This document shows, one piece after another, positions 1 through 64,000 of a stretch of 64,000 nt of DNA; positions within the stretch are counted from its first letter, which is position 1; each line of letters opens with the position of its first letter. This DNA is from a virus. A program made the translations under genes and the position numbers. The DNA is taken from the IMG/VR virus record IMGVR_UViG_3300037993_001242, positions 135,099-199,098 of that record; one strand, 5' to 3'. The notes beneath the pieces are model-generated. The model had not been told where the DNA came from, ran no database searches, and worked only from the letters and a program-made list of their open reading frames with translations.

Positions 1-1986
1 GGCGGCACCACACAGGCAGACTCGGCCAGCTTGACCGCGCCGGGCCAGTTGTCCCTCAGCATGGCCGGTGTGCTCCAGCCCGCCAATTACCGCGTCAGCG
101 TCTTAACCGTGCCTTGTCCGACCGTTGAAATCGCAGGCGCTCAAAACATCACCAACACATCAGGTACCCTCGGCGGAGCGACGTTCGAGATCAACGTACC
201 TTCCGGTTCAATCGCCAGCAAACAGTACCTTGTGGAAGACGGCGATGGCATCGTCTACAGCGGACAGACTTATGCGGCGGGAGATATTTTCTCCGGTGTT
301 TCTGGCACTTCCACTTACACCCAAGCCGGATCATTGACCTCGTCCATCCGGCAGTACGCCATCAACTTTCAACTGGCTCTTACTCCCGGCCCTTGGAAAG
401 CCACCGTCGCCTACACCGACCTGTCCGGCTTTTCCACGGGCTTTGGCATCAAAGCCCAATACGCCGCCAACGGAGCCAACACGGTCAACGTTATTCAGGA
501 CATCGTTCCCGAACCGTTCAGCGGCGTGCCGGGCACAGTTATCGAAACGGCTCCCGCAGGTTTTGATGTGGATAATACCGGCGCTTTCTCCTTCCCGGTA
601 TTCTGGACATACGGCACCGGCCAGTTGCACGTGCGCAGGATCATCTTTGAATCCGATACCACCACCGGCCATTACGAAGTTCAGGGCCAGTTCGGCAGCA
701 ATGCCCTCTCCTACGTGGATGTAACCGGCACCGCCTTCCAGCCGGATGTCATGCGCTTTGAATTCAATTCCACCAACAGCATCAATTTGCTCACGTTCAA
801 CGCCAACTGGACTGCCGAAGCTCAGATGCCGATCAAGTTCAAACAAATTCAGATTCAGACCGTTGGCACCTATACCCCCACGCCGGTAGCTGACGAATTT
901 TTTGGCTGGCGGCAGGAATGTGTCGACCGGGCCGAGCGGGTCATCCAGCAAGACTACGCGACGGCAGTGGCTGCTTTTGGCACCAACCTGCCGACCTTCC
1001 GCGATTCCGGTTCAAAGTGGAGTCCAGACGCCACCGAAAACTGGATGTCCTTCATTGAAACCACGCACCCCCGGCTCCGCGAAGTGCCAAACATTGACAA
1101 CACGCTGGGCATTGTTGACGGGCGGCAATACGAAGTCGTATCCGGGCCAGTTCTTTACGGAACAAACACTTACACAGTCGGCGAAACCTTTTTCGGCGAC
1201 ACCAATATCGACACCGCCTATACCGGTGGCAACGTGAAACAGGTTGGTGCATTCGTCAAATCCCTGCCCGGACACATCGGCAAACACGCGCTGATTCCGT
1301 ATGGTCTCGCGTACAACGGCAACGGCACGGTTACCTCCTACTACGATACCGACAAATCCGTGCCGGTGGTTGTGTCCTGCATTCCTTGGATGATCGATCA
1401 AGGCATTTACGTGGCCCAATCGGAATTCTGGACACCCGACTACATCATTGAAGCGCAAAGCGCCGCCCAGTCTAAAAAGTTGATTGCTCAAGCTGAAGCA
1501 GCCGTCACTCCCAGCGGAACCACTCCGACGGGATACAACTGCCAAGGCAATCCTTCGGATATTCACGACTTGATCTGGACAGGCGGCCCCTATGCCGCCG
1601 GAGTAACCATTTCCGGCACGGGCACGACCGTAAACGGTATCGTCGCGAACACCACTGGCAACAAAACGCTGTTGGGCGACATCGTGACGACTGTCTGCAA
1701 TCCGACCAATGCCGACGTAAGCATCCTGTTTACTTTCTCCGGCAGCATGACTTTCAGCGCGGGCGCTGATCACCAAAATATCGGCACAGTGTTCATTAGC
1801 GACAACGGATTGGCCACCAGCCAAACCATCGCTTCTCAAGCCGCGTTTTCGACACTTCAAAACACCCCGGCATCATTGATCGCTCCGGCTTTGTCGTTGA
1901 CAACGTTTACCATCCGTTTCACGACGACCACCCACGGCCACCACAACACAGTCAACATCAACGGTGCCGTCACTCTGAGTATATGA
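1..1986 (+). CDS. Large T/G/S/N-rich protein, probably virion structural; 5' end lies outside the window
   Basis: Frame is open from base 1 to TGA at 1984-1986; beta-rich low-charge composition; heads an overlap-coupled plus-strand operon. Confidence 0.6.
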   Translation, partial: GGTTQADSASLTAPGQLSLSMAGVLQPANYRVSVLTVPCPTVEIAGAQNITNTSGTLGGATFEINVPSGSIASKQYLVEDGDGIVYSGQTYAAGDIFSGVSGTSTYTQAGSLTSSIRQYAINFQLALTPGPWKATVAYTDLSGFSTGFGIKAQYAANGANTVNVIQDIVPEPFSGVPGTVIETAPAGFDVDNTGAFSFPVFWTYGTGQLHVRRIIFESDTTTGHYEVQGQFGSNALSYVDVTGTAFQPDVMRFEFNSTNSINLLTFNANWTAEAQMPIKFKQIQIQTVGTYTPTPVADEFFGWRQECVDRAERVIQQDYATAVAAFGTNLPTFRDSGSKWSPDATENWMSFIETTHPRLREVPNIDNTLGIVDGRQYEVVSGPVLYGTNTYTVGETFFGDTNIDTAYTGGNVKQVGAFVKSLPGHIGKHALIPYGLAYNGNGTVTSYYDTDKSVPVVVSCIPWMIDQGIYVAQSEFWTPDYIIEAQSAAQSKKLIAQAEAAVTPSGTTPTGYNCQGNPSDIHDLIWTGGPYAAGVTISGTGTTVNGIVANTTGNKTLLGDIVTTVCNPTNADVSILFTFSGSMTFSAGADHQNIGTVFISDNGLATSQTIASQAAFSTLQNTPASLIAPALSLTTFTIRFTTTTHGHHNTVNINGAVTLSI

Positions 1987-2264
1987 ATGGCATGAATGAC
2001 GAATTCAGTCTGCTGCCCAGCGATCTGGACATGGCGCGTCTGGCGGGAATACCAGTCGATGGCCGGGTGGAAGCTGAAAATCAGACGTGGGTCTGCCTTC
2101 GTTACCCGACCAAACCCGCCAAAGGCTGGCAGTGGTGCGAATACTCCTTGATCGTCAACTGTCCTAACGTGCCTGCCCACGGGGGCACGTATGAGTTTAA
2201 GTGCTTGAAGGGTGTTGTCGCCTATTTACAACAATTGGAAAACGTACGAAAGGCCAACCATTGA
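1983..2264 (+). CDS. Hypothetical protein (93 aa)
   Basis: ATGA overlap with upstream gene and TTGA overlap with downstream gene. Confidence 0.7.
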   Translation: MNGMNDEFSLLPSDLDMARLAGIPVDGRVEAENQTWVCLRYPTKPAKGWQWCEYSLIVNCPNVPAHGGTYEFKCLKGVVAYLQQLENVRKANH

Positions 2265-2635
2265 AAGCCGCACAAATCGTAAACCAACTGCTGGAAGTTG
2301 GCCCGGATGAAATCAATCCGAAACGGGAAATGCTGCGCGTTGATCCGGCGGCGGACATCAAGGAAATCGTTCACGCCCTGCAAAACGAAGGCATTCTTAC
2401 GCTCGCGTACAAGAGGGCCGCCGACATCCTTAAACTTCACGTAAAACTGACCGAATGGACAACCGAAGAAAGGCTTGAAAACTGGCTACATGTGTTTTTA
2501 ACGGGACAACTGAATCTTCAAATTGACATCCACGGAATGACAACCAGAAATTTAGGCCCCGATTATAGTGGCACCGCGTATGAAGTCATGTTCCCGCTGA
2601 AAGGCCAACCCACGCCCTTTACAAAGTTGGTGTAG
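2261..2635 (+). CDS. LLE-leader / DPDE-family protein (124 aa, TTG start)
   Basis: Starts MKAAQIVNQLLEVGPDEINPK, matching the family at 15385-15989. Confidence 0.75.
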   Translation: MKAAQIVNQLLEVGPDEINPKREMLRVDPAADIKEIVHALQNEGILTLAYKRAADILKLHVKLTEWTTEERLENWLHVFLTGQLNLQIDIHGMTTRNLGPDYSGTAYEVMFPLKGQPTPFTKLV

Positions 2636-2639
2636 TTAA
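2633..2639 (+). promoter_or_regulatory. Candidate late promoter TAGTTAA
   Basis: Ends 3 nt before GTG 2643; same motif and spacing at other LLE-leader genes; its TAG is also the upstream stop. Confidence 0.45.
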
Positions 2640-2642
2640 AAC

Positions 2643-3755
2643 GTGATCGCTGAAACCATCGTCCGCGCTTTGCTGGAAGAAGTTGAAGACCAGCACCGCT
2701 TTGTGACCGTCGTCGTCCTGCGCAACCCGGACGACCCGGAAGTCCTGTTGGTGCAGCGCAAAAATCCGCCGGAAGCAGGCAAGTGGGGCGCGCCGGGCGG
2801 CCATGCCAATGAAGGCGAAGCGCTTACGGACGCAGCCAAGCGCGAACTTAAAGAAGAAACGGGTATTGAGGCCGCCCAACTTCATTACTTTGACCGCGTA
2901 TTCATCCCGGAACGGGATGCCTTCGACAACTTCTACTGGACGGTTGTAGACGATGACGCCAGTGCCCGCCGGGGTGACGATGCCAAACACGTCAAATGGA
3001 CGAAAGTGGCCGAGATCGGCGAACTGGCTTTCAACTGCCACGTACAGATCAAGGACGCGGCTGACCGGGCGTTCGCCATCGGCAAAATTGCCGAATCAAA
3101 AGCCGAGGGCAAGTATGGACGCAACGGCCTGCTGATCGTTTTCGAGGGCATCGACGGCGCGGGCAAAACCACGCAGGTCAGGAAACTGACCGGCTGGCTC
3201 GCCGAACGCGGCTACAAGGTCAAGACCACCAAATGGAATTCATCGGAAATCCTCAACGGCGCGCTGTACAAAGCCAAAAAGCACAAGGAACTTTCGCCCA
3301 TCCTGTTCAGCCTGCTCCACGCTGCCGACCTCACGTGGCGCTACGAGAACATCGTCCGGCCCGCCCTCGACAAAGGCAAAGTCGTAATCTGCGACCGCTA
3401 CTATTACACCAGTTACGTCCGTGACAGCCTGCGCGGCGTCAACGATGCGATCCTCGATTACATTTACGAGGACTGGCGCAAACCCGACGTGGTCTTTTAC
3501 TGCAAGGTTCCCATTCGCACAGCGGTCGAGCGCTTGCTGCGCGAAAAAGGCGTGTATTACTACAGCGCCGGGCGGGACATCGGCTACAAAGGCAGCAAAG
3601 AGGAGTGTGCCATGCAATACGAGGAGGACATGGAAAAGGTGTACAAGCGCCTTTTTGCCAAAGAACCCAGTGTGTCTGAGATTAGTACCGAACGCCCGAT
3701 CAGCGAAATAGCTGATGAAATCAAGGCTATTTTGAAGAAAAAGTTCGATGTTTAA
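2643..3755 (+). CDS. Nudix hydrolase - thymidylate kinase fusion
   Basis: Nudix box GGHANEGEALTDAAKRELKEETGI; dTMP kinase motifs LIVFEGIDGAGKTTQ and VICDRYYYTS. Confidence 0.9.
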   Translation: MIAETIVRALLEEVEDQHRFVTVVVLRNPDDPEVLLVQRKNPPEAGKWGAPGGHANEGEALTDAAKRELKEETGIEAAQLHYFDRVFIPERDAFDNFYWTVVDDDASARRGDDAKHVKWTKVAEIGELAFNCHVQIKDAADRAFAIGKIAESKAEGKYGRNGLLIVFEGIDGAGKTTQVRKLTGWLAERGYKVKTTKWNSSEILNGALYKAKKHKELSPILFSLLHAADLTWRYENIVRPALDKGKVVICDRYYYTSYVRDSLRGVNDAILDYIYEDWRKPDVVFYCKVPIRTAVERLLREKGVYYYSAGRDIGYKGSKEECAMQYEEDMEKVYKRLFAKEPSVSEISTERPISEIADEIKAILKKKFDV

Positions 3756-3810
3756 CTTTGTTAAAATTAGTTGTTGACAACCTTCCTGACTTATGGTTTA
3801 TTTGGCGCAC

Positions 3811-4203
3811 ATGAAAGATACATAGGTTTCAAACGGTTCCTGTCTCCGGCTCTACGCGCTCGTGCGCACGGATGCAGGCATGTCTCCCGGCAAGACAGCT
3901 TCACAGGCCGGTCACGCTTACCTCGGAGCGTTCATCGAGGCTTCCCGCAAAACTCCTGACGCCGTTGCTGTCTACAGCAGCGAGCATCCCACGCCCGGCA
4001 CCAAGGTCTGTCTCAAAGGCAACCTGAACACCCTCCGGCGCGCTCAGGAAGAAGCCCAGAAGGCGGGTATTCCCCACTGCTTGATCATTGACTCAGGCTG
4101 CAAAAATTTCTTCAATGGTGAGCCGACCGTCACGGCGCTCGGATTTGGCCCGGCCACTGAAGAACAACTCACACCGTTTTTAAGGAGACTTCAAGTTTTA
4201 TGA
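3811..4203 (+). CDS. pth2: Peptidyl-tRNA hydrolase, PTH2 family, with in-frame TAG at 3823-3825
   Basis: LYALVRTDAGMSPGKTASQAGHAY, TKVCLK, IIDSG and TVTALGFGP motifs; ATG 3811 is in frame and no ATG/GTG/TTG lies between the TAG and GTG 3862. Confidence 0.8.
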
Positions 4204-4210
4204 ACAATTT

Positions 4211-4356
4211 GAGCAAGTGGCAGAATGGGACAATGCAGACCACGGAGAAAACTACGGCTAACAACCGAGACGGCGAAAGTATACGCGTGAAATCGCTGGA
4301 ACAACGTGAAATCCTAACCGTGCGACTTGGTGGTTCGACTCCACCCTTGCTCACCA
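4211..4356 (+). tRNA. tRNA-like RNA 1 with about 65 extra nt in the anticodon arm
   Basis: Acceptor GAGCAAG/CTTGCTC plus A-CCA; D arm GCA-GAATGGGACAA-TGC; T arm GGTGG-TTCGACT-CCACC; helix CACGG/CCGTG encloses 72 nt. Confidence 0.8.
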
Positions 4357-4362
4357 ATTTAC

Positions 4363-4501
4363 GGGGTGCATTACACACAGAGGAAACTGGCCCTTGGGGT
4401 AAAAGCGCAGACCAGAGAGAACGTGTGGGAAGTAGCATTATGGCAATGCCGCAGTACGCAAGTGCTGTGCTAAGTGGGTTCGATCCCCACCCACCCCGCC
4501 A
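4363..4501 (+). tRNA. tRNA-like RNA 2 with a 63-nt insert in the acceptor strand and a GCAA tetraloop instead of an anticodon loop
   Basis: GGGGTG[insert 4369-4431]G pairs with CCACCCC, then G-CCA; D arm GCATT/AATGC; T arm GTGGG-TTCGATC-CCCAC. Confidence 0.7.
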
Positions 4502-4508
4502 ATTTAAT

Positions 4509-4588
4509 GCGGAGGTAGCTCAGTTGGCAGAGCGCGTGGAGCCTTCACAGGTTTCACGAGGTCGGACGTTCGATCCGTTCCCTCCGCG
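4509..4588 (+). tRNA. tRNA-like RNA 3 with an extended 9-10 bp anticodon stem; loop contains TCA
   Basis: Acceptor GCGGAGG/CCTCCGC; D arm GCTC-AGTTGGCA-GAGC; variable loop AGGTC; T arm GGACG-TTCGATC-CGTTC; no encoded CCA. Confidence 0.8.
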
Positions 4589-4601
4589 ACACTTACAAAC
4601 A

Positions 4602-5093
4602 TCACAACAGTCCGAGACTTTTATTTGTGACAGCCATCTTACCAAATATGCGCACAGATTCCTCGTCAAAGACAGCCGCAGCTTCCTGCGGCGTTGCATG
4701 GTATCCAAAATTTTTACGGCCATTGTTGATATAGATCACAGCGCGCCAAGGCCGTTTGCGATTTCCACGAGGATCAAGTTCAACACCTTTGAAGAAACTC
4801 TTACTGCTGCGCACAACCAGACATTGTCGCCTACTCTTGAGATTGCAGCGCATGTGACTAAAACCAACGTTGTTGAGATCGAAAAACAGTTCGATGGCGT
4901 TTGGTTCGTGCAGCCACGGTTTAACATGATCAATCGTAAAATCATTCACGGAAGCAATCAATTTTCCACAGCGTATACATGTAGCCATACCGGCTTTTAC
5001 TGCCAGCATATAAAGCAACATTTTCCGCAAACGATTACTGGCCGTACCAACTGACATGCCCAACTGCCTTGATTTTTCAGCATTTTTATCCAT
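4602..5093 (-). CDS. HNH endonuclease with C-terminal AP2 DNA-binding domain
   Basis: CIRCG...IDHVKP...SHMRCN HNH core; FKGVE...PWRAVIY...FGYHATPQEAAAVFDE AP2 pattern. Confidence 0.85.
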   Translation of the reverse strand: MDKNAEKSRQLGMSVGTASNRLRKMLLYMLAVKAGMATCIRCGKLIASVNDFTIDHVKPWLHEPNAIELFFDLNNVGFSHMRCNLKSRRQCLVVRSSKSFFKGVELDPRGNRKRPWRAVIYINNGRKNFGYHATPQEAAAVFDEESVRIFGKMAVTNKSLGLL

Positions 5094-5117
5094 ATAACAA
5101 AGAACAAAACAAAACCT

Positions 5118-5438
5118 ATGAAATTCACATCCAAAGACGAATACTTACGCTGGCGTTCCGAGTGGAAAGCCAATTACCAAACCCTCAGCCAGCAAATCCG
5201 AGACGTTAAATTCGCCCGGTGGTTCGAGGATTCACGGCGCGGCGGTGTCAAGATGAACGCGGCGCAGACCCAGCGCTACGAGGCCATCGCCAAAGCGCAC
5301 AAGACCCAGTGGGGCTTCTTCCCCAACCATGCGCTCAAACAGCTTCGGGACAAGGCCACAGCCCTGCTCGCCGAGCGCGTTGCCTCGAAGATCGCGGCGC
5401 AAGAGTGCTATCAGGCTCGCCAACTGCACCCGGCCTGA
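5118..5438 (+). CDS. Hypothetical protein (106 aa)
   Basis: ATG after an A-rich leader; fills the gap between flanking genes. Confidence 0.7.
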   Translation: MKFTSKDEYLRWRSEWKANYQTLSQQIRDVKFARWFEDSRRGGVKMNAAQTQRYEAIAKAHKTQWGFFPNHALKQLRDKATALLAERVASKIAAQECYQARQLHPA

Positions 5439-6692
5439 TCAGACGTGCAGAAACGTACGGCTGCCCGGCGGCTTGACCGCGTCATGGGCAGCCGTGTTGT
5501 ATTCAAGTGCGTGACGCGGTAACTCAAATTCAAATCCGCGATTCACCGCCGCTTGATTATCAAACGACAGTTGCACCCAAGTCACAGGGCCGTTGGGTTT
5601 TAGACCAAACTGATTAAGCGCCTTATTGACCTTGATTTTGGCTCCCCGTGCTGTGGCGTAAACATGGCCGTATACACGCCATTTATTTTCGTGGCGACAG
5701 ACGCCGATAGCGCGCAACCCAACACTGTCCATAGCCCACATGAGCTTGTCGACTCTGGCCTTGGTCTCGAATGTGGTTTTAATAAATTGACGCGGATCAA
5801 CGGCGTCAGGGTCTAAAGTTTCAGTCACGCGTTTGTTTGTTTCCAGCCACAACGCCATGGCTACATCCATGGCTGTACTATATGTTTTACCTTTGAAAAT
5901 TTTTGTTGGAACGCCCGTAGCGTCAATAACCCGCCATTTACCAGACTTGTTCAGACCTATTTTACCAAGGCCATTATTCCAGAGTGCATGTTCATCGGTT
6001 AAGACCGCGTACCAGTCAGCATATTTAGCAAACCTGAAATCTGGCGTTGTTAGGGTGTACGCCTTGGGATCAACGGCATCTGGATCAAGTGCCTCTTTGA
6101 TGCTGAATTCAGCTATCAATTGATCAAGGCGCACTCCCAGCAATGCGCGCTCAACGTATTTGGAACTTGTAAGCTCCCATCTGCCATTCTCACTTGTGTA
6201 CACTTGCACAGTAAGTTCATCGAGCGGCTCCCCCGCACCGAAATGGCTGTGGTTGGGCCAGACAATCAACTGATAATTGCCTATGTTTTTAAAGTAGAAA
6301 CCCGGAGAATCTTGTCTCGATGCTTCCAGCGCAAATCCGCGTTCACCCAGCGTCTTCAGCCAGTTAAAGGTGCTGCGCGCATAATGACGAGGATCAACAT
6401 CGTCAGGATCAGCTTCACGCAGCGCCATCAGCTTGTGTATACGCTGGGCGGCTGCCTCAGCAAATTGAGCGTGCCGGACGCGAATGGTGGTGATGGCGTA
6501 GCCCTGCTTACGTGCCTCCTGCCGGGCCTGTATGGACGCCTTGCCCTTGTTTTCAGCGTGGCCCGTGGCCAGCGCGTGGGTTTCGTCGGGCAGCGGCAGC
6601 AGCGACCAATACCAGATGTGGCTCCCGTTTATTGGAGCGGGCCGGTATTCAAGGGCGGCATACCTGCGTTGAAACAAGGCGTTAGCGTTCAC
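5439..6692 (-). CDS. DPDE-linker multi-module protein (417 aa, three linkers)
   Basis: LREADPDDVDPR, IKEALDPDAVDPK, VTETLDPDAVDPR. Confidence 0.85.
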   Translation of the reverse strand: MNANALFQRRYAALEYRPAPINGSHIWYWSLLPLPDETHALATGHAENKGKASIQARQEARKQGYAITTIRVRHAQFAEAAAQRIHKLMALREADPDDVDPRHYARSTFNWLKTLGERGFALEASRQDSPGFYFKNIGNYQLIVWPNHSHFGAGEPLDELTVQVYTSENGRWELTSSKYVERALLGVRLDQLIAEFSIKEALDPDAVDPKAYTLTTPDFRFAKYADWYAVLTDEHALWNNGLGKIGLNKSGKWRVIDATGVPTKIFKGKTYSTAMDVAMALWLETNKRVTETLDPDAVDPRQFIKTTFETKARVDKLMWAMDSVGLRAIGVCRHENKWRVYGHVYATARGAKIKVNKALNQFGLKPNGPVTWVQLSFDNQAAVNRGFEFELPRHALEYNTAAHDAVKPPGSRTFLHV

Positions 6693-6695
6693 ACG

Positions 6696-6702
6696 CTAAC
6701 TA
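6696..6702 (-). promoter_or_regulatory. Candidate late promoter TAGTTAG
   Basis: 3 nt before GTG 6692; independent of the upstream stop at 6707. Confidence 0.5.
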
Positions 6703-6706
6703 CCGC

Positions 6707-6922
6707 CTACAATAAGGTGCCCGCTGATGGCAAAATACCATCAGCGGGCAGTGAAAACAGTCTCTCCAGCTTAATCGACGGACGGTAAGCAATCTTCCGT
6801 TTGTCCGCCATGAACCGCTTGATCTGGACGTGGACGTACTTCGCAAACCGAGCCGCCCAGTAGCGGATCGTTGCCTCGTACACGAACTCGGTTACGAAAA
6901 TACGTACAAACCAAACGAACAT
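6707..6922 (-). CDS. Hypothetical protein (71 aa), probably leaderless
   Basis: ATG 6 nt after a sigma70-like -10 element. Confidence 0.55.
   Translation of the reverse strand: MFVWFVRIFVTEFVYEATIRYWAARFAKYVHVQIKRFMADKRKIAYRPSIKLERLFSLPADGILPSAGTLL
6718..6750 (-). terminator. 13-bp perfect inverted repeat, probable terminator
   Basis: TGCCCGCTGATGG-CAAAATA-CCATCAGCGGGCA just upstream of the candidate late promoter; weak U-tract. Confidence 0.55.
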
Positions 6923-6928
6923 GCCTAA

Positions 6929-6956
6929 ACTGTATACCGCGCTTTAAATTCGTCAA
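6929..6956 (-). promoter_or_regulatory. Sigma70-like promoter TTGACG-N16-TACAGT
   Basis: -35/-10 pair with GTATAC overlapping the -10; ATG 6 nt downstream. Confidence 0.6.
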
Positions 6957-6964
6957 CATAAAAA

Positions 6965-7180
6965 TTAAACGTCATTTTTCAGCCTGATGTGCTTAGTTTC
7001 GATGTCGAGCACGAGCGCTTCGACACGTTGAGCCAATTGTTCGGGCGGGCATTTGAGTTTTTCGGCCAGATGTTGCACCAGCACACGGTTAGTGACCATG
7101 CGCTGGTATTGTTTCCTGAGCCTACGTTTCCACTTCAGCCGTCGTTTTCGGGTAGACCAGATTCTGAGGACAATTATCAT
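6965..7180 (-). CDS. Hypothetical protein (71 aa)
   Basis: ATGA overlap with the Toprim gene. Confidence 0.6.
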   Translation of the reverse strand: MIIVLRIWSTRKRRLKWKRRLRKQYQRMVTNRVLVQHLAEKLKCPPEQLAQRVEALVLDIETKHIRLKNDV

Positions 7181-8070
7181 TTCTTTTTCTGATTGTCCGC
7201 ACGCAAGGACGCAACCGCCGTCCGTAGGAGTTTCTTGTCCTCTTCCTCTTTGGCTTTAACATCGTCCATTTTGTCTTCGTCCAAAACGTGACTGAACGCC
7301 TCGCGGATCACCTGTCCAAGAACTTCCGGCGGCAAGGCGTCAACTTCCCACGACTCATTGCCGTGCCGACCAACGTACGCCAAAGCCCGGCTGTCGCTCA
7401 TTTTGGCCGGGTTGGGCGGCGGGTTATACTCCTCGATCTGCTCCATCGTCAGGGCCAGCTTTTGCACCATCACTTCCGACCCAAACATGTGCAACCGCTC
7501 ACGGATGTCGCGCACCATATCCTCACCGGAGGGGTCGTGATCACCGAGGTAAAACAAAATGGAAGTCTGGCCGTTATTTTCGTGGCGGATCATTCGCTGC
7601 GCCGCCTCGTACAGGGCGCTCTGACTGGAATAGCCCTTGTTGACCATCATCGTGACGTGAAACTCGTTGGCAAGGGGCAGCAGCACGCCGGAAAGGGCAT
7701 CCTTCTCGACCCAAAGCTCAACATAGTGCTGCTGGCCCGCCCACCGGGGCAGCCGAAATGAGTGGAAAGCGGCGTCCAGCAATTCATCCAAATCCTCGAA
7801 TTCCGGCGGGGATTTGGGCACCCGGACGCGATCCTCAATAGCGTCCCAGTCAATCAGCCCGGCCAGCCGGGCGTCACTGATCAGCTTGCCGAGGTTTTTG
7901 TAGGACTTTTCCTCGTTGGTGATCAGGTTGGCGATGACATGCTGGTAATAAAGCTGGCGCAACGTCAGCTTGAGACCTTGGGCCTGATACCGGACAATAA
8001 TTTCATTGGCGACGCGAACGCGTTCGCGTTTTTCGTCGCTCCAGCGGCTTTCTACGAATGCTTGTTTCAT
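7177..8070 (-). CDS. Topoisomerase VI subunit A-like Toprim protein
   Basis: LTLRQLYY winged-helix segment; ELWVEKDAL; YLGDHDPSG (DxD); WEVDAL. Confidence 0.8.
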   Translation of the reverse strand: MKQAFVESRWSDEKRERVRVANEIIVRYQAQGLKLTLRQLYYQHVIANLITNEEKSYKNLGKLISDARLAGLIDWDAIEDRVRVPKSPPEFEDLDELLDAAFHSFRLPRWAGQQHYVELWVEKDALSGVLLPLANEFHVTMMVNKGYSSQSALYEAAQRMIRHENNGQTSILFYLGDHDPSGEDMVRDIRERLHMFGSEVMVQKLALTMEQIEEYNPPPNPAKMSDSRALAYVGRHGNESWEVDALPPEVLGQVIREAFSHVLDEDKMDDVKAKEEEDKKLLRTAVASLRADNQKKK

Positions 8071-8117
8071 AATATCTCTATACCAATAATGGGGACAGCG
8101 TTAACCCCTAAAGGACA

Positions 8118-8486
8118 CTATTTTCTTCGCTTTTGAAGTTTACGAACGTGTTCAACCGGCGGGCGTTTGACCAGATAGCGCTTGTTGTGCGTTCGTGCTC
8201 CGCGTTCGCTGGTGTATAAATCCCAATAGGGGCGTAGCAGGTCTTGACCGCGCTTTAGTCCTTTTGGGACTCTGCCTATGATACATTTGGAAAAGCGCCA
8301 GCTTGAACGTCCAACGCAACCAACGCCCGGTTTATGGGTATCTTCCCTGCCGGTGTGCATTTTCATTGTTTGCCAGCGGACGAACTGAAATGAACCCACG
8401 TCAGCACCCGAAAACCGCATGTAAAGAGTTTGGCCCCGCTTGATGGGAGTTATCTTGATTTTATCAGACAATTTTTGCGCGTTCAT
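8118..8486 (-). CDS. Basic hypothetical protein (122 aa), probably leaderless
   Basis: ATG 6 nt after the -10 element. Confidence 0.7.
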   Translation of the reverse strand: MNAQKLSDKIKITPIKRGQTLYMRFSGADVGSFQFVRWQTMKMHTGREDTHKPGVGCVGRSSWRFSKCIIGRVPKGLKRGQDLLRPYWDLYTSERGARTHNKRYLVKRPPVEHVRKLQKRRK

Positions 8487-8492
8487 ACCAGT

Positions 8493-8521
8493 AATGTATA
8501 CGGGTATGACAATAATGTCAA
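8493..8521 (-). promoter_or_regulatory. Sigma70-like promoter TTGACA-N17-TACATT
   Basis: Consensus -35, 17-nt spacer, GTATACATT core. Confidence 0.7.
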
Positions 8522-8540
8522 TAGAAAAATTTAATCGCCT

Positions 8541-9470
8541 CTACTTGGGTTCATGTGGCTCGTTGCCACCCGCATGACCACAAACATCGCCCCCGGTATC
8601 ATCCACCAAAACGCCCTGTTCCTGCTTGACCCGCTTGTTGCAGTGAGCGCAACGGTGAGACCATGTTGCTCCGAATTTACCGCGCTCTATATCCTGCTGA
8701 GTCAATTCGACCCATATCTGCCTTAATTGATCCCAGTCCCCTTTTTCGGCAACCCCCGCGTAAATTAAAATGGCCTGATCCAGATCATAACCGGCCTTCG
8801 TCAACTCCGCTCGCGCCAGCGCTTCAGCATCTTCCTTGGAAACAGCTTGAACCGGATAGTCAAGCGCCGGTGGGCCATCTACTTCAATATCCCTACCCTC
8901 AACGTCTTTGGCTCCCTCGAATGATACGATCCAGTAGTGACCGGGCAGCTTTTTAAGCATAACCCGTGGGTCAACTTCGTCGGGATCGATGGCTTCCCTG
9001 ACTCGTTGCACGCGATCCCGGTGGTCTGCCCATTCCTGTTTGGCGCGCTTTTTCTCCACGCCGGTCATGTCGAACGGACTGGTCACCATGCTCCAACGCC
9101 CGCAGGCGCATTTCCACCCATCCCACGATGATACCAATCGGCAGGGCTTGTGGCCGTGCTTGAGGCTGAAGCGCTTGAAGTTGATGTCATCAGGATCGAG
9201 CGCTTCGTTACGATATTTGGGCTTTGAAACGATCCCGTATTTTCGTTCCAGTTCTTCTCGTGGTGTATGGTATATTTCTTCCTCTTCCACTTGTTGGGGC
9301 CAATCACTGAATGGACAGGTTAAATCAGCACAGTATCCTGATTGGTCAACGTCACTACCGCATTTTTTACAAAAACCCGGTATGTGAAGTACTTGCTGTT
9401 TGAAGTCAACGTCGTCAGGATCAGCTTCCAGCAGGCGGGAAACGATGAATTGTGCTCGCGGGGTGTTCAC
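8541..9470 (-). CDS. LLE-leader, DPDE-linker multi-module protein (309 aa)
   Basis: IVSRLLEADPDDVDFK, NEALDPDDINFK, VREAIDPDEVDPR; Cys-containing modules lie between linkers. Confidence 0.85.
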   Translation of the reverse strand: MNTPRAQFIVSRLLEADPDDVDFKQQVLHIPGFCKKCGSDVDQSGYCADLTCPFSDWPQQVEEEEIYHTPREELERKYGIVSKPKYRNEALDPDDINFKRFSLKHGHKPCRLVSSWDGWKCACGRWSMVTSPFDMTGVEKKRAKQEWADHRDRVQRVREAIDPDEVDPRVMLKKLPGHYWIVSFEGAKDVEGRDIEVDGPPALDYPVQAVSKEDAEALARAELTKAGYDLDQAILIYAGVAEKGDWDQLRQIWVELTQQDIERGKFGATWSHRCAHCNKRVKQEQGVLVDDTGGDVCGHAGGNEPHEPK

Positions 9471-9796
9471 GACTGCGATACCGCGCTCATGGCCGTCTGC
9501 TCCACGTAGCGCTGGGCATCGTCACGCGTGGCAAAGCCATCTTTTTGGGGAGCGCGCCGGGGCATGGCAAACCAAGGACTTTGCAGCGTCCGGGCCTTGG
9601 CCTCCGGCGTCATGGACGGCGGCAGGTTGGTTTCCATGTGCTTGCTGATCATGCCCAGCCACCGGCCATCCGACGAATGTACACCGTAAACTTCCGGCTG
9701 GTCTTCGACCGGTTGCAGCGTGCTGGATAGAGGAGCCGCACTCGTCGGTTCATCTTCCAGCAAAAAGGATACCATCTGGCGTGCTCTGGTGCTCAT
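9467..9796 (-). CDS. LLE-leader protein
   Basis: MSTRARQMVSFLLEDE; GTGA overlap with the next gene. Confidence 0.65.
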   Translation of the reverse strand: MSTRARQMVSFLLEDEPTSAAPLSSTLQPVEDQPEVYGVHSSDGRWLGMISKHMETNLPPSMTPEAKARTLQSPWFAMPRRAPQKDGFATRDDAQRYVEQTAMSAVSQS

Positions 9797-9798
9797 GT

Positions 9799-10137
9799 TC
9801 AGCCGCTTGTTTTGTCGTCTTTTTGAGGATGCCACTTAAAGCGAGTGGTCAAATCGTGCTTGAACGACGGCGTTTCCGCTTTAGGCGGTATTTTAATCTT
9901 AATCGTCGGCCTGCTTGCTTTAGGTTCAGCCGAGATGGCTGAGGTTTGCTCGTCCGGCTCCACTGTTGGTACCTGCGCAGAATACGCCCGTTGACCCAAA
10001 AAGTCCTTGGCCGTGAATTTGAACTTTTTAAAACCGCTTTGCCGCCACGGATCACTTGCGCCACCAACAGGCACAGGTGTATTTCCAGCGTATTCCAGCA
10101 GCTTGTCTACGACTTCGGCAGCAGTTAGTTTGACCAT
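9799..10137 (-). CDS. LLE-leader protein
   Basis: MVKLTAAEVVDKLLEY; TAGTTAA 4 nt upstream. Confidence 0.65.
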   Translation of the reverse strand: MVKLTAAEVVDKLLEYAGNTPVPVGGASDPWRQSGFKKFKFTAKDFLGQRAYSAQVPTVEPDEQTSAISAEPKASRPTIKIKIPPKAETPSFKHDLTTRFKWHPQKDDKTSG

Positions 10138-10141
10138 TGCC

Positions 10142-10148
10142 TTAACTA
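10142..10148 (-). promoter_or_regulatory. Candidate late promoter TAGTTAA
   Basis: 4 nt before ATG 10137; not part of a stop codon. Confidence 0.5.
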
Positions 10149-10153
10149 CGACA

Positions 10154-10879
10154 TCATCTTCCACGATACCTCACCGAACCTTGGCGCACCAACGGACGAC
10201 CCATCCGATAACGCGTCAATCTTGATTTTGGCATCCGTACGATTGCCGGTGAATCTGGCTCCTTATTGATGGTGGCAAACGCCCGTTCAACCCGGCTGGC
10301 ATTCAAGCTTACAGGTAGTAGTGGTCTCGAAAACGCCCTTTCTATCCAAGCATCCATAAAAACATAAAGCTCCTTAATATCTTCAAACGAATGCGTGTGC
10401 AGAACACGAATGATGCCAATCATCTCCGTTTCAAATTCTTCCAGATCAGAGTGCTCATGTATCGAATAATGCCGGGTAAATTCACCGTCTGGCGTCACCA
10501 CCAACACATGCTTGATCCCGCGCCGCCCCGACACGCGCCGAAACCATCCAAAAGCAAACCAAGTCGTCAACGTGTTGTCCAAAACGTGACCATCCGCGCC
10601 ACAATTCACAAATATCCGGCAAAAACTTGCTGGACGCTTTGACCGTTCGTGTTTGTAGCCTCTGGCCAGTGGAACATCTCGAACGTATGCCTTGAGATGA
10701 TTGCTGCTCGCCGATTTATTAAGATTAAACTCCAAGCGCTTCAACCGCTCGGTTACGTTCAGATGATCCCATACGTAGAAATCGAGGGCGTCCGGGTCAA
10801 ACTTCTGGTGCTGGTGTTGAAGGGGCTTTTTCACTGGGTTCTTCTTTGTACCGCGTGAACGGTTTGATGGGTTTGTCAA
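10154..10879 (-). CDS. Hypothetical protein (up to 241 aa, start uncertain)
   Basis: Long ORF in the minus-strand run; contains a partial FDPDALDF motif. Confidence 0.6.
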   Translation of the reverse strand: MTNPSNRSRGTKKNPVKKPLQHQHQKFDPDALDFYVWDHLNVTERLKRLEFNLNKSASSNHLKAYVRDVPLARGYKHERSKRPASFCRIFVNCGADGHVLDNTLTTWFAFGWFRRVSGRRGIKHVLVVTPDGEFTRHYSIHEHSDLEEFETEMIGIIRVLHTHSFEDIKELYVFMDAWIERAFSRPLLPVSLNASRVERAFATINKEPDSPAIVRMPKSRLTRYRMGRPLVRQGSVRYRGR

Positions 10880-11321
10880 ACCAGACCACGCTGTCGTCGT
10901 TCATTTCCGCACCGACATAATCGGTCGGCAATATGGCCATTTGGCCTTCACTCGGTTTCCTGTACGCCGACCGCAAACCATAACCTTTAGCCGCTAAAGC
11001 GGCTTTTCCTTTGGCATACGGGCCGGTACCGGAATAATGAAGCTGCTCACCGGTGATAAATCGCTTCACATCTTTACGCTTTTTGCCGTACCGCGCAAGT
11101 TCGCGCTCAAGTTCTACCACACAACGAAGTTCGTCCCACGTAGCATCGGCTTTCCGACGCAGGGTCTTCAACTGGAGAAATTTGGCATGAATCGAATCCC
11201 AGTGTTTAAAAAGTTCAGAGTGTTCGCCGGTCGGCTCGTCGGCTCCCTGCGGCGGAGGCGGCACCGGCTGGTCAAGATCAGTTTCAGTCAAAACATCCAC
11301 TATGTTTTTCGCTTTGCTCAT
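10797..11321 (-). CDS. LLE-like leader protein (174 aa)
   Basis: MSKAKNIVDVLTETD followed by a Pro-rich linker; TAATTAG 3 nt upstream. Confidence 0.7.
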   Translation of the reverse strand: MSKAKNIVDVLTETDLDQPVPPPPQGADEPTGEHSELFKHWDSIHAKFLQLKTLRRKADATWDELRCVVELERELARYGKKRKDVKRFITGEQLHYSGTGPYAKGKAALAAKGYGLRSAYRKPSEGQMAILPTDYVGAEMNDDSVVWFDKPIKPFTRYKEEPSEKAPSTPAPEV

Positions 11322-11584
11322 AGTCTAATTACTTCGCCACACCGGACACAAACATCGCAGACATACTGCTTTTCCGTCACGTCATTGCCGTTTCTTAACA
11401 TTCGTTCAAACGTATCCAACGCTTCCATCTCCTCGCCTATCGGAGCCGCATCTATAAGGCGCTCCAAATCCTCAGCCGTCGACGGCGGATGATGAACATG
11501 AGAATCCACGCTGGCCGTGTTGTAGCGCGGCTTAAACTTATGGCCGAAAATCAGCCCAAACAGTCCTCGACAGCGCTTATTCAT
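11318..11584 (-). CDS. Small Cys/His protein, DUF1660-like
   Basis: CRGLFGLIFGHKF at the N-terminus and CDVCVRCG at the C-terminus. Confidence 0.55.
   Translation of the reverse strand: MNKRCRGLFGLIFGHKFKPRYNTASVDSHVHHPPSTAEDLERLIDAAPIGEEMEALDTFERMLRNGNDVTEKQYVCDVCVRCGEVIRL
11325..11331 (-). promoter_or_regulatory. Candidate late promoter TAATTAG
   Basis: 3 nt before ATG 11321. Confidence 0.45.
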
Positions 11585-12653
11585 TATTCAATCCAACCAA
11601 AGTATGATCGAGCCAAATCCGTTTATGGGTCTTCCAAAATCCCTGTTTGGCCGCTTCATCAGCGTTGGCCCAGTCTATGTAGCCATCCGCCGTGCGTGGC
11701 AGCAGGGCCACCGGCACCAATTCGCTCTTTTTGCCGATCACTTGATACGTCCAGTGAGCGGCCCGGCGATGAAGCGCCGGACTGGCATGGGTTCCGGTGC
11801 CGTCGCTCTGGCGCACCATGCGGTAATTGGCTCCGATAATGATGGGTGCCCAAATTGCCGGGCGTTCCACGCCTCGTTTCACTTTGGCTGGACGATCCAC
11901 TTTTTCCTTGCCAACCAGACCATCACGCCAGTTGAGTACGCACAGAAGTTTGAGCATCAACAATGACACTTTATCGGTGGCTTCCTTGTTCTTGGCCACC
12001 ACGTTTGCCGGGGCACCTGTCCAGTCGGTATAGTCAAAATCCTTCGTGATAGCGTCAGCCAAGGTCTCGTTCCAGTAACTGGACACGTAATTTTCCATAC
12101 GGCCATTTTTCCACGCATACCACATCCATGACACCTTGTCCTGTGTCGCCTCGATCTCCGGCGCGCCGGGAAAGTACTTGCAGGTCATCGGCTTTTTCCA
12201 TTGCTGACACGCGTATACATAGCAGGTATCGATACCCAGATAATCGTGCATGAATTTCGCTGGAAATCCAAAAACCAAGCCCGGCATGGGCCACTTCAGT
12301 TCCTCGATCCGCAGGTCTTTGGGCAGTTCCGTCGCCGCCACCGCCCGGATGAACTCGTCGGCCACGTAGTAAACCGGCACATCTTGGTTGATGACCTCGT
12401 AACAAATCGCCTGCGCTGTAATCCGTTGGGGTATCACCGGTCTGCCGGAAGCGATGTCCTCTGCATTCTCACCGACCATCACATGCAGCCCGACGGCAAC
12501 TTCCTTGCTGCTGTGATACGTGCCGGGAGCCTGTCGTTTTTTCGGCTCGTAGATGGACAACATCAAAAGCGGAATGTCGGCGTGCATATCCTGCATCACC
12601 GCGCTCAAGGTGGGCCAGCGCTGCATCATCTTAGCTTCGGCAGGATCAATCAT
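11577..12653 (-). CDS. Hypothetical phage protein (358 aa)
   Basis: Long ORF overlapping both neighbours; C-terminal SPALHRRAAHW motif. Confidence 0.75.
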   Translation of the reverse strand: MIDPAEAKMMQRWPTLSAVMQDMHADIPLLMLSIYEPKKRQAPGTYHSSKEVAVGLHVMVGENAEDIASGRPVIPQRITAQAICYEVINQDVPVYYVADEFIRAVAATELPKDLRIEELKWPMPGLVFGFPAKFMHDYLGIDTCYVYACQQWKKPMTCKYFPGAPEIEATQDKVSWMWYAWKNGRMENYVSSYWNETLADAITKDFDYTDWTGAPANVVAKNKEATDKVSLLMLKLLCVLNWRDGLVGKEKVDRPAKVKRGVERPAIWAPIIIGANYRMVRQSDGTGTHASPALHRRAAHWTYQVIGKKSELVPVALLPRTADGYIDWANADEAAKQGFWKTHKRIWLDHTLVGLNNE

Positions 12654-12885
12654 GGCATTCTGCCTTTTTAAGGAACCACCAAACCGCCGCTGCCAGCAGG
12701 AGATAGGCGAGTGCCAGAATCAGAAATTCCGTGTCCAGCCGGTCAATGCGGTGTTGTAGTTCGGCAATCTGGCCGCTGGCGTACGACGCGTTGGCTCTGG
12801 CCATTTCAAGGGTTTGGTGCATCATCTGCGCGGTAGGATCGTTGGTACCGTGAGGCAGAGCAATAACTGCAAACAAAGTTTTCAT
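12646..12885 (-). CDS. Small coiled-coil plus transmembrane protein
   Basis: C-terminal hydrophobic run FLILALAYLLLAAAVWWFL. Confidence 0.65.
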   Translation of the reverse strand: MKTLFAVIALPHGTNDPTAQMMHQTLEMARANASYASGQIAELQHRIDRLDTEFLILALAYLLLAAAVWWFLKKAECHD

Positions 12886-13991
12886 AATTTGGTTTCGATA
12901 TAAGGTTCAGGGAACGGTCGAGCCACAAATTTAAGTGACTCGAAATAGCGATAGTCGTCGGCTCCCGCAATGAAACCGTGGCCTTTCAAATTCAATACAA
13001 ATCGGGTGACATTTTCCGGGCCGTGACCATCCCAAATCTTTTCCGCGATGTCGCCCGCTTCCTGATACGCACCACAGGGCCAGAGGGTGTCAATAAAATC
13101 GGCTCCAGCCACGTAAACGTGGCCATGAATCAGGTATTTGATGCGTGGATAAGTCGCGAACAAATGCGCCTGTATCGGAGTATCTACGGAAGGTTTATGT
13201 TCACCAAAATACTTGTAGACAGTTTTTGGCCCCGACCCCGGAGTCAAGATCACCGGCACAAATCCATCCGCACCAATGGATGCTTTGTCGATGTTGCGCC
13301 GTGAAATAAAAGCAATGTCGCCATCCCGAAAGGCGGGAAAACCGTGACTACACCGAAAGGCAGCATTCCCGACGAAACGCTCAACGATCTTGGGCACTGG
13401 CAACAGCCCACTGAATTGCTGCGCTGCCGTGCGGATGTAATCAAAAAATCCGGTTTCTTCCGGCACTGGCGGTACGGCACCTTCAATCCGCTCGGTGCCA
13501 ATGCGCAGGACGGTCGCTAAAAACTTCAGACGATTGCCAATGGCACGGCCCATGTCCGTAAAATCCATGGACTCGTAAAACAAATTGCCCAACGGATCAT
13601 ATAAGCGGGCGCGATAACGGCTATCCTGCTTGGTGAATACAACGACCAGATTGGACTTCAGGTGAAGCGCGTGCTGGATGATTTGCGCCAGATCATAATT
13701 CTTTTCGACCACGCGCTTGGAAGTCACCAACAGGCAGGTTTTGTTCTGGGCCTTGATCTCGCGCACCGTGGTTTTGGGCGCGTCGTTGGGCACGTTGGCA
13801 ATCCAGATCACCGCAATACCGAGTGTACGCGCTGCCGCACTGGCCTCTTGCAATTTCTCCAGTCCGCCGCCATTGATAAAGATACCCTCTGCACCGAGAA
13901 CGTCGGCCACGCCGCGATGCAGCGCTGCCGCAAGACTGGAAGGTCTGCCGCCAGCATTGTCAAAATTGCCACCTACAAAAACGTATCTCAT
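12882..13991 (-). CDS. Fusion of an unknown alpha/beta domain and a class II aldolase/adducin domain
   Basis: GNAAFR, KPSVDTPIQ, LIHGHVY, PCG..EA and LKGHG match the class II aldolase metal-binding pattern. Confidence 0.7.
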   Translation of the reverse strand: MRYVFVGGNFDNAGGRPSSLAAALHRGVADVLGAEGIFINGGGLEKLQEASAAARTLGIAVIWIANVPNDAPKTTVREIKAQNKTCLLVTSKRVVEKNYDLAQIIQHALHLKSNLVVVFTKQDSRYRARLYDPLGNLFYESMDFTDMGRAIGNRLKFLATVLRIGTERIEGAVPPVPEETGFFDYIRTAAQQFSGLLPVPKIVERFVGNAAFRCSHGFPAFRDGDIAFISRRNIDKASIGADGFVPVILTPGSGPKTVYKYFGEHKPSVDTPIQAHLFATYPRIKYLIHGHVYVAGADFIDTLWPCGAYQEAGDIAEKIWDGHGPENVTRFVLNLKGHGFIAGADDYRYFESLKFVARPFPEPYIETKL

Positions 13992-14001
13992 GGTTCATTG
14001 C

Positions 14002-14029
14002 TGGCCTGCCAACAGAGGTTGGCAGGCCA
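14002..14029. terminator. 12-bp inverted repeat, possible terminator or RNA stability hairpin
   Basis: TGGCCTGCCAAC-AGAG-GTTGGCAGGCCA in the intergenic gap. Confidence 0.5.
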
Positions 14030-14043
14030 ATTCAACGCGTTGA

Positions 14044-14409
14044 TTATTGCTGCCGGTTTTTGCGCGCACGCACGGCAAGACTGGCCTTTTGCGCCCGCAA
14101 CAGTACGGCATACGGAACGTGCTCGCAACCAATGTACACGTCGCCCAATTTGCCATCATAGTCACCACCGTCATTGTCGACGGAAAAGTTGACCGTATGG
14201 CCGCCGGTGACTGATCTAATGGTCTTGGGCGGCTTGGGCTGGTCGTGCATGTACCGGGCGTGTTCCACAATGCGATCCAGTTCTGCCGCTGTCACCTGCT
14301 TCTTGCCTGCTTCCTCGCCGCCTTGATAGTCACAGATGGCTCCGGTGGCGTCCACACAGAGGGCCAAGTCACTTGGTAACGCTATGGTTGGTAGTTTGGT
14401 GTCTTTCAT
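14044..14409 (-). CDS. Hypothetical protein (121 aa)
   Basis: ATGA overlap; tiles the run. Confidence 0.65.
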   Translation of the reverse strand: MKDTKLPTIALPSDLALCVDATGAICDYQGGEEAGKKQVTAAELDRIVEHARYMHDQPKPPKTIRSVTGGHTVNFSVDNDGGDYDGKLGDVYIGCEHVPYAVLLRAQKASLAVRARKNRQQ

Positions 14410-14993
14410 AGTTTTGTCTGATGTTTTGTTTTACTGTTTGTTTTGATATTCCCGCCACGTGGCCGGAAAGCGCCGTAAATTTTCTTGGGAGGCTCGGCAA
14501 AGTAGCGCAGCAGCGCCGGGCAGAACCAACCTTCCATTTTGAGTTGCTCGCAAAAGTACCAGTCGCCGGTGCCGCTTTCGTCCCCGCGCAACCACGTTAA
14601 TTCGATGATCGTCCCCGGAAATGGCCGGTCGGAAAACATGCAGATGAATCCGTTTTCCGCATCAGGAATCTTGGAGGTTATCGTGTCGAGGATGGTGTCC
14701 ACCCCGGACACGAAAGCCTCCTTGTTCAATCCCGTGGCGGGGTCGTCAAAAACCCACAGTCCGTTCCACTTGTAGGGCATGATGACGCGGATTTCGTTGC
14801 GCGGTGAAACAAGGGCGCGGCAATCGCCCAAAGTCAATTCGACGCTGCTTAGTCCGTGCTGGGCATACGCGATCAGCGTATCGTCAGGATGCCGCTGATT
14901 GAAGCAGGGCGACCCTTCGTACAGGTCGTGGATGCGCACGATCTCCGCAATTTTTTGAAACGCCGAGGCAAACGTTGAGGGGGTATCGTTCAT
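14406..14993 (-). CDS. Protein with a DUF6717-like C-terminal domain
   Basis: PYKWNGLWVFDDPATGLNKEAFVSG...FPG...WFCPALLRYF pattern; start MNDTPST. Confidence 0.6.
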   Translation of the reverse strand: MNDTPSTFASAFQKIAEIVRIHDLYEGSPCFNQRHPDDTLIAYAQHGLSSVELTLGDCRALVSPRNEIRVIMPYKWNGLWVFDDPATGLNKEAFVSGVDTILDTITSKIPDAENGFICMFSDRPFPGTIIELTWLRGDESGTGDWYFCEQLKMEGWFCPALLRYFAEPPKKIYGAFRPRGGNIKTNSKTKHQTKL

Positions 14994-14994
14994 A

Positions 14995-15333
14995 TCAGTT
15001 GCGGCTGGCCGTGGCTTTGCGATAAACCCAAACGGCCATGTCTTTGGGCATGACGACGACCGTGACTTCGGCGGGATGATTGAGCACAAAGACGCCAGAA
15101 TGGTCGATCCCCTCTGATGTGTTGGCTTGAACGACCATGGCGCTGAACTCCGTGGATTTGCCCTCCAAGCCGCGAGAACCTTTGGGGGTGGATTTATCCG
15201 TCCAGACAATTTCACCGGTGTCAACTGCCTCGGTGAATCGGTGCAAGTACTTTACCGCGCTGGCAATCACGCCAACACCGTTGACGGCGGCAACCGCAGC
15301 ATCTCTTAACGCTTTATCGAAATTATCGTCCAT
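14995..15333 (-). CDS. Hypothetical protein
   Basis: ATG 15333 lies 9 nt after the promoter -10. Confidence 0.6.
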   Translation of the reverse strand: MDDNFDKALRDAAVAAVNGVGVIASAVKYLHRFTEAVDTGEIVWTDKSTPKGSRGLEGKSTEFSAMVVQANTSEGIDHSGVFVLNHPAEVTVVVMPKDMAVWVYRKATASRN

Positions 15334-15342
15334 GCTCAAAGC

Positions 15343-15371
15343 ACCGTATACAATAACCGGCACTCTGTCAA
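15343..15371 (-). promoter_or_regulatory. Sigma70-like promoter TTGACA-N17-TACGGT
   Basis: Consensus -35 and GTATAC core. Confidence 0.65.
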
Positions 15372-15384
15372 CACTAAAATTTAA

Positions 15385-15669
15385 CTAAAAAAGGCGCGAT
15401 TCAACCAGCGGTTCAAGCTCGGCGGCGTAAAAATATAGATTGTCTCCGGGTTCAAATCCGTCGACGTGTATCCAAACCGAATCTGGATCGTCGGTTGTTG
15501 TAACCACAGTTGCTTTTTCGCGAGGCCAGCCGCGCTTGTTGAGCATTACCCGTTCTCCCTTCAAAAATCTCTGCCGCTGCTGCGGACGCGCCATACGCAC
15601 ATAATGCTTCGGATCAACTTCGTCCGGGTCGGTTTCCAGCAACCTGTTTACAAGATCGTGCGTGTTCAT
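15385..15669 (-). CDS. LLE-leader / DPDE protein with an SH3-like body (94 aa)
   Basis: MNTHDLVNRLLETDPDEVDPKHY; FLKGERVML...ATVV...VWIHVDG...AELEPL. Confidence 0.8.
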   Translation of the reverse strand: MNTHDLVNRLLETDPDEVDPKHYVRMARPQQRQRFLKGERVMLNKRGWPREKATVVTTTDDPDSVWIHVDGFEPGDNLYFYAAELEPLVESRLF

Positions 15670-15989
15670 ACATTTTTAGGCCCGATGTATTGAATACTGA
15701 TGACGTAAGACACGTCATCCTTGGGCACCAAATCCGGTCGATTGAGCGCGTCAATGGCATTGAAAAACTGTTCCACCCAAATCGTTTCATCGATTTCATC
15801 GTCAGGTTCAGTCCCAGCGGGCGGCGCAAGCGGCACGATCACAACCGCAGTATATCCTTCTTCCGGCGTGGGCAAGTCAACGGTGACGTGGTACTCGTAC
15901 AGCAGGTTGATGTGCTGCAAATAGTCCTTCGGACGAAGTTCGTCCGGGCCAACTTCCAGCAACCGGTTTACAATGTTGTGCGCATTCAT
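15666..15989 (-). CDS. LLE-leader / DPDE protein (107 aa)
   Basis: MNAHNIVNRLLEVGPDELRPKDY. Confidence 0.8.
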   Translation of the reverse strand: MNAHNIVNRLLEVGPDELRPKDYLQHINLLYEYHVTVDLPTPEEGYTAVVIVPLAPPAGTEPDDEIDETIWVEQFFNAIDALNRPDLVPKDDVSYVISIQYIGPKNV

Positions 15990-17437
15990 CCGTGTCGTCT
16001 AATCCAACTAAGTATCAACTTTTTGGCTTCGAGTTCCGAAAGATCAAATTTTTGAGTTCCTTTGATGTTGTCTTCGCCCTCACGCCAATCCGCCACAGAC
16101 ACTGTCCACAGACCGTCCTCCTGCTTTCTTGCCGTGTAAACAAAATCAGTAGTGTTACGTTCAAAAGTAGGATAACTTACGGTTTGCCCCTGTATCACCG
16201 GCAATTCTGGATCAGCCACAAATTCCTTGTCCTCGCGTCCTTCAAAACCGTGCGCTCTAAGCCACGATTCAAAAGACTGCGGCAACTGCCGGAAAAGTTC
16301 TTTGGCTGGAGGCGGCTGATCCGGGTCAATCGACTCCACAACTTCTGGGATGTGCCGCCATTCCAATTTAGCCCTGCAACGGCCACACTCCTGCAAATCG
16401 AGATCATCTTCGTCGCCGGGCTTGATGCCGTTGAATCCAGCCTCCAGATACGAAAAATCATCCATCAACAACCCCCGGAAATGGCAGATCGGGCATTCCA
16501 CCAGTGGATTGCCAGTGTCTTCTGGATTGGCAATCACAATCAGTCGACCCTGAATCTTCAAATCACGCGGGGTCATCCCTTTGGTGTAATCTTTGGGCTT
16601 TATCTCGTCAGGATCGAGCGCTTCATTGACCGTCAATCCGAGCTTGTGGGCTAAATCAGGGCGCGCTCGTCGTATCCAAAGCGCCAGTGCTTTCTGGAAA
16701 ACAGTCATCGAAGCCGATGTCCCCCAACGATCAATATATTCCGCAATGTACCCCGTGCCTTCCATGGTTCTCAACGACTGAACATCTTCTGGATTTTCCG
16801 AACCAAAGTTGATTAGCGCGAGTTCATCCGAATCGTTTCGTCGTCTGCAATTGCTGTATACGTTCTCAATAAATTTATCAGACTTGGTAGCAAAGTATGG
16901 CGCAGCATCCGTTGTCACAGGTGGCACTCCCTCTGGCGCGTCCTCTTCATCCACCCAGATTTCCACCATGAATCGCTCTGGAATTTTTCGGAGAAATTCT
17001 TTGGGTTTAATTTCATCAGGATCGAACGCTTCGTCCATGCCGGGTGGCTCAAGATGGATGTCGTCCGCGTCTCCATGCTCCGGCGGCGAATACTCGTTAT
17101 CAACTGCTTGGGCAAAAACTTCAACAGGCTGTCCCGCCTCTTGTTCCATTTCGTCCTGCGGCTTCCAGCCTACACCGATCCAATGAACACTGGAATACGC
17201 GTATAATTTTGCCTGCCAGACGTAAATCCACAGCAAAGTCTTTCCTTCAGTGAAACGCGCCAATTTTTCGTATTGAGCTTCGTTGGGTTTCGACATCTGC
17301 ACAAAGCGCCAACCCAATTTTTCCAGTGCGCCCCGAATCTCCAACAGCAATCCCTTTGGCACATCAGACAGGTACTGACGTGGATTAACATCATCCACGG
17401 CATCAAGCAAAGCTGAAACTAGGCAGCGCGGCGTCAC
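15986..17437 (-). CDS. DPDE-linker multi-module protein (483 aa, four modules)
   Basis: VSALLDAVDDVNPR, MDEAFDPDEIKPK, VNEALDPDEIKPK, VVESIDPDQP; third module has CPIC...CGRC. Confidence 0.85.
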   Translation of the reverse strand: MTPRCLVSALLDAVDDVNPRQYLSDVPKGLLLEIRGALEKLGWRFVQMSKPNEAQYEKLARFTEGKTLLWIYVWQAKLYAYSSVHWIGVGWKPQDEMEQEAGQPVEVFAQAVDNEYSPPEHGDADDIHLEPPGMDEAFDPDEIKPKEFLRKIPERFMVEIWVDEEDAPEGVPPVTTDAAPYFATKSDKFIENVYSNCRRRNDSDELALINFGSENPEDVQSLRTMEGTGYIAEYIDRWGTSASMTVFQKALALWIRRARPDLAHKLGLTVNEALDPDEIKPKDYTKGMTPRDLKIQGRLIVIANPEDTGNPLVECPICHFRGLLMDDFSYLEAGFNGIKPGDEDDLDLQECGRCRAKLEWRHIPEVVESIDPDQPPPAKELFRQLPQSFESWLRAHGFEGREDKEFVADPELPVIQGQTVSYPTFERNTTDFVYTARKQEDGLWTVSVADWREGEDNIKGTQKFDLSELEAKKLILSWIRRHG

Positions 17438-17440
17438 GCT

Positions 17441-17447
17441 CTAACTA
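17441..17447 (-). promoter_or_regulatory. Candidate late promoter TAGTTAG
   Basis: 3 nt before GTG 17437; the second TAG is also the upstream stop. Confidence 0.45.
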
Positions 17448-17686
17448 TCGGCAACGGTGGCCACTAGCCGGTTGATTTCTTCGTCGTAAGTGGTCAGCGC
17501 TTTATAGAGGTCTTCCAGCAGAGCGTAAGGCTTTCCGTTGAACCACCAGTAACCGCCTTTGGCTTCAAATTCCATGTCGCGGTACGTGGCCGGATAGTTT
17601 TGCATGGGCTGACAGCACATCATGACATCGCTGCACCAGCGCTTGAAAACAGCATCGTCGAATTTCCATTTCACTACTGTCCACAT
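17441..17686 (-). CDS. Hypothetical protein (81 aa)
   Basis: TGATG overlap with NADAR; start MWTVVKW. Confidence 0.6.
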   Translation of the reverse strand: MWTVVKWKFDDAVFKRWCSDVMMCCQPMQNYPATYRDMEFEAKGGYWWFNGKPYALLEDLYKALTTYDEEINRLVATVADS

Positions 17687-18159
17687 CACTTCAAACGGTC
17701 GGGCAGAGCCTCCTCGTACTGTGGATTGCCCTCGATGACGCGGTACATCTGCCGCACGACCATCAAAAGCTGGCCCAGCTTGTTTAGACCTTTGCCGTCG
17801 CATACACCCCAGAACGTGTCACCCCACGTATTGCCCTCGATCAATTCCTCGTTGCCTGTGGCTAACAGCTTGGCCCGCAGATCGGCATCAAAGAATTTCT
17901 GCGTCAACAGGTCGGCCATAACCTCCAGCCTGACCTTGTTCCAATGGGGATTAAAATCTTCTCTGGGAATGATTTTGCCCAGCTTTTTAGCGATGCCCGG
18001 CGAAGACGCCAACAGGATTTTCTCACGCCACTGCCGCTTCTCGGTTTTAGCCGCCTGAAACGCATGTTCAACACTAGGGTACAAAATGCCATCCAGATAA
18101 ACGGATGCCGCGTAAAAATTAGACAAAAACCGGTAATCACCTTTGAACTCGCTGATCAT
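17686..18159 (-). CDS. NADAR (YbiA-like) family protein
   Basis: FLSNFY, PSVEHAFQAAK, AKKLGK, LLATG.EELIEGNTWGDTFWG, GLNKLGQLLM. Confidence 0.9.
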   Translation of the reverse strand: MISEFKGDYRFLSNFYAASVYLDGILYPSVEHAFQAAKTEKRQWREKILLASSPGIAKKLGKIIPREDFNPHWNKVRLEVMADLLTQKFFDADLRAKLLATGNEELIEGNTWGDTFWGVCDGKGLNKLGQLLMVVRQMYRVIEGNPQYEEALPDRLK

Positions 18160-18165
18160 GCGCCT

Positions 18166-18193
18166 AATGTATACGGTGACGACCCGATGTCAA
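18166..18193 (-). promoter_or_regulatory. Sigma70-like promoter TTGACA-N16-TACATT
   Basis: ATG of NADAR lies 6 nt downstream (leaderless). Confidence 0.7.
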
Positions 18194-18197
18194 ATGT

Positions 18198-18932
18198 TCA
18201 ACGCATCTGACGCGGCGGAACAAGACGATTCAAGTTTCGCACTCGGAAAGATGCCATTGGACTGGACTTTTGCGGCGTGATTTTTAAACTTATTTTAACC
18301 GGCGCTGTCGCGCAAAAGAAAACCGCCAATGGCTCATAAATCAAAAGCGGCATTCCTGATACTTCAGGGGAAAGTAAACTTTCAAGGCCGTCGGTTGAAT
18401 ACGCCGTAGCCGCATAGTAGCACTGTGCCGGAGACAAACCTGAAACAATAACACCCATGTTTGTTTCTAAGATTCCGTTGTTAGTCCAGAAATCCGATTG
18501 AGGAACATTTACATGGTTTGTATACACTCCACTGACCGGGCCATAGTAAAGGTTGTAGCCTGCCACAGCCGGATTGGTGGCTATGTCCCATTCAAGCCCC
18601 TGCACCCACTTTGGCTTGTTGGTAAAAACGTTTAGCGTACTGGCTGGCACAATTATACTGGCATATCCAGTGGCAATTAAAGTCCAGTTGGTGCGCGGTG
18701 TTAACAAATTGGAGGTAGCATAAAGCGTAAAATTAGTTGGCGGAACAACCGACACAACTACTCCGGTAGACGCCAATGACGGGCCGACCGGCACCGCCAA
18801 ACTCGCTAAAATGGCACTGACGCTTTTATTACCACCCGCTGGCAAGGGCAACGGCGGGCCGGTCGGTATCTGCCGTATAGCACACGACACGAGCAGCAGA
18901 GCCGCTAAAAATATGGTCAAATACGTTTTCAA
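18198..18932 (-). CDS. Lipoprotein with a fibronectin type III-like domain (TTG start)
   Basis: MKTYLTIFLAALLLVSC lipobox; LEWD...VAGYNLYYGPVSGVYT...YYAATAYSTDGLES FN3 pattern. Confidence 0.7.
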   Translation of the reverse strand: MKTYLTIFLAALLLVSCAIRQIPTGPPLPLPAGGNKSVSAILASLAVPVGPSLASTGVVVSVVPPTNFTLYATSNLLTPRTNWTLIATGYASIIVPASTLNVFTNKPKWVQGLEWDIATNPAVAGYNLYYGPVSGVYTNHVNVPQSDFWTNNGILETNMGVIVSGLSPAQCYYAATAYSTDGLESLLSPEVSGMPLLIYEPLAVFFCATAPVKISLKITPQKSSPMASFRVRNLNRLVPPRQMR

Positions 18933-18942
18933 ACCTGCCGCC

Positions 18943-20313
18943 TTAAATAGCCGCCTTGTCACTCCAGTAGCGCGCCAGTGCAACTCGCGCACAGCGCTCC
19001 TGAAACTGCGCTCCAGTTTCGCCCCCTCCCTGCGACACTGCAATCTCAATCTCGGCTGGATAATCCCGCAGTACGCGCTTGGCCACACCCCGGCGGCAGT
19101 GTTCGTCCAGCGGGCCAAATTCCAAAATCCGGTCAATCCGGCCCGGTCGGGTGGTCATTTGACCGGTACCTGCAATTCCGAGCGCTTCGTCAATGGCGTT
19201 GACGTGGTTGGTGGTCACCACGAGAAAGATGCCATCCACCGAATCAATGCCACCGATGGTGTTCAACAAACAATCAAAGGTCAGACCGCCGCCGTCTTCG
19301 CTGAGTTTGTTGGTGCGCTTGTCAAACGTAGCGTCGATGTCCTCGATCAAAGCAATGCACGGCACACTGGTCAGTATCTGCCGCCACGAGTTCACAAATT
19401 CGCGATTAGACATGCTGGTCAAATCGAAAATACAAACCGGCAAATCTTCAGTCTGCGCCACGGCGCGCACCAACGAGGTTTTGCCCGTGCCCGGCCTCCC
19501 GTGAAGCAGCCAGCCGCGCCGCCACGGGATTTGGCGTTCCTTGTACCATTTTTCGCTCACCTTCCAGCGGTGGGCTTCCTCCACCAGTTCCAGCACTTCC
19601 GCCGGGTAGCACAGCACATCAAAAGGCGAAACAACTTCCATGATTTCAACGCCGATCTCGTCCCGTTTCCAGCGCAGCAGGCGCACCGATTCATTCATCC
19701 GCCGGTCATTGATGCCTTTGGAACTGCACCCGGCAGCCGTGGGCATGGCAGGTTCGTCCTTGTTGCCGTAACCCCGGCGTCCACCTGACCCAAAAACCCG
19801 GTCGATGTAAAAACGCCGTTTGCTGCCGTATCCGTTGGCGTCGTTTTTATTATACCGATCCAGCGCCTCCAAAATCAGCTTATCCGGGTCAAAGGTACCC
19901 CGGATGAAGCGGATCGTGGCTTTGAAATTTTTGCTTTCGGTTTTTGGCACGCCCCCTTCCCAGCCGCCGTCGGTCTGTGCTCCAAAGCCACAAAGGATTG
20001 GCCGCCAGCCCGACCAAAATAAAATGGCGTCCTTGCCCAGCATTTCGTAGGCAATACCAATAGTGCGCGCCACCGGGCGCACAAACAGATTGTCCCCGGC
20101 ATAGTCTCGCGGCCCGATGGGAGTCCGTCGCATCGTCGCCCAACAATAACCCGCTACCGCATCCAGCACCGGAGAGCCGTCAATGCGTACCGTGACAATA
20201 AACAGGCTGATCAAACGGGTGCCCACGCCGCGAATCCAGCCCCACGCCAAAGCCAGAATGCTGGCCAGCGTCAGGCCGCCGAAAATTGAGGTAGTGACAG
20301 GATTAAGCGCCAT
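18943..20313 (-). CDS. BCS1-like AAA+ ATPase with an N-terminal membrane anchor
   Basis: WRRGWLLHGRPGTGKTS, LIEDID, LLNTIGG, VVTTNH, RPGRID; hydrophobic N-terminus. Confidence 0.85.
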   Translation of the reverse strand: MALNPVTTSIFGGLTLASILALAWGWIRGVGTRLISLFIVTVRIDGSPVLDAVAGYCWATMRRTPIGPRDYAGDNLFVRPVARTIGIAYEMLGKDAILFWSGWRPILCGFGAQTDGGWEGGVPKTESKNFKATIRFIRGTFDPDKLILEALDRYNKNDANGYGSKRRFYIDRVFGSGGRRGYGNKDEPAMPTAAGCSSKGINDRRMNESVRLLRWKRDEIGVEIMEVVSPFDVLCYPAEVLELVEEAHRWKVSEKWYKERQIPWRRGWLLHGRPGTGKTSLVRAVAQTEDLPVCIFDLTSMSNREFVNSWRQILTSVPCIALIEDIDATFDKRTNKLSEDGGGLTFDCLLNTIGGIDSVDGIFLVVTTNHVNAIDEALGIAGTGQMTTRPGRIDRILEFGPLDEHCRRGVAKRVLRDYPAEIEIAVSQGGGETGAQFQERCARVALARYWSDKAAI

Positions 20314-20334
20314 GTCGGGTAAGAACCCGAAAAA

Positions 20335-20580
20335 TCAGCGCACGGAATTGATCGGTGGAAATGGTTCGTCACACTGGCCGCACCAATGCCAGACAACGAG
20401 CACTTCCTTGGCGTCATCGTCGAATCGCCTGCCGCCCCACAACTCGAAAATCGTCCATTTGGCGATATTATTGCACAGGTTGCACTTGCCCATGCCGTTG
20501 ATGGGCCGGATGGCCACGGGCCGTCCGTTGAATTCGTACAAGCTCAGAGTGTCCAGTTTCAATGAATCTGCATCACTCAT
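20335..20580 (-). CDS. Small zinc-ribbon protein
   Basis: CNLC...WCGQC. Confidence 0.6.
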   Translation of the reverse strand: MSDADSLKLDTLSLYEFNGRPVAIRPINGMGKCNLCNNIAKWTIFELWGGRRFDDDAKEVLVVWHWCGQCDEPFPPINSVR

Positions 20581-20590
20581 AGGATTACCT

Positions 20591-21025
20591 TTAACTACTG
20601 GCCGCCGGTAGCCCTAAATCGCAGGTGGTGGCAATCAAGGCCAGTTTAGCCAGTTGTTTTTGCACGGCTTCGGCCTCCCGAACCCATTGCGCGTGCATCT
20701 TTTCAGCTTCCGCATAGGTGGAGCACCTGTGTTGTTTCCCATCCAGCCAGCCGCCGAAAATCATAGTCTCGAACAAAATTGGCGGATCACCCGGACTGAA
20801 ATGGTTGTGGTCAATGGAGAGAAAAACGGTTGAAACTGTCATGTCCCCGACCTGCGTCACTTCGATCAAAGGATCGTCGTGGGGATGATTTATACGGTGA
20901 GCCATCCACGCTTCCAGCGTGTTAAAGGCAACAACTTTTTTGCCTACGAGGACGTAGTGCTTGAGTCCGACTGTAGGCATTCCTTTTTGGCCTCCTCTTT
21001 GGTCAGGTGCTTGGCGTGCATCCAA
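20591..21025 (-). CDS. Hypothetical phage protein (start uncertain)
   Basis: VSTVFLSIDH...PILFETMIFGG...RCSTYAEAEKMH pattern. Confidence 0.65.
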   Translation of the reverse strand: MDARQAPDQRGGQKGMPTVGLKHYVLVGKKVVAFNTLEAWMAHRINHPHDDPLIEVTQVGDMTVSTVFLSIDHNHFSPGDPPILFETMIFGGWLDGKQHRCSTYAEAEKMHAQWVREAEAVQKQLAKLALIATTCDLGLPAASS

Positions 21026-21390
21026 GGTGGAGGGGTTTCAGTTATCTTGCGGGCAAACTCGTCACCGTCCCCGTGAATTGGAAAGAAGTCACCAATCTCG
21101 TGCGCCACCACGCCGATGGTCTTGATGTAGTTGTGCATGTCCTGCTCAATTTGAGCCTCGGTCTTGTTGGTGGCGGTGGCGCTATACCAGCTTTTTTCGT
21201 CGTCGCTGTCCCAGATGCGGTCATCCTTTTTATGCCGAAACCGAAAAACAATTTTCCATGTGGTCGGCTCCGTCATTTTGCGGGACACGCACAACATGAA
21301 GTCACCGCCGTTGCCAAACCGGCTGAAATGCTTGGGAAGCTCAAAAAACCACATGCCAATGTAGTAGTTTTCAGGATTGATCTCGATCAT
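20944..21390 (-). CDS. Hypothetical protein (148 aa)
   Basis: Tiles the minus-strand run. Confidence 0.6.
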   Translation of the reverse strand: MIEINPENYYIGMWFFELPKHFSRFGNGGDFMLCVSRKMTEPTTWKIVFRFRHKKDDRIWDSDDEKSWYSATATNKTEAQIEQDMHNYIKTIGVVAHEIGDFFPIHGDGDEFARKITETPPPWMHAKHLTKEEAKKECLQSDSSTTSS

Positions 21391-21444
21391 GCGACACCTG
21401 TATACACGTTAAGCAAACCGTCATCAAGAAAATTTAGCGCCATC

Positions 21445-21960
21445 TTAAAAGTATTTCAGGGCCAGAAAATTGCACAGCAAATGCAGGCTGTTGTCTGCGA
21501 TAATGGTCAACCAGACGGTGATAAACAGCGGACGGGGTGCATGGGTCTTTTTGGCCGCCATGTACGCCTGAAGCAAATCCATCTTTTCGTCGAATTCCTT
21601 GGGCGGGACAACCACGTTTCCTGACTGGCTCAACGCCGTGGTAAAGTTGACGGTAAATTCGTCCTCCGTGCGCTCATCAAAATAACCCGTGCGCGAGCAG
21701 AGCTTCCACGCTGGGAAACCATGGCCATCAATATGATTCTTCAACCAGATGACGTATCGAACCAAACCAAACCGGTCGATGATGAAATGCGTCCCGGCGA
21801 TGATCGCCAGCGCCTTCCACGAATGCGTCAGGAGCAGGAAGGGCAACGCGTACAAGCAGACATGGACGAGGCAAGGCCATGACCGCTTCGACTTGTTCAA
21901 GGCCATCCAATCCGATTGCAGGAAAAAATCGCCAAATAAATGACACAAAAGTTGATTCAT
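21445..21960 (-). CDS. DUF3307 family membrane protein
   Basis: HLFGDFFLQSDWMA.NK, LVHVCLY, THFIIDRF, DNSLHL. Confidence 0.8.
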   Translation of the reverse strand: MNQLLCHLFGDFFLQSDWMALNKSKRSWPCLVHVCLYALPFLLLTHSWKALAIIAGTHFIIDRFGLVRYVIWLKNHIDGHGFPAWKLCSRTGYFDERTEDEFTVNFTTALSQSGNVVVPPKEFDEKMDLLQAYMAAKKTHAPRPLFITVWLTIIADNSLHLLCNFLALKYF

Positions 21961-21980
21961 ATTTAAGCCTTTCTCTTGGT

Positions 21981-22283
21981 TTAGCTACCATCGTTGGTGC
22001 CTTCGATCTGCCGGATGGCTTCGACCGCCGACATGTGCGGTTTCACTTCGTCTTTGAGCACAACGTGGTCTTCCCAAAACATCTTCTTGCGAAACCGCGT
22101 TGTCCTGAATTGCTCGGACAAAATCGTCAACGCGGCTTTGGCCATCCATTCCTCGGTATACACCAGTGGCCCTTCGTCGTTGCCCATCCAGCACTTGTCC
22201 CGCGTGTCCCATATCCCGTATTTGGCCAGTTGTGCATGGGTCGCCGCTTTAAATTCCTGACGTGATCCTTCTTCAGGCAGCAT
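21981..22283 (-). CDS. PExG-tag family protein (dispersed member)
   Basis: MLPEEGSRQEFKAATH. Confidence 0.75.
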   Translation of the reverse strand: MLPEEGSRQEFKAATHAQLAKYGIWDTRDKCWMGNDEGPLVYTEEWMAKAALTILSEQFRTTRFRKKMFWEDHVVLKDEVKPHMSAVEAIRQIEGTNDGS

Positions 22284-22286
22284 AGC

Positions 22287-22550
22287 TCAGTGACGACTAT
22301 AAAAGAATGGATCGTATTTTTCCAGATCAACTCCGCACAATACCGCCCATTCCTTGACGTGGGGCATCCAGTCGAGATCGTACGTTGATCCCGCCGGGTC
22401 GTAATCAACGCAGGTTTCCTTCACGTGCGACCGGTTGAACATGGCCTCTGCCAGCGCTTTACGCAGCAGTTGAACCTCGTTGACCAGCAACACAGCATCT
22501 TCTGGGGTAACTTCAGTCATCGGCTCCTCCAAAACAGCAAACGCCGCCAT
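22287..22550 (-). CDS. Hypothetical protein (start possibly 22520)
   Basis: Tiles the run. Confidence 0.55.
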   Translation of the reverse strand: MAAFAVLEEPMTEVTPEDAVLLVNEVQLLRKALAEAMFNRSHVKETCVDYDPAGSTYDLDWMPHVKEWAVLCGVDLEKYDPFFYSRH

Positions 22551-23029
22551 CTGCTTTCCTGTTTCACACCCAAAAAGCGCTCAACCGCAGGCATGGGATT
22601 CACCCACTTTTTCCGCTCAATTGGAATCAGAGGGCACTCTGTTTTGTTCAGGTGTCCGTGTTCATAGCCCCAAGCAAGCCACGCATCATCGGCGTCAGCG
22701 ACGGTATACTTTGCAAAGCCACCTTCGACCTCCGGCTTATAGGGCGATTCCTTGACGATGTCCATTAACAGCAGCATGACGGCCATGCTGGAGTAGCAGT
22801 GATTTACCCGCTTGTTGTACATCCATTGAAAAATACCCGGCAGGGCCATCCGACCGTACTGCATGATCTCCGCATACGTCGTGGAACAATGGCGCATGTG
22901 CCCGGCCAATGAACAAAAGCCGGTGCTTTCCTCGTGCTGGCGCACCAAATCCATGATGTAGTTTTTATCTACATCCTGCGCCAAAACTGCCCGTTTAAAA
23001 TTGCGGGCTGTGCCTTCTTCGGGAATCAT
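22517..23029 (-). CDS. PExG-tag family protein (dispersed member)
   Basis: MIPEEGTARNFKRAVL. Confidence 0.8.
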   Translation of the reverse strand: MIPEEGTARNFKRAVLAQDVDKNYIMDLVRQHEESTGFCSLAGHMRHCSTTYAEIMQYGRMALPGIFQWMYNKRVNHCYSSMAVMLLLMDIVKESPYKPEVEGGFAKYTVADADDAWLAWGYEHGHLNKTECPLIPIERKKWVNPMPAVERFLGVKQESRWRRLLFWRSR

Positions 23030-23640
23030 TTTGCTGGTATCAGTTGGTCTCGGAGCACGGTATAGGAAGCAAAGAATATCCGTCGAGCCGAAAACTCAGG
23101 GGTGGCCTTGGGAATGGCTTCATCGATCAGCCGTTCAACGTTTTCCACGCCAACCCGGACAATACAGTTGGCAATTTTGGTGTCCACCAGTGGACGATTG
23201 ATCTTGGCCGCCAGCACTTTGGCCTTTTCCATCCACGGCTCGCGCTGCTCCTTGGTGATGGACGGCAGATGCGCGGGCGGTGGTGTAGGCGGAGGCACGC
23301 CTGCGGCGGCTCTTCTGTCCAACCGGAGTGCCTTGGCTTTTAAGTGCTTGCTGTAATTTGCCGCATGTTGCAGCAAAACTTTTTTGACTTCCGCGTCCAT
23401 GTCGAAACGAAAATCCGAAACGTCAATGGGCTGGATGTTTGAAATTACGCCCGCTGTTTGAAACGCTTCGACGACTTTCATCGTCTCGAAAAAGGTACAG
23501 CCAACCTCAGTCGCGATTGTTTTAAGGCTGGCAATCTGATTCTGGCGCGATTTTACCGTCACCAACCGCAGAAAAATACGCTGTTCGACCGGGAGGGCCG
23601 CCAACTTCGTACCGGGTTTAATTTTGAATGGAACCGCCAT
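23026..23640 (-). CDS. Hypothetical protein, possible N-terminal winged-HTH
   Basis: SLKTIATEVGCTFFETMKVVEAFQTAGVI. Confidence 0.55.
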   Translation of the reverse strand: MAVPFKIKPGTKLAALPVEQRIFLRLVTVKSRQNQIASLKTIATEVGCTFFETMKVVEAFQTAGVISNIQPIDVSDFRFDMDAEVKKVLLQHAANYSKHLKAKALRLDRRAAAGVPPPTPPPAHLPSITKEQREPWMEKAKVLAAKINRPLVDTKIANCIVRVGVENVERLIDEAIPKATPEFSARRIFFASYTVLRDQLIPAK

Positions 23641-23663
23641 AGCTACTTCTTTTTATAGAGTCT

Positions 23664-24053
23664 TCATTTACCTTCAAGAACGGGGCCGGGCCGCCAGTTC
23701 GGGTTCAATGCTTGGCGTACACCCGGCAACGGGGTTCGGTGCGTTTTACCACCTGATCTATACCAGTGGCAGCTACCTTCAACCGGCTGGACGATGGTTT
23801 CTGCTTCAACAATGCGGTCGCAGTAAAACCAGCCCTTCGTGTCCGCCAAAGCCGCCTGACCGTAATGCGCGCCTCGATAGCGCTGGCCATGGTTACGGCA
23901 CGTGGTACACATCTCAAACGTCCCCGGAACCGCATAGAGCGCCAGCACGGCCCGTTTAAGCTCGTGCTTCGATCCTTCCTCCGGCAACATTACCGCAGGA
24001 GCAATGCCAAGCCTGCCAAGGGCATCGATGACTTTGTGGAGCAGCGTCGTCAA
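23664..24053 (-). CDS. PExG-tag family protein, tag after a 20-aa extension
   Basis: VMLPEEGSKHELKRAVL followed by CTTC. Confidence 0.7.
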   Translation of the reverse strand: MTTLLHKVIDALGRLGIAPAVMLPEEGSKHELKRAVLALYAVPGTFEMCTTCRNHGQRYRGAHYGQAALADTKGWFYCDRIVEAETIVQPVEGSCHWYRSGGKTHRTPLPGVRQALNPNWRPGPVLEGK

Positions 24054-24182
24054 TTGTTTCCTGACGGACTGTATACAAAGTCACCGTCAGGATTCAACTC
24101 ATATCTGTGGCCAGCCATGAAAACAATCACAGTGTTGCCCGCCAACGTCTGGTGCTTGTCCATTGGGCCGCGCCGGTGATCT

Positions 24183-26824
24183 TCACGGGACGTGCTGTTG
24201 TGTCCACTCCAGCCATTGGCCCAGCCAGCACTTATGCTCCTTTTTACCGGTGTCGAGCAAATACCAGATGTAGTTTTTGTCCCGACGAATCACCTTGCGC
24301 GACCGCCCGTTAAAGGCGGTGAGGGTATCACCGGGCTGCGGATCAATTTTAGGATCGTGTTCGATTGCAGTTGTCATTCGTAAAGCTGGGATAGCGCTTC
24401 CTTCCATGCAGCAGCAAATTTTTCTATAAAAGTATCTCTTTCCTCGACAGTGTGAAAGGTATGGGTGCTTTTTTCCGCATCTCGATAACGAATATAAACA
24501 CCAAATGTATTGATACCGGTAGTACCGTGCGCGCACACGCTGACGACGCTTTCAGCATTGTAATACCCGGCACCAAACTTAAAAATCGGCGGGCGAACAG
24601 CCAGCTTGATCAACCGCTGTTTGGCTTCAGTCGGCGTTAGATCGTCAGGGTCAAGCATGGTTGTATACTACTCGGTTTTAACCGGAAATGGAAGCGGATA
24701 ATCAACATTCAAAGGTTTGCCTCCAGCCAGCACCCGTCGGTAATCAATTTCAAACGCGTTGATGTTGAGCAGGGCTTTGGCCATCCGCTGCTCAAAGGAT
24801 TCCGGCGGAGCTTCCTTGGCGTTTTTGTTGATCTTCGGGCACCAGCGGTCAACGACCGTATCCAGCGTCTTGCGCAATTCGTCCAGCGATGAAGTTCCCG
24901 ATGATTTCATTTTCAGTGTGGGGCCGTGTGGACTTTCCGGCGTTGCGCCGCAATTGGCGCACTTGGGCATCGTTGAAGTGGTTTCGGATGTAATTTCTTC
25001 CGGCACCTGAACAGGGCCGCCGCAAATCGAGCAAGTTCCAATAGTTTTCATCATGCCGTTAAGAACAGTGTTTCAGAACACCTTCCACGGTAATACTCCA
25101 AATTTTAACGCCGTTTAACTCGGTTGTATACGCGTTAGATACTGCCCGATAAAGTTCTCGCTTGCTGTCGAAATCAGAAGAAATGAAGCGTACCTCGAAA
25201 ATATCGCCGCACTCAAGCTGCCGCATACGCACACGCTTTCCGTTTCGGTAAATATGTTTGAGTTCTATTCCGTTTTCCTCGTCTGGAAATTCTGGTTGCC
25301 GTTCAATTAAAGCTGGCCCCATGACGACAAGTGCGGCAATTGCGCTCATTGTCTGTTTTATAAAACTACGTCGAGTTTTCATGCTTTTACTTCATTAAAT
25401 ACTTGTATACCAAGAGTATAAATCCACATAAAAGTCCGATCCAAGTACAAACCACAAAAACATCACCCCAGTTTCCCTTAGTTCTGCCCCTATCTTCATC
25501 TATAATTTTTATGCTCATCTAAACGGATTACTTTTTGTATACAGTAAATCCAAGCATTTTACCCGGCGCTTCCGGCGTTTCATCCTCAACCACAATGGCC
25601 ACCCGCTGTCCGGTCAACGGCTCCAAAACACCATTTAAAAGGCCCAGCGTGCTGGCGCTATAGCTGTCCACTGCCTCACCCAAACCCGGATAGGCCCGGA
25701 CTTGTACGGTGGGGTGTTCAGCCAACTGATGATTGCAGTCAACGCGGTGCCGGATCAGATTTTCCACAGCTACCCGATCACGCCTGAAAGCGTCGTTCAG
25801 CGCGTCCACTGCCGCCTGTATATCGTGTTTCATAACGTTCCAGTGTCCAAATGCCACGCGATCATAAAAGTGACGAACTTTTTCGGCCCATAACCTACCG
25901 GACGTGGATCGACAATTCGACCAACGAGAATCGGATCAGGATGTCGCTGCCGGTCGGCGGGAAGCATCCCCAGTTCGTCGAACACCTTCAACTGCATTGC
26001 GTGGGTGGTCGCTTCCATGATGTGGAGCTTGGCCATGTTCGCCGGAAATTCCAGTTCGTCCCATTTGTCAACCCAGTAGTTGCGCACGGTGCGTCCGTGC
26101 TGATCTTTGAATTGCTCGCTCTGACGCAACGTAGGAACTGGGTTTTTGTAGTCACCTTCGCCCACAGGAAGCGCACGGGCATCCTGACTCAAATTGGGCA
26201 CATAGCTTTCCGTGCGGATGATCCGGGCAGGCTTCTTGCGATCAGTGCGGATGGCAAATAATGTCACCGGAAAATTGGGAACGATGTAGTACCCGGCTTC
26301 CAACGCCGTCAGCATCTTCTTGTAATACTCGACCCGCTTGGCGGCCAGTTCCCAGTGCCGCTTGAGCACGCCGGACTTCCATTTGTGCGCAATTGCGTGC
26401 TTGTATGCGCCTTCCAGTTCATCACGCTCGGTACAGATCACGGCCAGCTTGCGCTTGCACCATTCAATCAAGGTCGTCTGGCATTGAAGCATTTCCACCG
26501 GCGTCTGCGCCGACAAGTCAACTTCGGCCTTGGCATCTACAACCGTCGTGGTGTTGACCGCAGCCGGAACAAGTGCTTGAGTCGATTCAGCAGGATTTGT
26601 TTCTGTGCTCATGTGGGATTAGAACCGTATTCCGCGCCGTGATGGCACAGGCAATCCGACGAGCGGCAAACGCCCTCATGATCGACGTAGGTCGGCCCGC
26701 ACCCTTCGCACAGCACTTCCATGAATTTTTCCTTGGCCGTGTCCTCCGGCGTGCTCAGGCCCTTCAAATCGCCAAAGTCCTCGCCAAGTTTCTCAATACT
26801 GCATTGCCTGCAAAAATCAGCCAT
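24183..26824 (-). other. Run of small hypothetical CDSs: 24183-24377, 24374-24658, 24668-25054 (CSIC/CANC), 25059-25382, 25387-25518 (43-aa membrane protein), 25528-25833, 25830-26612, 26609-26824 (Cys-rich)
   Basis: Contiguous same-strand tiling with several ATGA overlaps. Confidence 0.6.
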
Positions 26825-26987
26825 ATTGGTTTATGTGTTGTATACAGCCAAAAAACCTCTGGCTGCAAGATTTAAGTTAAAATAATTTTCTCACTCTTTT
26901 TCGTGGCCAAACACAGCATCGAAATCACAGCCTTCACAAATCGTGATCCCGTTAGTTGATCCCAACCGCAAAGCCCGCGTCCTCCTG

Positions 26988-26994
26988 TAATTAG
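26988..26994 (+). promoter_or_regulatory. Candidate late promoter TAATTAG
   Basis: 5 nt before ATG 27000 at the head of the plus-strand cassette. Confidence 0.4.
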
Positions 26995-26999
26995 TTTAG

Positions 27000-27227
27000 A
27001 TGAGCACCGTTGCATCGAGCACAGCAAAAATGCCCGTAACATACGTGCCGACTCCCGGTAGCGCCGCAGCCGCCGCAGGAGGCGGAAACGCACCCGTTAT
27101 TTACACGGCTGACCCAAATGTTGAAGATTTGAAACCTGCCGATGTCAATTCGCCGTCAACAGCCTATTCGGCTGACGGTACTGGTGCTTTTTTTGGTTGG
27201 TCTGTTAAATATCAAAAATGGGTATGA
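27000..27227 (+). CDS. Small PVTYVP-motif protein (75 aa)
   Basis: KMPVTYVPTPGS; C-terminal GAFFGWSVKYQKWV. Confidence 0.65.
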   Translation: MSTVASSTAKMPVTYVPTPGSAAAAAGGGNAPVIYTADPNVEDLKPADVNSPSTAYSADGTGAFFGWSVKYQKWV

Positions 27228-28924
27228 AAAATTGCGTTATAATTCTAACTCTGTTTGCGGCTACGATTCTGTTTGCTGCTAGTCCTTCTGTGCAGCAACT
27301 GACTACGCCTCCCGGAATTGATGGGTTAATAGCCACCGTGTCTGGAATTGAGACTGTCACAAACGCCAATCCTGTTTTTTACGTGTGTCCATGGACTAAT
27401 CTTACTGATAAGGTTACAAATTCAACTTTATGGTATGGGCCATGGCGTGGCAGCAACTATGTCCAACTGGCGGTGAACGCATTGCGATATTACCAGCAGA
27501 CTAATCGATTTCAGGTGGGCGGTGGACGCATTGAGGTTTTGGGAATCAACTACTCCCCAGACCCGATCATATTTACCAACACCGGGGCCGGAATTGAGTC
27601 GTTTGAACTATATGCGCCATCTTTCACTTATGGTGCCTTGGTCTGTCTGACCAACCCCTGCATTCAGATGATTAGTTCGGGTGATTCTTTTTACAGCCAG
27701 AACTTGACCATCCGAAACTTGATAATTTCGAGCCTTCAAAACCAGACCAACTTCCTGATTTTCATGGACGGCGGAGACAGGTTCCAATTTGAAGACGATT
27801 GGTTTGGTTATTGGGGGTTTATGACCAACAATCAAGTCAACGGGACTGTGATTGGCTTAGTCACCCCCACAACTGGAGAAGCGGTAGATAAAGCCAATCT
27901 TGTGATTCATATAACGGAATCAGCCGACAAAAGCATTTTCTCCCGCAATCACATGCTTGGGCTTGCAGCCGTCGAGTTTGATATAGACCATCTCGACTGT
28001 GAATATAATCAGGCTTCGTTTTGTGGAAATAATCTTGGCGGAAACGGCTATACCACCGTGTCAACCGACTGGGATTCAACGTCTCTTTACTCCATTGGCG
28101 CGGTTTTCATTGTGACTCCCAATGCTAACCAAGGTTACTATAATTTCAGGGGCAATTTTTTCTACAGATGCTTGGCTGGATACTATTCGCCGGGAGGCAG
28201 TCTCAGTCACTTTATTTCGTATGATGACGAGTTTGAGTCCACCGGATTTGAATGTTTGCTTGGTTCGGCAGGTCAATTTTACCTCGTAAACCCCCAAATA
28301 CATCAAGCCTTTCCAGACACGGCTATCGCTGGAACAATTTCCGGCCCTCCGTACACGGTCTCAGCCCCGTTCACCGCTTCGTATGTTGATCTGACTCAAT
28401 CGCCGATAGTTTGGTCAGTTGGCAGTTCATTCCCACTGATTAGTGTGGTTGGCACCGACTCCGCTGCCTTTTTCCAAGGTGATGGGTCGATGGTGACTAA
28501 CATTCCAGCGACCAGCGTTACTGGCCAATATCCTCCAATTAATGCTCCAACTAACGTAGCTGGAACCAATTTCAATAATACTATAGTGGCTACCAATTTT
28601 ATTGGCAATGGTAAGGGGTTGACAAATTTGACCGGTCTTTTATTTACCAACAGTCCAGCATCATTTTTAAAATCGGGAGGCCCTGTAACAGTTAATGCTG
28701 CCGGTTTCTTATCTGTTTCCGTTCTTGTAACCAACACTCAAATAACTTGGCTAACCAACACCGTTAGCCATGTATGCCTTCAATTGCAAAACCCTACAGG
28801 GACTTCCCAGACTGTAGACAAAGCTGCGATATTCTGCAACTCAAATGACACCGTGATCGTAACCAACATGTCTGGCAGTGGTGGTACTACCATTGTGGGA
28901 TGCTGGTACCAAGTGTTGCATTAA
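27224..28924 (+). CDS. Signal-peptide, beta-rich T/N/S-rich protein, possible polysaccharide-binding or depolymerase-like
   Basis: MKNCVIILTLFAATILFA/ASP Sec-type signal; repeated beta-strand/Asn pattern. Confidence 0.6.
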   Translation: MKNCVIILTLFAATILFAASPSVQQLTTPPGIDGLIATVSGIETVTNANPVFYVCPWTNLTDKVTNSTLWYGPWRGSNYVQLAVNALRYYQQTNRFQVGGGRIEVLGINYSPDPIIFTNTGAGIESFELYAPSFTYGALVCLTNPCIQMISSGDSFYSQNLTIRNLIISSLQNQTNFLIFMDGGDRFQFEDDWFGYWGFMTNNQVNGTVIGLVTPTTGEAVDKANLVIHITESADKSIFSRNHMLGLAAVEFDIDHLDCEYNQASFCGNNLGGNGYTTVSTDWDSTSLYSIGAVFIVTPNANQGYYNFRGNFFYRCLAGYYSPGGSLSHFISYDDEFESTGFECLLGSAGQFYLVNPQIHQAFPDTAIAGTISGPPYTVSAPFTASYVDLTQSPIVWSVGSSFPLISVVGTDSAAFFQGDGSMVTNIPATSVTGQYPPINAPTNVAGTNFNNTIVATNFIGNGKGLTNLTGLLFTNSPASFLKSGGPVTVNAAGFLSVSVLVTNTQITWLTNTVSHVCLQLQNPTGTSQTVDKAAIFCNSNDTVIVTNMSGSGGTTIVGCWYQVLH

Positions 28925-28928
28925 GACC

Positions 28929-30233
28929 ATGACCACACCGACAAGTTTAGAAACCGGAATGGATGTAACGCTCGTACTGGATGATCTGTCTGGTATTGCG
29001 CCGACAGCGTTCGTCACGTCGAGTAGTGTCGGCGTACCTGTAACGTATGTTCCGACAGAACCAGCGTCCTCTGTAAGCAGTACTTTCTTTGCTTTCCACA
29101 TGGCTTACGGTGGAGCGGCCATTTTTAATAAAAACACCAGTACTTGGACGACATATCCGGCGACTGTGGATGACGATGGTAGCTGCATTTATAACGGAAC
29201 CAGATACGGCGCTCCGACTGCCGGTTCCAGAGGAGCGGTGCTGAATCAGGCAGTTGATGCTTTTAATTTGCTTCCGAACGCCGATCTCTGGATCAGTCCC
29301 GGCACCTTCGATACCGGCGGCGCGCTGTGGGCCAATCCCAGAAACATCTATCTGGATTTAAGCAATGGCTCGACATCCTTGTCGGGAAACGCAGGAACCT
29401 CCAGCAATTCCGTTTACGGGGCTGGCAGCAACAGCACGCAGTTACTCTTTACTTGCGACGGTTCCACTTGGGGCACTTTTGCCGTGATTCGTTTGGGAGC
29501 AAACGGCTCGGTCATCGCCGGTTTGAAAATAACCGGCTACTATGACCGGCCCGATCAGTTCATTGAGGGACGGGAATTTCAATTGGGGGACACTGGCAGC
29601 GCCAACATGTTTTTGTACGATCTCTATCTTGATCCCGTCCCATGGATGCTGCCAGACACAACTGTCCTGAAAGATGGATACCAGACGGGTGCCGTAGTCT
29701 GGACGCACGCGGGTCTAAGCGATCACCCTATCTATACCATTGAATCGGGCCACGGCACGGTGGGAGCCTTGAGTGGGAACATAGTGAATTGTACTCTTTA
29801 CGGAAACTATGGAATTTTAGTGTTGGACGGCGGTTGCCCCCTTGGCCAAAGTGTAAATGTTTACAATTCGAGCCTGAATTTCAGGCATACCAGCATTGCG
29901 GGCGGTGGTGGGGCAATAACCGCCAACTACTTGGTTGGTGGTCTGCCCGGAAGGGTCAATTTCTACAACTGCATCATTGACGGCGGTGCGGTGGCCTTGA
30001 TCGCGGTTGACAATCAAAGTCCTTGCACTACAAGTCTCTATAACGGGACTACGATTCAAAACATGGCAGCAGGAGCGACTGCTTCGATCACCAATGCTTC
30101 GGGCACGCTCAATGTAGCGCCCTCCGTCGTTTATCCCAATTCCAGCGGGGTGTTGACTCCCGTGGCGGATGTGGTTCCGACCGTCCCAAGTTTGCCGGTG
30201 CTCTCTTATCCCACACCCGTTTTTACTACATGA
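28929..30233 (+). CDS. Beta-helix-like fibre/spike protein with N-terminal PVT motifs
   Basis: GMDVTLV and VPVTYVP at the N-terminus; LWISPGTFD and IVNCTL/FYNCII beta-helix-type segments. Confidence 0.55.
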   Translation: MTTPTSLETGMDVTLVLDDLSGIAPTAFVTSSSVGVPVTYVPTEPASSVSSTFFAFHMAYGGAAIFNKNTSTWTTYPATVDDDGSCIYNGTRYGAPTAGSRGAVLNQAVDAFNLLPNADLWISPGTFDTGGALWANPRNIYLDLSNGSTSLSGNAGTSSNSVYGAGSNSTQLLFTCDGSTWGTFAVIRLGANGSVIAGLKITGYYDRPDQFIEGREFQLGDTGSANMFLYDLYLDPVPWMLPDTTVLKDGYQTGAVVWTHAGLSDHPIYTIESGHGTVGALSGNIVNCTLYGNYGILVLDGGCPLGQSVNVYNSSLNFRHTSIAGGGGAITANYLVGGLPGRVNFYNCIIDGGAVALIAVDNQSPCTTSLYNGTTIQNMAAGATASITNASGTLNVAPSVVYPNSSGVLTPVADVVPTVPSLPVLSYPTPVFTT

Positions 30234-30312
30234 TTTATGAACAGGCCGGAGCGGCTGCAACTGTATACGCTGCAAACACGCATCCGGTACCTGTAATTAC
30301 ATGTAAAGCAGC

Positions 30313-30516
30313 ATGAGCACACCAACAACAAAAACAGCCGGTATGCCGGTGACTTTGGTACCCAATCCCGGTTCAGCCGACGACGCCAGCAGCGGAGCCG
30401 ATACCCACATCAACTATGCGGGGCCACCAACGGAAAATCCACCGGTAACGCTGGCATACATCGTCGTAGACACAAATGGCCAACAATGGCAGTACTACCA
30501 AGGAGGCTGGAACTGA
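30313..30516 (+). CDS. Small PVTLVP-motif protein (67 aa)
   Basis: GMPVTLVPNPGS; C-terminal VVDTNGQQWQYYQGGWN. Confidence 0.65.
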   Translation: MSTPTTKTAGMPVTLVPNPGSADDASSGADTHINYAGPPTENPPVTLAYIVVDTNGQQWQYYQGGWN

Positions 30517-30520
30517 TTTT

Positions 30521-32521
30521 ATGCGAAAAACTATCTTGTTGATTTTAGTATTAACGTTTGTAAACGTGGTTTTTGCAAACATTTATACAGGCACTCTAAA
30601 TGGAAACGTAAATGGGCCTTCCAGCTATGCAACAAATGCCGGTGTAGCAAATACTGTTTCTAGTACAAACTTCAACGACCAGTTGGCCCGAAGCAATACC
30701 AACGCTCCCAATCTTTCAGTTGGCTACTCCACCACGGCGACGAATGCGTGGGTGTTAAAAGGCGGGGGATATGTTGACACTAACCCGGCAGTTTATGGCA
30801 GTAGCGGAAAAAAGATTTACTTCAATTCTTATCCAAATTATCCCGGCTTCGATGCTCAGGCAAACATTTTCAACATTTATGGTGACACAACCGGGATTCA
30901 ATTTTTGGGCTATGACGGAAGTATCCAAGGTAATTTCAAGGGCGACAATTTTAAAATAAAATCCGGCGGGAATATCCCAATCGTTGTGGATAACCACCTT
31001 GATATGCGCCAGATGGAACCTGTGCCGATATTGCTTTACTCGGATTGGTTTGAAGTTGAAACCAACCATACCGAATCATGGACAACCAACAAAATATATT
31101 GGATGTACACCAACGGTCTTTATGCGGCTGGTTACAATTACTTTGAGATTGATGATGGTTGGATGGCAACGGCCAGAATTGGTGGCCATCTTGTGCCCGA
31201 CCCGGCTAAGTTCCCGCATGGCATAACCAACATCACCGCCTTTGCCCACTCTCTTGGTATAAAGGTCATCATCTATGATGTTGGAGGATTGACCACTTGC
31301 GCGGGTTTTCCCGGCTCGACAGCAAACTATGTGCAGCAGGATGTAGTTGATTTCATGCTCTGGGGGTTAGATGGAATTTTTGTGGATGGTTGTGTCGGCA
31401 GGCCGGAAGTATCGGGTAGTATGTTTTCGACCGCCATCCTCAATGCTGGCAATCAGGTTGGCCAATACGGGCTTGGAATTACTTTATCAAACAATCCTTC
31501 CATGCTGTTAATGGGGTCAGTAAATTACGTTGGTTATGGCACAAGCACTCTGGTCAAAGATGCGAGAAGCCAATCATTGAATTTCAATTCGTCGGTTCTT
31601 GGGGTGCCGTTTTTCGGTGACCAATATACTGTGGAAGCGGTTGCTACCAGCGGAAAAGTTCTTCTCGAAGATACATCTGAACGAGACATCGGGAATTATT
31701 TTTCTCTGCATGATTGCATTGGAGCCGTTCCCTGCGGAATAAGTCAGTTGGTTATGACTACGAATGCCCAGCAAGCATTTGTGACTATGAGCGCAATGAT
31801 GCCGGGCGATGTCTGGTTGACAGGAGTTACCAATCCCATCAACCTTTTCCCGTTCACAAACTTGGAAGTGAATGCAGCGATTAAAAATCCTTTGTGTTCG
31901 CCGGGAACGCTGATTTCGTCAAACACGCAAGCGATGGTGTTTACCCGCGCCCTTGGTTCTTATCCGGCTACAAATGTTCCGCCAACTATAGGAACGAGCA
32001 ATCTGGTTGCCTTCTTCAACTTCAGCAATGTCGCTCAGAATGTCGCGGTAACGTTGCCATCCGGCAACTATTACAACGTTCGCGATCTGTGGTTCCAGAC
32101 GAACTTCGTTGGCCCTGCGACCGGCACATTTTCCTTTTTGGTTCCATCTAACAATGCAAGCCTGTTTTTGCTTCAACAGGTGCCGAACACGCTCGTTGGC
32201 GGAATTCTTCTTTCCAATGACTTTGCGAATGGGGCATCCATTTATTTGCCCGGCGGCACAAACTCAGGATCACAAGCAATAAGGGTCGGAGGGTTTTTGG
32301 GGGCCTCTACAACGCCCGGAATTACATCTGACAACACGACCCTGATTCTGGTTGGAGGGGGTTTCGCCGGGACTCAATTTCAAAACAAAGCGCGCAACCT
32401 GATTACGGGACAAATTTACGACAATGGAACTTTTCAAATTGTCGGCCCTCTGATTGTCGGGGTGCAGGTGGTATATCCTCACTTAACCAACCATGTTTAT
32501 ACTTGGACTGATGCCCCATGA
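30521..32521 (+). CDS. GH27 (alpha-galactosidase family) glycoside hydrolase with signal peptide
   Basis: MRKTILLILVLTFVNVVFA signal; GYNYFEIDDGW, PDPAKFPHG, TCAGFPGS, WGLDGIFVDGC; C-terminal VAFFN...VRDLW beta-sandwich. Confidence 0.85.
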   Translation: MRKTILLILVLTFVNVVFANIYTGTLNGNVNGPSSYATNAGVANTVSSTNFNDQLARSNTNAPNLSVGYSTTATNAWVLKGGGYVDTNPAVYGSSGKKIYFNSYPNYPGFDAQANIFNIYGDTTGIQFLGYDGSIQGNFKGDNFKIKSGGNIPIVVDNHLDMRQMEPVPILLYSDWFEVETNHTESWTTNKIYWMYTNGLYAAGYNYFEIDDGWMATARIGGHLVPDPAKFPHGITNITAFAHSLGIKVIIYDVGGLTTCAGFPGSTANYVQQDVVDFMLWGLDGIFVDGCVGRPEVSGSMFSTAILNAGNQVGQYGLGITLSNNPSMLLMGSVNYVGYGTSTLVKDARSQSLNFNSSVLGVPFFGDQYTVEAVATSGKVLLEDTSERDIGNYFSLHDCIGAVPCGISQLVMTTNAQQAFVTMSAMMPGDVWLTGVTNPINLFPFTNLEVNAAIKNPLCSPGTLISSNTQAMVFTRALGSYPATNVPPTIGTSNLVAFFNFSNVAQNVAVTLPSGNYYNVRDLWFQTNFVGPATGTFSFLVPSNNASLFLLQQVPNTLVGGILLSNDFANGASIYLPGGTNSGSQAIRVGGFLGASTTPGITSDNTTLILVGGGFAGTQFQNKARNLITGQIYDNGTFQIVGPLIVGVQVVYPHLTNHVYTWTDAP

Positions 32522-32539
32522 CAACACGCGCAAAATCTT

Positions 32540-32695
32540 ATGAAAAATAACGCTATATTTGGATATGTGGGAGTTTTATTTTTTCTGATTGCTTCTATTT
32601 TACTTGGATCAGCGGACTGGAAAATAGCGGCTGGATTAAGTGCCTTGGGAATATCAGTAATTTGTTTCTGGCGATGTATTCGTAAAAATTCATGA
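32540..32695 (+). CDS. 51-aa two-TM membrane protein
   Basis: Translated by hand: MKNNAIFGYVGVLFFLIASILLGSADWKIAAGLSALGISVICFWRCIRKNS. Confidence 0.55.
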   Translation: MKNNAIFGYVGVLFFLIASILLGSADWKIAAGLSALGISVICFWRCIRKNS

Positions 32696-32766
32696 CCACC
32701 CCAAATGAAAATCTTTGCCGCTGGCTCTCTTGTGTGTCTTTGTGCGCGGGTTGAATCACAATCCGG

Positions 32767-33348
32767 TTAAGTCCAGTCCCAGCCACACAGAGGACAGATT
32801 TCCAAAAAAGTGTATACCGTCTCCGTAAAGAAAGCTCCTTCTTCCTGCGACCGCCGTCCATAACTGATCTGCTTGCAGCACGGACACTGACGCGTCTCCA
32901 CACGGCGCTTGTTCCGCCGGAGGACTCGCCAGTCGGTGATTAAGTTGCACGATCTGCGCCGTATCATATTGGCCATCCGCTGCTCGACGCTGTCCATAAT
33001 CCACCAAGCACCAGCTTCTTTGGCTCGGTCATAGTACGTCCGAAATTCTTCAAAAATAACGGCCCGTCTGTTTTCACCGTGGCGGTGAGAGACCAGCAAC
33101 AGCCACACGCAGCCAAATTGAACAATACTGACTGGAAGACGCATCCACGTCGTCCATGTGCTGACACCATAGACAAAATCAACGAGCATCAGGAGAAGTT
33201 GATCCGCACCCATGCTCCCGTTGAGCATGACGCCCCACTTGACGATTGGGTTGTCCAGCCAGTGCAATTCGCGATAACGTGGTATCGGCGGCAATGCGTG
33301 CAGCAGCGCGTGCTTAAAATCGCTGGCGCTTCCTTCTTCCGGGATCAT
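32767..33348 (-). CDS. PExG-tag family membrane protein (dispersed member)
   Basis: MIPEEGSASDFKHALL; two hydrophobic segments; C-terminal CPCC/CPLC. Confidence 0.75.
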   Translation of the reverse strand: MIPEEGSASDFKHALLHALPPIPRYRELHWLDNPIVKWGVMLNGSMGADQLLLMLVDFVYGVSTWTTWMRLPVSIVQFGCVWLLLVSHRHGENRRAVIFEEFRTYYDRAKEAGAWWIMDSVEQRMANMIRRRSCNLITDWRVLRRNKRRVETRQCPCCKQISYGRRSQEEGAFFTETVYTFLEICPLCGWDWT

Positions 33349-33563
33349 GGCTTGATGAAAGAACCGGTAGCCTGCTCGTCCCAGCCCATGTCCTCGTCGA
33401 TCTCCGCGCCATTCTTGCGGCTAAACTCCCACGGGCCGCAATAAATGCGGTCTTTGGTGACGCCGGTCACTTTCAACGTCATAACAGCACCGCCAACGCC
33501 GCCGATTAATCGTTCGACGCTGTCACCGACCTGAACTTTATCCAGTTTATTTTCAGCACTCAT
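33345..33563 (-). CDS. Small SH3-like hypothetical protein
   Basis: VQVGDSVERLIGG...LKVTGVTKDRI; ATGA overlap. Confidence 0.6.
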   Translation of the reverse strand: MSAENKLDKVQVGDSVERLIGGVGGAVMTLKVTGVTKDRIYCGPWEFSRKNGAEIDEDMGWDEQATGSFIKP

Positions 33564-33600
33564 TTTGTTTACATCCTTAATTTGTGTGGTAATTTACGGC

Positions 33601-34254
33601 ATGAACCTCGTCATTGAAATTCGGGCCGCCGAAGGCGGTGATGATGCCAAACAATTGGTCGTCGAGCAATCCAAGCTGTACTCTCGCCTCTGTTCCAAAG
33701 CCGGTCTCTGACTGGAAGCGGTCGAAATCCGTCCCGGCTTCGCCGCACTGCGCGTCACCGGCGCTACTGCCCAACAAGTCTTCCAAAACGAATCCGGCGG
33801 CCACCGCTGGATGCGAGATCGCACCGGCAAAGTCCACACCAGCACCGTCACCGTGGCTGTCTTGGAAGAACCGACCTCCGGCCAACTTACGCTCAACATG
33901 GCCGACGTAGACATCACCGCCTGCCGGGGTTCCGGTGCGGGCGGCCAGCATCGCAACAAAGTCAGCAGCGCCATCCAGATCAGGCACCGACCCACCGGCT
34001 TGTACGTCCGCTGCGAGACCGAGCGGTCGCAGCACCAAAACCGGGAAATTGCGCTGGCCGTCCTGCGCGCCCGGCTGTGGGAGGCCCGCCAGCACGAAAC
34101 CGTCCAGCAGGCCAATGGCATCCGCCGCGACCAAATCGGCAGCGGAATGCGCGGCGACAAACGCCGGACGGTAGCGTTGCATCGGGGTGAAGCGGTGGAT
34201 CATATCACAGGAAAGCGCTGGCGCATTGTGGATTATCTCAAAGGCAACTGGTAA
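33601..34254 (+). CDS. Class I peptide chain release factor homologue (GGQ) with in-frame TGA at 33709-33711
   Basis: IEIRAAEGGDDA, NESGGHRW, GKVHTSTVTVAVL, GSGAGGQHRNKVSSA, ERSQHQNRE, QIGSGMRGDKRRT all in one frame either side of the TGA. Confidence 0.9.
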
Positions 34255-34258
34255 AAAG

Positions 34259-34555
34259 CTACGGCGTTACACGGGGCAAAGTCTCGATAAAAGCCTGCAC
34301 CTTGGCAATCAACTCGCCCATCGTCCGCGCCTCGATTTTGTGTTCACCGGTGGTGTTACCATTTTTAAATGTCACGTTGGCATAAATCACTGGCGGATGA
34401 TCGGGCCACCCCTCGATCCTGTACCATCGCAGCATAACACCCGTAATATGCGCCGATGCAAACGGGTCTTGAAGCAAAGACAGCGCGTCTTGATGGATGG
34501 CTCCGCCCAGCAAATTCATGTGTATACAAATAGCGGTTACGATTGAGGATCGCAA
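34259..34555 (-). CDS. Hypothetical protein
   Basis: Tiles the run. Confidence 0.5.
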   Translation of the reverse strand: MRSSIVTAICIHMNLLGGAIHQDALSLLQDPFASAHITGVMLRWYRIEGWPDHPPVIYANVTFKNGNTTGEHKIEARTMGELIAKVQAFIETLPRVTP

Positions 34556-34911
34556 TTCATATTTTTATACACTGGGGCCGTATTCCGGTTCCGCTGGCGT
34601 ATCCTGCCGCATTCTGACCGCCGCCGGAGTTCCTCAATGCCAACCTGTTTTTCCGTGACAATGTTGTAGGCGTGGTTGCAAGCATGATGTGAAAGCACCA
34701 CCCGTCTCTCCCCGCTGTGCCTGCCGCGCTCCGGGGAATAACGGGAATCAAGATGCTCAAAGGTGGCCAGATCGGACGGCTGCGGCTGGTGCCGGACGTG
34801 CCCCTGCATCAACCGCATGGGCTTGTGGCACCAGTAACAAAGCCCCTTTTGCAGGTTAAAAAGTCTTACCCGCTTTTCCCACTTACGCTGTGACTCAGAG
34901 AATTCGGACAT
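34537..34911 (-). CDS. HNH endonuclease-like protein
   Basis: QKGLCYWC...ATFEHL...SHHACN. Confidence 0.75.
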   Translation of the reverse strand: MSEFSESQRKWEKRVRLFNLQKGLCYWCHKPMRLMQGHVRHQPQPSDLATFEHLDSRYSPERGRHSGERRVVLSHHACNHAYNIVTEKQVGIEELRRRSECGRIRQRNRNTAPVYKNMNCDPQS

Positions 34912-35734
34912 TCGACCACCATTTCTCGTCAGCTTCGTTACGGGTCGCTTGGGCAATGGCAACCTTTCGCTGACGGACTTTGACTTTTTGCTGCTGTCCC
35001 ATATCCCGCCACTGGAACCACTTCCCGTCCAGACAAAAGAACTCGGTCTCCTTGACTTCGTTCATGACGGCGTTTTTATCCAATGATTTAGTTTTGCTTT
35101 CCATAAATTTTACAAGGTTTTGCCATGACTCGGTTTTTTCGATGATGGCGCGGGCGCACTCTGAAGCGGCGTCAAAACCGGACTCTACGTAGCACAGGCC
35201 GATTTCAACTTCTGCCGCCGATCCCCGGCGCGTATCACCGTGCCCCAGATTCTTGTTGCGGATCAATTGGCCCGAAAAATCAAAATACAGCCGCTGATCC
35301 GTGCTGCACAGTTCATGCACCATCACCCGCCCGGTCAGCGCCACCAGTGCATCACCAAAATGTTCCAACTGCCGGTTCGTGTATTTCTTGTTTCCGACAA
35401 TGACCGCCGGGGATTGTATCAAAATACGGGGCGAAGGGGCGGCTCGTGGCACTTGAATCACTGGCGGCGAAGGCTGAATCACGTCAGCTACCGGTATTGG
35501 CTTATCACCGTCCAAGGCATCGGCGGCGCTCGGCTCGTGGATGTCTTGAAAAAGACGCTTCCAATCCGTGATGGGCGTGCCGTCCAGTGTATTGACCGTG
35601 TAGCGGCCTGTCGCAATCAACCGGCGCACAAATTCCTTGCTGGCCTTGCCTTTAAAGGGGATGGGACGCCTTTCGTATTCAGGCACCACCGGCGGGCTGG
35701 GAGGTTGAGTGGAGCTATCGGCGTCGGCGCTCAT
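34895..35734 (-). CDS. Hypothetical protein (279 aa)
   Basis: Long ORF with short overlaps on both sides. Confidence 0.65.
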   Translation of the reverse strand: MSADADSSTQPPSPPVVPEYERRPIPFKGKASKEFVRRLIATGRYTVNTLDGTPITDWKRLFQDIHEPSAADALDGDKPIPVADVIQPSPPVIQVPRAAPSPRILIQSPAVIVGNKKYTNRQLEHFGDALVALTGRVMVHELCSTDQRLYFDFSGQLIRNKNLGHGDTRRGSAAEVEIGLCYVESGFDAASECARAIIEKTESWQNLVKFMESKTKSLDKNAVMNEVKETEFFCLDGKWFQWRDMGQQQKVKVRQRKVAIAQATRNEADEKWWSNVRIL

Positions 35735-36221
35735 GCTTGGGGGCTAAAAGTGATTGACCGTCGATGGATTGCATTTTATGCGCCTTGAACAGCGTAATGA
35801 GGCTGTCCATGCCTTCCGGCTTGACGGCACCATACTCGGCCATGGCACGGCCAATAGTCACCAGCCTTTCGATTTTCCGGTAGAGCACCGCTGTTTCCGC
35901 CTGCAAGTACAGATTGCACTCTGCCCGGCTGATGGGCAGCCGGTAACCACCGCCGCTGCCAACGCTCACAATCACTGGAATGTGATGCTTGGTGCGCAGC
36001 GATCCCACGATGTCGTCCAGTGAGGAACTTATCGGGCAAGCTGCCGCATAGAGTTCGCTGGTCTTGACCTGACGAGCGTCATTGAGGGCCTTCACCAGCA
36101 CACCAACAATTGCCTGCTCGTCCTTCGTCATTTGGCCCCACTGGGCCTTTACCTGCTCGTCTATCTGTTTTACGAAAACATCATCTACCTGAATATCAAC
36201 ACGTAAGACTCGTTGTGGCAT
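35715..36221 (-). CDS. Hypothetical protein, possible winged-HTH
   Basis: LDDIVGSLRTKHHIPVIVSVGSGGGYRL; has its own promoter. Confidence 0.6.
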   Translation of the reverse strand: MPQRVLRVDIQVDDVFVKQIDEQVKAQWGQMTKDEQAIVGVLVKALNDARQVKTSELYAAACPISSSLDDIVGSLRTKHHIPVIVSVGSGGGYRLPISRAECNLYLQAETAVLYRKIERLVTIGRAMAEYGAVKPEGMDSLITLFKAHKMQSIDGQSLLAPKHERRRR

Positions 36222-36236
36222 ATTTAATTGGTAATT

Positions 36237-36265
36237 AGTTTACCAATTGATTCACACCCTGTCAA
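36237..36265 (-). promoter_or_regulatory. Sigma70-like promoter TTGACA-N17-TAAACT
   Basis: Near-consensus elements with 17-nt spacer. Confidence 0.7.
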
Positions 36266-36271
36266 ACAAAA

Positions 36272-36303
36272 CAGCGCGGCTGGGAATCAAACCAGCCGCG
36301 CTG
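36272..36303 (-). terminator. Rho-independent terminator
   Basis: 12-bp GC-rich stem CAGCGCGGCTGG/CCAGCCGCGCTG followed on the minus strand by TTTTGTTT. Confidence 0.75.
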
Positions 36304-36335
36304 CAACCCTAACCCAAACGTTTGCCTCTTTGTAA

Positions 36336-36626
36336 CTACCCACCAAAAGCTTCGACACTGCTGAGTACCGCCGTGTTCAACACCACGTATTCCTGTGTGT
36401 CCCAGTCCCATGCCTCGAAAACCAGCACGTCGGCGTCCCCGATGGCGCGTTCGCGATCAATGACGGCGGGACTGGGACTGCCGGGGAGTTTTTTGACACG
36501 AGCCGTGTCCAGCAACTCGGCCTTGATCATTGGCCGGTCACCAACACGGATGTAATGGGCATACTCCGGGTCAGGCGTCCAGAAGCCATCAGGCGTTTCA
36601 GCGCGGCCTGTCCGGTACAAAGTCAT
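36336..36626 (-). CDS. Hypothetical protein (96 aa)
   Basis: TAATG overlap with the upstream gene. Confidence 0.6.
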   Translation of the reverse strand: MTLYRTGRAETPDGFWTPDPEYAHYIRVGDRPMIKAELLDTARVKKLPGSPSPAVIDRERAIGDADVLVFEAWDWDTQEYVVLNTAVLSSVEAFGG

Positions 36627-37099
36627 TAAACTGGCGGTGGTTCCGTTGGCAGAGGTTCAGCCGGTGGTGCTTCGACTGGCGGTTCCGGCACAGCAGGTTC
36701 GGCTGCCGCAGTCTCTGCGGGGGCACCGGCAGGTGGTGCGGGAGGAGCACCAAATTTGGCCCGAAGTTCTTCGTCCGTCATCAGTACATCCCGAAAGCGC
36801 TTTTCCGGCCCTCGCAACCAACGAGCTTCGGCTTCCTCGCGGGAGACCGGCGGATACGTCTGCTGCGTAACCGGACTCGTAAATCCGTTCACGCGCTCGT
36901 CGACGAAACGTTTCTTGACCTGATCCAGCACACGCTGCATCCACGGCTCCCAGTTGCCCTCTGACGCGGCTTCTGGAGCCACAGGCTCGGCAGCAGGCGG
37001 AGCGGAGGCTGTGGGCACGGCGGGCGTCGCCGGGGCGGGTTCTTCAGGCGGAGGTTCTTGGTCTTCCCTGACCTGACGGATCGTGTCTTTGGCGTTCAT
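36626..37099 (-). CDS. WEPWM-family paralogue 1 with Pro/Ala/Glu-rich flanks
   Basis: MNAKDTIRQVRE; WEPWMQRVLDQVKKRFVDERV. Confidence 0.75.
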   Translation of the reverse strand: MNAKDTIRQVREDQEPPPEEPAPATPAVPTASAPPAAEPVAPEAASEGNWEPWMQRVLDQVKKRFVDERVNGFTSPVTQQTYPPVSREEAEARWLRGPEKRFRDVLMTDEELRAKFGAPPAPPAGAPAETAAAEPAVPEPPVEAPPAEPLPTEPPPV

Positions 37100-37431
37100 A
37101 TTGCGCTTGATTGTGTAGGTAGCTGTTTACGCCGCCAACCTCCAAGTTGGCGGTTGATCTTAGGATCATACGTTTTCAAAACTTCTCGAAAGTGAGGTTC
37201 AGCCGCAAGCCATCTTTGCTCAGCTTGTTCTCGTGAGACAGGAGGATAAGATGCGCCACCGCTTGGATGGGTAAAACCTGCAACACGTTCCTTAATAAAC
37301 CTGTCTTTCATCGCGCCCATAACCCGCTCCATTACCACCGGATCAGGTTCCCACAAGTCGGGATTGTCGAAATCAGGATCACTGAAAACGTCATGCTCCC
37401 GCAAACGCTGAATCGTCTGTTTTGCGTTCAT
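37096..37431 (-). CDS. WEPWM-family paralogue 2
   Basis: MNAKQTIQRLRE; WEP...KDRFIKERV...YPPVSREQAEQRWL. Confidence 0.75.
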   Translation of the reverse strand: MNAKQTIQRLREHDVFSDPDFDNPDLWEPDPVVMERVMGAMKDRFIKERVAGFTHPSGGASYPPVSREQAEQRWLAAEPHFREVLKTYDPKINRQLGGWRRKQLPTQSSAI

Positions 37432-37748
37432 GTAAATTTATGCGGCTTCAATGGTGAAGAACCGGGACGGCTTAAACGTTCAGCGTGCTGTTCCCGTATC
37501 TTTGGATCAGTCTGTATACGCTTTTTCATACTGTTGACCTGAACCTGCCACGCCTCGATGGCCGCTTCCGTACCCATGGGTGGATGCACCTGACCGGCTT
37601 TGTCCGTCCAGCCATAGGCCCGCTCTTCAATAAAGCGGCTGCGGATGTTGTTGAAGAGCCGCTGCATCCAAGGTTCCCATGGCGCAGACGGCAACCCGGC
37701 GCGTGACTCCTTCACGCGTCGAATGGCCTGTTTTGCACTGATGCTCAT
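37428..37748 (-). CDS. WEPWM-family paralogue 3
   Basis: SAKQAIRRVKE; WEPWMQRLF...RFIEER. Confidence 0.75.
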   Translation of the reverse strand: MSISAKQAIRRVKESRAGLPSAPWEPWMQRLFNNIRSRFIEERAYGWTDKAGQVHPPMGTEAAIEAWQVQVNSMKKRIQTDPKIREQHAERLSRPGSSPLKPHKFT

Positions 37749-37990
37749 TCAAATACCTGCGGATACCAGCGCTTCAACAACTCCATGATGGCTGGGCTGT
37801 TTCTTGCGTCTTCAATTTCCCGGCGCACTGTCGGTTCGACTTCAGTCCACCGGCGCTGGGCGTCAATCATAGCTACAGGTGGCGGCGCTCCCGTTTTGGC
37901 GGGCTGAGTCATATTGGTCGTGTATACGTGCTTGAGAAGATCAAGCAACTTGTCCATCCATGGCTCCCATTTGGTCGTGCTCTCGTTCAT
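37745..37990 (-). CDS. WEPWM-family paralogue 4
   Basis: KWEPWMDKLL...PPVAMIDAQRRW. Confidence 0.7.
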   Translation of the reverse strand: MNESTTKWEPWMDKLLDLLKHVYTTNMTQPAKTGAPPPVAMIDAQRRWTEVEPTVRREIEDARNSPAIMELLKRWYPQVFE

Positions 37991-38271
37991 ATAAACATGA
38001 CTTTACGCGTCTCCGACAGGTCGTGCCAAGGCTCGTCCGTCCGGCGGATCAAACCTTCCTCGGCGTGTTGCAGCCATGCTTCCATATAATACGACGTTGA
38101 TGTATACAGATCAAGGGTGATAATGTGAACCCAGTAGCCAGAGACGGCCAAAACCGCCATTGGATCACGATGATTGGGAATTACGTAGGAATAACCCTCC
38201 ACCGGCAGCCCCGCCGCCGCCCGCAGCAGACACGCTTTGAAATCGTAGCGCGTGCCACTTTCGGGGATCAT
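37987..38271 (-). CDS. PExG-tag family protein (dispersed member; ORF is open upstream to 38385)
   Basis: MIPESGTRYDFKACLL. Confidence 0.7.
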   Translation of the reverse strand: MIPESGTRYDFKACLLRAAAGLPVEGYSYVIPNHRDPMAVLAVSGYWVHIITLDLYTSTSYYMEAWLQHAEEGLIRRTDEPWHDLSETRKVMFI

Positions 38272-38359
38272 AAAGAGCAGCGGAGTGCCCAGCAGTTCGG
38301 CCCGGCAAGGGTTGGGGAAGTACGGGCCGCCTTGGAAAACCGGGCACTCCGCCGTGTTT

Positions 38360-38746
38360 TTAGTCCTCCGCCGATAGCGCATCAAGCTTGGCTGATTTCA
38401 CGTAACTGGAATTGGATACTGCCCACTTGTAGCTCCAATCCCAAATGTCCTGCACAAAGTTGGAGAATTCAGCCGCCGTGATGATGATAGTGTCGTCCAC
38501 GCTCATTTCCAGCATCTGAATCGCCCGGTCATACTGGGCCGTGTAATCCTGTGGTTGCACCAGCCGTGTAATTCTGGCCAACACAAACGGCTTACCGTTG
38601 CGCGCTGCCTTCAATTGGGCATCCAGTTCCTTGATGGCCACTTCCCGGTACTTCTCCTGTGCCTTCAAGAAAATGGCCCGGTGTTCGGCGCGATTTCTGC
38701 ACAGAATTTCCAGCAGTTCGTCTTTTTTAACTTTGACTTGGTTCAT
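38360..38746 (-). CDS. Hypothetical phage protein (128 aa)
   Basis: Helical protein; VKVKKDELLEIL..NRAEH...YDRAIQMLEMSVD. Confidence 0.7.
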   Translation of the reverse strand: MNQVKVKKDELLEILCRNRAEHRAIFLKAQEKYREVAIKELDAQLKAARNGKPFVLARITRLVQPQDYTAQYDRAIQMLEMSVDDTIIITAAEFSNFVQDIWDWSYKWAVSNSSYVKSAKLDALSAED

Positions 38747-38748
38747 GT

Positions 38749-40485
38749 TTACTCTCCGTTTCCATTTTGGCTGGCGCGTCCGTCGATAGCGCCAGTGGTT
38801 TGGTATTGGTGAACCCGTTGTACCGCCTCGCCCAGAAGCTGCTCAGACGTGGGCTTATGTTCGCTCTCGACCATCTCAATGTGTTTCTTGAGCGCTTTGG
38901 CCGCCAGCACCAGATCGTTGGCCGTGACCTTGCCCATGATTTCAGTGCCTTCGCGATGAATCGCAAAGCGCTTGGCTTTCTGCACCGCCTCGGCAATGAA
39001 CGAGGGCACAAACCCGGCCAGTTCTTTGCCCGCCTCAGTCAGGTCGATGTCCTTGACCAGCAGCGAATGGCCGTCATCGTTCCGGGCAAACATCTGCACA
39101 AACCGAACCGAGGTTTTGCCATCCGGCGCATCCAAACTGATGACCGTGTCGATGCGCCCGGCGCGTAGAAAAGCCGGTTCGATGTCTTCGGGCTTGTTGG
39201 TCGTCAGGATAGTGATGATCGGCTTGTCCTTGGTGTCCACGCCGTCGATGGTGTTCAGGATTTCGTTGATGTCACCGTCGCGGTCGCCGCTCATGACCTG
39301 ATCGATGTCCTCGGCGAACACCACCGCCGGTGCGTACAGTTGCGCCAAGACCAGCGCATCAGCAAGCTGCTCGGCATTCTTGAGGTAAATAAACGTCCAA
39401 CCATTGCGGACGCATTTGGAGGCCAGCACGCGAGCCGCCAACGTCTTGCCGGTGCCGTACGGCCCCATCAACAGGCAGCCGTGCTTGAGTGGGATGTTGT
39501 TGCGCAAGCACGCCTCGGTTTTCTCGATCAAGGTGAAAACGTTGGCCCGCAGTTCAAAGTCCGTCACGTCGTTCAAGATCAGCATATTTTCATCCACGTT
39601 CTTCACGTCGATGAAATTGGGCGCGTCGTTAATGGGATTAAAGCGCCGGTCTTCGTCGATGAACGACAGGTCAATGGTGATCGCCTGCCCTTTGTAAATG
39701 CTCTGCTCCTTGAGCCGCTGGCGCGCCAATGCGATGATACGCTTGACCTCTGGCTCAAACTTGCGCTTGATCTCGCCACGCAGTACCAAGGCGGCATCCT
39801 TGGCCAGTTCAGTATCGAAGAAGCCACCTTCCCACTTCGGGATGGCGATCCGGCCCAGCGGAGCCGTCTCGAAACCGCCGTTGGCCAGCGGCACCTGAAC
39901 CATCATTGGTGGCTCTTTTTCGCCGAAAAAGCCGGGCGTGTCTTCCAAGCTGGCAAAGCCGTATACTTCCTTGAGCGCCCGCATCACCGCCACGATGCCA
40001 TCCAGCGGATAGCAAGCAATTTTGTCGAAGATGGCGACTTTCTTTTCCTCGGCCTCTTCCTGCCGCTTGAGCCAAATATGCGCTTCGGGGTAGGACATTC
40101 CTTCGGGAATGATGATCTGGGTGCCTTCGCGGAGAATGCGCACTTCCTTGAAGGTCGTACCGTCGTTGGCTTCGTCATCCGCTGATTTACGGAAGGGTGT
40201 TGGTGTAAGGGTTGAAGGTTGTACGTCGGCCATGTTCATAGATTTTTTGGTGTAGTTGCCGGGTGGCATAGATTTGTCTGGTGCTTTCAGTTGTTTGGTT
40301 TCAGTGGGTTTAGGTTCTTCAAGGAGTTCGATGTCCATGGGCCGTATCCCTGCGGCCATACCCAAGCGAAGATGGAGCCTTTCAGCCAGTATGTGCATCA
40401 CTTGGCTGAATGCCTCCATTTCTTCGATGGGAACCTGCGTGGAAAACGTTTGGCCCGAAGGCAACTGAACAAATACTTGTGGCAT
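38749..40485 (-). CDS. AAA+ ATPase (single AAA module, long N-terminal region)
   Basis: GCLLMGPYGTGKT, VFAEDID, ILNTIDG, LTTNKP, FLRAGRID. Confidence 0.9.
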   Translation of the reverse strand: MPQVFVQLPSGQTFSTQVPIEEMEAFSQVMHILAERLHLRLGMAAGIRPMDIELLEEPKPTETKQLKAPDKSMPPGNYTKKSMNMADVQPSTLTPTPFRKSADDEANDGTTFKEVRILREGTQIIIPEGMSYPEAHIWLKRQEEAEEKKVAIFDKIACYPLDGIVAVMRALKEVYGFASLEDTPGFFGEKEPPMMVQVPLANGGFETAPLGRIAIPKWEGGFFDTELAKDAALVLRGEIKRKFEPEVKRIIALARQRLKEQSIYKGQAITIDLSFIDEDRRFNPINDAPNFIDVKNVDENMLILNDVTDFELRANVFTLIEKTEACLRNNIPLKHGCLLMGPYGTGKTLAARVLASKCVRNGWTFIYLKNAEQLADALVLAQLYAPAVVFAEDIDQVMSGDRDGDINEILNTIDGVDTKDKPIITILTTNKPEDIEPAFLRAGRIDTVISLDAPDGKTSVRFVQMFARNDDGHSLLVKDIDLTEAGKELAGFVPSFIAEAVQKAKRFAIHREGTEIMGKVTANDLVLAAKALKKHIEMVESEHKPTSEQLLGEAVQRVHQYQTTGAIDGRASQNGNGE

Positions 40486-40520
40486 TTTTGGTTTTGCCGC
40501 CGGAGGCAGCGTCAGCAGGT

Positions 40521-40979
40521 TTATGGCTGATGATACCGCGTGGACACATCGCGTGAAGGTGGAACCGCGCCGGGGCCGCCGGGGGACTCTTCCTTGGTGC
40601 TGCTCTTGACGCCCAGTCGCTGCTCGTCAAAATGCAGTTCCAACGGCGCAGCCGTCTTCGGATTGCGCTCTTTTTTGGACGTGACGCCGATGCGCACACA
40701 GCCGTTGTGGAATTCGGTATGCACGGTGGCGATGCCCTTGAAGCCAGTGACCGTGTCCTTAACTTCGGTGCCCAGCACGGCGGGCACCGGACGCGGATTT
40801 TTGGCAAGGTCTTTGTCGAGGCGGCTTTCCTCGATCCACTCCTCATGGATGGCCCCTTCCTTGAGTTTGGCGCTGGTGACGCAGATGTGCGCGCAGCCGT
40901 GCAAAAATGTGCTGATGGCGGTAGCAATGCCTTCAAAGCCAGTGACACTGTCTTTAACTTTTTGATTGAGTGTGATCAT
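40521..40979 (-). CDS. Protein with an internally duplicated small beta domain
   Basis: VKDSVTGFEGIAT...HGCAHICV and VKDTVTGFKGIAT...NGCVRIGV. Confidence 0.75.
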   Translation of the reverse strand: MITLNQKVKDSVTGFEGIATAISTFLHGCAHICVTSAKLKEGAIHEEWIEESRLDKDLAKNPRPVPAVLGTEVKDTVTGFKGIATVHTEFHNGCVRIGVTSKKERNPKTAAPLELHFDEQRLGVKSSTKEESPGGPGAVPPSRDVSTRYHQP

Positions 40980-41088
40980 CTGATAATTTTGGTTGATGTT
41001 GATTTATTTTGTCCGTGAACTTCGGGAGGACTGTATACAACTGCTGCGCGGTTTGGCAAGCACTAAAAATCTTTTATTGACGAAATTT

Positions 41089-42045
41089 TTAGTGCGGCTT
41101 GAGCAAACGATATTGACCGCACATCAACACAACCTGAATGGCCAGCAGTGCCAGCCAGACGACGAACCACAGGCACCGATCTTTGGTCGGCAATTCGGGC
41201 CGCTCGTCTTGGTCTGGTTCCTCAACCGTACTACCCTCCCGCCGCCGAATCCGCCGGTGGAACCACTCGCCCAGCCAATAAAGGGCCGCGATGAACGCGC
41301 CGAAAGAGCAATCGACCATGTTCGCCCAGAAATGATGACCAACATTAAGGCAGGTTAAAAGCAGCATGACCCAGAAAATAGAGTATACCGCCACCGCCTT
41401 ACGCCTGTGTGTCCAGCGGTCAATGTCCATGACCACGAGTATCCACAAAATCAACATGCCGGGTTCACCCACCATGGCGGTAAACACCAGCAGCAAACCA
41501 TAACCAAGGTAGCGTAGCCGGTAGTCCGTGGCCTGCGTGATCCGCCCGCCGTCAAAGGGCGAGATCGGGATCATGTTGAAGAGGTTGATGGCGACACCGA
41601 TCAACGACGCGGACAACCAGAAACGCTGGCCGTTGAACAAGTAGGGCAGTGCAAAAACCATGGCTGCAATCGTACCCAGCAACGGCCCGCCCAGACCCAC
41701 GTAGGCTTCGTCGTGCCGGTTGTTCAAACGCGGGCCGAAGATTACTGCCCCCAGAAACGGAATGAAGATCGGCAGCCGCAGGCCGAAGCCTTTTTGTTTG
41801 AGTGCCAGCACATGGCCCGTTTCATGCAGGAAGATCAACAGCAACAGGGCTACAGCCATCGCCAGACCCAAGGCAAACGATTCGCAAACGCTGAACAGCA
41901 CCATGCTGATCATGGAGATGAAAACCTTCAGCAGCTTGAACGACTTGAGCAGCTTGGCGGATTTGGCCAACATGCCCACCATGATCTTGGCGTGCTGACC
42001 GAAAAAACTTCTTCGAGGATGTGGTTCCGCGTTACCAGAGGTCAT
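41089..42045 (-). CDS. Site-2 protease (peptidase M50) family membrane metalloprotease
   Basis: HETGH zinc motif, FIPFLGA, GGPLLG, NLFNMIPISPFDGGR. Confidence 0.9.
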   Translation of the reverse strand: MTSGNAEPHPRRSFFGQHAKIMVGMLAKSAKLLKSFKLLKVFISMISMVLFSVCESFALGLAMAVALLLLIFLHETGHVLALKQKGFGLRLPIFIPFLGAVIFGPRLNNRHDEAYVGLGGPLLGTIAAMVFALPYLFNGQRFWLSASLIGVAINLFNMIPISPFDGGRITQATDYRLRYLGYGLLLVFTAMVGEPGMLILWILVVMDIDRWTHRRKAVAVYSIFWVMLLLTCLNVGHHFWANMVDCSFGAFIAALYWLGEWFHRRIRRREGSTVEEPDQDERPELPTKDRCLWFVVWLALLAIQVVLMCGQYRLLKPH

Positions 42046-43407
42046 GCAGGCTTATAATTGTACTGCCGGAAGTTATCGTACATCTCCGCCCGGCCTTTCG
42101 TATCCCGGTTGTCCATCTTCAAAGCAAGTTCATTGAGGGCAGCATCCCAACCGGGGCGTTCCAGTGACAGTTTCGCCAGCGCCAGCAATATCATCTGGCG
42201 GTCTCCTTCTTCGATTTCAAGATGGTGAGTCATTTCCACCACGTTACAATTACGCCGCCGGTGACGTATTCCCCGGCAGCTTTCATACTCGTGCGGCTCT
42301 CGCCTATCGTGAAGCGGACGTACCATTCGCAGGGCTTGTCGACTTCAGTCTGAAATTTAATGTCGTATACACCGTTCCAGTGATTGGTGCGCCCAAGCTC
42401 TTTCAGCGCCTCCTCGACCGTCCGGCCTATCGCATAGATGATCAACTGAAAGGTGCGCCGAAAATCATCGGGCTTCCTCGGCTGAAACTTTTTGCCGAAG
42501 TACATATCGTAAATCTGATCTTTTACACTGGTTTTTCGCATACGGCCTTCTCCGCTGCCTTCAGTTTGTCGACCAACTTAAACATTTTGACCGTATCCGC
42601 CGATGACAACATGCGCATTGAAAAAAAGATCGGCATCCCGTTGATCGACCTTGGCCCCGCCTTCTCCAGATACTCGTAAATCAATCCGGGCGAATCGGCT
42701 TTGAGTTTCTTGAATGCTTTTTCATCCATCAGGTTCAAAATCATGAACACCATCGGCAGATCATCCGGTCGGGCAACGTGCCGGTCACAAAAAATCATTC
42801 CGTGGTGAAAATCCACGGCAAGTTGTTTAATTTCTGCGTCGGTCAAATTTTTCATTTTCTTATTCTTGGTTTTTCCTCAGCCACCGCCCTGATCTCGACC
42901 ATGATGGCCAGCCCGATGGCATCGGTGCCAGTCGGATCGGCCTGTATGGCGGCGCGCATCTCCGGCTCACATTCGCCCAGCATCTCGTACCACAATCGTT
43001 GCCGTCGTTCAGCTTCATCTTTGGTCAGTTTAGGCAGAAACGATTTCACGCTTGGCCTCTTTGCGTTGGAGCTTGTGCGTTTTACGCTTCCAGCGCCGCC
43101 GGGCGATCCGTCTGGCTTGGTCGCCGTTGTTCCATACATCGTGAGGCGACATGAATCGGCCCCGCAGTCTGGACTCTTTTTTCGATTGTGGTTTCATAAC
43201 AAAATGCCCGCCTCGCCCCCAATCCCGGAGGGCCACACGAAGAGCGATCAACCCAGAAAGCATCTCCGCTGAGGCGGGCGAATTACGGATGAATTCGTCC
43301 GAACAGCCAGCAGACCGCCCATATCAAGCCAAGAACCAAAATCGCCTTGAAAAACTGCCGGTCAAGGTTGTACAGGCGCAAAGCTAATTTTTTCATACCG
43401 GTTCAGC

Positions 43408-43436
43408 AACGTATACAACTAGCAGGAAATTGTCAA
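43408..43436 (-). promoter_or_regulatory. Sigma70-like promoter TTGACA-N17-TACGTT
   Basis: GTATAC core; precedes the 37-aa ORF at 43396. Confidence 0.65.
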
Positions 43437-45451
43437 CAGTTAAATTTAATGCTTATCCTTTTCTTTCCTGTAGGCGAGGGCCATGGATAGCGCCAACACC
43501 GCCGATGCAGCCGCCAGCGCCAGCCAGTACGCCAGATCGGGTGGCAAACCGTGGCGATGCCGCGCAACAAGGATAAGCAAAGCCCGCAGATCGCAGTACA
43601 GGGCAAAACAACCGATCACAAAAGCTGCCCAGCGGATAAACTGCAACATAATCAATGCTTCATCTCCTCCAAGATGGGCGCGATCTCCACGACATTGGTG
43701 GCCAGTTTGACGTGGCGCAGGGTCGCATTCATGCCGTCAGCAAAACCTTCCTGATACTTCTGGATGTCGTGCATTTGAAGTTCCAGTTTATGCCGGGCAT
43801 TGACTTTTTCTTGAGTACGCGCCGTCATGATGATAAGCACCAGAATAGCTGCATACGCGATAACGAGTGTCAGCATTAGTATTTTTCTCATAATTTATCT
43901 GGGTTAACCTGCTTTGGCTTTAACGCGCTCCTGTTCGATGTCGAATTCCATTACTTTCCGGTCATGGACGCTGGCCTTGACCTGATCTTCTGGCCCCCAC
44001 CAACACTCACAACCCCAAACGACCTTGCCGCTGTCCAGCAGAATTTTGGGATTGGTGTGGCCCATTGCGGCCAGCGACAAACCAAACATGGTAATTTCCG
44101 GGGGCGGAACTTCTTCGCCCATGTACTGACCATAGCCGAAGATACGAACTTCGTCCTTGTCAGCGGACATAATGGCTCCCACCCGGTCACCGATCTGGTA
44201 GCCCCTTTTTACTTTGGGTTTTTCGTCTGGCATATCAATTCCTCTGGTTCGTTGTATCGCGGGCAATAATCGGAGGCCACGGCCACGGTCAGGGGGTCGC
44301 GACACCATGAAAAAAAGGGCGCAATGGCGCTCTGGCACCAGCCCGCCGCCTCGGTGCCCTGTTCATCCCCAAATTCACGCAGCGCCAGTTCAATTGCGCC
44401 GAGCAGCCGGTACTTGAAATCAGGCAAAGCGATCACCCGGCGCACGGCTTCCAAGTCCTGCCCGGCATACTCGTGTTTTATCGTGCGTCGCACTTCCCCG
44501 GTAAGACTTTCCTCCAAGACCGGCAGGTCAGCGAGTTGAAAAACGCGACCCCAAAAGTCCGTGCCCCATGAATTTACATTGAAGGTCTCGACATTGACGA
44601 ACGTCGGTTTGCCGTTGTGCATTCTGACTGGGCGGTAATCACGGCTCATGCTAATGAACTGTCATCAGGTCAAGCTCGGACAGATGCCAAAGTTCGGTGC
44701 CCACGCATTCACAGCCCTGCGGCTGATTATAGCGGTCGTAACCGAAAAACAATCCCACTGTGCCGTCACCCGTATCCACCGCGCTGACCATGGCATCACG
44801 GCCAGCGCGCCACCAATCCGGGTGATCGGCACGCACACGCACGAAATTACCGCTTTCTAATTGGATTTGAGTGCTCATGGTTCGTCCGGCAGTACGTCGC
44901 CTTTGTTGTATTTGCCCGCCGGGACGATCATCACGTCGTAACGGTCATTGACCTTTTCCTGCCCGGTTTGCAGCCGAAGTTCGGCGGTGTTACGGCCTGA
45001 GCCGTAACCGGGCCAACGCTTCATGTCCTTGCCAATCACGGCATCAACCTTGCGGGTGGCCTTCTCGAAAATGACCACGTCGGCACGTTCCTCTGATTTT
45101 TTCATATCAAGCAAGTTTCCGCTCTGAAATTAAAAACGGACTTCGATCCAACAGCAAATAGCCCAAGATGCGCGCCAAGACCCGAAACGACTCGGTTTCG
45201 GATTCAACAATGAAACAACTGCCGAAAAGAATAACCCGCTCGCGTTTTATTCTTATGTGAGCGGTCTTGTGCGCTTTTAAAAGCCTGTTTCTTTCAACCG
45301 GAGCTTCCCGCCCGCCGTATTCTTCCAAGGCGGCGGCTTCCTGCATTTCCTTGCGCAACGCCTCCGCGTCGCCGGAATTGATCTGCCCAGCCTGCTCGGC
45401 AGCAACCGTTCCGTTCGCTAAGACTTCAAAAATTGGATCAGGCATACGTGC

Positions 45452-45480
45452 AATGTATACGCGTAGGCTATGCGTGTCAA
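45452..45480 (-). promoter_or_regulatory. Sigma70-like promoter TTGACA-N17-TACATT
   Basis: ATG 45445 lies 6 nt downstream. Confidence 0.7.
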
Positions 45481-46217
45481 TAGGAAAGTTTAATGCACCG
45501 GGCCGTTGGTGAAGCCGACCGCCTCGCCATCCACGGTCACGATGTGCGTATCCCAGCCGATGCGGTCATCGTACATGTATTTTTCGACCTTCACCTGCTT
45601 GGGTTTGACCTTGAGCAGCGATGCCAACGCCGCGAGACTGGCATCCACTTCAATGACCGTTTCCATGGCTTCGGCCAGCGTACCTCGATGCTCCCGGAAT
45701 TTGATCTTGGCTGCGCTCATATCAGTTTGATGTGCTCTTCTTCGACCACGTCTACATACACGGGCTTGTTGGCCGCATCCCGCAAATGCGTCTTAACAAA
45801 CGTCCCCTGCCTAACTATAAACGGCACCAACTTCGTACCGCCGTCAAAGTTCCAAACAGCGTACAAGAACAGCGGCAGTTCCCGGATGCTGTTGATCATC
45901 AACTCCACGTTATTGGCCACGACCGCCTTCCAATCGGACAACACGGGCACACCCTTTTGTTTTTCGGTTTCCCCGACCGTGCGAATGTGGGGAATGACAA
46001 CACGCTTGTAACCCCGGAGCCGCAGGTCGTGCTCGGCCAGCCACGTGCAAAGCGGCTCGTCGTAGACGAGCTTACCATAGCCAACGTATTCGTCATCGGT
46101 AAATTCTTTCATTGGCGTAGGGAAGACCCAGTTTGGCAGCAATACGGCGCACCTGCTCCACGGTTTTGCCGCGTTTGATCTGGCGATAACCTTTATTGTT
46201 GTGATGCTTGCGCGTTT

Positions 46218-46454
46218 TCACAGTTTGGTAGGTTGCAGGCCATCCACCCAGCTATGCGCTTTGGCTACAGCCCGTTCACGCGATTCCGTCGAATCCACCT
46301 TATACCGAAAATGATGGTGCAACAAGTACCCACCGGTCGAGAGTGGGTCACGCACCTGAATGGTGCTGGTGCTGTTTTTACCCCGGCCCGCTTTGCCGCC
46401 GCTTTTACTGGCGTCAGCAATGACGTAACCTTTGTACTGAATGAAAAACTTCAT
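46218..46454 (-). CDS. Tandem-pair paralogue A
   Basis: YKGYVIADASKSGGKAGRGKNSTSTIQVR. Confidence 0.7.
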   Translation of the reverse strand: MKFFIQYKGYVIADASKSGGKAGRGKNSTSTIQVRDPLSTGGYLLHHHFRYKVDSTESRERAVAKAHSWVDGLQPTKL

Positions 46455-46723
46455 GCTGGTTGAAAGAACGAATCAATCCGCTGCCGGGCTTTTTCCACAG
46501 CCACGATCTGCTCGTCCCGCGAACCGACCGTATATCGGAACTGGCCTTTGACCAGATAGCCTTTGACCAGCGGATAACGCACCTGAATGGTGCTGGTGTG
46601 ATTCTTGTTGCGCCCAGCCTTGCCACCACGCTTATTGGCCTCGGCGATGGTGTAACCCCGGTAATTCTCCCGGCCTGTCCAGACGGGCTTGCGCAAATGA
46701 AGATCATGTTCGGTCTGGCTCAT
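46451..46723 (-). CDS. Tandem-pair paralogue B
   Basis: YRGYTIAEANKRGGKAGRNKNHTSTIQVR. Confidence 0.7.
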   Translation of the reverse strand: MSQTEHDLHLRKPVWTGRENYRGYTIAEANKRGGKAGRNKNHTSTIQVRYPLVKGYLVKGQFRYTVGSRDEQIVAVEKARQRIDSFFQPA

Positions 46724-47385
46724 GACAGCTTGGCCAGTTCGGCGTTGAGGCGCTCGATGATTTTAAGCCGCTCCTCGTTTTCGTCCTCGCGATAGCAGTC
46801 CACGGTGTTGGTCTTGCGCCGATACTTGCCGCCGAAGCCGAGATGGCCTTGGAAGCGGTACTCGTCGGTCGGATCATTGGTGTGATGCAATAAAAAGTCC
46901 GTCCGCATGGACTCTGGCGCGCCGCCAATGGAGACGAGCAGATCAAAGACCTTGTTGAACTTGTCCATCGGCACGAGCGCATCCGGCGCGATCTTAATCG
47001 AGAAGTACGGCATCCCGCCGGGCATGGCCTTCCACATTTCGCGGGGCATCAACATCGAAGCCTGCCCGGTGGCAATGCCCAGCACCAGCAGTTGTTCAAC
47101 GACCAGCAGTTGTTCAACGTTGCGGTGTTCACCCCACTGCCGCCCGTCCTTGGTCATGCAGGCATTCAGGAAGCTCCAGCCGCCGCCTTTATCGGTGCGG
47201 AATCCCTCTGGCAAACTGCTGAGCAGTTCCGCAATCTCCTGCTTGTGGCCCGCCAATCGCCCGCGATGAAAACCGAAATTGTGCAGGATGCCATTAACGA
47301 TCACCGGATCAGCCGTATCCTCGCCCTCGGCGAACAGGCAGTCCATGAAGATGGCATCGACATTTTCCGCTGTTAATTCTTTCAT
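46720..47385 (-). CDS. Hypothetical phage protein with an 18-nt in-frame tandem duplication
   Basis: GGGWSFLNACMTKDGRQWGEHRNVEQLLVVEQLLV; duplication at 47084-47119. Confidence 0.65.
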   Translation of the reverse strand: MKELTAENVDAIFMDCLFAEGEDTADPVIVNGILHNFGFHRGRLAGHKQEIAELLSSLPEGFRTDKGGGWSFLNACMTKDGRQWGEHRNVEQLLVVEQLLVLGIATGQASMLMPREMWKAMPGGMPYFSIKIAPDALVPMDKFNKVFDLLVSIGGAPESMRTDFLLHHTNDPTDEYRFQGHLGFGGKYRRKTNTVDCYREDENEERLKIIERLNAELAKLS

Positions 47386-47436
47386 AATTTTCTTTTGTAT
47401 ACGCTGTCGCGCCCGATATTTCAACCGGTAATTTGC

Positions 47437-48039
47437 TCAATAAAAGGCCCGGAATGAAGAACGGGCATTGGCACGCATCTGCGGGCGCGACCAAGATTCC
47501 ATCCAGACGCTGGGATTGTTGCGGTTTTTGTACTTGGCAAAACGGCGGCCCAGTTGGGCCATAAGCTTCAGGTTGTCCTCGGAAATTTCCGACCAGATGT
47601 CGAAGTAAATCACGTCGTACTTCATACCTTCCGGCGGCATCCACGTCGTGATGTCACCCTGAACGATCTTGATCTTTGGGTGCTTGTAGTGCTTGGCCAC
47701 CAGATCAATCACGTCTTGGTTGATCTCCACGACCGTAATCGACTGGATTCGATCCATGTTGTCCTTCAACCCGTCCAAAACCATGCCCAAGCCCAGCCCG
47801 GCCAGCAGGACGTGGCCGTGCGCCCGATACAGGAACTCGGAATTCGTCCGGCGCTCCATTTGGGTATCGGACATCACGACCGTCCCATTGATGCGCAGGC
47901 GAGCGTAGGTGCCCTCGTAGGCCGGACTGCCATGGATCATTGACATCAGCGCGTCCAGCTTGGTCACGGTGATGCGGTCAATTTCAACATTGCCCTTTTT
48001 GACGGGCCGAAACCGTTTGGCTAATTTGCTCAGGCTCAT
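47437..48039 (-). CDS. Class I SAM-dependent methyltransferase (spermidine-synthase-like fold)
   Basis: VLLAGLGLGM, ITVVEINQDVI, IVQGD, YDVIYFDIW. Confidence 0.8.
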   Translation of the reverse strand: MSLSKLAKRFRPVKKGNVEIDRITVTKLDALMSMIHGSPAYEGTYARLRINGTVVMSDTQMERRTNSEFLYRAHGHVLLAGLGLGMVLDGLKDNMDRIQSITVVEINQDVIDLVAKHYKHPKIKIVQGDITTWMPPEGMKYDVIYFDIWSEISEDNLKLMAQLGRRFAKYKNRNNPSVWMESWSRPQMRANARSSFRAFY

Positions 48040-49572
48040 CGCATGTTCTCCTTGGTGACCAATTGAATTGTGCCGATACCACGGGGCATGAGCGCCACCG
48101 TGGAATGCCCGATGGTGCGATCTATGGCAGAATACTGAAGCTCAATGCCGTACAGCCGCTGCCCATCGCGCTCCGGGGCCAAAAAGATTTCCAGATGCAC
48201 GCCCGCGTGTTCGATGGTCAAATGGTTGGTGGGCGACTGAATGAACCGCTTGACGCGGGGCGTCGAATACCACGCATCGACATAAAACGGCGACGGCGTC
48301 TGTTCGTCGGCCATCCGCGCAAGAGTGGCGTTCGCCGCATCCAATTCACGGCTGAGGTCTTTGATGTGCTCCTGTGCCCACTTGGGCAGCTTGGCGATCT
48401 GTTCGGGTGTTGGTTTCATGTTGTTTGATCTGGTTTATTTTGCGCTTTAGGCGGCGACCATTCTCCGGTGCAATGCGAAGAACGCTTTGATTTTGAGCCG
48501 GTATTCTTCCACCGTCTGGCTGTTGGCCAGAAAAGCGAAAGCCGGGCAGAGACCGTTCCGTTCGTACATCGCGGCCCCAAGCAATTCAGCATGGAGTGGA
48601 GTACGCCACGTTTGCGGGGATGCCTCCCTGCCCGGCAGAAGATTGTATTTGGCGGCCAGATGGGCGTCCTGCGGCTTGAGCCACACGTTGAGCGTAGCGC
48701 CCCGGCCCTGCTGCTTGTATTCATCAACAGCGACCCGCAGCACTTCCTCGGCGGTGCCCCGCGCATGAACGACGCGCTCGCCCCAGTGATGCTCACAGAT
48801 ATAATAGCGGCGGTAATTGTTCCAGCCCATGATGATCGCATGGCCGTTGTAGTTGGCATCGGCAGCCGCGATTGCACAACCAACACTGCCTTGACCGGCA
48901 GCATGACGGTTGATGGCGTCGATGACGCTGTAGGGTTTCTGCGGCAGGTGAAATTCCTGCATCTGGGTATTGGGTATCGGGGTTGTGTTCATGCGTTCCC
49001 TTTCTTCTTGCGTTTACCGGATTGAGCGGCTTCCAGCCGCGTCAAAATTTTGAGAGCATCGTGAACCAGTTGGCCGCCTGTTCTGGGTTCTCCGATCATT
49101 AAATCGCGTGCCCATTTTACCGTTGGTTCATCCCAATACTTGCCTTCGGTGGCTCCCATTAAAACCAGATAAGCCACGGCGCGTTTGAGCACATCGTTGC
49201 TGCCGCGCAACGCGGCATGTTCGGCCCTGATCTTGGCCAAACCAGCAGTGGAAATGTGATTGCCGAATTCATCGATGAATCGGCCCAGCGGTGTTGATTT
49301 GGTGCTGCTCATGGTAGTTGATAATTGGCGGGGTCGTACACGGCAGCCAGCACATTGCGGACAACCACGCGGCCCCTGCCGGGATGATTGTGGGAACCTT
49401 TGCCGACGTGATAGCGGGTGGGAATGCGCCGGGTTATTTCACCTTGAGCCGTGCGGCCAATAATGTGCTTGGGATATTTGGCCTTGAGGCCAGCAATCAA
49501 ACGCTGCCTGCATTCTTCTAACGTTTTGGCATCCATATACACCAATGTAGACGATGCCACGAAATCTGTCAA
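48036..49572 (-). other. Hypothetical CDSs 48036-48419, 48447-48992, 48989-49312, 49309-49572
   Basis: ATGA-coupled tiling. Confidence 0.6.
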
Positions 49573-49599
49573 TAGAAGAATTTAATGCGTAAAACCAGC

Positions 49600-49857
49600 C
49601 TAATATAGCCGTCTGGTCTGGTGGCCACCAATACCGCTGAATACAATATCTCTGGCCCATCGCTGAAACTGAGGATTGCTGCTGTTGATACACTGGTTGC
49701 AGACGACATCGGCAGTGTTCCCATTTTTACTGTGCGCTCTGGCTTCCAGATGAGTCAGCGGCTCAAAGCAGATGGCGCAATGCCACGCACCCAATGCTCG
49801 ATGCACGGAGCGTTTGAAATCATTCCGGCTCCCCTCTTCTATGAACTGCTGGAACAT
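49600..49857 (-). CDS. PExG-tag family zinc-ribbon protein (dispersed member)
   Basis: FIEEGSRNDFKRSVH; CAIC...CNQC. Confidence 0.7.
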   Translation of the reverse strand: MFQQFIEEGSRNDFKRSVHRALGAWHCAICFEPLTHLEARAHSKNGNTADVVCNQCINSSNPQFQRWARDIVFSGIGGHQTRRLY

Positions 49858-49869
49858 CGTATTTAGTGT

Positions 49870-50088
49870 ATGCCATCACAGATGAACGATTCAAACTGGT
49901 GCGGCCCCAATGCCGCTGGTATGGGCGGTACGCCCCGCACTGGCTCAGCCGACGACGGCTATGGGATGCACGGCCAAGTCTTCACCGGCGTCGCCACGCT
50001 GGGCCGAGTGTACAGCATTACCGGCCCCTATGTTGCCGGTGCCCAAGCCGCCAATACCGTGGACAGTTCCGGCACTCGCGTTTACTGA
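49870..50088 (+). CDS. Isolated plus-strand Gly/Ala/Thr-rich protein (72 aa)
   Basis: TATTTAG motif 3 nt upstream; composition resembles the other plus-strand structural-type genes. Confidence 0.55.
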   Translation: MPSQMNDSNWCGPNAAGMGGTPRTGSADDGYGMHGQVFTGVATLGRVYSITGPYVAGAQAANTVDSSGTRVY

Positions 50089-50827
50089 GTTGGGTGCGGT
50101 GGTTCGTGCCTGCTTTGGTGGGCAATTTCAAACTGCTGGCCCAACGCTCTCAACACCCGTGTCATGGCATCCAGCGCCTGCGCCATCACGTCACCGAATC
50201 CCGCGAGCATTCCCACGGTCTCGGTTACACATTTGACATGCGCTTCCTTCGACGGGAAGTGTTCCCGCTTGGCCTTGATGTGCAGTTGATCCCCCTCGAT
50301 CTTGGCGCAACTCCACGAGGTCGAAAACTCGTAAAGATATTCAGTGTGGGTCTGGGAAGCCAGCAGGACGACCCCGGCGATGTCGTGCTTGGCGAGCACA
50401 ACTTTGACTTCCTCCATCGCGGTTTTAAGTTTTGGATCAGGCATAATTAACCTCCTTTTGCTGCAACTCTACGTTTAAGTTCTGCTGAAAGTTCTTGGAT
50501 CAAAAAATCTTTGTTCAGGGACTTACCCGCCCGTTTTCGTTCGGCTGAAAAATCTTCTGCGAATTCGCGAAGACTGACCAAGTCTTCGTGCGCCAGATTG
50601 TATTTGCGGCGATACTTGTCGTGAACGATGTAGGCGGCTTTCCATTCCATGCTGCGAACCTGAGCTTGAAAATACACACCAAAATCTAACTTAGTGAGTA
50701 TGTGAACCAAACGAACACCTTTGCTTGGAATTTGCTTCCCGTCCACGGTGATGAACTCTTCAACATCGATGAATTTAAAAGCATCAGGATCAAGCGCCAT
50801 GTTTAAGTTTTGTAGCCATGGCCACAA
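50082..50827 (-). other. Hypothetical CDSs 50082-50444 and 50447-50827
   Basis: Same-strand tiling. Confidence 0.55.
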
Positions 50828-51044
50828 ATTGTCTACGATTTATTTCTTTGGCCCCGTACTTGACCGCCAGCGCCCGCTTCGCTTTGCAAATGTCATAGTG
50901 CGGATACCGCCGGTGCTGAAACCAACGGCGCGACACGCCAATCCGGTCAGCCATCATGTGTAGCGCTTCCTCAGTATCGGCCAGCAGGTGGCACATGATC
51001 ATCCGTCCATAGGGCCACACCGCCGCGTCCACGTAGACAGCCAT
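50790..51044 (-). CDS. DUF4031 family protein
   Basis: MAVYVD...CHLLADT.E.LH.MA..IG..RRWFQ...HYDI..KRALAV..GA. Confidence 0.8.
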   Translation of the reverse strand: MAVYVDAAVWPYGRMIMCHLLADTEEALHMMADRIGVSRRWFQHRRYPHYDICKAKRALAVKYGAKEINRRQFVAMATKLKHGA

Positions 51045-54000
51045 ACTGGATTTAATCAGGGTTATTTTTGTCAATGTCAGCCTCGATCCACAGCCATGCA
51101 GCACCGATCAGCATGGCGATTGAACCCGTAACGCACGTCATTATCTTCCAGTCCTTGAAGAACATGACAACGATAAACGCCGCAAACCCAAGGCAAGCGG
51201 CAACCAGCAGGCCGATGCCGACCCACTGGTAGATTTTAAGTATTTGTCGAGCAGTGGAGCTTTTCATAGTATCACCGGCGTCTACGTTTTATTCTTTTGG
51301 CCCGATTCTTCCGGTACTTCGGGATGTATGCAAGAACACAACGCTTGAAATCCTGTCGCGTTCCTTCCTCGACAAGCGCCAGTACGGGCAGACGCGCCAG
51401 TTTACCCATTTTTCTTCGGCTGTGGTTTCTTGGTCGGCGTCTCATTCGTCAAGTCGTACACCATGAAGTCGTCCGCCTGAATATCCTTGAGCAACGCCAC
51501 CAGCGACAGGCGCATTGACCGCTTGTTCATGCGTGGCGTACTAAATGCCAACGTGCGCCGCCCGCGCCGGAAACGCCAGCGAAAATCGCAGCCTTGTTTA
51601 AATAATTCAAGACGCAGCATGTTTCAAATACTCCTCCATGGACATTGTCCGCTCACATACTTTGCACTCCACCGTGTCGATGGTCTTGCGGCTCCATTCG
51701 CAGGTATGGGGCGCGTCCATGTTCTCTACTTGCGTGGAACCACAGTGCTCGCACGGCTTGGTGCCCGTGCGCTGCATACACCAGATACATTTAAGCCGGG
51801 GCATCGGTGGTATGGGTTTGATGTTTAAGCGCCAGAAACGCCTCGTTCTGTTCGTCGATCCGCTCGAACTCCAGCACCATGAACGCGGCGGCGCGCAGCA
51901 CGTGCTTCTGGGCGTCGAACCGCTCCGGGTGCCAGTATTGCTTCGGCCACGGCCAACCGGCGTGGCAAAAGCCTTCTGGCAGCGGGCCGAACCGCTGAAT
52001 TACGACGGCGCAATCCAGATGGGTCTTGGCGGCGCGAATGTACTCGTTGTGGTTCCGTTGCAACTGGTCGATGCCGGTCGCCCGAAGTCCGTCGGCTTCC
52101 GCTTGGATTATGTCTGTGGTTAGGGTCATGTTTTTCCTTTCTTAAATCGATGGTCAGGGACATACGTATCCTCGTGATCTTTAGTTCGACATCAATTAAA
52201 CCCTTCGATGAATTTACGCATTTCCATCGGGGTGCTGTTGAGACCTCCCAGCAACAGGATCGTGCCGAGTTCCAACGCGGGGTGATTTTCGGTTGCAGGG
52301 TCTTTTCGCATGTCGCTGACCATGCTTGCCCAAGCTTGGCTCGTCTCTCCCATGTCACAGTATTCGAGAGCGCGTTTCTTACACCACACCAAATGTTGTG
52401 CGCGTGTTGATGTCGAGCCAACCGGTGCATGGATTATCTTTTTGGCCGTGGACAACTCGTTATACCGGGTCATAAGCTCGTCGTACAGCGGCACCAGCGA
52501 GGGGTCGTCAGTGGATTGCAGGCCGCGCAGCGCATCGCCCAAGGATGCGAGATCATCGCGATTGCAGGCCAGCGCCCGGTCTCGGCGTATACGGTCATGT
52601 TCCGTCATGCTTGTCCTCCTCTTTCTTCATTTCCGGTTTAGTCGCCAGCCAGCGCACGATCTGTTCACATGCGGATTCGAGCGTGGTGTACCGGCAGCGA
52701 TCCAGAAAGTCCTCGTTCCGGCTGCTGGGCATTGGCTCGTACTCCCAACCGCCTTCCTTGTTGAGCACCGAACCGGCGCACACCACGGCCCACCGGCGCA
52801 CACTGTCCTCCGTCGAGCGCTCCTCGATGGTCACCCGGTCATAACCGACCTCGCTCAACATCGGAATGCGGTAAGCTTTGGGTATCAACTGCTCCGTCAA
52901 TTCTTTGGCCGTGGGTACTTTCATAAATTATTGTTTGGACAAACGGTCGTCTGAGACACACCAACCAACTAATAAGACCGCTAAGGCTATGGTGTTGAGG
53001 GCGAACAAAACTCCAAAACCTGCCCAGCCTCCTTGGGGCTGCCCTCCCGCTAAAAAGCCTATGGAACATAAGAGGTCTGCCATAAACAACGGCGTCACTA
53101 AAAAATATCTTTATCATATCGTCCAGCGGTTCATTTCGTTATTTTTTAATGGGCGCAACTTCCACCCGGACAAAATCACTCAAACCGATTTCAGCAAAGC
53201 ACGGGCAGAGCAACCCGTCAATCACGCCGTGCGCTTCGCTCGTAGGCGGGATGCCGACAACCTCGCGGTGGCAATTCGGACACCTATAAATATAACGGAC
53301 ACCAAGCTCCGACTTGGGCTTCAACTCAACCGACGGCAACAGCCGGGTTGGCACGTCGTAGCACTCGCGAACCTCACCGCAGACTTCGCACGGCCCCACG
53401 GACTTGGCCATGGAGATCGGCCAGTCCGCTGCTTTCCGGCATGGATCACAGTAAAACATATCTCAATCGCCGTCGGTGCTAATCCAAAGCATAACCCACT
53501 TGCTCATTTGTGTATACGCTTTTTTGGCAGCAGCTTTTTCAGGAACTCCAACTCGGCTCTGGCCGCTGCTCTAAACTTCTTGGAATTGCGCCCATAATCA
53601 AAATAAGCAACTTCTGCTGTGCGATAGGGTGTGTCGGCGCAGCCCGTCCGACCTGTTTTTTGCTGCACCGGGCAGCCGACACAACTGAAAGCTGCATTAT
53701 TAAACAAGTGGCACAGCGCACAGTTTCCGGGGCCGATGCCCTCGTATCGCTGTGTTTTGCCAGTAGCCAGCCGACGCCAATGGGTGATGACCTCCTTCAG
53801 AGCGTTCAAAGTTGTTGATGTCATATTGTTTTTACCTGACCAGCGGAAATTTGGTTTTGCGGTACTGCTTGCGGTATTTGATCTGGAATTGCCGCAGGCG
53901 ACCAATGGCCTGTTCAACGAATTCGTCCATCTCGTCGGGCGGCACATAGTTAAATTTATGGGCGTTGACCAGCAGGCGGTCGCTGATGCCGCCGATGATG

Positions 54001-55274
54001 GAAGTCACCCACCAAAATTCAAAGAGGTAATTTTCTTCCAGCGTTGGACAGTGGGGCAGAGCTTTGGCGGATTTACGCGGCATATCACTTCTTTCTCTTT
54101 GGCTTGATGGGCAGCCCGCAGATTTTACAGGGCGCATTGGACGAACGCGCCAAGAAAGTCCAACCGCACTTGCAGTATTTTATCTTCGTTTTCACATCAG
54201 AGGCATTATGGCAGATCGTGTATACAGCTATCCGGGTGAAATTCCCAGTAATCGCGCATGGCGAAGGTCTCGCCCAGCATGGCCGTGGCCACGCGCAGGC
54301 CGCGCAGGAACGCGTGAAGCAGTTCGGGCGTGTTGAAGGTTTCGTTCCACGCGCCTTTGTTGTCCTCCGCCACGATCTCAACCTGATATACGTCGGTCTG
54401 GGGGTCGGTCTGGCTGACTTCGATCTTGGTGACTTTGATTTTCTGTTTTTTCATATTCGATAGCGGCCCGCACCATCAGTACCGTTGGCTCGGTGTCGGC
54501 ATCCCACGACCAGAGCGCCTTGAGCAACTCCAGCCCGGCATCGTTGGTGGTGACGAAACCTTTCTTGACGGCCACGCTGATCGGCGCAATCAATGCCACG
54601 AACGGCGGAAAATTAAACTGAACGAGCACCGTCTTGTCGGCGTTGGCAGCGCGCCAGCGCCGGGCGTTCTCCGCCATGGCCTCCAGTTGGGCTTCGTATT
54701 CTGCTGCGGTCGGTGTCATACGGTTGATTTTTCCTGCTGGCCCCAGATGTGTTCGGTGACGTAATCACAAAACGCCGCCAAGACCTGTTGCTCGTAACCG
54801 GTGGCCTTGTCGATCATCGCGTCGATGGAGGCGCGCCCGATCAAGTGCTCCAACTTAAAACCAGTTACTGTGGTAAAATTTTCGCGAACTTCCTTCTGTT
54901 CAGCCGCCCACCCCACGCAGCCTGCCCACGCCTCGAACATCAACGGCATCCCCATCGGGATCAGCTTCATGCCATTGACTGGTGGTTCCGGTGGCATTGA
55001 ACATTATTTGTTGGTGTTGGACACGGTGGCGAGCGTCGGAATGAGCGCGCCTTTAATGATGCTGATGCAGACAAACAGGCCGACGCAATTCCAGAACGGG
55101 ATGATCTGGTATACCGGCGGAAGCCAGTAGAAGTACTTGGCTCCGATTCCGCAGACCGTCCATGCGATCCAAAACGGGATTGAGAGCGAGATGTTGGCAA
55201 TGAGCGAAATCGCCCATCCGATTATTGGCAACTTGTTTATCATAATTTATCCAATGAATTGGAACTTTCGTTTA

Positions 55275-55303
55275 CTTGTATACAGTGTGAAATTGGATTG
55301 CAA
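55275..55303 (-). promoter_or_regulatory. Sigma70-like promoter TTGCAA-N17-TACAAG
   Basis: GTATAC core at the same offset as the stronger copies. Confidence 0.45.
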
Positions 55304-55825
55304 TCCAAATCATTCTTCGCAAATGCACCAACGGCAACCGCAATACCGGCAGCCGGTACCGTCATGCTCTGGAATCTCGGCGTTGGCCGCATACTCAATC
55401 TCGATCTGCTCCTGCCGCGTGCGGCCCGCATGGTGCGCCTTGGTGCAGATTGGATCACAGGTCACGGTCTTTGGGTTCTGGTTGACAACCCGCGCACCGC
55501 ACACCACGCATTTGCGTCCCGGCCTCTTACTGCTCATACGCGTAAAGAACAGCCAGCGCGTGCGTCCACCTGCCCCCTGTTTAAAAAAGCAAGCGACGCC
55601 AAACGATACCAGACCGATGGTTTGTTCCTCACCGGTAACAATAAAACCCGGCCACGTCGTTCCACGCTGGCAAAACTCGCTGTGGATGGCGGCATTAGAC
55701 CCGTATTATTGAAAACACAGAACTGTTTTCAGTGCCCGTGTCACTATCCGCCGGGTCATCACAAATCATGCCACCTGTTATTAAACGACGATCCCACAGC
55801 TAACCGCCGCTCCATTGCGGATAAA

Positions 55826-55855
55826 TCAATTGCCAATCAATTGCCAACTAATTAG
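55826..55855. repeat. Tandem 11-nt repeat TCAATTGCCAA x2 followed by the palindrome CTAATTAG
   Basis: 55826-55836 and 55837-55847, then 55848-55855, in an intergenic tract. Confidence 0.7.
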
Positions 55856-56896
55856 CAAGCCAAATGCACAACCAACTGCAAACCAACCAAGTGTGCATAC
55901 TGACGCCGCCAATTTTTGTGCCATACAGGTCAAGTTGATGGCATAACAGCCCAAAACCACCTGCACAATACTATTGACAGTGTTTACTTTTCAGATTCAA
56001 AGATCAGTTTGGGCAGGAATCCAGCCTCTGTTCCCGGCTCCCGTGATTCAACCCAGATGCCTTCAATCGATATGTGCCTGCCACAACCGCCGCAAATAAA
56101 CGTAAAATGATCGGTTTGAGCCGGATCGATCTCATACTCCGTGCCCAGCGGGATTTCGTCCTTGAGCACTGGAAAGCCGCACGGGCAGATGCTCAGGCGC
56201 TTGAGCGTGACTTTATCGGCCATAACCGGGGAATATCAATTGTCCGTGTGGGTCACAAGTGCATTTGGGATACTCTTTGCGATGGCGCGCCATGATACGC
56301 TTGAAATGTCTGCGGGTTGTATCGGCAAACACGCACCACGACGCGTCCCAATCATTTGGCCCCAATTTTGCCGCCGCCAACCTGACTTCTCGTGGCAGCA
56401 GGTCTGGGCGCTTGACCGGCTTCAGGCACTCCAGCCGGATGGGCACTTCCGACGCGTATTTTTCTTCGCGGATGAACTTGATCCTATTCCTGATTGGCTC
56501 GGTGGCTGGCTCCAGCAATGACCGATGATGGATGTGCCAGTACAGTTTGGGTTTTTTCATGAACATCGAATTTCGTAGCGAGCAAGACGCCTGCTATTAT
56601 GGGCAGCGTCTGCAATTTGAGGGCATTTTTGCAAGTTATCCAAAAACTCCAACCACCACGCCGGAAACAATACTTCTTGACTTTTTGTGGCGGTGGTCTT
56701 TAGCATAGCTAAAGACCAATATCCAATGTATACAACAAAAGCAAGCCAAAAATGCCGTTCGTGATATTTTCATGATTTTGTCAGCAACAAAATTTACTGA
56801 AACCAAATTGTCGTGGTGCTGGAAGCTCGTCCTTTTGGCGGCGCTATGCCTGCTGGGCGGGTTCTTTGCCTACCTCGACATCGCCTTGACCCCGCC

Positions 56897-57175
56897 ATGA
56901 GCATTGCCCAATTCAACGACGATTGCCCCGGTTGTCGCCCGGCTGTCCTTGATCCCACCACCGGCCACGTGTTGCCACCAGAGCATCCCGTGATGGTCAC
57001 CGTCAATTCCGTATGGGCCACCACAACACTGGAAGAGCGCCGGGCCTTCCACAACGTCTGCTGCCTCAATTCACGAACCCCAGAAGACCTGAAGCTGGTG
57101 GCGGGCCTCAATGGACGCATCCAAGCCGCGTTGAACGCACTGGAGGCGTCGTCATCACAAGCCTTCGCCGAGTAG
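56897..57175 (+). CDS. Hypothetical protein (92 aa)
   Basis: MSIAQFNDDCPGCRP...; convergent with the end of the PExG array. Confidence 0.5.
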   Translation: MSIAQFNDDCPGCRPAVLDPTTGHVLPPEHPVMVTVNSVWATTTLEERRAFHNVCCLNSRTPEDLKLVAGLNGRIQAALNALEASSSQAFAE

Positions 57176-57177
57176 TT

Positions 57178-57420
57178 TCAATCGCGCAGCCGACCGCTAA
57201 GCAGAGGCGCACGAGGTATGTCGTCATCATAAAGCTGATGACGGCGCATCGGTGCAGCCATCCTCCAGTGATGTGTACCACATATCGGGCATTCCCAGAA
57301 CGACCTGATGTCCCTGTTTTTGAGGGCCACAACAAAATGTCCCCACACGCACATGTCCGTGACCACTGTATTCAGCAGGCAGTGCTTGAACTCTTTGGGA
57401 TTGCCTGCTTCAGGGATCAT
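57178..57420 (-). CDS. PExG-tag array member, zinc ribbon
   Basis: MIPEAGNPKEFKHCLL; CVWGH...CPIC. Confidence 0.8.
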   Translation of the reverse strand: MIPEAGNPKEFKHCLLNTVVTDMCVWGHFVVALKNRDIRSFWECPICGTHHWRMAAPMRRHQLYDDDIPRAPLLSGRLRD

Positions 57421-57673
57421 CGGGTTGAATGATTTTCAAATAGGCCATTTCCAGCCACGCCTGCAAGCTCATTGTTTGGGAAAGTTTATTTCCGTATTCA
57501 AGCATCACCACACCCCGACTGAAAACCTTGACCTGCACCTTCTCTAACCATTGATTTTCCAAGCCATTGCCATAAAACAACAGATAATAGCCGCCCACTT
57601 CAGGGCGCAGACCGGCACTGAAATCAAGCACCGCCCGCTTAAATTCGGCTTTGGTTCCGTCTTCGGGGATCAT
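57410..57673 (-). CDS. PExG-tag array member, Cys-free body
   Basis: MIPEDGTKAEFKRAVL. Confidence 0.8.
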   Translation of the reverse strand: MIPEDGTKAEFKRAVLDFSAGLRPEVGGYYLLFYGNGLENQWLEKVQVKVFSRGVVMLEYGNKLSQTMSLQAWLEMAYLKIIQPDDP

Positions 57674-57891
57674 TGTCGTACTGGCCCAGTGCCACAAATA
57701 TCAACAGTCTCATAAGCATGACAGTGCTCACACCAAAGCAATACGCCGATTTCAATGCCGCTCATCTCCTCCCAGAACAGGTCGTCAAGACTCAGCGGTT
57801 TGGGATGGCCACAGGCTTCACAGCGCTGTATCCTCACGTTTTCAAGCACACCGCGCTTGAACTCTTTAAAGGAGCCATCTTCGGGGATCAT
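57670..57891 (-). CDS. PExG-tag array member, zinc ribbon
   Basis: MIPEDGSFKEFKRGVL; CEAC...CEHC. Confidence 0.8.
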   Translation of the reverse strand: MIPEDGSFKEFKRGVLENVRIQRCEACGHPKPLSLDDLFWEEMSGIEIGVLLWCEHCHAYETVDICGTGPVRQ

Positions 57892-58099
57892 AATCGGGTG
57901 CAAGGATTTCAGGTATCAACGCCAATACATCGCGTAGTTTTCCGACGCAATCAGGACAATAGTGCCGATCCCACGAGTAGCTTGAGCCGATGACGCCCGG
58001 CACAAACCACTTGCCACACTGGCATTGGCACCGGCGCACTTCGCGCAACACCACGGCCTTGAACTCTTTGGGACTGCCCGTTTCAGGAATCTGGATCAT
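57866..58099 (-). CDS. PExG-tag array member, zinc ribbon
   Basis: MIQIPETGSPKEFKAVVL; CQCQC...CPDC. Confidence 0.8.
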   Translation of the reverse strand: MIQIPETGSPKEFKAVVLREVRRCQCQCGKWFVPGVIGSSYSWDRHYCPDCVGKLRDVLALIPEILAPDYDPRRWLL

Positions 58100-58295
58100 T
58101 ATAGTACAATCTCAAATGCTCAATGCTCGGATGCGGTAGATAGCCCCACACACCGCACAACGGACACTGATAAGGATAACGCTGATCCCAGTGGTTCATG
58201 GCAACAAACGGATGTCCCTTGGGGCAGTGCTCGACCACGACCACGTCCAGCACTATCCGTTTGAACTCCTGCCTATGACCGGTTTCCGGGATCAT
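58083..58295 (-). CDS. PExG-tag array member, zinc ribbon
   Basis: MIPETGHRQEFKRIVL; CPKGH...CPLC. Confidence 0.8.
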   Translation of the reverse strand: MIPETGHRQEFKRIVLDVVVVEHCPKGHPFVAMNHWDQRYPYQCPLCGVWGYLPHPSIEHLRLYYNDPDS

Positions 58296-58537
58296 ACGCC
58301 ACAGGTATCAACCGTGATGACGCTGATACGCGGATAGGCCCTTTCATTGCATCGGTGGCACAGCCTTTCGGGAAACGCTTTAATGAGATACTTCCAATGG
58401 CTGGAGTCGAGTAAACTTGAATTCAGCCACTCCGCGTCGTATGTCTCTCCGCAGCCGCAAGCGGCGCAGGCGTAACCTTGCACCACTTCCAGCACCGCCC
58501 GCTTAAATTCCTGTTTGCTGCCGGTTTCCGGGATCAT
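58292..58537 (-). CDS. PExG-tag array member, zinc ribbon
   Basis: MIPETGSKQEFKRAVL; CAAC...CHRC. Confidence 0.8.
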   Translation of the reverse strand: MIPETGSKQEFKRAVLEVVQGYACAACGCGETYDAEWLNSSLLDSSHWKYLIKAFPERLCHRCNERAYPRISVITVDTCGV

Positions 58538-58782
58538 GTGGTGAGCAGCCGTTGGCATTCGATTGACATCCATTCGGATTCTCTTTGTTGGTTACCGTTG
58601 CGATAATCGGCCCAGCAAACGGGACACCAACGGATGTCAAGTTCGTCGGTGTTGAGATCGTACCACTCTGTCCAATCTGCCGGGATGGTAAAACCTCTGC
58701 CGCAATAGACACAGTGCCAGACCCGCACCGTCGCCAAGACCGTGTGCTTGAACTCGACCCGGCTGCCGGTTTCAATTATCAT
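58534..58782 (-). CDS. PExG-tag array member, zinc ribbon
   Basis: MIIETGSRVEFKHTVL; CVYC...CPVC. Confidence 0.8.
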   Translation of the reverse strand: MIIETGSRVEFKHTVLATVRVWHCVYCGRGFTIPADWTEWYDLNTDELDIRWCPVCWADYRNGNQQRESEWMSIECQRLLTT

Positions 58783-58990
58783 TGTCAGCCTCAAAAAGCA
58801 TCTCGTGACAGGCAAGGATGCAGAAATCGCAGCCCCATAAATGCCCGTATTCCTTCGCCGCTGCAACCCAATTCATGTCTGGGGGCGGGCGGGCCACAAC
58901 GATGTGATGGCCGTTAGCGCACGTCCACGCGTGCAGTTCGGCCAGCACGTAGCGCTTGAATTCTTCTTTTGAGCCGTATTCGATGACCAC
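58772..58990 (-). CDS. PExG-tag array member, zinc ribbon
   Basis: VIEYGSKEEFKRYVL; CANGH...CDFC. Confidence 0.75.
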   Translation of the reverse strand: MVIEYGSKEEFKRYVLAELHAWTCANGHHIVVARPPPDMNWVAAAKEYGHLWGCDFCILACHEMLFEADNDN

Positions 58991-59207
58991 GCTCGATCCT
59001 CAGTTCGGCCTGCAAGCCCCACCATCGATGCTTGCAGAGGTTACAGTGCCACAACAATAGCCCGTGATAAGTTTTGGGCGGCTTCTCATTTTTGCGCACC
59101 CACTCAAATTCCGGTATGATCTGATGTCCATCGCTGCACGTCCACGCCCAAAGGTCGTTTAAGACCCACTGCTTAAACTCTTGTCTGGTGCCGTTTTCGG
59201 GGATCAT
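58914..59207 (-). CDS. PExG-tag array member, zinc ribbon
   Basis: MIPENGTRQEFKQWVL; CSDGH...CNLC. Confidence 0.8.
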   Translation of the reverse strand: MIPENGTRQEFKQWVLNDLWAWTCSDGHQIIPEFEWVRKNEKPPKTYHGLLLWHCNLCKHRWWGLQAELRIERGHRIRLKRRIQALRAGRTARVDVR

Positions 59208-59480
59208 TTAATTTTCCGGTTCAATGCCGTACATCGCCTGCAAATCCTGCTCTAACTCCACCGTCCATCCTGTGGACAACAGCGCTCGATGAACCAACCG
59301 GCCATTGGCGTCTCGCCATGCTTTGAACCGGCAGCTACAGGTCGGACATTGAAAGATCAACGTATCGTCGTAGCCGGATTCAAACGCCACGAACCGATGG
59401 CCCGCATTACAGCGGTCAAGCTCCACGTTTGACAAAACGCAGCGCTTGAAATCAGAAAAGGTTCCAGTTTCAGGAATCAT
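59208..59480 (-). CDS. PExG-tag array member, zinc ribbon
   Basis: MIPETGTFSDFKRCVL; CNAGH...CPTC. Confidence 0.8.
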   Translation of the reverse strand: MIPETGTFSDFKRCVLSNVELDRCNAGHRFVAFESGYDDTLIFQCPTCSCRFKAWRDANGRLVHRALLSTGWTVELEQDLQAMYGIEPEN

Positions 59481-59772
59481 CTTGGGCATCAATCCAACGT
59501 CCACCCTGCTGCTCCGCTTCCCGTGCCGGGACGGACGGCCACACGGAAATCGGGTCACGATCCACCAACATATCTTCGACCGCCGTACAATAAATTATCG
59601 TTTGCGGCGCACTCCACGCACTCATGCGCGAACAGCATTCCGGGCAAAACCCGATGTGCTTGTCGCCGACGCCGATGACATTCATCATCCCACAGGCCAT
59701 GCACGCCACGGCCCGCAATTCCGTCAGAACCGAATGCTTAAATTCAACTTTGGTTCCGTGTTCGGGGATCAT
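59470..59772 (-). CDS. PExG-tag array member, zinc ribbon
   Basis: MIPEHGTKVEFKHSVL; CMAC...CPEC. Confidence 0.8.
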   Translation of the reverse strand: MIPEHGTKVEFKHSVLTELRAVACMACGMMNVIGVGDKHIGFCPECCSRMSAWSAPQTIIYCTAVEDMLVDRDPISVWPSVPAREAEQQGGRWIDAQDDS

Positions 59773-59980
59773 GGGCGCGCACTCCATTCAACCGATCCAA
59801 ATAGTAGTCCAAGGCCGTCGACATGCCGTGGATGATCTCATAGCAGGATGGGCAAAAAGGTTCGATGGCTTCGAGGTTCTGCCGGACAAACGGCTGGCCG
59901 CAGTTGCAACACTGGGTCAAGGCCACGTTGCCCAACAACGAGCGTTTGCATTCGGCTCTGGTTCCGTGTTCAGGTATCAT
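59744..59980 (-). CDS. PExG-tag array member, zinc ribbon
   Basis: MIPEHGTRAECKRSLL; CCNC...CPSC. Confidence 0.8.
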   Translation of the reverse strand: MIPEHGTRAECKRSLLGNVALTQCCNCGQPFVRQNLEAIEPFCPSCYEIIHGMSTALDYYLDRLNGVRAHDPRTRNQS

Positions 59981-60243
59981 CGGCGCAAAGCTTTTTTCCA
60001 GTTGTTGAGTAGCACTTTTACCTGAGCAACCGGCACATTCGTAACGTTGATGTTGTATACAGTGCGCTCACCCAAGCGCACCGTGCTGATCGTTTTATCG
60101 AGCGTGCAACCACAGCAAAAATGCAATTCCGCCCGCGCCGGGTCAAGCACGCTGTAGTGGCCACAAGCCAGACACCAGCCCAGTTCCACGTCTTCAAGAA
60201 CCGTGTGCTTGAACTCTTTTGGGCTGCCGGTTTCAGGAATCAT
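59977..60243 (-). CDS. PExG-tag array member, zinc ribbon
   Basis: MIPETGSPKEFKHTVL; CLAC...CCGC. Confidence 0.8.
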   Translation of the reverse strand: MIPETGSPKEFKHTVLEDVELGWCLACGHYSVLDPARAELHFCCGCTLDKTISTVRLGERTVYNINVTNVPVAQVKVLLNNWKKALRR

Positions 60244-60287
60244 ACCGTAAACACTCCATTATTACTGACCGTGTAGGTCATGATAAT

Positions 60288-60506
60288 TTAATTGACGGGC
60301 TGCACCGGATACATCCGAACGCAGACGTTGTACCGGTTATGATCGATGCAGCGCGGGCAGTACATCGCCAGCGTGCCGATCCAGCCGCCGTCGGGATGAT
60401 CGATGTACTCCGCCACTTCCACGTGGCCGCAAGGGTAGCGCTGATGCTCGACCGCTTTCAGCAGGCAGCGCTTAAACTCTTTTTTAGTGCCGTTTTCGAC
60501 GATCAT
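60288..60506 (-). CDS. PExG-tag array member, zinc ribbon
   Basis: MIVENGTKKEFKRCLL; PCGH...CPRC. Confidence 0.8.
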   Translation of the reverse strand: MIVENGTKKEFKRCLLKAVEHQRYPCGHVEVAEYIDHPDGGWIGTLAMYCPRCIDHNRYNVCVRMYPVQPVN

Positions 60507-60759
60507 GCTTTTTGTGCCACTCCTCACAATCGATGCAGAGGCACCCGTTGGAAGCCATCTCGAATTCGTGACAGACGCGCAGACATTCCCCGCACTGAAC
60601 ATATCGTTCTGCATCAGGCCCACAGATTGGACAGCGGCCAGAATCTTTGCGCTCGTATTCGGGCAGGTACCAGTCCCAACACGAAACGCAGCAGTACTTG
60701 AGCACTTCGTTCAACACGCAATGCTTGAAGTCTTCTCTGGAGCCAGCTTCGATGAACAT
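60484..60759 (-). CDS. PExG-tag array member, double zinc ribbon
   Basis: MFIEAGSREDFKHCVL; CVSC, CPIC, CGEC, CIDC. Confidence 0.8.
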   Translation of the reverse strand: MFIEAGSREDFKHCVLNEVLKYCCVSCWDWYLPEYERKDSGRCPICGPDAERYVQCGECLRVCHEFEMASNGCLCIDCEEWHKKHDRRKRH

Positions 60760-60985
60760 GCTCTTCAAAAAGAACCGGTGTCCACCTTCCTCCACCGTAG
60801 CACATCATTAAAACGCACTGCTTCAATTCCTTGGCCTCATGTAACGGGCACAGGTCAGATTTGCGCATGGGCTGGTGGTACTCCGCCGGAAGAAACGAGC
60901 AGCCACATCGGGGCCAACGGAGCACCATGACGTTGTCCAAGACCCAGTGCTTGAACTCTTTGGAATTGCCGGTTTCGGGGATCAT
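60614..60985 (-). CDS. PExG-tag array member
   Basis: MIPETGNSKEFKHWVL; RCGC...CPLH; 3' end overlaps the next member by about 145 nt. Confidence 0.75.
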   Translation of the reverse strand: MIPETGNSKEFKHWVLDNVMVLRWPRCGCSFLPAEYHQPMRKSDLCPLHEAKELKQCVLMMCYGGGRWTPVLFEEHVHRSWLQRRLQALRVERSAQVLLRFVLGLVPARIRAQRFWPLSNLWA

Positions 60986-61272
60986 TGCCAGCCTCGCACA
61001 ATCAGCCCAAAGTCCTCCTCTTCCAAGAACCGCGATAACGTCATGACGCCGTGGCCCACATCCACCGAAAGATTGGGCGTAATTTTAATCCAACCTCCGT
61101 CCTTGTACAGGTCTATCCCCTTTATTTGAAAGCGGAAAATCACCCTTTCGGGCGCGGCACAGTCTGCATACAATGTATACTTGTCCCCCACATGAGGAAA
61201 GGGCCGCACCAGCGCCAAAACACACCGCTTAAAGTCGGTCGGGCTGCCTTCTTCAATCGTGCTCCCATTCAT
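60982..61272 (-). CDS. PExG-tag array member, SH3-like body
   Basis: TIEEGSPTDFKRCVL; PHVGDKYTL. Confidence 0.75.
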   Translation of the reverse strand: MNGSTIEEGSPTDFKRCVLALVRPFPHVGDKYTLYADCAAPERVIFRFQIKGIDLYKDGGWIKITPNLSVDVGHGVMTLSRFLEEEDFGLIVRGWQ

Positions 61273-61456
61273 ACCATTGAGTCACGAGGAACACCCCACT
61301 TTTGATGCAGTTGGGGCATATCCACTCCAAAGCAGGTGTATTGACTGGCGGCTCGAAGACAGGCCATTTCGTCTGGCAGGCAATGCACCAGCGCGGCTGA
61401 AAGAGCGCGAGCACGCTCCGCTTCAATTCTTGTTTGGTCACTTTCTCGTTGAGCAT
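61253..61456 (-). CDS. PExG-tag array member (degenerate tag), zinc ribbon
   Basis: MLNEKVTKQELKRSVL; CIAC...CPNC. Confidence 0.7.
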   Translation of the reverse strand: MLNEKVTKQELKRSVLALFQPRWCIACQTKWPVFEPPVNTPALEWICPNCIKSGVFLVTQWYEWEHD

Positions 61457-61673
61457 TTCTCAAAATGGCGTACAGGACTTCGCTTTTGGCTGCCCGACAT
61501 TCATCGCAATCCGTGTTGTCCAAGCCAGTCGTGGTGCCATAAGCATACTCCAATACGTCCAGTGCCACGCCGCTGGGAACGTACACGTGTCCGCAACGGT
61601 AAACGTAGGTGCAGACCGTGTCCAACACACAGCGCTTGAACTGTTGTTTGGTTCCAGTTTCCAATATCACCAT
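61269..61673 (-). CDS. PExG-tag array member, zinc ribbon
   Basis: MVILETGTKQQFKRCVL; RCGH...CDEC; 3' end overlaps the next member by about 190 nt. Confidence 0.7.
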   Translation of the reverse strand: MVILETGTKQQFKRCVLDTVCTYVYRCGHVYVPSGVALDVLEYAYGTTTGLDNTDCDECRAAKSEVLYAILRNAQRESDQTRIEAERARALSAALVHCLPDEMACLRAASQYTCFGVDMPQLHQKWGVPRDSMV

Positions 61674-62047
61674 GAACTCCCGTATGAACGCAGGCGCGTA
61701 CAATCGCCGCAGTAACCTTCCAATCGCCCAATCGTCAGCAAATCCGCCAGCGGCTCTTTCGTGCCCCAGTTGGCCACGGTTTCGTACTGCAATATGGCTA
61801 CGTGCCCGCACTTCGTAAAGCGGATGGCCACGCGCAGCGCCTGTATGCCTCCGTAACTGTAACCTAACTGAACCATCTTCAAGCAGGCAGCGCATAGAAA
61901 CGCGATTCGGGGGAGAATATCTGGCTCAGTGTAACCCGTGTGGACACGCTCCGCCGGAAGGCACCACTGCTCGCAAATGTAGCACTTCACACCCAACGCC
62001 AACATGGCGTGTTTGAAATCCTGTGGCGTTCCGGTTTCCGGTAACAT
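61667..62047 (-). CDS. PExG-tag array member, double zinc ribbon; first gene after a promoter
   Basis: MLPETGTPQDFKHAML; CYIC, CAAC, CGH, CGDC. Confidence 0.8.
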   Translation of the reverse strand: MLPETGTPQDFKHAMLALGVKCYICEQWCLPAERVHTGYTEPDILPRIAFLCAACLKMVQLGYSYGGIQALRVAIRFTKCGHVAILQYETVANWGTKEPLADLLTIGRLEGYCGDCTRLRSYGSSW

Positions 62048-62053
62048 GCGTAT

Positions 62054-62082
62054 ACAATAAAACGCGCAGTGCCTTTTGGCAA
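62054..62082 (-). promoter_or_regulatory. Sigma70-like promoter TTGCCA-N17-TATTGT heading 20 PExG genes
   Basis: ATG 62047 lies 6 nt downstream (leaderless). Confidence 0.6.
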
Positions 62083-62091
62083 CTGCGCGTT
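62061..62091 (-). terminator. Hairpin overlapping that promoter; probable terminator of the upstream gene
   Basis: AACGCGCAGT-GCC-TTTT-GGC-A-ACTGCGCGTT, followed on the minus strand by TTATTGT. Confidence 0.55.
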
Positions 62092-62120
62092 AGTCTCCTG
62101 ACCTTTTTTCAATCCACCAG

Positions 62121-62570
62121 CTAAACGGCAAGTACCTTCTTGCCCGCTGCCGTTGGATTGAAATCGGCAAATTTTCCACCGTCCTGCTTATGCTTGCGCA
62201 GTTCCGCCGCCACAGCCTGCCCCAGCGGCGTCAGTTTGAACACCGGGTTCATGCCCGTACCCCGGTTTTCCAGCAGACCGGCCCGCTCAAAGTCCTCCGC
62301 ACAGTCCCAGTCATCGTGGCTCTTCAATTGCAGTTTGGGGTCTTTCTTGTCGAAGAACCCTTTCAACCGGCTACCATAAGTCGACTTCCATTGATGCCCA
62401 TCCGTACCCATGGGAAAATAACCGTAACCGGGATGGCGCGTGAGGTTGACCCGGAAATTCCGGCGGTGCATGTCACTGACCAGACCCTTGAAATCCACGC
62501 ACAGGGTCTCAATGAAAGCCAACAGGCTCCAGTGGTCTTTGCCAAATTCGTTGATCGATACCGACTTCAT
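62121..62570 (-). CDS. Hypothetical phage protein interrupting the PExG array
   Basis: MKSVSINEFGKDHWSLLAFIET...HDDWDCAEDF; has its own promoter. Confidence 0.7.
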   Translation of the reverse strand: MKSVSINEFGKDHWSLLAFIETLCVDFKGLVSDMHRRNFRVNLTRHPGYGYFPMGTDGHQWKSTYGSRLKGFFDKKDPKLQLKSHDDWDCAEDFERAGLLENRGTGMNPVFKLTPLGQAVAAELRKHKQDGGKFADFNPTAAGKKVLAV

Positions 62571-62576
62571 ATCCTG

Positions 62577-62605
62577 CTTGTATACAACAACCATCGAATT
62601 GTCAA
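62577..62605 (-). promoter_or_regulatory. Sigma70-like promoter TTGACA-N17-TACAAG
   Basis: GTATAC core; ATG 62570 lies 6 nt downstream. Confidence 0.6.
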
Positions 62606-62614
62606 CTTTAAATT

Positions 62615-62800
62615 TTAATGGAAGCCTTGCAAGAGCCGCGCCGTCAATCGCGGATCGCAGTAAACTTTGTTGCACTCAGGACATGTTTGTCGGGGATAGA
62701 AATCGATGAAGTGGCCCCCGCATTGACGGCAGTAATAACTCCACAGATGCTCCAGCACCCAACGCTTTGTCGACTGCTTGGTGTAAAATTCAGGAACCAT
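62615..62800 (-). CDS. PExG-tag array member (degenerate tag), zinc ribbon
   Basis: MVPEFYTKQSTKRWVL; CRQC...CPEC. Confidence 0.7.
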   Translation of the reverse strand: MVPEFYTKQSTKRWVLEHLWSYYCRQCGGHFIDFYPRQTCPECNKVYCDPRLTARLLQGFH

Positions 62801-63035
62801 TTAACAGGGGCCATCTCCATTCCGGCTGAATGTGGAAAACCTGCTGGTACTGCTGAGTGTAGTACGAGCACAACTGGATGGCTTCCGTCGCAGTCATCCG
62901 AAAACCGCACAGCCCCTTGGTCGTGCCCAGCAATTCGGGATCGTTGGTGACCCAATATCCGATCAATTTGCGCGCAGGCAAGTGAGCCAACACAGCGTGC
63001 TTGAATTCCTGCTTGGTTCCAATTTCGGGCATCAT
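62790..63035 (-). CDS. PExG-tag array member, Cys-poor body
   Basis: MMPEIGTKQEFKHAVL. Confidence 0.8.
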   Translation of the reverse strand: MMPEIGTKQEFKHAVLAHLPARKLIGYWVTNDPELLGTTKGLCGFRMTATEAIQLCSYYTQQYQQVFHIQPEWRWPLLNGS

Positions 63036-63349
63036 AATAAACCTGATCTGAATTTCCACTCGTTGGTAAGGATGTTGTGCCAGATTTCCTCGTTTTGTCG
63101 TTCGACCCGGTAAATCTTATAAAACTCCACAGCTAACAGCAACCATACGGCGGCCATTCCAATAGCCAAACAGCCACTCATGGCGGCCAACATAGGCATG
63201 ATAATTGCCACAGCACCGGTGAGCAGCAACAATGGAAACCACATGGAGCGCACAAATGACTGCTGTTTAAAGACGGGCCTGCCGGGCAGCGCAGCCAGCA
63301 CCGCCCGCTTAAATTCCTGTTTGCTGCCTTCCTCGATCAGCGCGCTCAT
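63032..63349 (-). CDS. PExG-tag array member, two-TM body
   Basis: LIEEGSKQEFKRAVL; two hydrophobic helices. Confidence 0.8.
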   Translation of the reverse strand: MSALIEEGSKQEFKRAVLAALPGRPVFKQQSFVRSMWFPLLLLTGAVAIIMPMLAAMSGCLAIGMAAVWLLLAVEFYKIYRVERQNEEIWHNILTNEWKFRSGLL

Positions 63350-63603
63350 TTGGATTTCAGTTTAAAGGTGATCTGATAATCCAGCCGCCGGGGCCGATAA
63401 ACAAAAAGGCCGTCGTCAAGATCATGGATAAAAGTGAAGGTCTGGGTGCGCTTCTTGCCGTTGTGGGACGTGGTCGTCACCGTGAGCAGCGACTTCCGGC
63501 GGTCGGGGAGGGCCTTGAGCACCGCCTGCTTGAGCGCCTGCTTCGTGCCCGTCTCCGGCAGGGATAACTTCCGCAATTTCTTGGGCGTTTTGGTTTTCAT
63601 CAT
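63346..63603 (-). CDS. PExG-tag array member with a Lys-rich N-terminal extension
   Basis: SLPETGTKQALKQAVL. Confidence 0.7.
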   Translation of the reverse strand: MMKTKTPKKLRKLSLPETGTKQALKQAVLKALPDRRKSLLTVTTTSHNGKKRTQTFTFIHDLDDGLFVYRPRRLDYQITFKLKSK

Positions 63604-64000
63604 TCAACGTCGGCAAAATGACTTCGTACCGGGCAGTGCCCATCATAACCACATCGTGCCCATTATACACGGGAGCCATGTATACACCCTCACCCGCCCA
63701 ATCCGGGGTCGCCGTCCCAGCGTAGTACATGGTCACGATCACCCGCTGATAGTCAAGATGTTCCAGCACCGCCCGCTTAAATTCCTGACGAGTGCCTTCT
63801 TCGGGGAAGTACTGCTTGAACCAGATTTTGCCGTCGGCCACGACGTATTCAGCGGCCATCTTTTCAGCCACGCGAGGCAGGTCAATTTTGGGCGTGGGCC
63901 AAAAAATCCGAAAGCCGTTAAAAACCGACGTGAACCAGTTAACCAAATGGTGCGTCATCCCCGGTTGTATCACAAATTGTATACTTGGGGTCAACTCCAA
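63422..64000 (-). CDS. PExG-tag array member with an internal tag; start uncertain or outside the window
   Basis: YFPEEGTRQEFKRAVL after an upstream segment; 3' end overlaps the next member by about 180 nt. Confidence 0.65.
   Translation of the reverse strand: MELTPSIQFVIQPGMTHHLVNWFTSVFNGFRIFWPTPKIDLPRVAEKMAAEYVVADGKIWFKQYFPEEGTRQEFKRAVLEHLDYQRVIVTMYYAGTATPDWAGEGVYMAPVYNGHDVVMMGTARYEVILPTLNDENQNAQEIAEVIPAGDGHEAGAQAGGAQGPPRPPEVAAHGDDHVPQRQEAHPDLHFYP

Follow-up and report, generated by a model that had tools for sequence, protein, structure and literature searches.

RNA2, a 139-nt RNA encoded on the plus strand at positions 4363-4501 of the window (the whole 64,000-nucleotide stretch that was analyzed, i.e., bases 135099-199098 of a 199,098-bp IMG/VR phage record with an estimated completeness of 82%), has a tRNA body in which a closed, GCAA-capped helix takes the place of the anticodon loop and a 63-nt insert splits the 5' strand of the acceptor stem. 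On balance, it is probably a non-decoding tRNA mimic that keeps its insert and acts as a ligand, competitor or decoy for proteins binding the acceptor/T-arm face of tRNA. The elements of RNA2 are as follows:

4363..4368 (+): 5' strand of the acceptor stem, positions 1-6, GGGGUG, Watson-Crick paired with 4492-4497 at all six positions
4369..4431 (+): 63-nt insert between acceptor positions 6 and 7 (from sequence and fold)
4432..4434 (+): G7, U8 and A9 (from sequence and the Rfam tRNA alignment), G4432 being able to pair with C4491
4435..4449 (+): D arm, 4 bp, GCAU (4435-4438)/AUGC (4446-4449), loop UAUGGCA with G18 and G19
4450..4469 (+): anticodon-arm substitute, a helix of 7-8 bp with a GCAA tetraloop (4458-4461) and the anticodon absent
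4470..4473 (+): variable loop CUAA (from sequence)
4474..4490 (+): T arm, 5 bp, GUGGG-UUCGAUC-CCCAC (from sequence and the Rfam alignment)
4491..4501 (+): 3' strand of the acceptor, CCACCCC, discriminator G4498 and encoded CCA (4499-4501)

The sequence observation made in the initial annotation is confirmed. The 7-bp acceptor that it had assembled from GGGGTG and G4432 with CCACCCC, followed by G-CCA, is borne out by sequence and fold, and the 8-bp anticodon stem capped by GCAA is present (C4450-G4469 to C4457-G4462), with two of its pairs being G-U. The acceptor pairs are G4363-C4497, G4364-C4496, G4365-C4495, G4366-C4494, U4367-A4493, and G4368-C4492. Altogether, the four helices comprise 24 pairs without a single mismatch, and the CCA end is encoded. 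The minimum-free-energy fold of 4363-4501 is exactly the tRNA layout with the split acceptor, with pair probabilities of at least 0.92 for the long-range acceptor, 0.94 for the anticodon stem, 0.95 for the T stem, 0.62 for the D stem, and about 0.75 for the helices of the insert. Once the insert is deleted by script, the 76 nt that are left are called by ARAGORN, at the default threshold, as a tRNA shape whose "anticodon" has two bases. An alternative and equivalent register has a 7-nt 5' strand (GGGGUGC) with a C7-C66 mismatch and places the insert between positions 7 and 8. Additionally, an identical 18-nt stretch (RNA2 positions 112-129, GTGGGTTCGATCCCCACC) is common to RNA2 and the T-arm region of a tRNA(CUA) gene upstream of PTH2 in a related locus, L015.

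RNA2 shares with canonical tRNAs (RF00005) the acceptor, U8, the D arm with GG, the UUCGAUC T arm, the discriminator, and CCA, and its gene lies in a tandem array with short A/U-rich spacers, as do those of phages and bacteria. It differs from them in the GCAA-capped helix that stands for the anticodon loop, in the split 5' acceptor strand, and in the U at position 14, which is near-universally A in tRNAs. RNA2 is rejected as a canonical tRNA, since its core (4426-4498, with a mispaired acceptor) reaches 18.4 bits (E = 0.8) with the Rfam tRNA model against a gathering score of 29, and a seven-base loop with U33 and an anticodon is absent, the loop being GCAA. At gathering thresholds, Rfam yields no match in the whole window, RNA3 being missed too owing to the search filters.

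The locus is remote from the main tRNA block of the phage, which lies at 50-74 kb and holds approximately 40 tRNA genes and a tmRNA (ARAGORN); a separate tRNA(CUA) gene is found by ARAGORN at 111.5 kb of the phage genome. Directly behind the peptidyl-tRNA hydrolase (PTH2) gene, three tandem tRNA-like genes, RNA1, RNA2, and RNA3, follow its stop codon (4203) with short A/U-rich spacers, RNA2 starting 160 nt downstream of that codon. The spacers had been described as AATTT-type, and they indeed read CAATTT before RNA1, CCA-ATTTAC before RNA2, and CCA-ATTTAAT before RNA3. The neighbors of RNA2 are:

3811..4203 (+): PTH2 peptidyl-tRNA hydrolase (Pfam PF01981, E = 2e-17), with an in-frame TAG at 3823-3825 (codon 5)
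4211..4357 (+): RNA1, a tRNA body whose anticodon loop holds an insert of about 65-72 nt and which ends in A73-CCA
4509..4591 (+): RNA3, a tRNA body (47.9 bits with the Rfam tRNA model) whose anticodon arm comprises 24 nt
4602..5093 (-): HNH homing-type endonuclease (Pfam PF01844), convergent with the RNA array
5118..5438 (+): 106-aa helical protein, homologues of which (85-150 aa) accompany PTH2 in 15 loci

RNA1, whose loop reads UCCUAAC (CUA), is found by ARAGORN only at a low threshold with an intron, while RNA3 is the sole member of the array called at default settings. The anticodon arm of RNA3 has 16 nt where the Rfam tRNA model expects 9. Between RNA3 and its orthologue in L004 (3679-3762), G-U pairs are replaced by A-U and a C-G pair by U-G, which keeps the anticodon stem, and the loop is wholly different (UUCACA versus CUCGCG); thus, it is the shape that is conserved and not the anticodon. 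Judged from this comparison, the loop of RNA3 is not a conserved opal or Val anticodon. Its 3' end reads G-ACA here and G-CCA in L004.

Both PTH2 and a neighboring protein of 1011 aa have many metagenome relatives. The nearest relatives carry a different set of RNAs, RNA1 and RNA2 being missing from them:

L011-L014 (PTH2 identity 95%): a single RNA follows PTH2, its tRNA body having a long GCAA-capped hairpin as the anticodon arm; no HNH gene
L004 (PTH2 identity 85%): RNA-X (3497-3670) and the RNA3 orthologue
L015 (PTH2 identity 68%): tRNA(CUA) upstream of PTH2, then an RNA-X orthologue (3331-3499), L015_B, and L015_C

L015_B, an RNA of 123 nt, carries an insert of about 32 nt behind acceptor position 7, and L015_C is a mini tRNA shape of 56 nt. 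In L004, RNA-X has a normal tRNA body whose D loop is enlarged by an insert of about 100 nt and whose anticodon arm ends in a GCAA cap, and its positions 8-20 (UAGCUCAAUUGGC) match the D arms of real tRNAs of the window phage. The L015 orthologue, at 76% identity, keeps the rod-like insert with four compensatory pairs, and its cap has changed from GCAA to GAAA, which is still a GNRA tetraloop; a 186-nt RNA of the RNA-X kind is also present in L027 (about 2156-2341). The conservation of the RNA-X insert in L015 with compensatory pairs, together with the similar form in L027, argues that large inserts are genuine, selected parts of some members of the class. The HNH gene lies behind the array here and in L004 and is missing from L011. 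The set of RNAs in the array thus changes rapidly, and PTH2 and its flanking genes persist.

The same PTH2 family occurs in 16 IMG/VR loci and in further metagenome contigs, and the more distant phages again carry such RNAs. GNRA-capped, CCA-ended tRNA shapes adjoin PTH2 in L004, L011, L015, L022, L023, L027, and L033. Two of them (L022_1 and L023_1), with a GGGG... acceptor, G73-CCA, and 7 bp capped by GCAA, have the layout of RNA2 without the insert, and L033_1 bears UCGG-GCAA-CCGA. A descriptor of the mimics (GNRA-capped hairpin, 3-8 nt, T arm, 7 nt, discriminator, CCA) was scanned over both strands of 359 kb and gave seven matches, six of which, RNA2 included, lie beside PTH2; the seventh, a tRNA-Pro(GGG), is a false match. 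A covariance model of the class was rejected, since its available members are too few and too varied to be told apart from ordinary tRNAs. Of the features that define the class, RNA2 displays the CCA-ended acceptor/T arm, the closed GNRA-capped arm, and close packing in an array no more than about 1 kb from PTH2. The recurrence of the closed GCAA-capped arm beside PTH2 in unrelated phage contigs upholds the earlier proposal of a CCA-ended, non-decoding mimic. Full-text literature searches found no paper describing PTH2-linked anticodon-less tRNA mimics, and the class appears to be undescribed in the searchable literature. What is new in RNA2 is the split acceptor with its 63-nt insert, a feature resting on one sequence.

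That proposal had also assigned to RNA2 an added RNA domain with a fold of its own. It holds as far as RNA2 is a mimic and not a decoder, but the insert as a functional structured domain is not supported, and charging of the RNA and its use as a decoy, scaffold or ribosome ligand, which the proposal had also put forward, are hypothetical. The helices named for the insert (4369-4431), CACAC/GUGUG and CUGG/CCAG, can indeed form, with purine-rich internal loops; however, the insert alone folds at -12.3 kcal/mol, as compared with -11.5 +/- 2.4 kcal/mol for shuffles (z = -0.34), and a structured domain is thus not above chance. No family was found for the insert in Rfam at E values up to 10, and BLAST searches with RNA1, RNA2, and RNA-X revealed no repeated copy of any of their inserts in the phage genome or in the loci of relatives. 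An orthologue of RNA2 was absent among phage records, the loci of relatives, and 15 whole viral records. An exact pattern derived from RNA3, scanned over viral and metagenome contigs, matched the L004 contig alone and gave no RNA2 orthologue, and single-protein pattern scans of viral contigs gave no close relative. With RNA2 lacking an orthologue in the searched collections and the insert folding no better than shuffles, a function of the insert as a structured domain is unproven. A similarity between the insert and RNA1 (GCAGACCA..GAGARAAC) was rejected as not significant, since 474 of 2000 shuffles score equally well. Complementarity of the insert to the PTH2 leader, the PTH2 ORF, RNA1, RNA3, or the core of RNA2 itself is likewise no better than that of shuffles.

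By layout, the nearest experimentally known RNA is T4 RNA C (species 1 RNA, rnaC), a stable 139-nt RNA of unknown role that lies at the end of the T4 tRNA cluster beside segB (PMC3014915). We regard the resemblance as an analogy and not as membership. Both RNAs are 139 nt long and lie at the end of a tRNA array with a homing endonuclease neighbor (segB in T4, HNH here), and the predicted fold of RNA C has a canonical T arm (CCGGG-UUCGAAU-CCCGG) after a long closed hairpin, as well as a 5' hairpin domain of about 65 nt. In contrast to RNA2, RNA C lacks a D arm and a clean 7-bp acceptor, its annotated sequence in T4 does not encode CCA, it has no PTH2 neighbor, and the two RNAs have no sequence similarity. 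YrlA, a Y RNA (RF02553), likewise mimics tRNA without decoding and retains the D/T elbow. However, the arms of YrlA stand in circularly permuted order (T arm, closed acceptor, D arm), and it lacks a free CCA and carries a Ro-binding end helix, whereas RNA2 has the normal order of arms and a free CCA end. A match of RNA2 to YrlA was rejected, as it is partial, lies across the RNA2/RNA3 junction, and scores 20 bits where the gathering score is 69.

The PTH2 gene itself carries a conserved stop. In the window, its leader reads ATG AAA GAT ACA TAG GTT, and the start codon, the TAG, and PTH2 all share one frame; thus, three-base read-through by a suppressor is needed, and gating by a four-base codon does not fit. 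An in-frame stop lies directly before the conserved N-terminal strand of PTH2 in all 19 loci in which the reading frame could be placed (the window, L004, L011, L015, L017, L019-L024, L026-L029, L032-L034, and L036). The stop is TAG in 18 of them, mostly as ACG/ACA-TAG-GTT, and TAA in L026, and several loci have two stops. The residue context across the stop (..T * V S D P T L R L Y A L V R..) is conserved, so the read-through looks programmed. Canonical tRNA(CUA) genes are present in the L015 and L027 arrays. The second persistent partner, the 106-aa protein, has the family motif F..K.EYL.WR..WK..Y..LS..IR ... AQ.QY, and its AlphaFold model consists of three helices with a pLDDT of 91; no Pfam or PHROG match and no informative PDB fold match was found for it.

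From this setting, we infer the following course for RNA2. It would be transcribed with the PTH2 operon and excised from the packed array by RNase P at G4363, with 3' trimming to the encoded CCA. The RNA would then fold into an L-shaped tRNA body, the sealed 7-8 bp GCAA-capped arm of which would leave it unable to read codons. The surfaces presumably exposed are the acceptor/T-arm helix with its CCA end and the D/T elbow. On a tRNA, these are the surfaces at which peptidyl-tRNA hydrolases, EF-Tu, synthetases, the CCA enzyme, and toxins directed against tRNA 3' ends act. Since the acceptor/T-arm face with the CCA end and the elbow is all that remains, RNA2 would most likely be a ligand, competitor or decoy for such a partner. 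The candidates include the neighboring PTH2, EF-Tu, a synthetase, the CCA enzyme, and a host toxin by which the 3' ends of tRNAs are modified or cut. RNA2 might act within a phage module together with the stop-gated PTH2, the suppressor tRNA, and the small conserved protein of helices. As a lineage-specific expansion, the 63 nt inserted where the acceptor meets the D arm would stay in the mature RNA and would not interrupt the 3' strand of the acceptor/T stack. A rapidly changing array with a homing endonuclease beside it fits a role in an arms race, and the constant linkage to PTH2 fits a role in the hydrolase pathway.

Whether the insert does any work in such a mimic is a separate matter, for which a working arm and a tolerated scar appear about equally probable. 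There is a real, if lesser, chance that RNA2 as it stands is a scarred or decaying copy, i.e., an ordinary 76-nt mimic like L022_1 to which a recent recombination or insertion, perhaps promoted by the neighboring HNH endonuclease, added 63 unselected nucleotides, so that the insert, and possibly the whole RNA, is functionless. The absence of RNA2 from the nearest relatives, with their different RNA set, indicates that it is dispensable or recent, and the quick turnover of the array between relatives, the lack of both orthologues and variation, and the shuffle-like fold of the insert all agree with a scar. Furthermore, a six-base direct repeat, GCATTA, flanks the insertion, at 4368-4373 (the 5' edge of the insert) and 4435-4440 (the start of the D stem), as is seen after microhomology-mediated joining, and this repeat hints that the insert originated in that way. 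Compensatory conservation in relatives is seen for sister RNAs only (RNA-X/L015_A and RNA3). Against decay, all helices of RNA2 are perfect, both halves of the split acceptor included, and its sister RNAs conserve large inserts. The window sequence is letter-for-letter identical in several peat and wetland metagenomes of different years, and four peat DNA runs compared with it are all identical, with zero variation; the persistence in several peat samples of different years argues that RNA2 is not rapidly lost.

An improbable alternative to the decoy is that RNA2 works as a carrier in a rescue or hydrolase pathway, in which the mimic would be aminoacylated or peptide-bearing and would be a substrate, cofactor or regulator of PTH2, possibly entering ribosomes with an empty A site in the manner of the tRNA-like domain of tmRNA. 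The constant linkage to PTH2 and the encoded CCA end are compatible with such a carrier. So is the finding that PTH2 translation has to pass an in-frame stop in all 19 loci, by which it would be tightly coupled to the tRNA set of the phage; the phage also encodes a tmRNA. However, no acceptor determinants of aminoacylation are common to the mimics, none of which has G3:U70 and the discriminator of which is G or A, no SmpB-like partner was identified, and the conserved neighboring protein has no informative fold match. tmRNA acts in ribosome rescue, which also involves peptidyl-tRNA handling, and its tRNA-like domain resembles RNA2 in having an acceptor and T arm with CCA and no anticodon arm. 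RNA2 is nevertheless rejected as a tmRNA (RF00023), because its 3:70 pair is G-C, it has neither a tag frame nor pseudoknots, it is called by neither ARAGORN nor Rfam, and the phage has a separate tmRNA. That tmRNA lies at 55346-55771 (minus strand) of the phage genome within the main tRNA block, with an Rfam score of 113.5 bits and the ARAGORN tag ADEANDCPAGLLAQAEAIFANPDAVLNAELAVA.

Removal of the insert as an intervening sequence, which would leave a 76-nt RNA, is unlikely in the extreme. Inserts occupy the anticodon loop in RNA1, the D loop in RNA-X, and positions 6/7 in RNA2, and such varied placement among sister RNAs recalls the non-canonical introns of archaeal tRNAs; moreover, RNA2 without its insert is a clean cloverleaf for ARAGORN. 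Nonetheless, splicing is made unlikely by the lack of a splicing endonuclease (PF01974) or RtcB ligase (PF01139) gene in the 82%-complete phage genome, by insert junctions at which a bulge-helix-bulge motif cannot be drawn on inspection, and by the length of 63 nt, which is far too short for the self-splicing core of a group I intron; in addition, the host is bacterial, as the tmRNA indicates, and the conservation of the RNA-X D-loop insert as a folded rod suggests a retained part. The intron-containing tRNAs of archaea and red algae also bear short inserts at varied cloverleaf positions; RNA2 differs from them in its bacterial-type host and in lacking an anticodon even when the insert is subtracted, as well as in the missing bulge-helix-bulge. 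RNA2 is rejected as an intron-containing tRNA on the same grounds.

The idea that the RNA starts near 4426 as a pseudo-tRNA with a mispaired acceptor, the upstream GGGGTG being coincidental, is very improbable: the Rfam alignment described above begins there, but only four of seven acceptor pairs form in that register, the 4426-4501 version is rejected by ARAGORN at every threshold tried, including 85%, a 68-nt spacer would be demanded that is exceptional among such arrays, in which adjacent RNAs are separated by about 1-8 nt and, in the present one, by 6-8 nt, and a correctly placed GGGGTG has a chance of only about 0.07%. The latter figure applies to placement within a few bases of the usual spacer, as compared with about 0.9% for an occurrence anywhere in the 63 nt upstream; GGGGTG is rare in the genome, with 58 occurrences in 2 x 199 kb (1.5e-4 per base). 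The perfect split acceptor, the spacers of 1-8 nt, and the ARAGORN call on the insert-less sequence thus favor 4363 over 4426 as the predicted 5' end, in line with the start first proposed.

Phage tRNA genes are usually read as helpers in codon usage or as replacements for tRNAs that are cut by host defenses. RNA2-type mimics are tRNA-shaped and non-decoding, with perfect helices and CCA ends, they recur beside one enzyme of peptidyl-tRNA metabolism, and they tolerate or use large inserted arms. If functional, they would point to a level of phage-host conflict or translation control that relies on the part of tRNA not engaged in decoding, and they would provide cases from nature in which a tRNA scaffold displays RNA domains. 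A bolder reading, which we hold only tentatively and consider possible rather than probable, is that the PTH2 module as a whole constitutes an undescribed phage system that controls translation or counters tRNA-directed defense. It would consist of a suppressor-unlocked hydrolase, the helical protein, and fast-evolving mimics, in which PTH2 synthesis would be unlocked only by the suppressor tRNA of the phage itself and the inserts, such as the 63 nt of RNA2 and the rod of about 100 nt in RNA-X, would be adaptor arms that recruit or block specific partners.

Several further features of these loci were observed. The UAGG of the PTH2 gate (TAG and the G after it) has its complement, CCUA, in the RNA1 loop UCCUAAC and in the L022_2 loop UUCCUAAC (L022 3229-3334). 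In L033 (about 2181-2270), a tRNA-like RNA has an 8-bp anticodon stem and a 13-nt loop, GACUACGUAGUAA, which holds CUACGU, the complement of the gate motif ACGUAG that occurs twice in the PTH2 leader of L033.

Outside the window, at 52.3-54.5 kb of the phage genome, a Ro60/TROVE protein of 580 aa is encoded (67.6 and 60 bits). A YrlA-like RNA, with the order T arm, closed acceptor hairpin, and D arm, adjoins the Ro60 gene (loci L009, L010, and L006 5393-5506); its score with the Rfam YrlA model is 39.9 bits, below the gathering score.

Two open reading frames that run over the RNA genes were considered and rejected as spurious. The long one on the plus strand (4200-5054), which covers the three RNA genes and the HNH gene in antisense, has no credible family match, and the one on the minus strand (4169-4438) has only a sub-threshold Pfam match (E = 0.036). 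A region of a relative that is homologous to the plus-strand frame is called as a 245-aa protein (P0059) in the public collection searched, which is an annotation artifact. In practice, gene callers translate straight across the RNA array. Upstream of PTH2, at 2643-3755 of the window, lies a gene for a NUDIX-thymidylate kinase fusion, the homologue of which in one relative has 710 aa, with Hint/homing-endonuclease (intein) domains inserted.

Follow-up and report, generated by a model that had tools for sequence, protein, structure and literature searches.

A viral gene for an RF1-like mini release factor was found to carry an in-frame UGA at codon 37, exactly at the codon where most of its relatives carry a +1 frameshift gate. 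Judged from the comparison of these relatives, the in-frame UGA is conserved and derived from the frameshift gate. The UGA probably works as a read-through gate equivalent to the frameshift gate of the relatives, such that only read-through would yield the full factor. The window analysed here is a stretch of 64,000 nucleotides, the final 64 kb of a 199,098-bp linear viral record with an estimated completeness of 82%. The following features of the window are used below.

33601 to 34254, plus strand: mini release factor gene, with ATG at 33601 and TAA at 34252-34254; 217 residues on reading through
33601 to 33708, plus strand: codons 1-36, with the Pfam PCRF match from residue 2; strand beta1 and helix 14-33 in the structural model
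33703 to 33714, plus strand: putative recoding site GGT CTC TGA CTG, in which the in-frame UGA is codon 37 (33709-33711)
33712 to 34254, plus strand: codons 38-217 and TAA, covering the remainder of domain 2/4 plus the GGQ domain 3
33802 to 33843, plus strand: shortened recognition loop HRWMRDRTGKVHTS, residues 68-81, placed by alignment to T. maritima RF1
33940 to 33948, plus strand: GGQ catalytic motif, residues 114-116; G114, G115 and Q116 are invariant in the family alignment

The TGA at codon 37 is followed by 180 further codons in the same frame, and no in-frame ATG, GTG or TTG occurs between codons 38 and 71. Gene callers turned the gene into a 147-residue fragment. No promoter or terminator was found by scanning the locus, and the neighbouring genes received no function from Pfam or PHROG. 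Additionally, a 681-residue ORF 1 kb upstream (30476-32521, plus strand) contains an alpha-galactosidase (Melibiase_2) domain, an unusual phage cargo. AAA ATPases are encoded at 18943-20313 and 38749-40485, and an M50 peptidase at 41089-42045.

Residues 2-85 of the read-through protein matched Pfam PCRF (PF03462, profile positions 101-194; 42.8 bits) and residues 96-200 matched Pfam RF-1 (PF00472; 97.4 bits), both above the cut-off. These two matches bear out the claim of an earlier note on this DNA that the gene resembles release factors before and after the TGA without a change of frame, giving 217 residues. The best NCBIfam match was RF1 (NF001859 and TIGR00019, profile positions 105-317 of 347). 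Its scores were far under the equivalog cut-offs (167.3 bits versus 400 and 162.6 bits versus 423), because the match starts at profile position 105 and domain 1 is missing. The absence of domain 1, also pointed out in the earlier note, was seen again in PDB chains, where the start of the protein corresponds to RF1 residue 88-110. RF2 scored 120 bits. Sequence and fold searches of the PDB agreed with this assignment, with RF1 chains at about 6e-36 and PrfH (9mor) at only 1e-11. Moreover, a protein search returned RF1-like proteins in the thousands, which are about 217-230 residues long and lack domain 1. In the AF2 model (mean pLDDT 80), a strand at residues 2-9 and a helix at residues 14-33 lie ahead of the TGA and the next strand spans residues 37-44, which indicates, at the level of the model, that residues 1-36 are integral to the domain 2/4 fold. 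We take the helix at residues 14-33 to be the one with which RF1 recognises the first stop-codon base.

Compared with Thermotoga RF1, 4 residues are missing from the recognition loop HRWMRDRTGKVHTS, which also lacks the Pro of the PxT motif, as the earlier note had in essence described. The gap falls at VPVT in the T. maritima RF1 alignment; its exact placement is ambiguous, and Thr75 may still match the Thr of PxT. Most family members have the loop HRWQRVPPTEKRGRVHTS. The confidence of the AF2 model is low at this loop. At a position that is presumably Q181 of T. thermophilus RF1, Gln is found in RF1 and in at least 90% of the aligned family members, but the window protein carries Met. Meanwhile, the helix tip, the HTS segment and GGQ were kept. 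We consider it probable, from these comparisons, that the gene product is a functional RF1-derived mini release factor with domains 2, 3 and 4 and GGQ. A plausible guess is that it terminates translation while reading stop-codon positions 2 and 3 in an altered or relaxed way.

The codon-independent rescue role proposed in the earlier note found no specific support, since the protein has no ArfB-like tail and no RtcB partner and retains the helix that presumably reads the first base. Specifically, ArfB scored 42.1 bits against a cut-off of 100, matched residues 94-129 only and was rejected; the C-terminal basic tail is absent. PrfH, which works with RtcB2 on damaged ribosomes, resembles the window protein in lacking domain 1, in having GGQ and in its altered decoding loop. 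However, the match to PrfH (TIGR03072) was weak, at 69.1 bits versus a cut-off of 166.65, and RtcB (PF01139) had no match in the 199-kb record, whereas the control genomes were positive; a PrfH/RtcB system was therefore rejected. No second RF-1-domain gene was found in the phage.

In total, 83 sequences were classified, comprising 80 viral-contig relatives (contigs mostly of 50-600 kb), L001, L003 and the window gene. The relatives came from alignment-based scans, and a single-protein scan of viral contigs gave no matches. At the homologous codon, 71 of the 83 genes have a +1 frameshift site, always with CTT before the stop (TGA in 57, TAG in 13 and TAA in 1). A C follows the stop in 55 of these 71 genes, and CGGAGG occupies positions -9 to -4 in 36. 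Six genes are uninterrupted, with a sense codon at the site. Five have an in-frame stop at the same codon (the window gene, L003, L004, L008 and L009), and one (L074) has an in-frame stop elsewhere. In-frame TGAs at other codons near the gate were seen in L074, L101 and L247 (6 codons away), L210 (9) and L244 (-1).

The cassette of the relatives is of the prfB type, consisting of an SD-like GGAGG, 3 nt, CTT, a stop and C. It was also found in 49 of 80 metagenome loci (32 TGA and 17 TAG) and in 9 bacterial-genome loci, mostly Myxococcota. The family as a whole counts roughly 360 viral and more than 500 metagenomic loci. The bacterial copies of the family, located on the Archangium gephyra chromosome and in Sandaracinaceae, Labilithrix and Bradymonadia MAGs, were all of the +1 frameshift type. 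The gate lies in domain 2, 31 codons after the start of the xIRAAEGG motif, and this spacing is equal in the window gene and the frameshift-type genes. We take the site to correspond to 'ESRGF|K' of E. coli RF2. The window gene falls inside the mini RF1 family tree, with the family size of about 217-230 residues, no domain 1 and the same gate spacing. The TAG form of the sensor stop was gained or lost at least 10 times on the tree, counting well-supported branches alone. No clear correlation between stop type and loop motif was visible on inspection of the family. The 4-residue loop deletion arose several times independently across the family.

Two clades with an in-frame stop at the gate codon were recognised. 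Clade A, with the topology (window gene, L003), (L169, (L004, L167)), was supported by an SH-aLRT of 95.6, and GGT CTC TGA is in frame in all five members. A DNA pattern specific to clade A matched only the L004 contig. Within the clade, the tree path between the window gene and L004 is about 1 substitution per site and the GC content of the contigs ranges from 0.31 to 0.57. Nevertheless, the 9 bases GGTCTCTGA are identical in the clade while nearby synonymous sites vary. Clade B contains L009 (CTA TGA CTG), L168 (TAT TGA CTG) and L008 (TAT TAG ATG). Both clades are nested among frameshift-type genes, which indicates, on the evidence of the tree, that the in-frame stop was derived from the frameshift gate independently at least twice. 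Clade A lost the SD-like element, and a non-slippery CTC took the place of the slippery CTT. Specifically, the window gene has AAA GCC GGT where relatives carry CGG AGG GGT, so the traits of a +1 cassette are absent from it: it has CTC TGA, continues in frame 0 and lacks an SD-like stimulator 3 nt upstream.

These relatives bear on several claims of the earlier note. Conservation of the stop, which it proposed to test in homologues, held in all five members of clade A; most relatives are of the frameshift type, and 6 of the 83 have a sense codon. Its link between the in-frame stop and the deleted loop was contradicted, as the two traits are independent: L169 combines a complete PPN loop with GGT CTC TGA, and the loop is short in the frameshift-type genes L001, L006, L015, L055 and L020/21. 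The contrast it drew with prfB frameshifting was likewise overturned by the derivation of the window site from a prfB-like cassette. What stands of its overall interpretation is a functional gene with a selected UGA that needs recoding; the loop-stop link and the prfB contrast do not stand, and the rescue role lacks specific support.

Codon 37 of the window gene was confirmed to be TGA in the context GGT CTC TGA CTG, as the earlier note had read it, and the same 12 bases are present in L003 (GCA_052916105.1), an independent 3.1-kb contig from an unrelated assembly with 95% nucleotide identity. The two genes differ by 7 synonymous and 0 non-synonymous changes in codons 1-36 (neutral chance 4.5e-5), and pN/pS was 0.17 for codons 38-70 and 0.10 for codons 38-217, at a pS of about 0.26. 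Purifying selection on both sides of the stop was also detected between L004 and L167 and in three clade B pairs, with pS up to 0.86. The lack of non-synonymous changes upstream and the low pN/pS downstream indicate that the sequence on either side of the TGA is read in frame 0 and constrained by selection. The TGA also sits in an invariant run of 62 nt, which was not significant (P 0.21). Overall, an in-frame stop was found to be conserved across diverged relatives with purifying selection downstream. The comparison thus argues that the TGA at codon 37 is real, conserved and kept by selection, and the comparative evidence supports the requirement of a recoding event at the UGA for the full-length product.

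A pseudogene, a recent nonsense mutation or an assembly error at the TGA might be suggested by the sense codons found at the site in 6 of the 83 classified sequences and in about 60 database proteins, mostly Thr, Glu or Ser. This explanation is highly improbable in view of the same TGA in an independent assembly and throughout a five-member clade spanning about 50% protein identity, the purifying selection on both flanks in every pair tested, and the lack of any further stop or frameshift in the gene besides the TGA at codon 37.

TGA is an ordinary stop in this phage, which appears to use the standard code. It is the commonest stop, ending 139 of 300 crude gene calls, and both neighbouring genes stop at TGA. 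Global reassignment of TGA was rejected, as the coding density was 0.90-0.91 under code 11 and only small gains were obtained under other codes. These data, including a density of 0.91 under code 11, speak against the proposal that the UGA is an ordinary sense codon without any gate, read by a specialised suppressor tRNA or under a code that the phage or its host has reassigned. It would draw on the fact that the phage carries an amber suppressor tRNA and hence manipulates stop decoding, on the 82% completeness of the record, which could place an opal suppressor tRNA in the missing part, and on two relatives whose TGA was translated as Trp. The latter are the database proteins P0039 and P0056, in which Trp at position 37 reflects gene-caller translation of TGA. 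However, no tRNA with a UCA anticodon was found in the 199 kb by ARAGORN (default or relaxed) or the Rfam tRNA model. The regions of L004, L008 and L009 had densities of 0.87-0.88 under code 11, and the stop in clade B is TGA in two members and TAG in the third. We regard a sense UGA as very unlikely.

Several tRNA candidates were considered in this connection. Two opal suppressor candidates from relaxed ARAGORN (genome 63972-64061 and 69077-69161) were not reproduced, and the extra Rfam tRNA hits were a tRNA-Ser(CGA) and an odd tRNA-like element. The phage tRNA-Trp was rejected as a Hirsh-type suppressor, since its 11:24 pair is an ordinary C:G. The amber suppressor tRNA (anticodon CUA) lies outside the window at genome 111560-111633 on the minus strand and was called by both ARAGORN and the Rfam tRNA model. 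About 45 of the 300 crude gene calls nonetheless end in TAG, and no Pfam domain spans the TAG in three TAG-joined phage ORFs.

About 40 tRNA genes and a tmRNA (55346-55771) are located outside the window at genome 50-75 kb. Default ARAGORN found no tRNA-Leu in this array, and relaxed settings gave odd-structured Leu genes at 56098, 56507, 58449 and 58540. A phage tRNA-Leu(GAG), if existing, would read the CUC that precedes the UGA. A tRNA-like element at genome 68449-68518 on the minus strand scored 36 bits with the Rfam tRNA model, and ARAGORN gave it a shortened anticodon loop with a two-base 'anticodon' (gg). Inside the window, ARAGORN called a tRNA-Val(CAC) at 4508-4590 on the plus strand, with its anticodon at the unusual position 39. 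This call is probably spurious, because it lies inside an ORF (4200-5054) and no tRNA match at the Rfam gathering score was found across the window.

Insertion of selenocysteine at the UGA could in principle use a hairpin predicted 9-38 nt past the UGA in the window. However, the fold was no better than that of shuffled sequence (z near 0), and the minimum-energy fold of L003 differs. A tRNA-Sec was recovered neither by ARAGORN at default settings nor at Rfam gathering scores. Moreover, position 37 is variable and of the surface type in homologues (T, E, S and D), and one clade B member has TAG there. The probability of selenocysteine is next to negligible.

The main rival to read-through is termination followed by re-initiation. 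In this scenario, the ribosome would stop at the UGA, release a 36-residue peptide and restart at the codon next to it, which is CTG in the window gene and ATT or ATG in relatives, giving either two polypeptides that assemble or a C-terminal piece active alone. The codon after the stop is CTG in four, ATT in two and ATG in two of the 8 in-frame-stop genes; CTG, ATT and ATG are all able to serve as start codons, so a start-like codon follows the stop in every case. Met at this position is found in 0 of 112 frameshift-type genes and 1 of 59 uninterrupted genes, and L008 has AAGGGA six bases ahead of TAG-ATG. However, the same codon pattern would arise equally if a hydrophobic residue were needed and the stop had to be followed by a weak A or C; all 8 genes have A or C as the first base 3' of the stop. 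Poole et al. are said to have reported in 1995 that A or C after the stop are weak termination contexts in E. coli. Clade A lacks an SD-like sequence ahead of the restart codon, and the window gene, L003, L004 and L167 would depend on the poor starts CTG or ATT. Re-initiation also gives no role to the conservation of GGT CTC at synonymous positions, and it would separate a strand and a helix that are integral to the domain 2/4 sheet in the AF2 model. Additionally, the fused protein is made by every frameshift-type relative. We therefore consider re-initiation, whether of two assembling pieces or of one active piece, to be unlikely.

A Leu-to-Leu hop across the stop (CUC UGA CUG) was also rejected as a general route, because the stop is followed by ATT or ATG in L004, L167 and L169. 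Read-through at the UGA is the route we favour. Release at CUC-UGA, catalysed by host RF2 or the phage's own factor, would yield only the 36-residue peptide. When decoding of the UGA is slow, a near-cognate tRNA, most likely tRNA-Trp, would read through and the 217-residue factor would be made. The window lineage evolved from the frameshift form, and the read-through gate would retain the logic of the ancestral prfB-type +1 frameshift gate at the same codon. The suggestion of the earlier note that the factor is made when UGA termination is weak may be kept as the natural reading, the homologous codon being mostly a stop-sensing +1 frameshift site. No stimulator of read-through was seen, as shuffled sequence folds just as well as the sequence downstream. 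Bacteria usually read through UGA at a basal level of only a few per cent, and the output of the factor would therefore be low.

What such a gate would sense may be considered further. If the factor behaves like RF1, it is not expected to recognise UGA, and the gate may then monitor host RF2 instead of serving autoregulation. Because the sensor flips freely between UGA and UAG across the family, either the factor would read all stops or the gate would sense host factors. We tentatively speculated, with more doubt than confidence, that synthesis of the mini release factor is always tied to failed termination at one sensor codon, and that the factor, whose decoding loop is degenerate in the window protein, may be an omnipotent or relaxed-specificity terminator that is switched on when host release factors are limiting or disabled. 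In the same tentative reading, the sensor codon might have been rebuilt repeatedly, as +1 frameshifting at UGA, UAG or UAA and as in-frame read-through at UGA or UAG.

To our knowledge, prfB has so far been the only release-factor gene under the control of its own kind of signal. The frameshift site of E. coli prfB is codon 26, in domain 1. In both systems, a release-factor gene is broken early by a stop that senses, or in the window gene probably senses, termination efficiency; the relatives have the same cassette as prfB, and the window site is homologous to theirs. However, the window gene has CTC instead of CTT, no SD-like element and a continuation in frame 0, which would make the product of a +1 shift meaningless. 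Its site lies in domain 2, at codon 37 of an RF1-like protein without domain 1, and relatives also use TAG. The closest systems are the frameshift-gated phage mini RF1 relatives themselves (71 + 49 + 9 loci), which share the protein family, the gated codon and the phage or mobile-element setting, whereas the window lineage has an in-frame stop instead. In bacteriophage Q-beta, a leaky UGA is read by a near-cognate tRNA, which extends the coat protein into the A1 protein. There too a leaky UGA in a phage gene gives a longer functional protein, but the short product of Q-beta is the main functional protein. In the window gene, the short product is a 36-residue fragment, so only the read-through product could be a release factor.

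In a 2025 survey of prfB, TAG occurred in 0 of 8,164 prfB motifs and no frameshifting was reported in prfA (PMC12421855). The GeneTack study listed prfB as the sole release-factor frameshift cluster (PMC3711429). Reports on recoded or huge phages described full-length RF1 and RF2 and mentioned no internal recoding (10.1101/2021.08.26.457843; PMC7162821). Like the phages of Borges and Al-Shayeb, the window phage has a class-I release factor alongside tRNAs, a tmRNA and a suppressor tRNA; unlike them, it appears to use the standard code rather than a recoded stop codon. No description of the family was found in full-text literature searches, which does not prove that none exists.

If the tentative reading of the sensor were true, the family would provide a second, convergent autoregulatory circuit of release factors and the first one that uses read-through. 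Independently of that reading, a prfB-type cassette has arisen at a different place in an RF1-type protein, and the family offers a natural comparison of frameshifting and read-through as sensors of termination efficiency, with short cassettes that can be transferred directly into reporters. On the practical side, such genes are truncated or mistranslated by gene callers. More broadly, the finding may point to termination capacity as something that large phages monitor and supplement.

Follow-up and report, generated by a model that had tools for sequence, protein, structure and literature searches.

A capsid-targeting sequence (CTS) is all that the internal proteins of T-even phages, a diverse set of defence inhibitors, have in common (PMC3012670). 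In T4-like phages, the promoter-terminator cassettes termed PeSL form short repeats between small variable genes and act as points of homologous exchange, at which genes are added, deleted and swapped (PMC2839356, PMC4122927). Bacillus phage G carries about 35 small zinc-ribbon paralogues, for which a role as transcription factors or DNA-binding proteins has been proposed (PMC7824862).

The present study characterised 33 small genes of an uncultivated phage with a 199-kb myovirus-like record in IMG/VR, all of which encode the tag M-I-P-E-x-G-[ST]-x-x-[ED]-F-K-[RH]-x-V-L. Twenty-five of them form a densely packed, operon-like array and eight are dispersed elsewhere in the record. The window analysed, i.e., the whole 64,000-nt stretch at positions 135,099 to 199,098 of IMGVR_UViG_3300037993_001242, holds the array and seven of the dispersed copies (tags at 22283, 23029, 23990, 33348, 38271, 49848, and 51379), the remaining one lying at genome position 52078.

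Results

The tag and its distribution

The 25 consecutive minus-strand tagged genes reported in the initial annotation were found between 57178 and about 63958 (Table 1). The nucleotide core GAR-N3-GG-N10-GAN-TTY-AAR matched 25 times in the window, always on the minus strand, against 0.02 matches expected from shuffles. As annotated, the array is interrupted once; the interruption is a single untagged ORF, here placed at 62121-62675; a Pfam search with this ORF gave no match, and its site holds other sequence or nothing in relatives. The array had been thought to run off the window edge, but its first gene begins near 63958, and in relatives no tag is present on the genes that lie upstream of the corresponding orthologue.

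A profile of the tag retrieved 120 proteins among 1.84 billion representatives, all of 42-201 aa. Searches of the tagged proteins against Pfam, PHROG, and PDB gave no match, in line with the earlier statement that they belong to no named family. Judged by sequence, this is a previously undescribed, lineage-specific family of small phage proteins with a restricted distribution.

The information content at third codon positions in the tag is only 0.03-0.6 bits and, pooled between orthologues, tag dN is 0.195 against a dS of about 1.0; the peptide is therefore the selected feature, as had been proposed from its synonymous codon variation. Every one of 122 members, drawn from about 25 contigs, has E4 and K12, and at least 90% of them have G6; amino-acid conservation extends to residue 19. 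Codon use is not fully neutral, CCT, GAA, GGA, and AAG being enriched (CCT at codon 3: 35 observed, 13 expected), with p-values that are inflated because the tag copies are not independent.

The tag was first described as lying at or near the N-terminus. This is its usual placement among the profile matches, but the family of the first array gene and some fused forms elsewhere carry it internally, which shows that it need not form a free N-terminus. Nor is the tag indispensable to every body, since a distant relative's counterpart of the 37987..38271 gene retains the body with a decayed tag. The evidence supports a peptide-level module carried on at least three kinds of body, namely zinc ribbon, SH3/Sm-like barrel, and membrane or other.

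Organisation of the array

Twenty genes follow the start at 62047, as annotated. Upstream of it, a -35 element (TTGCCA, 62082-62077) and a -10 element (TATTGT, 62059-62054) are separated by a 17-nt spacer and match the consensus at 9 of 12 positions. Since the ATG at 62047 is the seventh base past the -10, the mRNA of this unit is predicted to be leaderless. The leaderless promoter previously placed at 62082 gains support, its sequence, its spacing, and the overlapping hairpin being kept in five lineages in all, with the element at an equal distance from the ATG in L018, L010, L020, and L038; five of the 15 hairpin pairs show compensatory changes. At 12 of the 24 junctions, the stop of the upstream gene lies within the following tag, at -4 or -11. 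The first 11 bases of the tag supply TGA in both other frames (ATGA, CCTGA), which suggests stop-start coupled translation.

Table 1. Tagged genes and associated features in the window
Position	Strand	Feature	Remarks
63422..63958	-	First array gene, 178 aa	Internal tag YFPEEGTRQEFKRAVLEHL, tag codon 1 at 63811; body without Cys; orthologue P0004 in L010, 83% identical
63346..63603	-	Tagged gene	Tag SLPETGTKQALKQAVL at 63564; Cys-free body; L010 orthologue, 89%
63032..63349	-	Tagged gene, MS-ALIEEGSKQEFKRAVL	Hydrophobic body, probably two-pass membrane
62790..63035	-	Tagged gene, MMPEIGTKQEFKHAVL	'LPARKLIGY' body class
62615..62800	-	Zinc-ribbon gene, degenerate tag MVPEFYTKQSTKRWVL	Orthologues in L010 and L014; in L010, in-frame fusion to a different C-terminal part via a 2-nt difference
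62121..62675	-	Untagged 184-aa ORF interrupting array	Replaceable insert
62054..62092	-	Hairpin (62059-62092) overlapping sigma-70-like promoter	Conserved
61667..62047	-	First gene of 20-gene unit, tag MLPETGTPQDFKHAML	Zinc ribbon
61269..61673	-	Zinc-ribbon gene, tag VILETGTKQQFKRCVL	3' half overlaps next gene in other frame; long form conserved in L018
61253..61456	-	Zinc-ribbon gene, degenerate tag MLNEKVTKQELKRSVL	Almost wholly within 61269..61673 ORF, other frame; frame also open in L018, 60% identical
60982..61272	-	Tagged gene, MNG-STIEEGSPTDFKRCVL	SH3-like 'P-x-x-G-x-x-Y' class
60614..60985	-	Tagged zinc-type gene, 123 aa	146-nt overlap with next gene; long form open in relative P0016 too
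60484..60759	-	Tagged gene, MFIEAGSREDFKHCVL	12 Cys
60288..60506	-	Tagged zinc-ribbon gene	First knuckle of Y-P-C-G-H type; 80% orthologue in L010
59977..60243	-	Tagged zinc-ribbon gene	
59744..59980	-	Tagged zinc-ribbon gene	
59470..59772	-	Tagged zinc-ribbon gene	85% orthologue in L010
59208..59480	-	Tagged zinc-ribbon gene	
58914..59207	-	Tagged zinc-ribbon gene	
58772..58990	-	Tagged zinc-ribbon gene, VVIEYGSKEEFKRYVL	GTG start
58534..58782	-	Tagged zinc-ribbon gene	
58292..58537	-	Tagged zinc-ribbon gene	
58083..58295	-	Tagged zinc-ribbon gene, 70 aa	First folded member
57866..58099	-	Tagged zinc-ribbon gene, MI-QIPETG...	
57670..57891	-	Tagged zinc-ribbon gene	
57410..57673	-	Cys-free tagged gene	SH3/Sm-like class; second folded member
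57178..57420	-	Last tagged zinc-ribbon gene of array	
51272..51409	-	Dispersed: tag and short basic tail	
49600..49857	-	Dispersed zinc-ribbon member	
37987..38271	-	Dispersed SH3-like member	Directly downstream of AAA ATPase gene
32767..33348	-	Dispersed member, 193 aa	Hydrophobic middle, C-terminal Cys pair
23664..23990	-	Dispersed member	
22517..23029	-	Dispersed member, 170 aa, MIPEEGTARNFKRAVL	
21981..22283	-	Dispersed member, MLPEEGSRQEFKAATH	

Bodies and predicted structure

Two zinc knuckles occur in 19 of the 25 array genes, which agrees with the first estimate of about 19, and the fixed-register zinc ribbon accounts for about half to two thirds of all members. In this register, C-x2-C-G or C-x2-G-H is followed by [WFY]-C-P-x-C, and, of 20 zinc-type members caught by pattern genome-wide, 16 have their first Cys at residue 24. 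The bodies had been called essentially unalignable; this was overstated, since the zinc-type members align in register and a second alignable class is formed by SH3/Sm-like barrels. The other six array members lack zinc knuckles, three of these having no Cys at all. The 122 members comprise 31 body groups and 48 singletons, membrane proteins included, and no two bodies in the window belong to one similarity group (E<1e-6).

The helix proposed for the tag was recovered by AlphaFold2 in both body classes, with coil at residues 1-7 and helix at residues 8-18/19 (pLDDT 73-87). For the zinc-ribbon member at 58083..58295, pLDDT was 84-87 over residues 1-30 and 75.3 overall. Foldseek searches with the folded members returned only weak matches, to zinc-ribbon and Tudor/Hfq/SH3 structures. 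The module spans about 20 residues. It comprises an extended M-I-P-E-x-G, a capping box (S/T-x-x-E), and an amphipathic helix (F11, V15, L16, V/L19), and a small beta-rich domain, namely a zinc ribbon or an SH3/Sm-like barrel, follows directly with no linker; other bodies are rarer. The helix continues straight to the first beta strand and stands at a constant distance from the first zinc ligand, which is as compatible with an integral part of the fold as with a free handle.

Relatives and recombination

Related metagenomic phages contain a separate orthologue of every array gene, with dN/dS values of 0.06-0.43 (about 0.2 for the bodies) that indicate purifying selection; the initial description of the bodies as hypervariable is not borne out. 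Gene order in the array is conserved among relatives, with indels and one translocation. The tagged genes are an old, stable set of diverged paralogues.

Two chimeric genes were found in the relative L010. One joins the tag of the 63032..63349 gene to the body of the 62790..63035 gene, and the other joins the upstream sequence and tag of the 59208..59480 gene to the body of the 58772..58990 gene, with both crossover points (TTCAAGCG and AAGCAGGA) falling within tag codons. The tag therefore seeds reshuffling, as had been suggested for the conserved 5' codons, and homologous recombination within the tag codons alters the array from one phage to another.

Discussion

Our best guess is that the tag provides early binder proteins with a common helix for docking or structure; capsid targeting seems less likely, as does modification of the tag by a radical-SAM enzyme. 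In the explanation that we tentatively prefer, the genes constitute a lineage-specific multigene family, probably expressed early, as gene size, position, and the sigma-70-like promoter suggest. The 20-gene unit would be transcribed from the conserved hairpin-plus-promoter as a leaderless mRNA, with the genes behind the first one translated via stop-start coupling. The helix would then act as a common handle, docking each member on one shared partner or surface, while its variable domain would bind a different target. Should the handle be real, the gene set would amount to a toolkit for host takeover or counter-defence.

The main alternative is an ordinary family of diverged paralogues without a shared partner. 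The N-terminal helix would be the best-conserved element of one small fold, capping or covering the beta domain, and the non-zinc bodies would have diverged beyond recognition or been captured by recombination at the tag. The fixed register of tag and zinc knuckle without a linker is what such a family would show, the capping box and hydrophobic stripe are classic structural features, the tag is conserved no better than the body between orthologues, and phage G provides a comparable expansion of roughly 35 zinc-ribbon copies (PMC7824862). We consider this account somewhat less likely than the preferred one: membrane proteins, barrels, and a basic peptide of 45 aa, which cannot share one fold, all carry the tag, the charged E4 and K12 are invariant in all classes, and body groups have no detectable similarity to one another.

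It is very unlikely that the tag serves an unfoldase or protease (for instance a phage AAA ATPase or a host AAA+ protease) as a degron or recognition signal that would time the turnover of early effectors. Two AAA-family ATPase genes lie in the window (38749-40485 and 18943-20313), with a tagged gene directly downstream of the former, and N-terminal placement would suit such a signal; however, both ATPases lack a protease domain in Pfam, internal tags occur too, and the tag is not known to resemble any described degron in sequence. Even less credible is a capsid-targeting sequence as in T4 internal proteins, entailing prohead loading, trimming by the prohead protease, and injection with the DNA. 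The phage encodes a Peptidase_S77 (T4 gp21-like) prohead protease, the T-even internal proteins offer a precedent, and tag residues 2-4 ([ILV]-x-E) agree with (L/I)-x-E, the cleavage rule of T4-type prohead proteases. Yet the sole conserved x-E site precedes the helix, so that cleavage would take off four residues without removing the tag; the tagged genes stand in an early-type operon, not in a head module; and another N-terminal peptide, A-K-Q-[IV]-V-x-x-L-L-E, found in at least 12 ORFs of the same genome, ends in L-L-E and is far more T4-CTS-like. We give still less weight to a RiPP-leader-like site recognised or modified by the phage radical SAM/SPASM protein (SPASM domain 24.7 bits, cut-off 21.5, plus an intein), whose gene adjoins a second radical-SAM-like ORF. 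The invariant E and K and the many Cys-rich bodies would fit, whereas the enzyme gene is about 100 kb from the array, a PqqD-like recognition domain was looked for and not found, a Ser-rich N-terminal tag of the RB43 type is absent from this genome, members reach 60-190 aa, the Cys pattern is that of a classic [WFY]-C-P-x-C zinc knuckle, and the array includes the knuckle-less and Cys-free members. Least likely of all is selection on DNA or RNA, the tag being a portable junction that provides stops, a restart site, and recombination homology, with peptide conservation as a by-product: the TGA triplets used at half of the junctions, the enriched codon-3 CCT, and the crossovers within the tag accord with it, but residues are kept to position 19 over nearly random third positions, tag dS is high between orthologues, and dispersed single copies retain the peptide.

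Comparison with known systems

In RiPP/radical-SAM systems, many precursors bearing a common leader are handled by a single enzyme. These systems, too, place a constant N-terminus on many different, often Cys-rich products, and a radical SAM/SPASM gene is present in this genome. Here, however, that gene is unlinked to the array, the recognition domain was not found, and the bodies are predicted to be folded domains of 60-190 aa with zinc knuckles, some without Cys. As in phage G, tens of small zinc-ribbon paralogues occur in one very large phage, but the phage G genes are not homologous to the present family, whose profile gave one 19-bit match there, confined to the ribbon, with stop codons inside and without the tag.

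Like the T-even CTS, the tag is a short constant N-terminal peptide on otherwise diverse small phage proteins, in a phage with a prohead protease of the T4 type. Unlike the CTS, to which it has no sequence likeness, it shows no cleavage site after its helix and is present 33 times, against about three; it stands in fixed structural register with most bodies, its genes belong to an early-type operon, and the genome holds a second, more CTS-like tag. The hairpin-plus-promoter at 62054-62092 has a composite look similar to that of the PeSL cassettes, but it is a single copy heading a 20-gene unit, and the two mapped exchanges fall in protein-coding tag codons instead of an intergenic regulatory motif.

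Distribution of the tagged genes and their phage lineage

The PExG tag, an N-terminal module of about 20 residues (M-I-P-E-x-G-[ST]-x-x-[ED]-F-K-[RH]-x-V-L), heads 25 consecutive minus-strand genes, as the initial annotation had described and as a list of ORFs and a motif scan in all six frames bear out. Its nucleotide core occurs 25 times in the window, always on the minus strand, against 0.02 copies expected, and a profile search of the whole genome located 33 tag copies: 25 in the array, seven at other places in the window, and a single copy outside it, at genome position 52078. About one-eighth of the small-gene complement of this phage bears this previously undescribed module. In most members the tag begins at the initiator methionine and in a few 2-13 residues further in; the array's first gene has it internally. 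E4 and K12 (numbered from the tag methionine) do not vary across a non-redundant set of 122 members drawn from this contig and related ones, and conservation of G6 is at least 90%.

Searches of Pfam, PHROG, and PDB sequences returned no match to the tag or to the bodies that follow it beyond sub-threshold zinc ribbons, in keeping with the initial view that the architecture belongs to no named family. A tag profile of 32 positions, run against 1.84 billion representative proteins, gave 120 matches at E ≤ 0.001, all of 42-201 aa, the tag standing at residue 1 in most of them. A degenerate DNA pattern led to 27 metagenome contigs, 24 of them carrying the tag, with 98 copies in total; the arrays comprise 16, 10, 9, and 8 copies in the related phage contigs L018, L020, L014, and L038, respectively, and the relatives traced via one protein include two contigs with lengths of 157,844 and 240,090 bp. 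Megablast of the array against INPHARED phages yielded no matches, tblastn of one tagged member against phages chance matches only, and exact-pattern scans of IMG/VR 0 matches, the record under study perhaps lying outside the scanned set. The module is kept throughout a clade of uncultivated large phages and has no counterpart among 1.84 billion other representative proteins. The tagged genes are a real, undescribed, clade-restricted family, the architecture and mode of evolution of which are well documented.

The record is linear and 199,098 bp long, with a CheckV completeness of 82%, and the window is its last 64 kb. Among its gene products are baseplate wedge proteins, a family-A DNA polymerase, an SbcC-like nuclease, and a T4 gp21-type prohead protease (Peptidase_S77, E = 7.5e-16; phrog_207). 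Since the polymerase is just 25% identical to that of the nearest sequenced phage, the phage is assigned to a deep, uncultivated myovirus-like lineage. The window also holds two genes for AAA-family ATPases (456 and 578 aa) with long N-terminal regions without known family, a 681-aa protein that matches Melibiase_2 (alpha-galactosidase) and Melibiase_C, an uncommon find in phages, and a 370-aa fusion of Nudix and thymidylate kinase (see table).

Coordinates of the features described in the text
Feature	Window	Genome	Strand
Long out-of-frame overlaps between consecutive array genes	61253-61673, 60484-60985, 58772-59207, 63346-63958		-
A-K-Q peptide copies	e.g. 15983	42204, 46216, 50348, 59873, 60099, 61679, 104265, 107445	- (15983)
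TGTATAC-ATG copies	62056, 34528, 8495, 5676	1777, 9045, 30300, 48120, 89704, 107861	
Radical SAM/SPASM gene		92301-94424	
Radical SAM/SPASM gene with next ORF (L005:16301-18424, a piece of the same record, plus next ORF)		92301-95161	
AAA-family ATPase genes	18943-20313, 38749-40485		
Melibiase_2/Melibiase_C protein	30476-32521		
Nudix-thymidylate kinase fusion	2643-3755		

Bodies and predicted folds

The bodies had been called unalignable, which overstates the case: a zinc-type class and an SH3-like class do align, and the rest fall into small groups. Two predicted zinc knuckles (C-x2-C or C-x2-3-H, then C-x2-C) are found in 19 of the 25 array genes. In a genome-wide pattern search, the first cysteine stood at residue 24 in 16 of the 20 zinc-type members, within C-x2-C-G or C-x2-G-H, and in these 20 a [WFY]-C-P-x-C knuckle follows the first Cys knuckle after 12-32 residues. 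Across several phages, 54 zinc-type proteins align as one family with an invariant second knuckle; curated zinc-ribbon models gave single sub-threshold matches only among the 122 members (E 4e-4 to 1e-2). About 22 members make up the second, SH3/Sm-like class, in which P-x-x-G-E-x-Y comes directly behind the helix and a W...G-x-[IV]-K-F motif is conserved towards the C-terminus. The remaining small groups include those marked by 'LPARKLIGY' and 'LPDRRK', a 193-aa hydrophobic protein, and a 45-aa basic peptide, among others, and clustering on bodies alone gave 31 groups and 48 singletons. Searching with the body of the 193-aa member alone recovered, apart from that protein itself, only four orthologues, all of them tagged; no relative lacking the tag came up.

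The AlphaFold2 model of a zinc member (70 aa, 54-row alignment) reached an overall pLDDT of 75, rising to 84-87 in residues 1-30, with coil at 1-7, a helix at 8-18, four strands round both knuckles, and a C-terminal helix. For a Cys-free member of the second class (pLDDT 77), a helix at 8-19 followed by five strands was predicted. The residue pattern suggests a helix capping box at T/S7-x-x-E10 and a single hydrophobic face made up of F11, V15, L16, and V/L19. Neither model had a Foldseek match in the PDB at E ≤ 0.001; the weak matches were zinc ribbons for the zinc model and Tudor, Hfq, and SH3 folds (E 0.04-0.2) for the Cys-free one, and the ESM Atlas returned generic small zinc proteins only, with scores below 0.9.

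Selection on the tag and gene junctions

At third codon positions the tag holds 0.03-0.6 bits of information; for E4 and K12, whose codons are two-fold, the value is 1.2 bits, one bit of which is forced. Between orthologues the tag shows a dN of about 0.2 and a dS of about 1.0. Because third positions are thus near random and dS far exceeds dN, the peptide is what selection acts on, as initially proposed; a selected feature that is purely nucleic acid is the least probable of the readings considered. There is a residual codon preference, with CCT, GAA, GGA, and AAG enriched, and ATG-ATH and CCT-GAA place TGA in both other frames. The upstream gene ends exactly at a tag TGA in 12 of the 24 array junctions, with overlaps of 4 or 11 nt. 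A Shine-Dalgarno sequence is visible at few starts, a scarcity that fits stop-start coupling. The coding tag would also serve as a stop/restart junction, so that small genes can be added, deleted, and swapped while an operon that lacks ribosome-binding sites stays intact.

Several array overlaps are far longer, at 77-188 nt. The gene at 61253-61456 lies almost wholly within the ORF at 61269-61673 in another frame; both remain open in L018, at about 60% conservation, which points to genuine dual coding.

Predicted promoter of the 20-gene unit

The last 20 array genes had been assigned to a leaderless promoter at 62082. This site matches the consensus at 9 of 12 positions, and 10 such sites occur in the region against 5.6 expected. 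The assignment is supported by comparison: the element (TTGCCA/TTGCTT, 17 nt, TAWTGT, six bases, ATG) has a counterpart at equal distance before the corresponding gene in L018, L010, L020, and L038, and is overlapped by a predicted hairpin of 15 pairs, five with compensatory changes. As the ATG begins at the seventh base after the -10 element, a leaderless mRNA for the unit is a reasonable inference.

Genome-wide, TGTATAC with an ATG 1-4 nt behind it was counted 13 times, where a rough estimate predicts about 1.5. Most copies precede plausible ORFs, and the motif may serve leaderless genes of the phage as a promoter element.

Evolution and reshuffling of the array

Every array gene of the window has its own orthologue in relatives, at 46-90% identity and with body dN/dS of 0.06-0.43, and no two window bodies share one similarity group; the set is therefore old and stable, and not hypervariable as first described. 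Gene order within the array is largely kept among relatives, with insertions, deletions, and one translocation.

Two chimeras in the related contig L010 document exchange between members. The first joins the upstream region and tag of the 59480 gene (59208-59480), up to TTCAAGCG, to the body of the 58990 gene (58772-58990); the second carries the 63343 gene's tag as far as AAGCAGGA and from there the body of the 63035 gene (62790-63035). Both crossovers fall within the tag, so the tag codons act as recombination sites, and the earlier suggestion that conserved 5' codons seed recombination proved correct. Whatever its function, the locus shows a coding tag doubling as a recombination site at which small genes are added, deleted, and swapped.

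The ORF at 62121-62675, which interrupts the array, is a replaceable insert, with other sequence in its place in L010 and nothing in L014. At L010 10990-11010, compared with window 62615-62680, a 2-nt difference separates the window's 61-aa tagged gene from the downstream ORF; L010 reads through from the tagged gene into a 238-aa in-frame fusion with a Cys/His-rich C-terminal part. An HNH-like motif read there by eye was not confirmed by Pfam. A body can also be retained after losing its tag, since the orthologue of the 38271 gene (37987-38271) in a 240-kb relative (L043:7541) keeps its SH3-like body with a decayed tag (LENPRASRRAYKRCLL).

Possible functions of the tag

Because the tag heads bodies unable to share one fold and its charged residues are invariant, a shared interaction surface is the reading we favour, held tentatively and at less than even confidence; a putative docking role is plausible. 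If the helix is such a handle, its partner would explain about 30 orphan genes at once and supply a portable tag for this phage group. The fixed register of tag and body, with no linker between them, instead suits an integral element of each fold, a reading we consider rather unlikely. A degron is improbable, and a T4-type capsid-targeting sequence marginally more so: the phage does encode the gp21-type protease, but no conserved (L/I)-x-E cleavage site follows the tag, residue 17 being E in a minority only, and the only conserved x-E, at residues 2-4, lies ahead of the helix. A second peptide, A-K-Q-[IV]-V-x-x-L-L-E, which ends in an L-x-E site, is moreover much more like the T4 signal than the PExG tag. 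Lower again we place modification by a radical SAM/SPASM enzyme in a RiPP-like manner; such a gene is present, but it lies about 100 kb from the array (192-199 kb) instead of adjacent to the would-be precursors, and no PqqD-like domain was found in the genome at E ≤ 1, such domains being sometimes too divergent to detect.

The second peptide, in full M-x-A-K-Q-[IV]-V-x-x-L-L-E, is unrelated to the tag and stands at the N-terminus of no fewer than 12 ORFs, which lie on both strands; V-G-P-D-E often follows it. An RB43-type Ser-rich radical-SAM tag was looked for and is absent from this genome. The radical SAM/SPASM gene is split by an intein (Hint and Intein_splicing matches), and the ORF after it, just upstream of baseplate genes, carries a C-x3-C-x2-C motif.

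On a further, doubtful reading, the PExG helix might act as an address recognised by a single dedicated machine of the phage or host. With the A-K-Q peptide it would then form a two-label system by which dozens of small proteins are sorted to separate destinations in the course of infection; if true, a clade of large soil phages would possess a layer of protein sorting not yet described.

Comparison with known systems

The nearest analogues, namely the T-even CTS, PeSL, and the zinc ribbons of phage G, are similar in working but of different family. The T-even CTS heads diverse internal proteins (PMC3012670). Bacillus phage G shows a zinc-ribbon expansion of roughly 35 copies (PMC7824862), to which the profile of the tagged family gives one 19-bit match covering profile positions 22-78 only, so that homology does not extend to the N-terminal module. 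PeSL mediates modular shuffling (PMC2839356; PMC4122927), with cassettes exchanged at a repeated intergenic stem-loop and early promoter, whereas the array has one conserved hairpin-promoter and both of its mapped exchanges lie in the coding tag.
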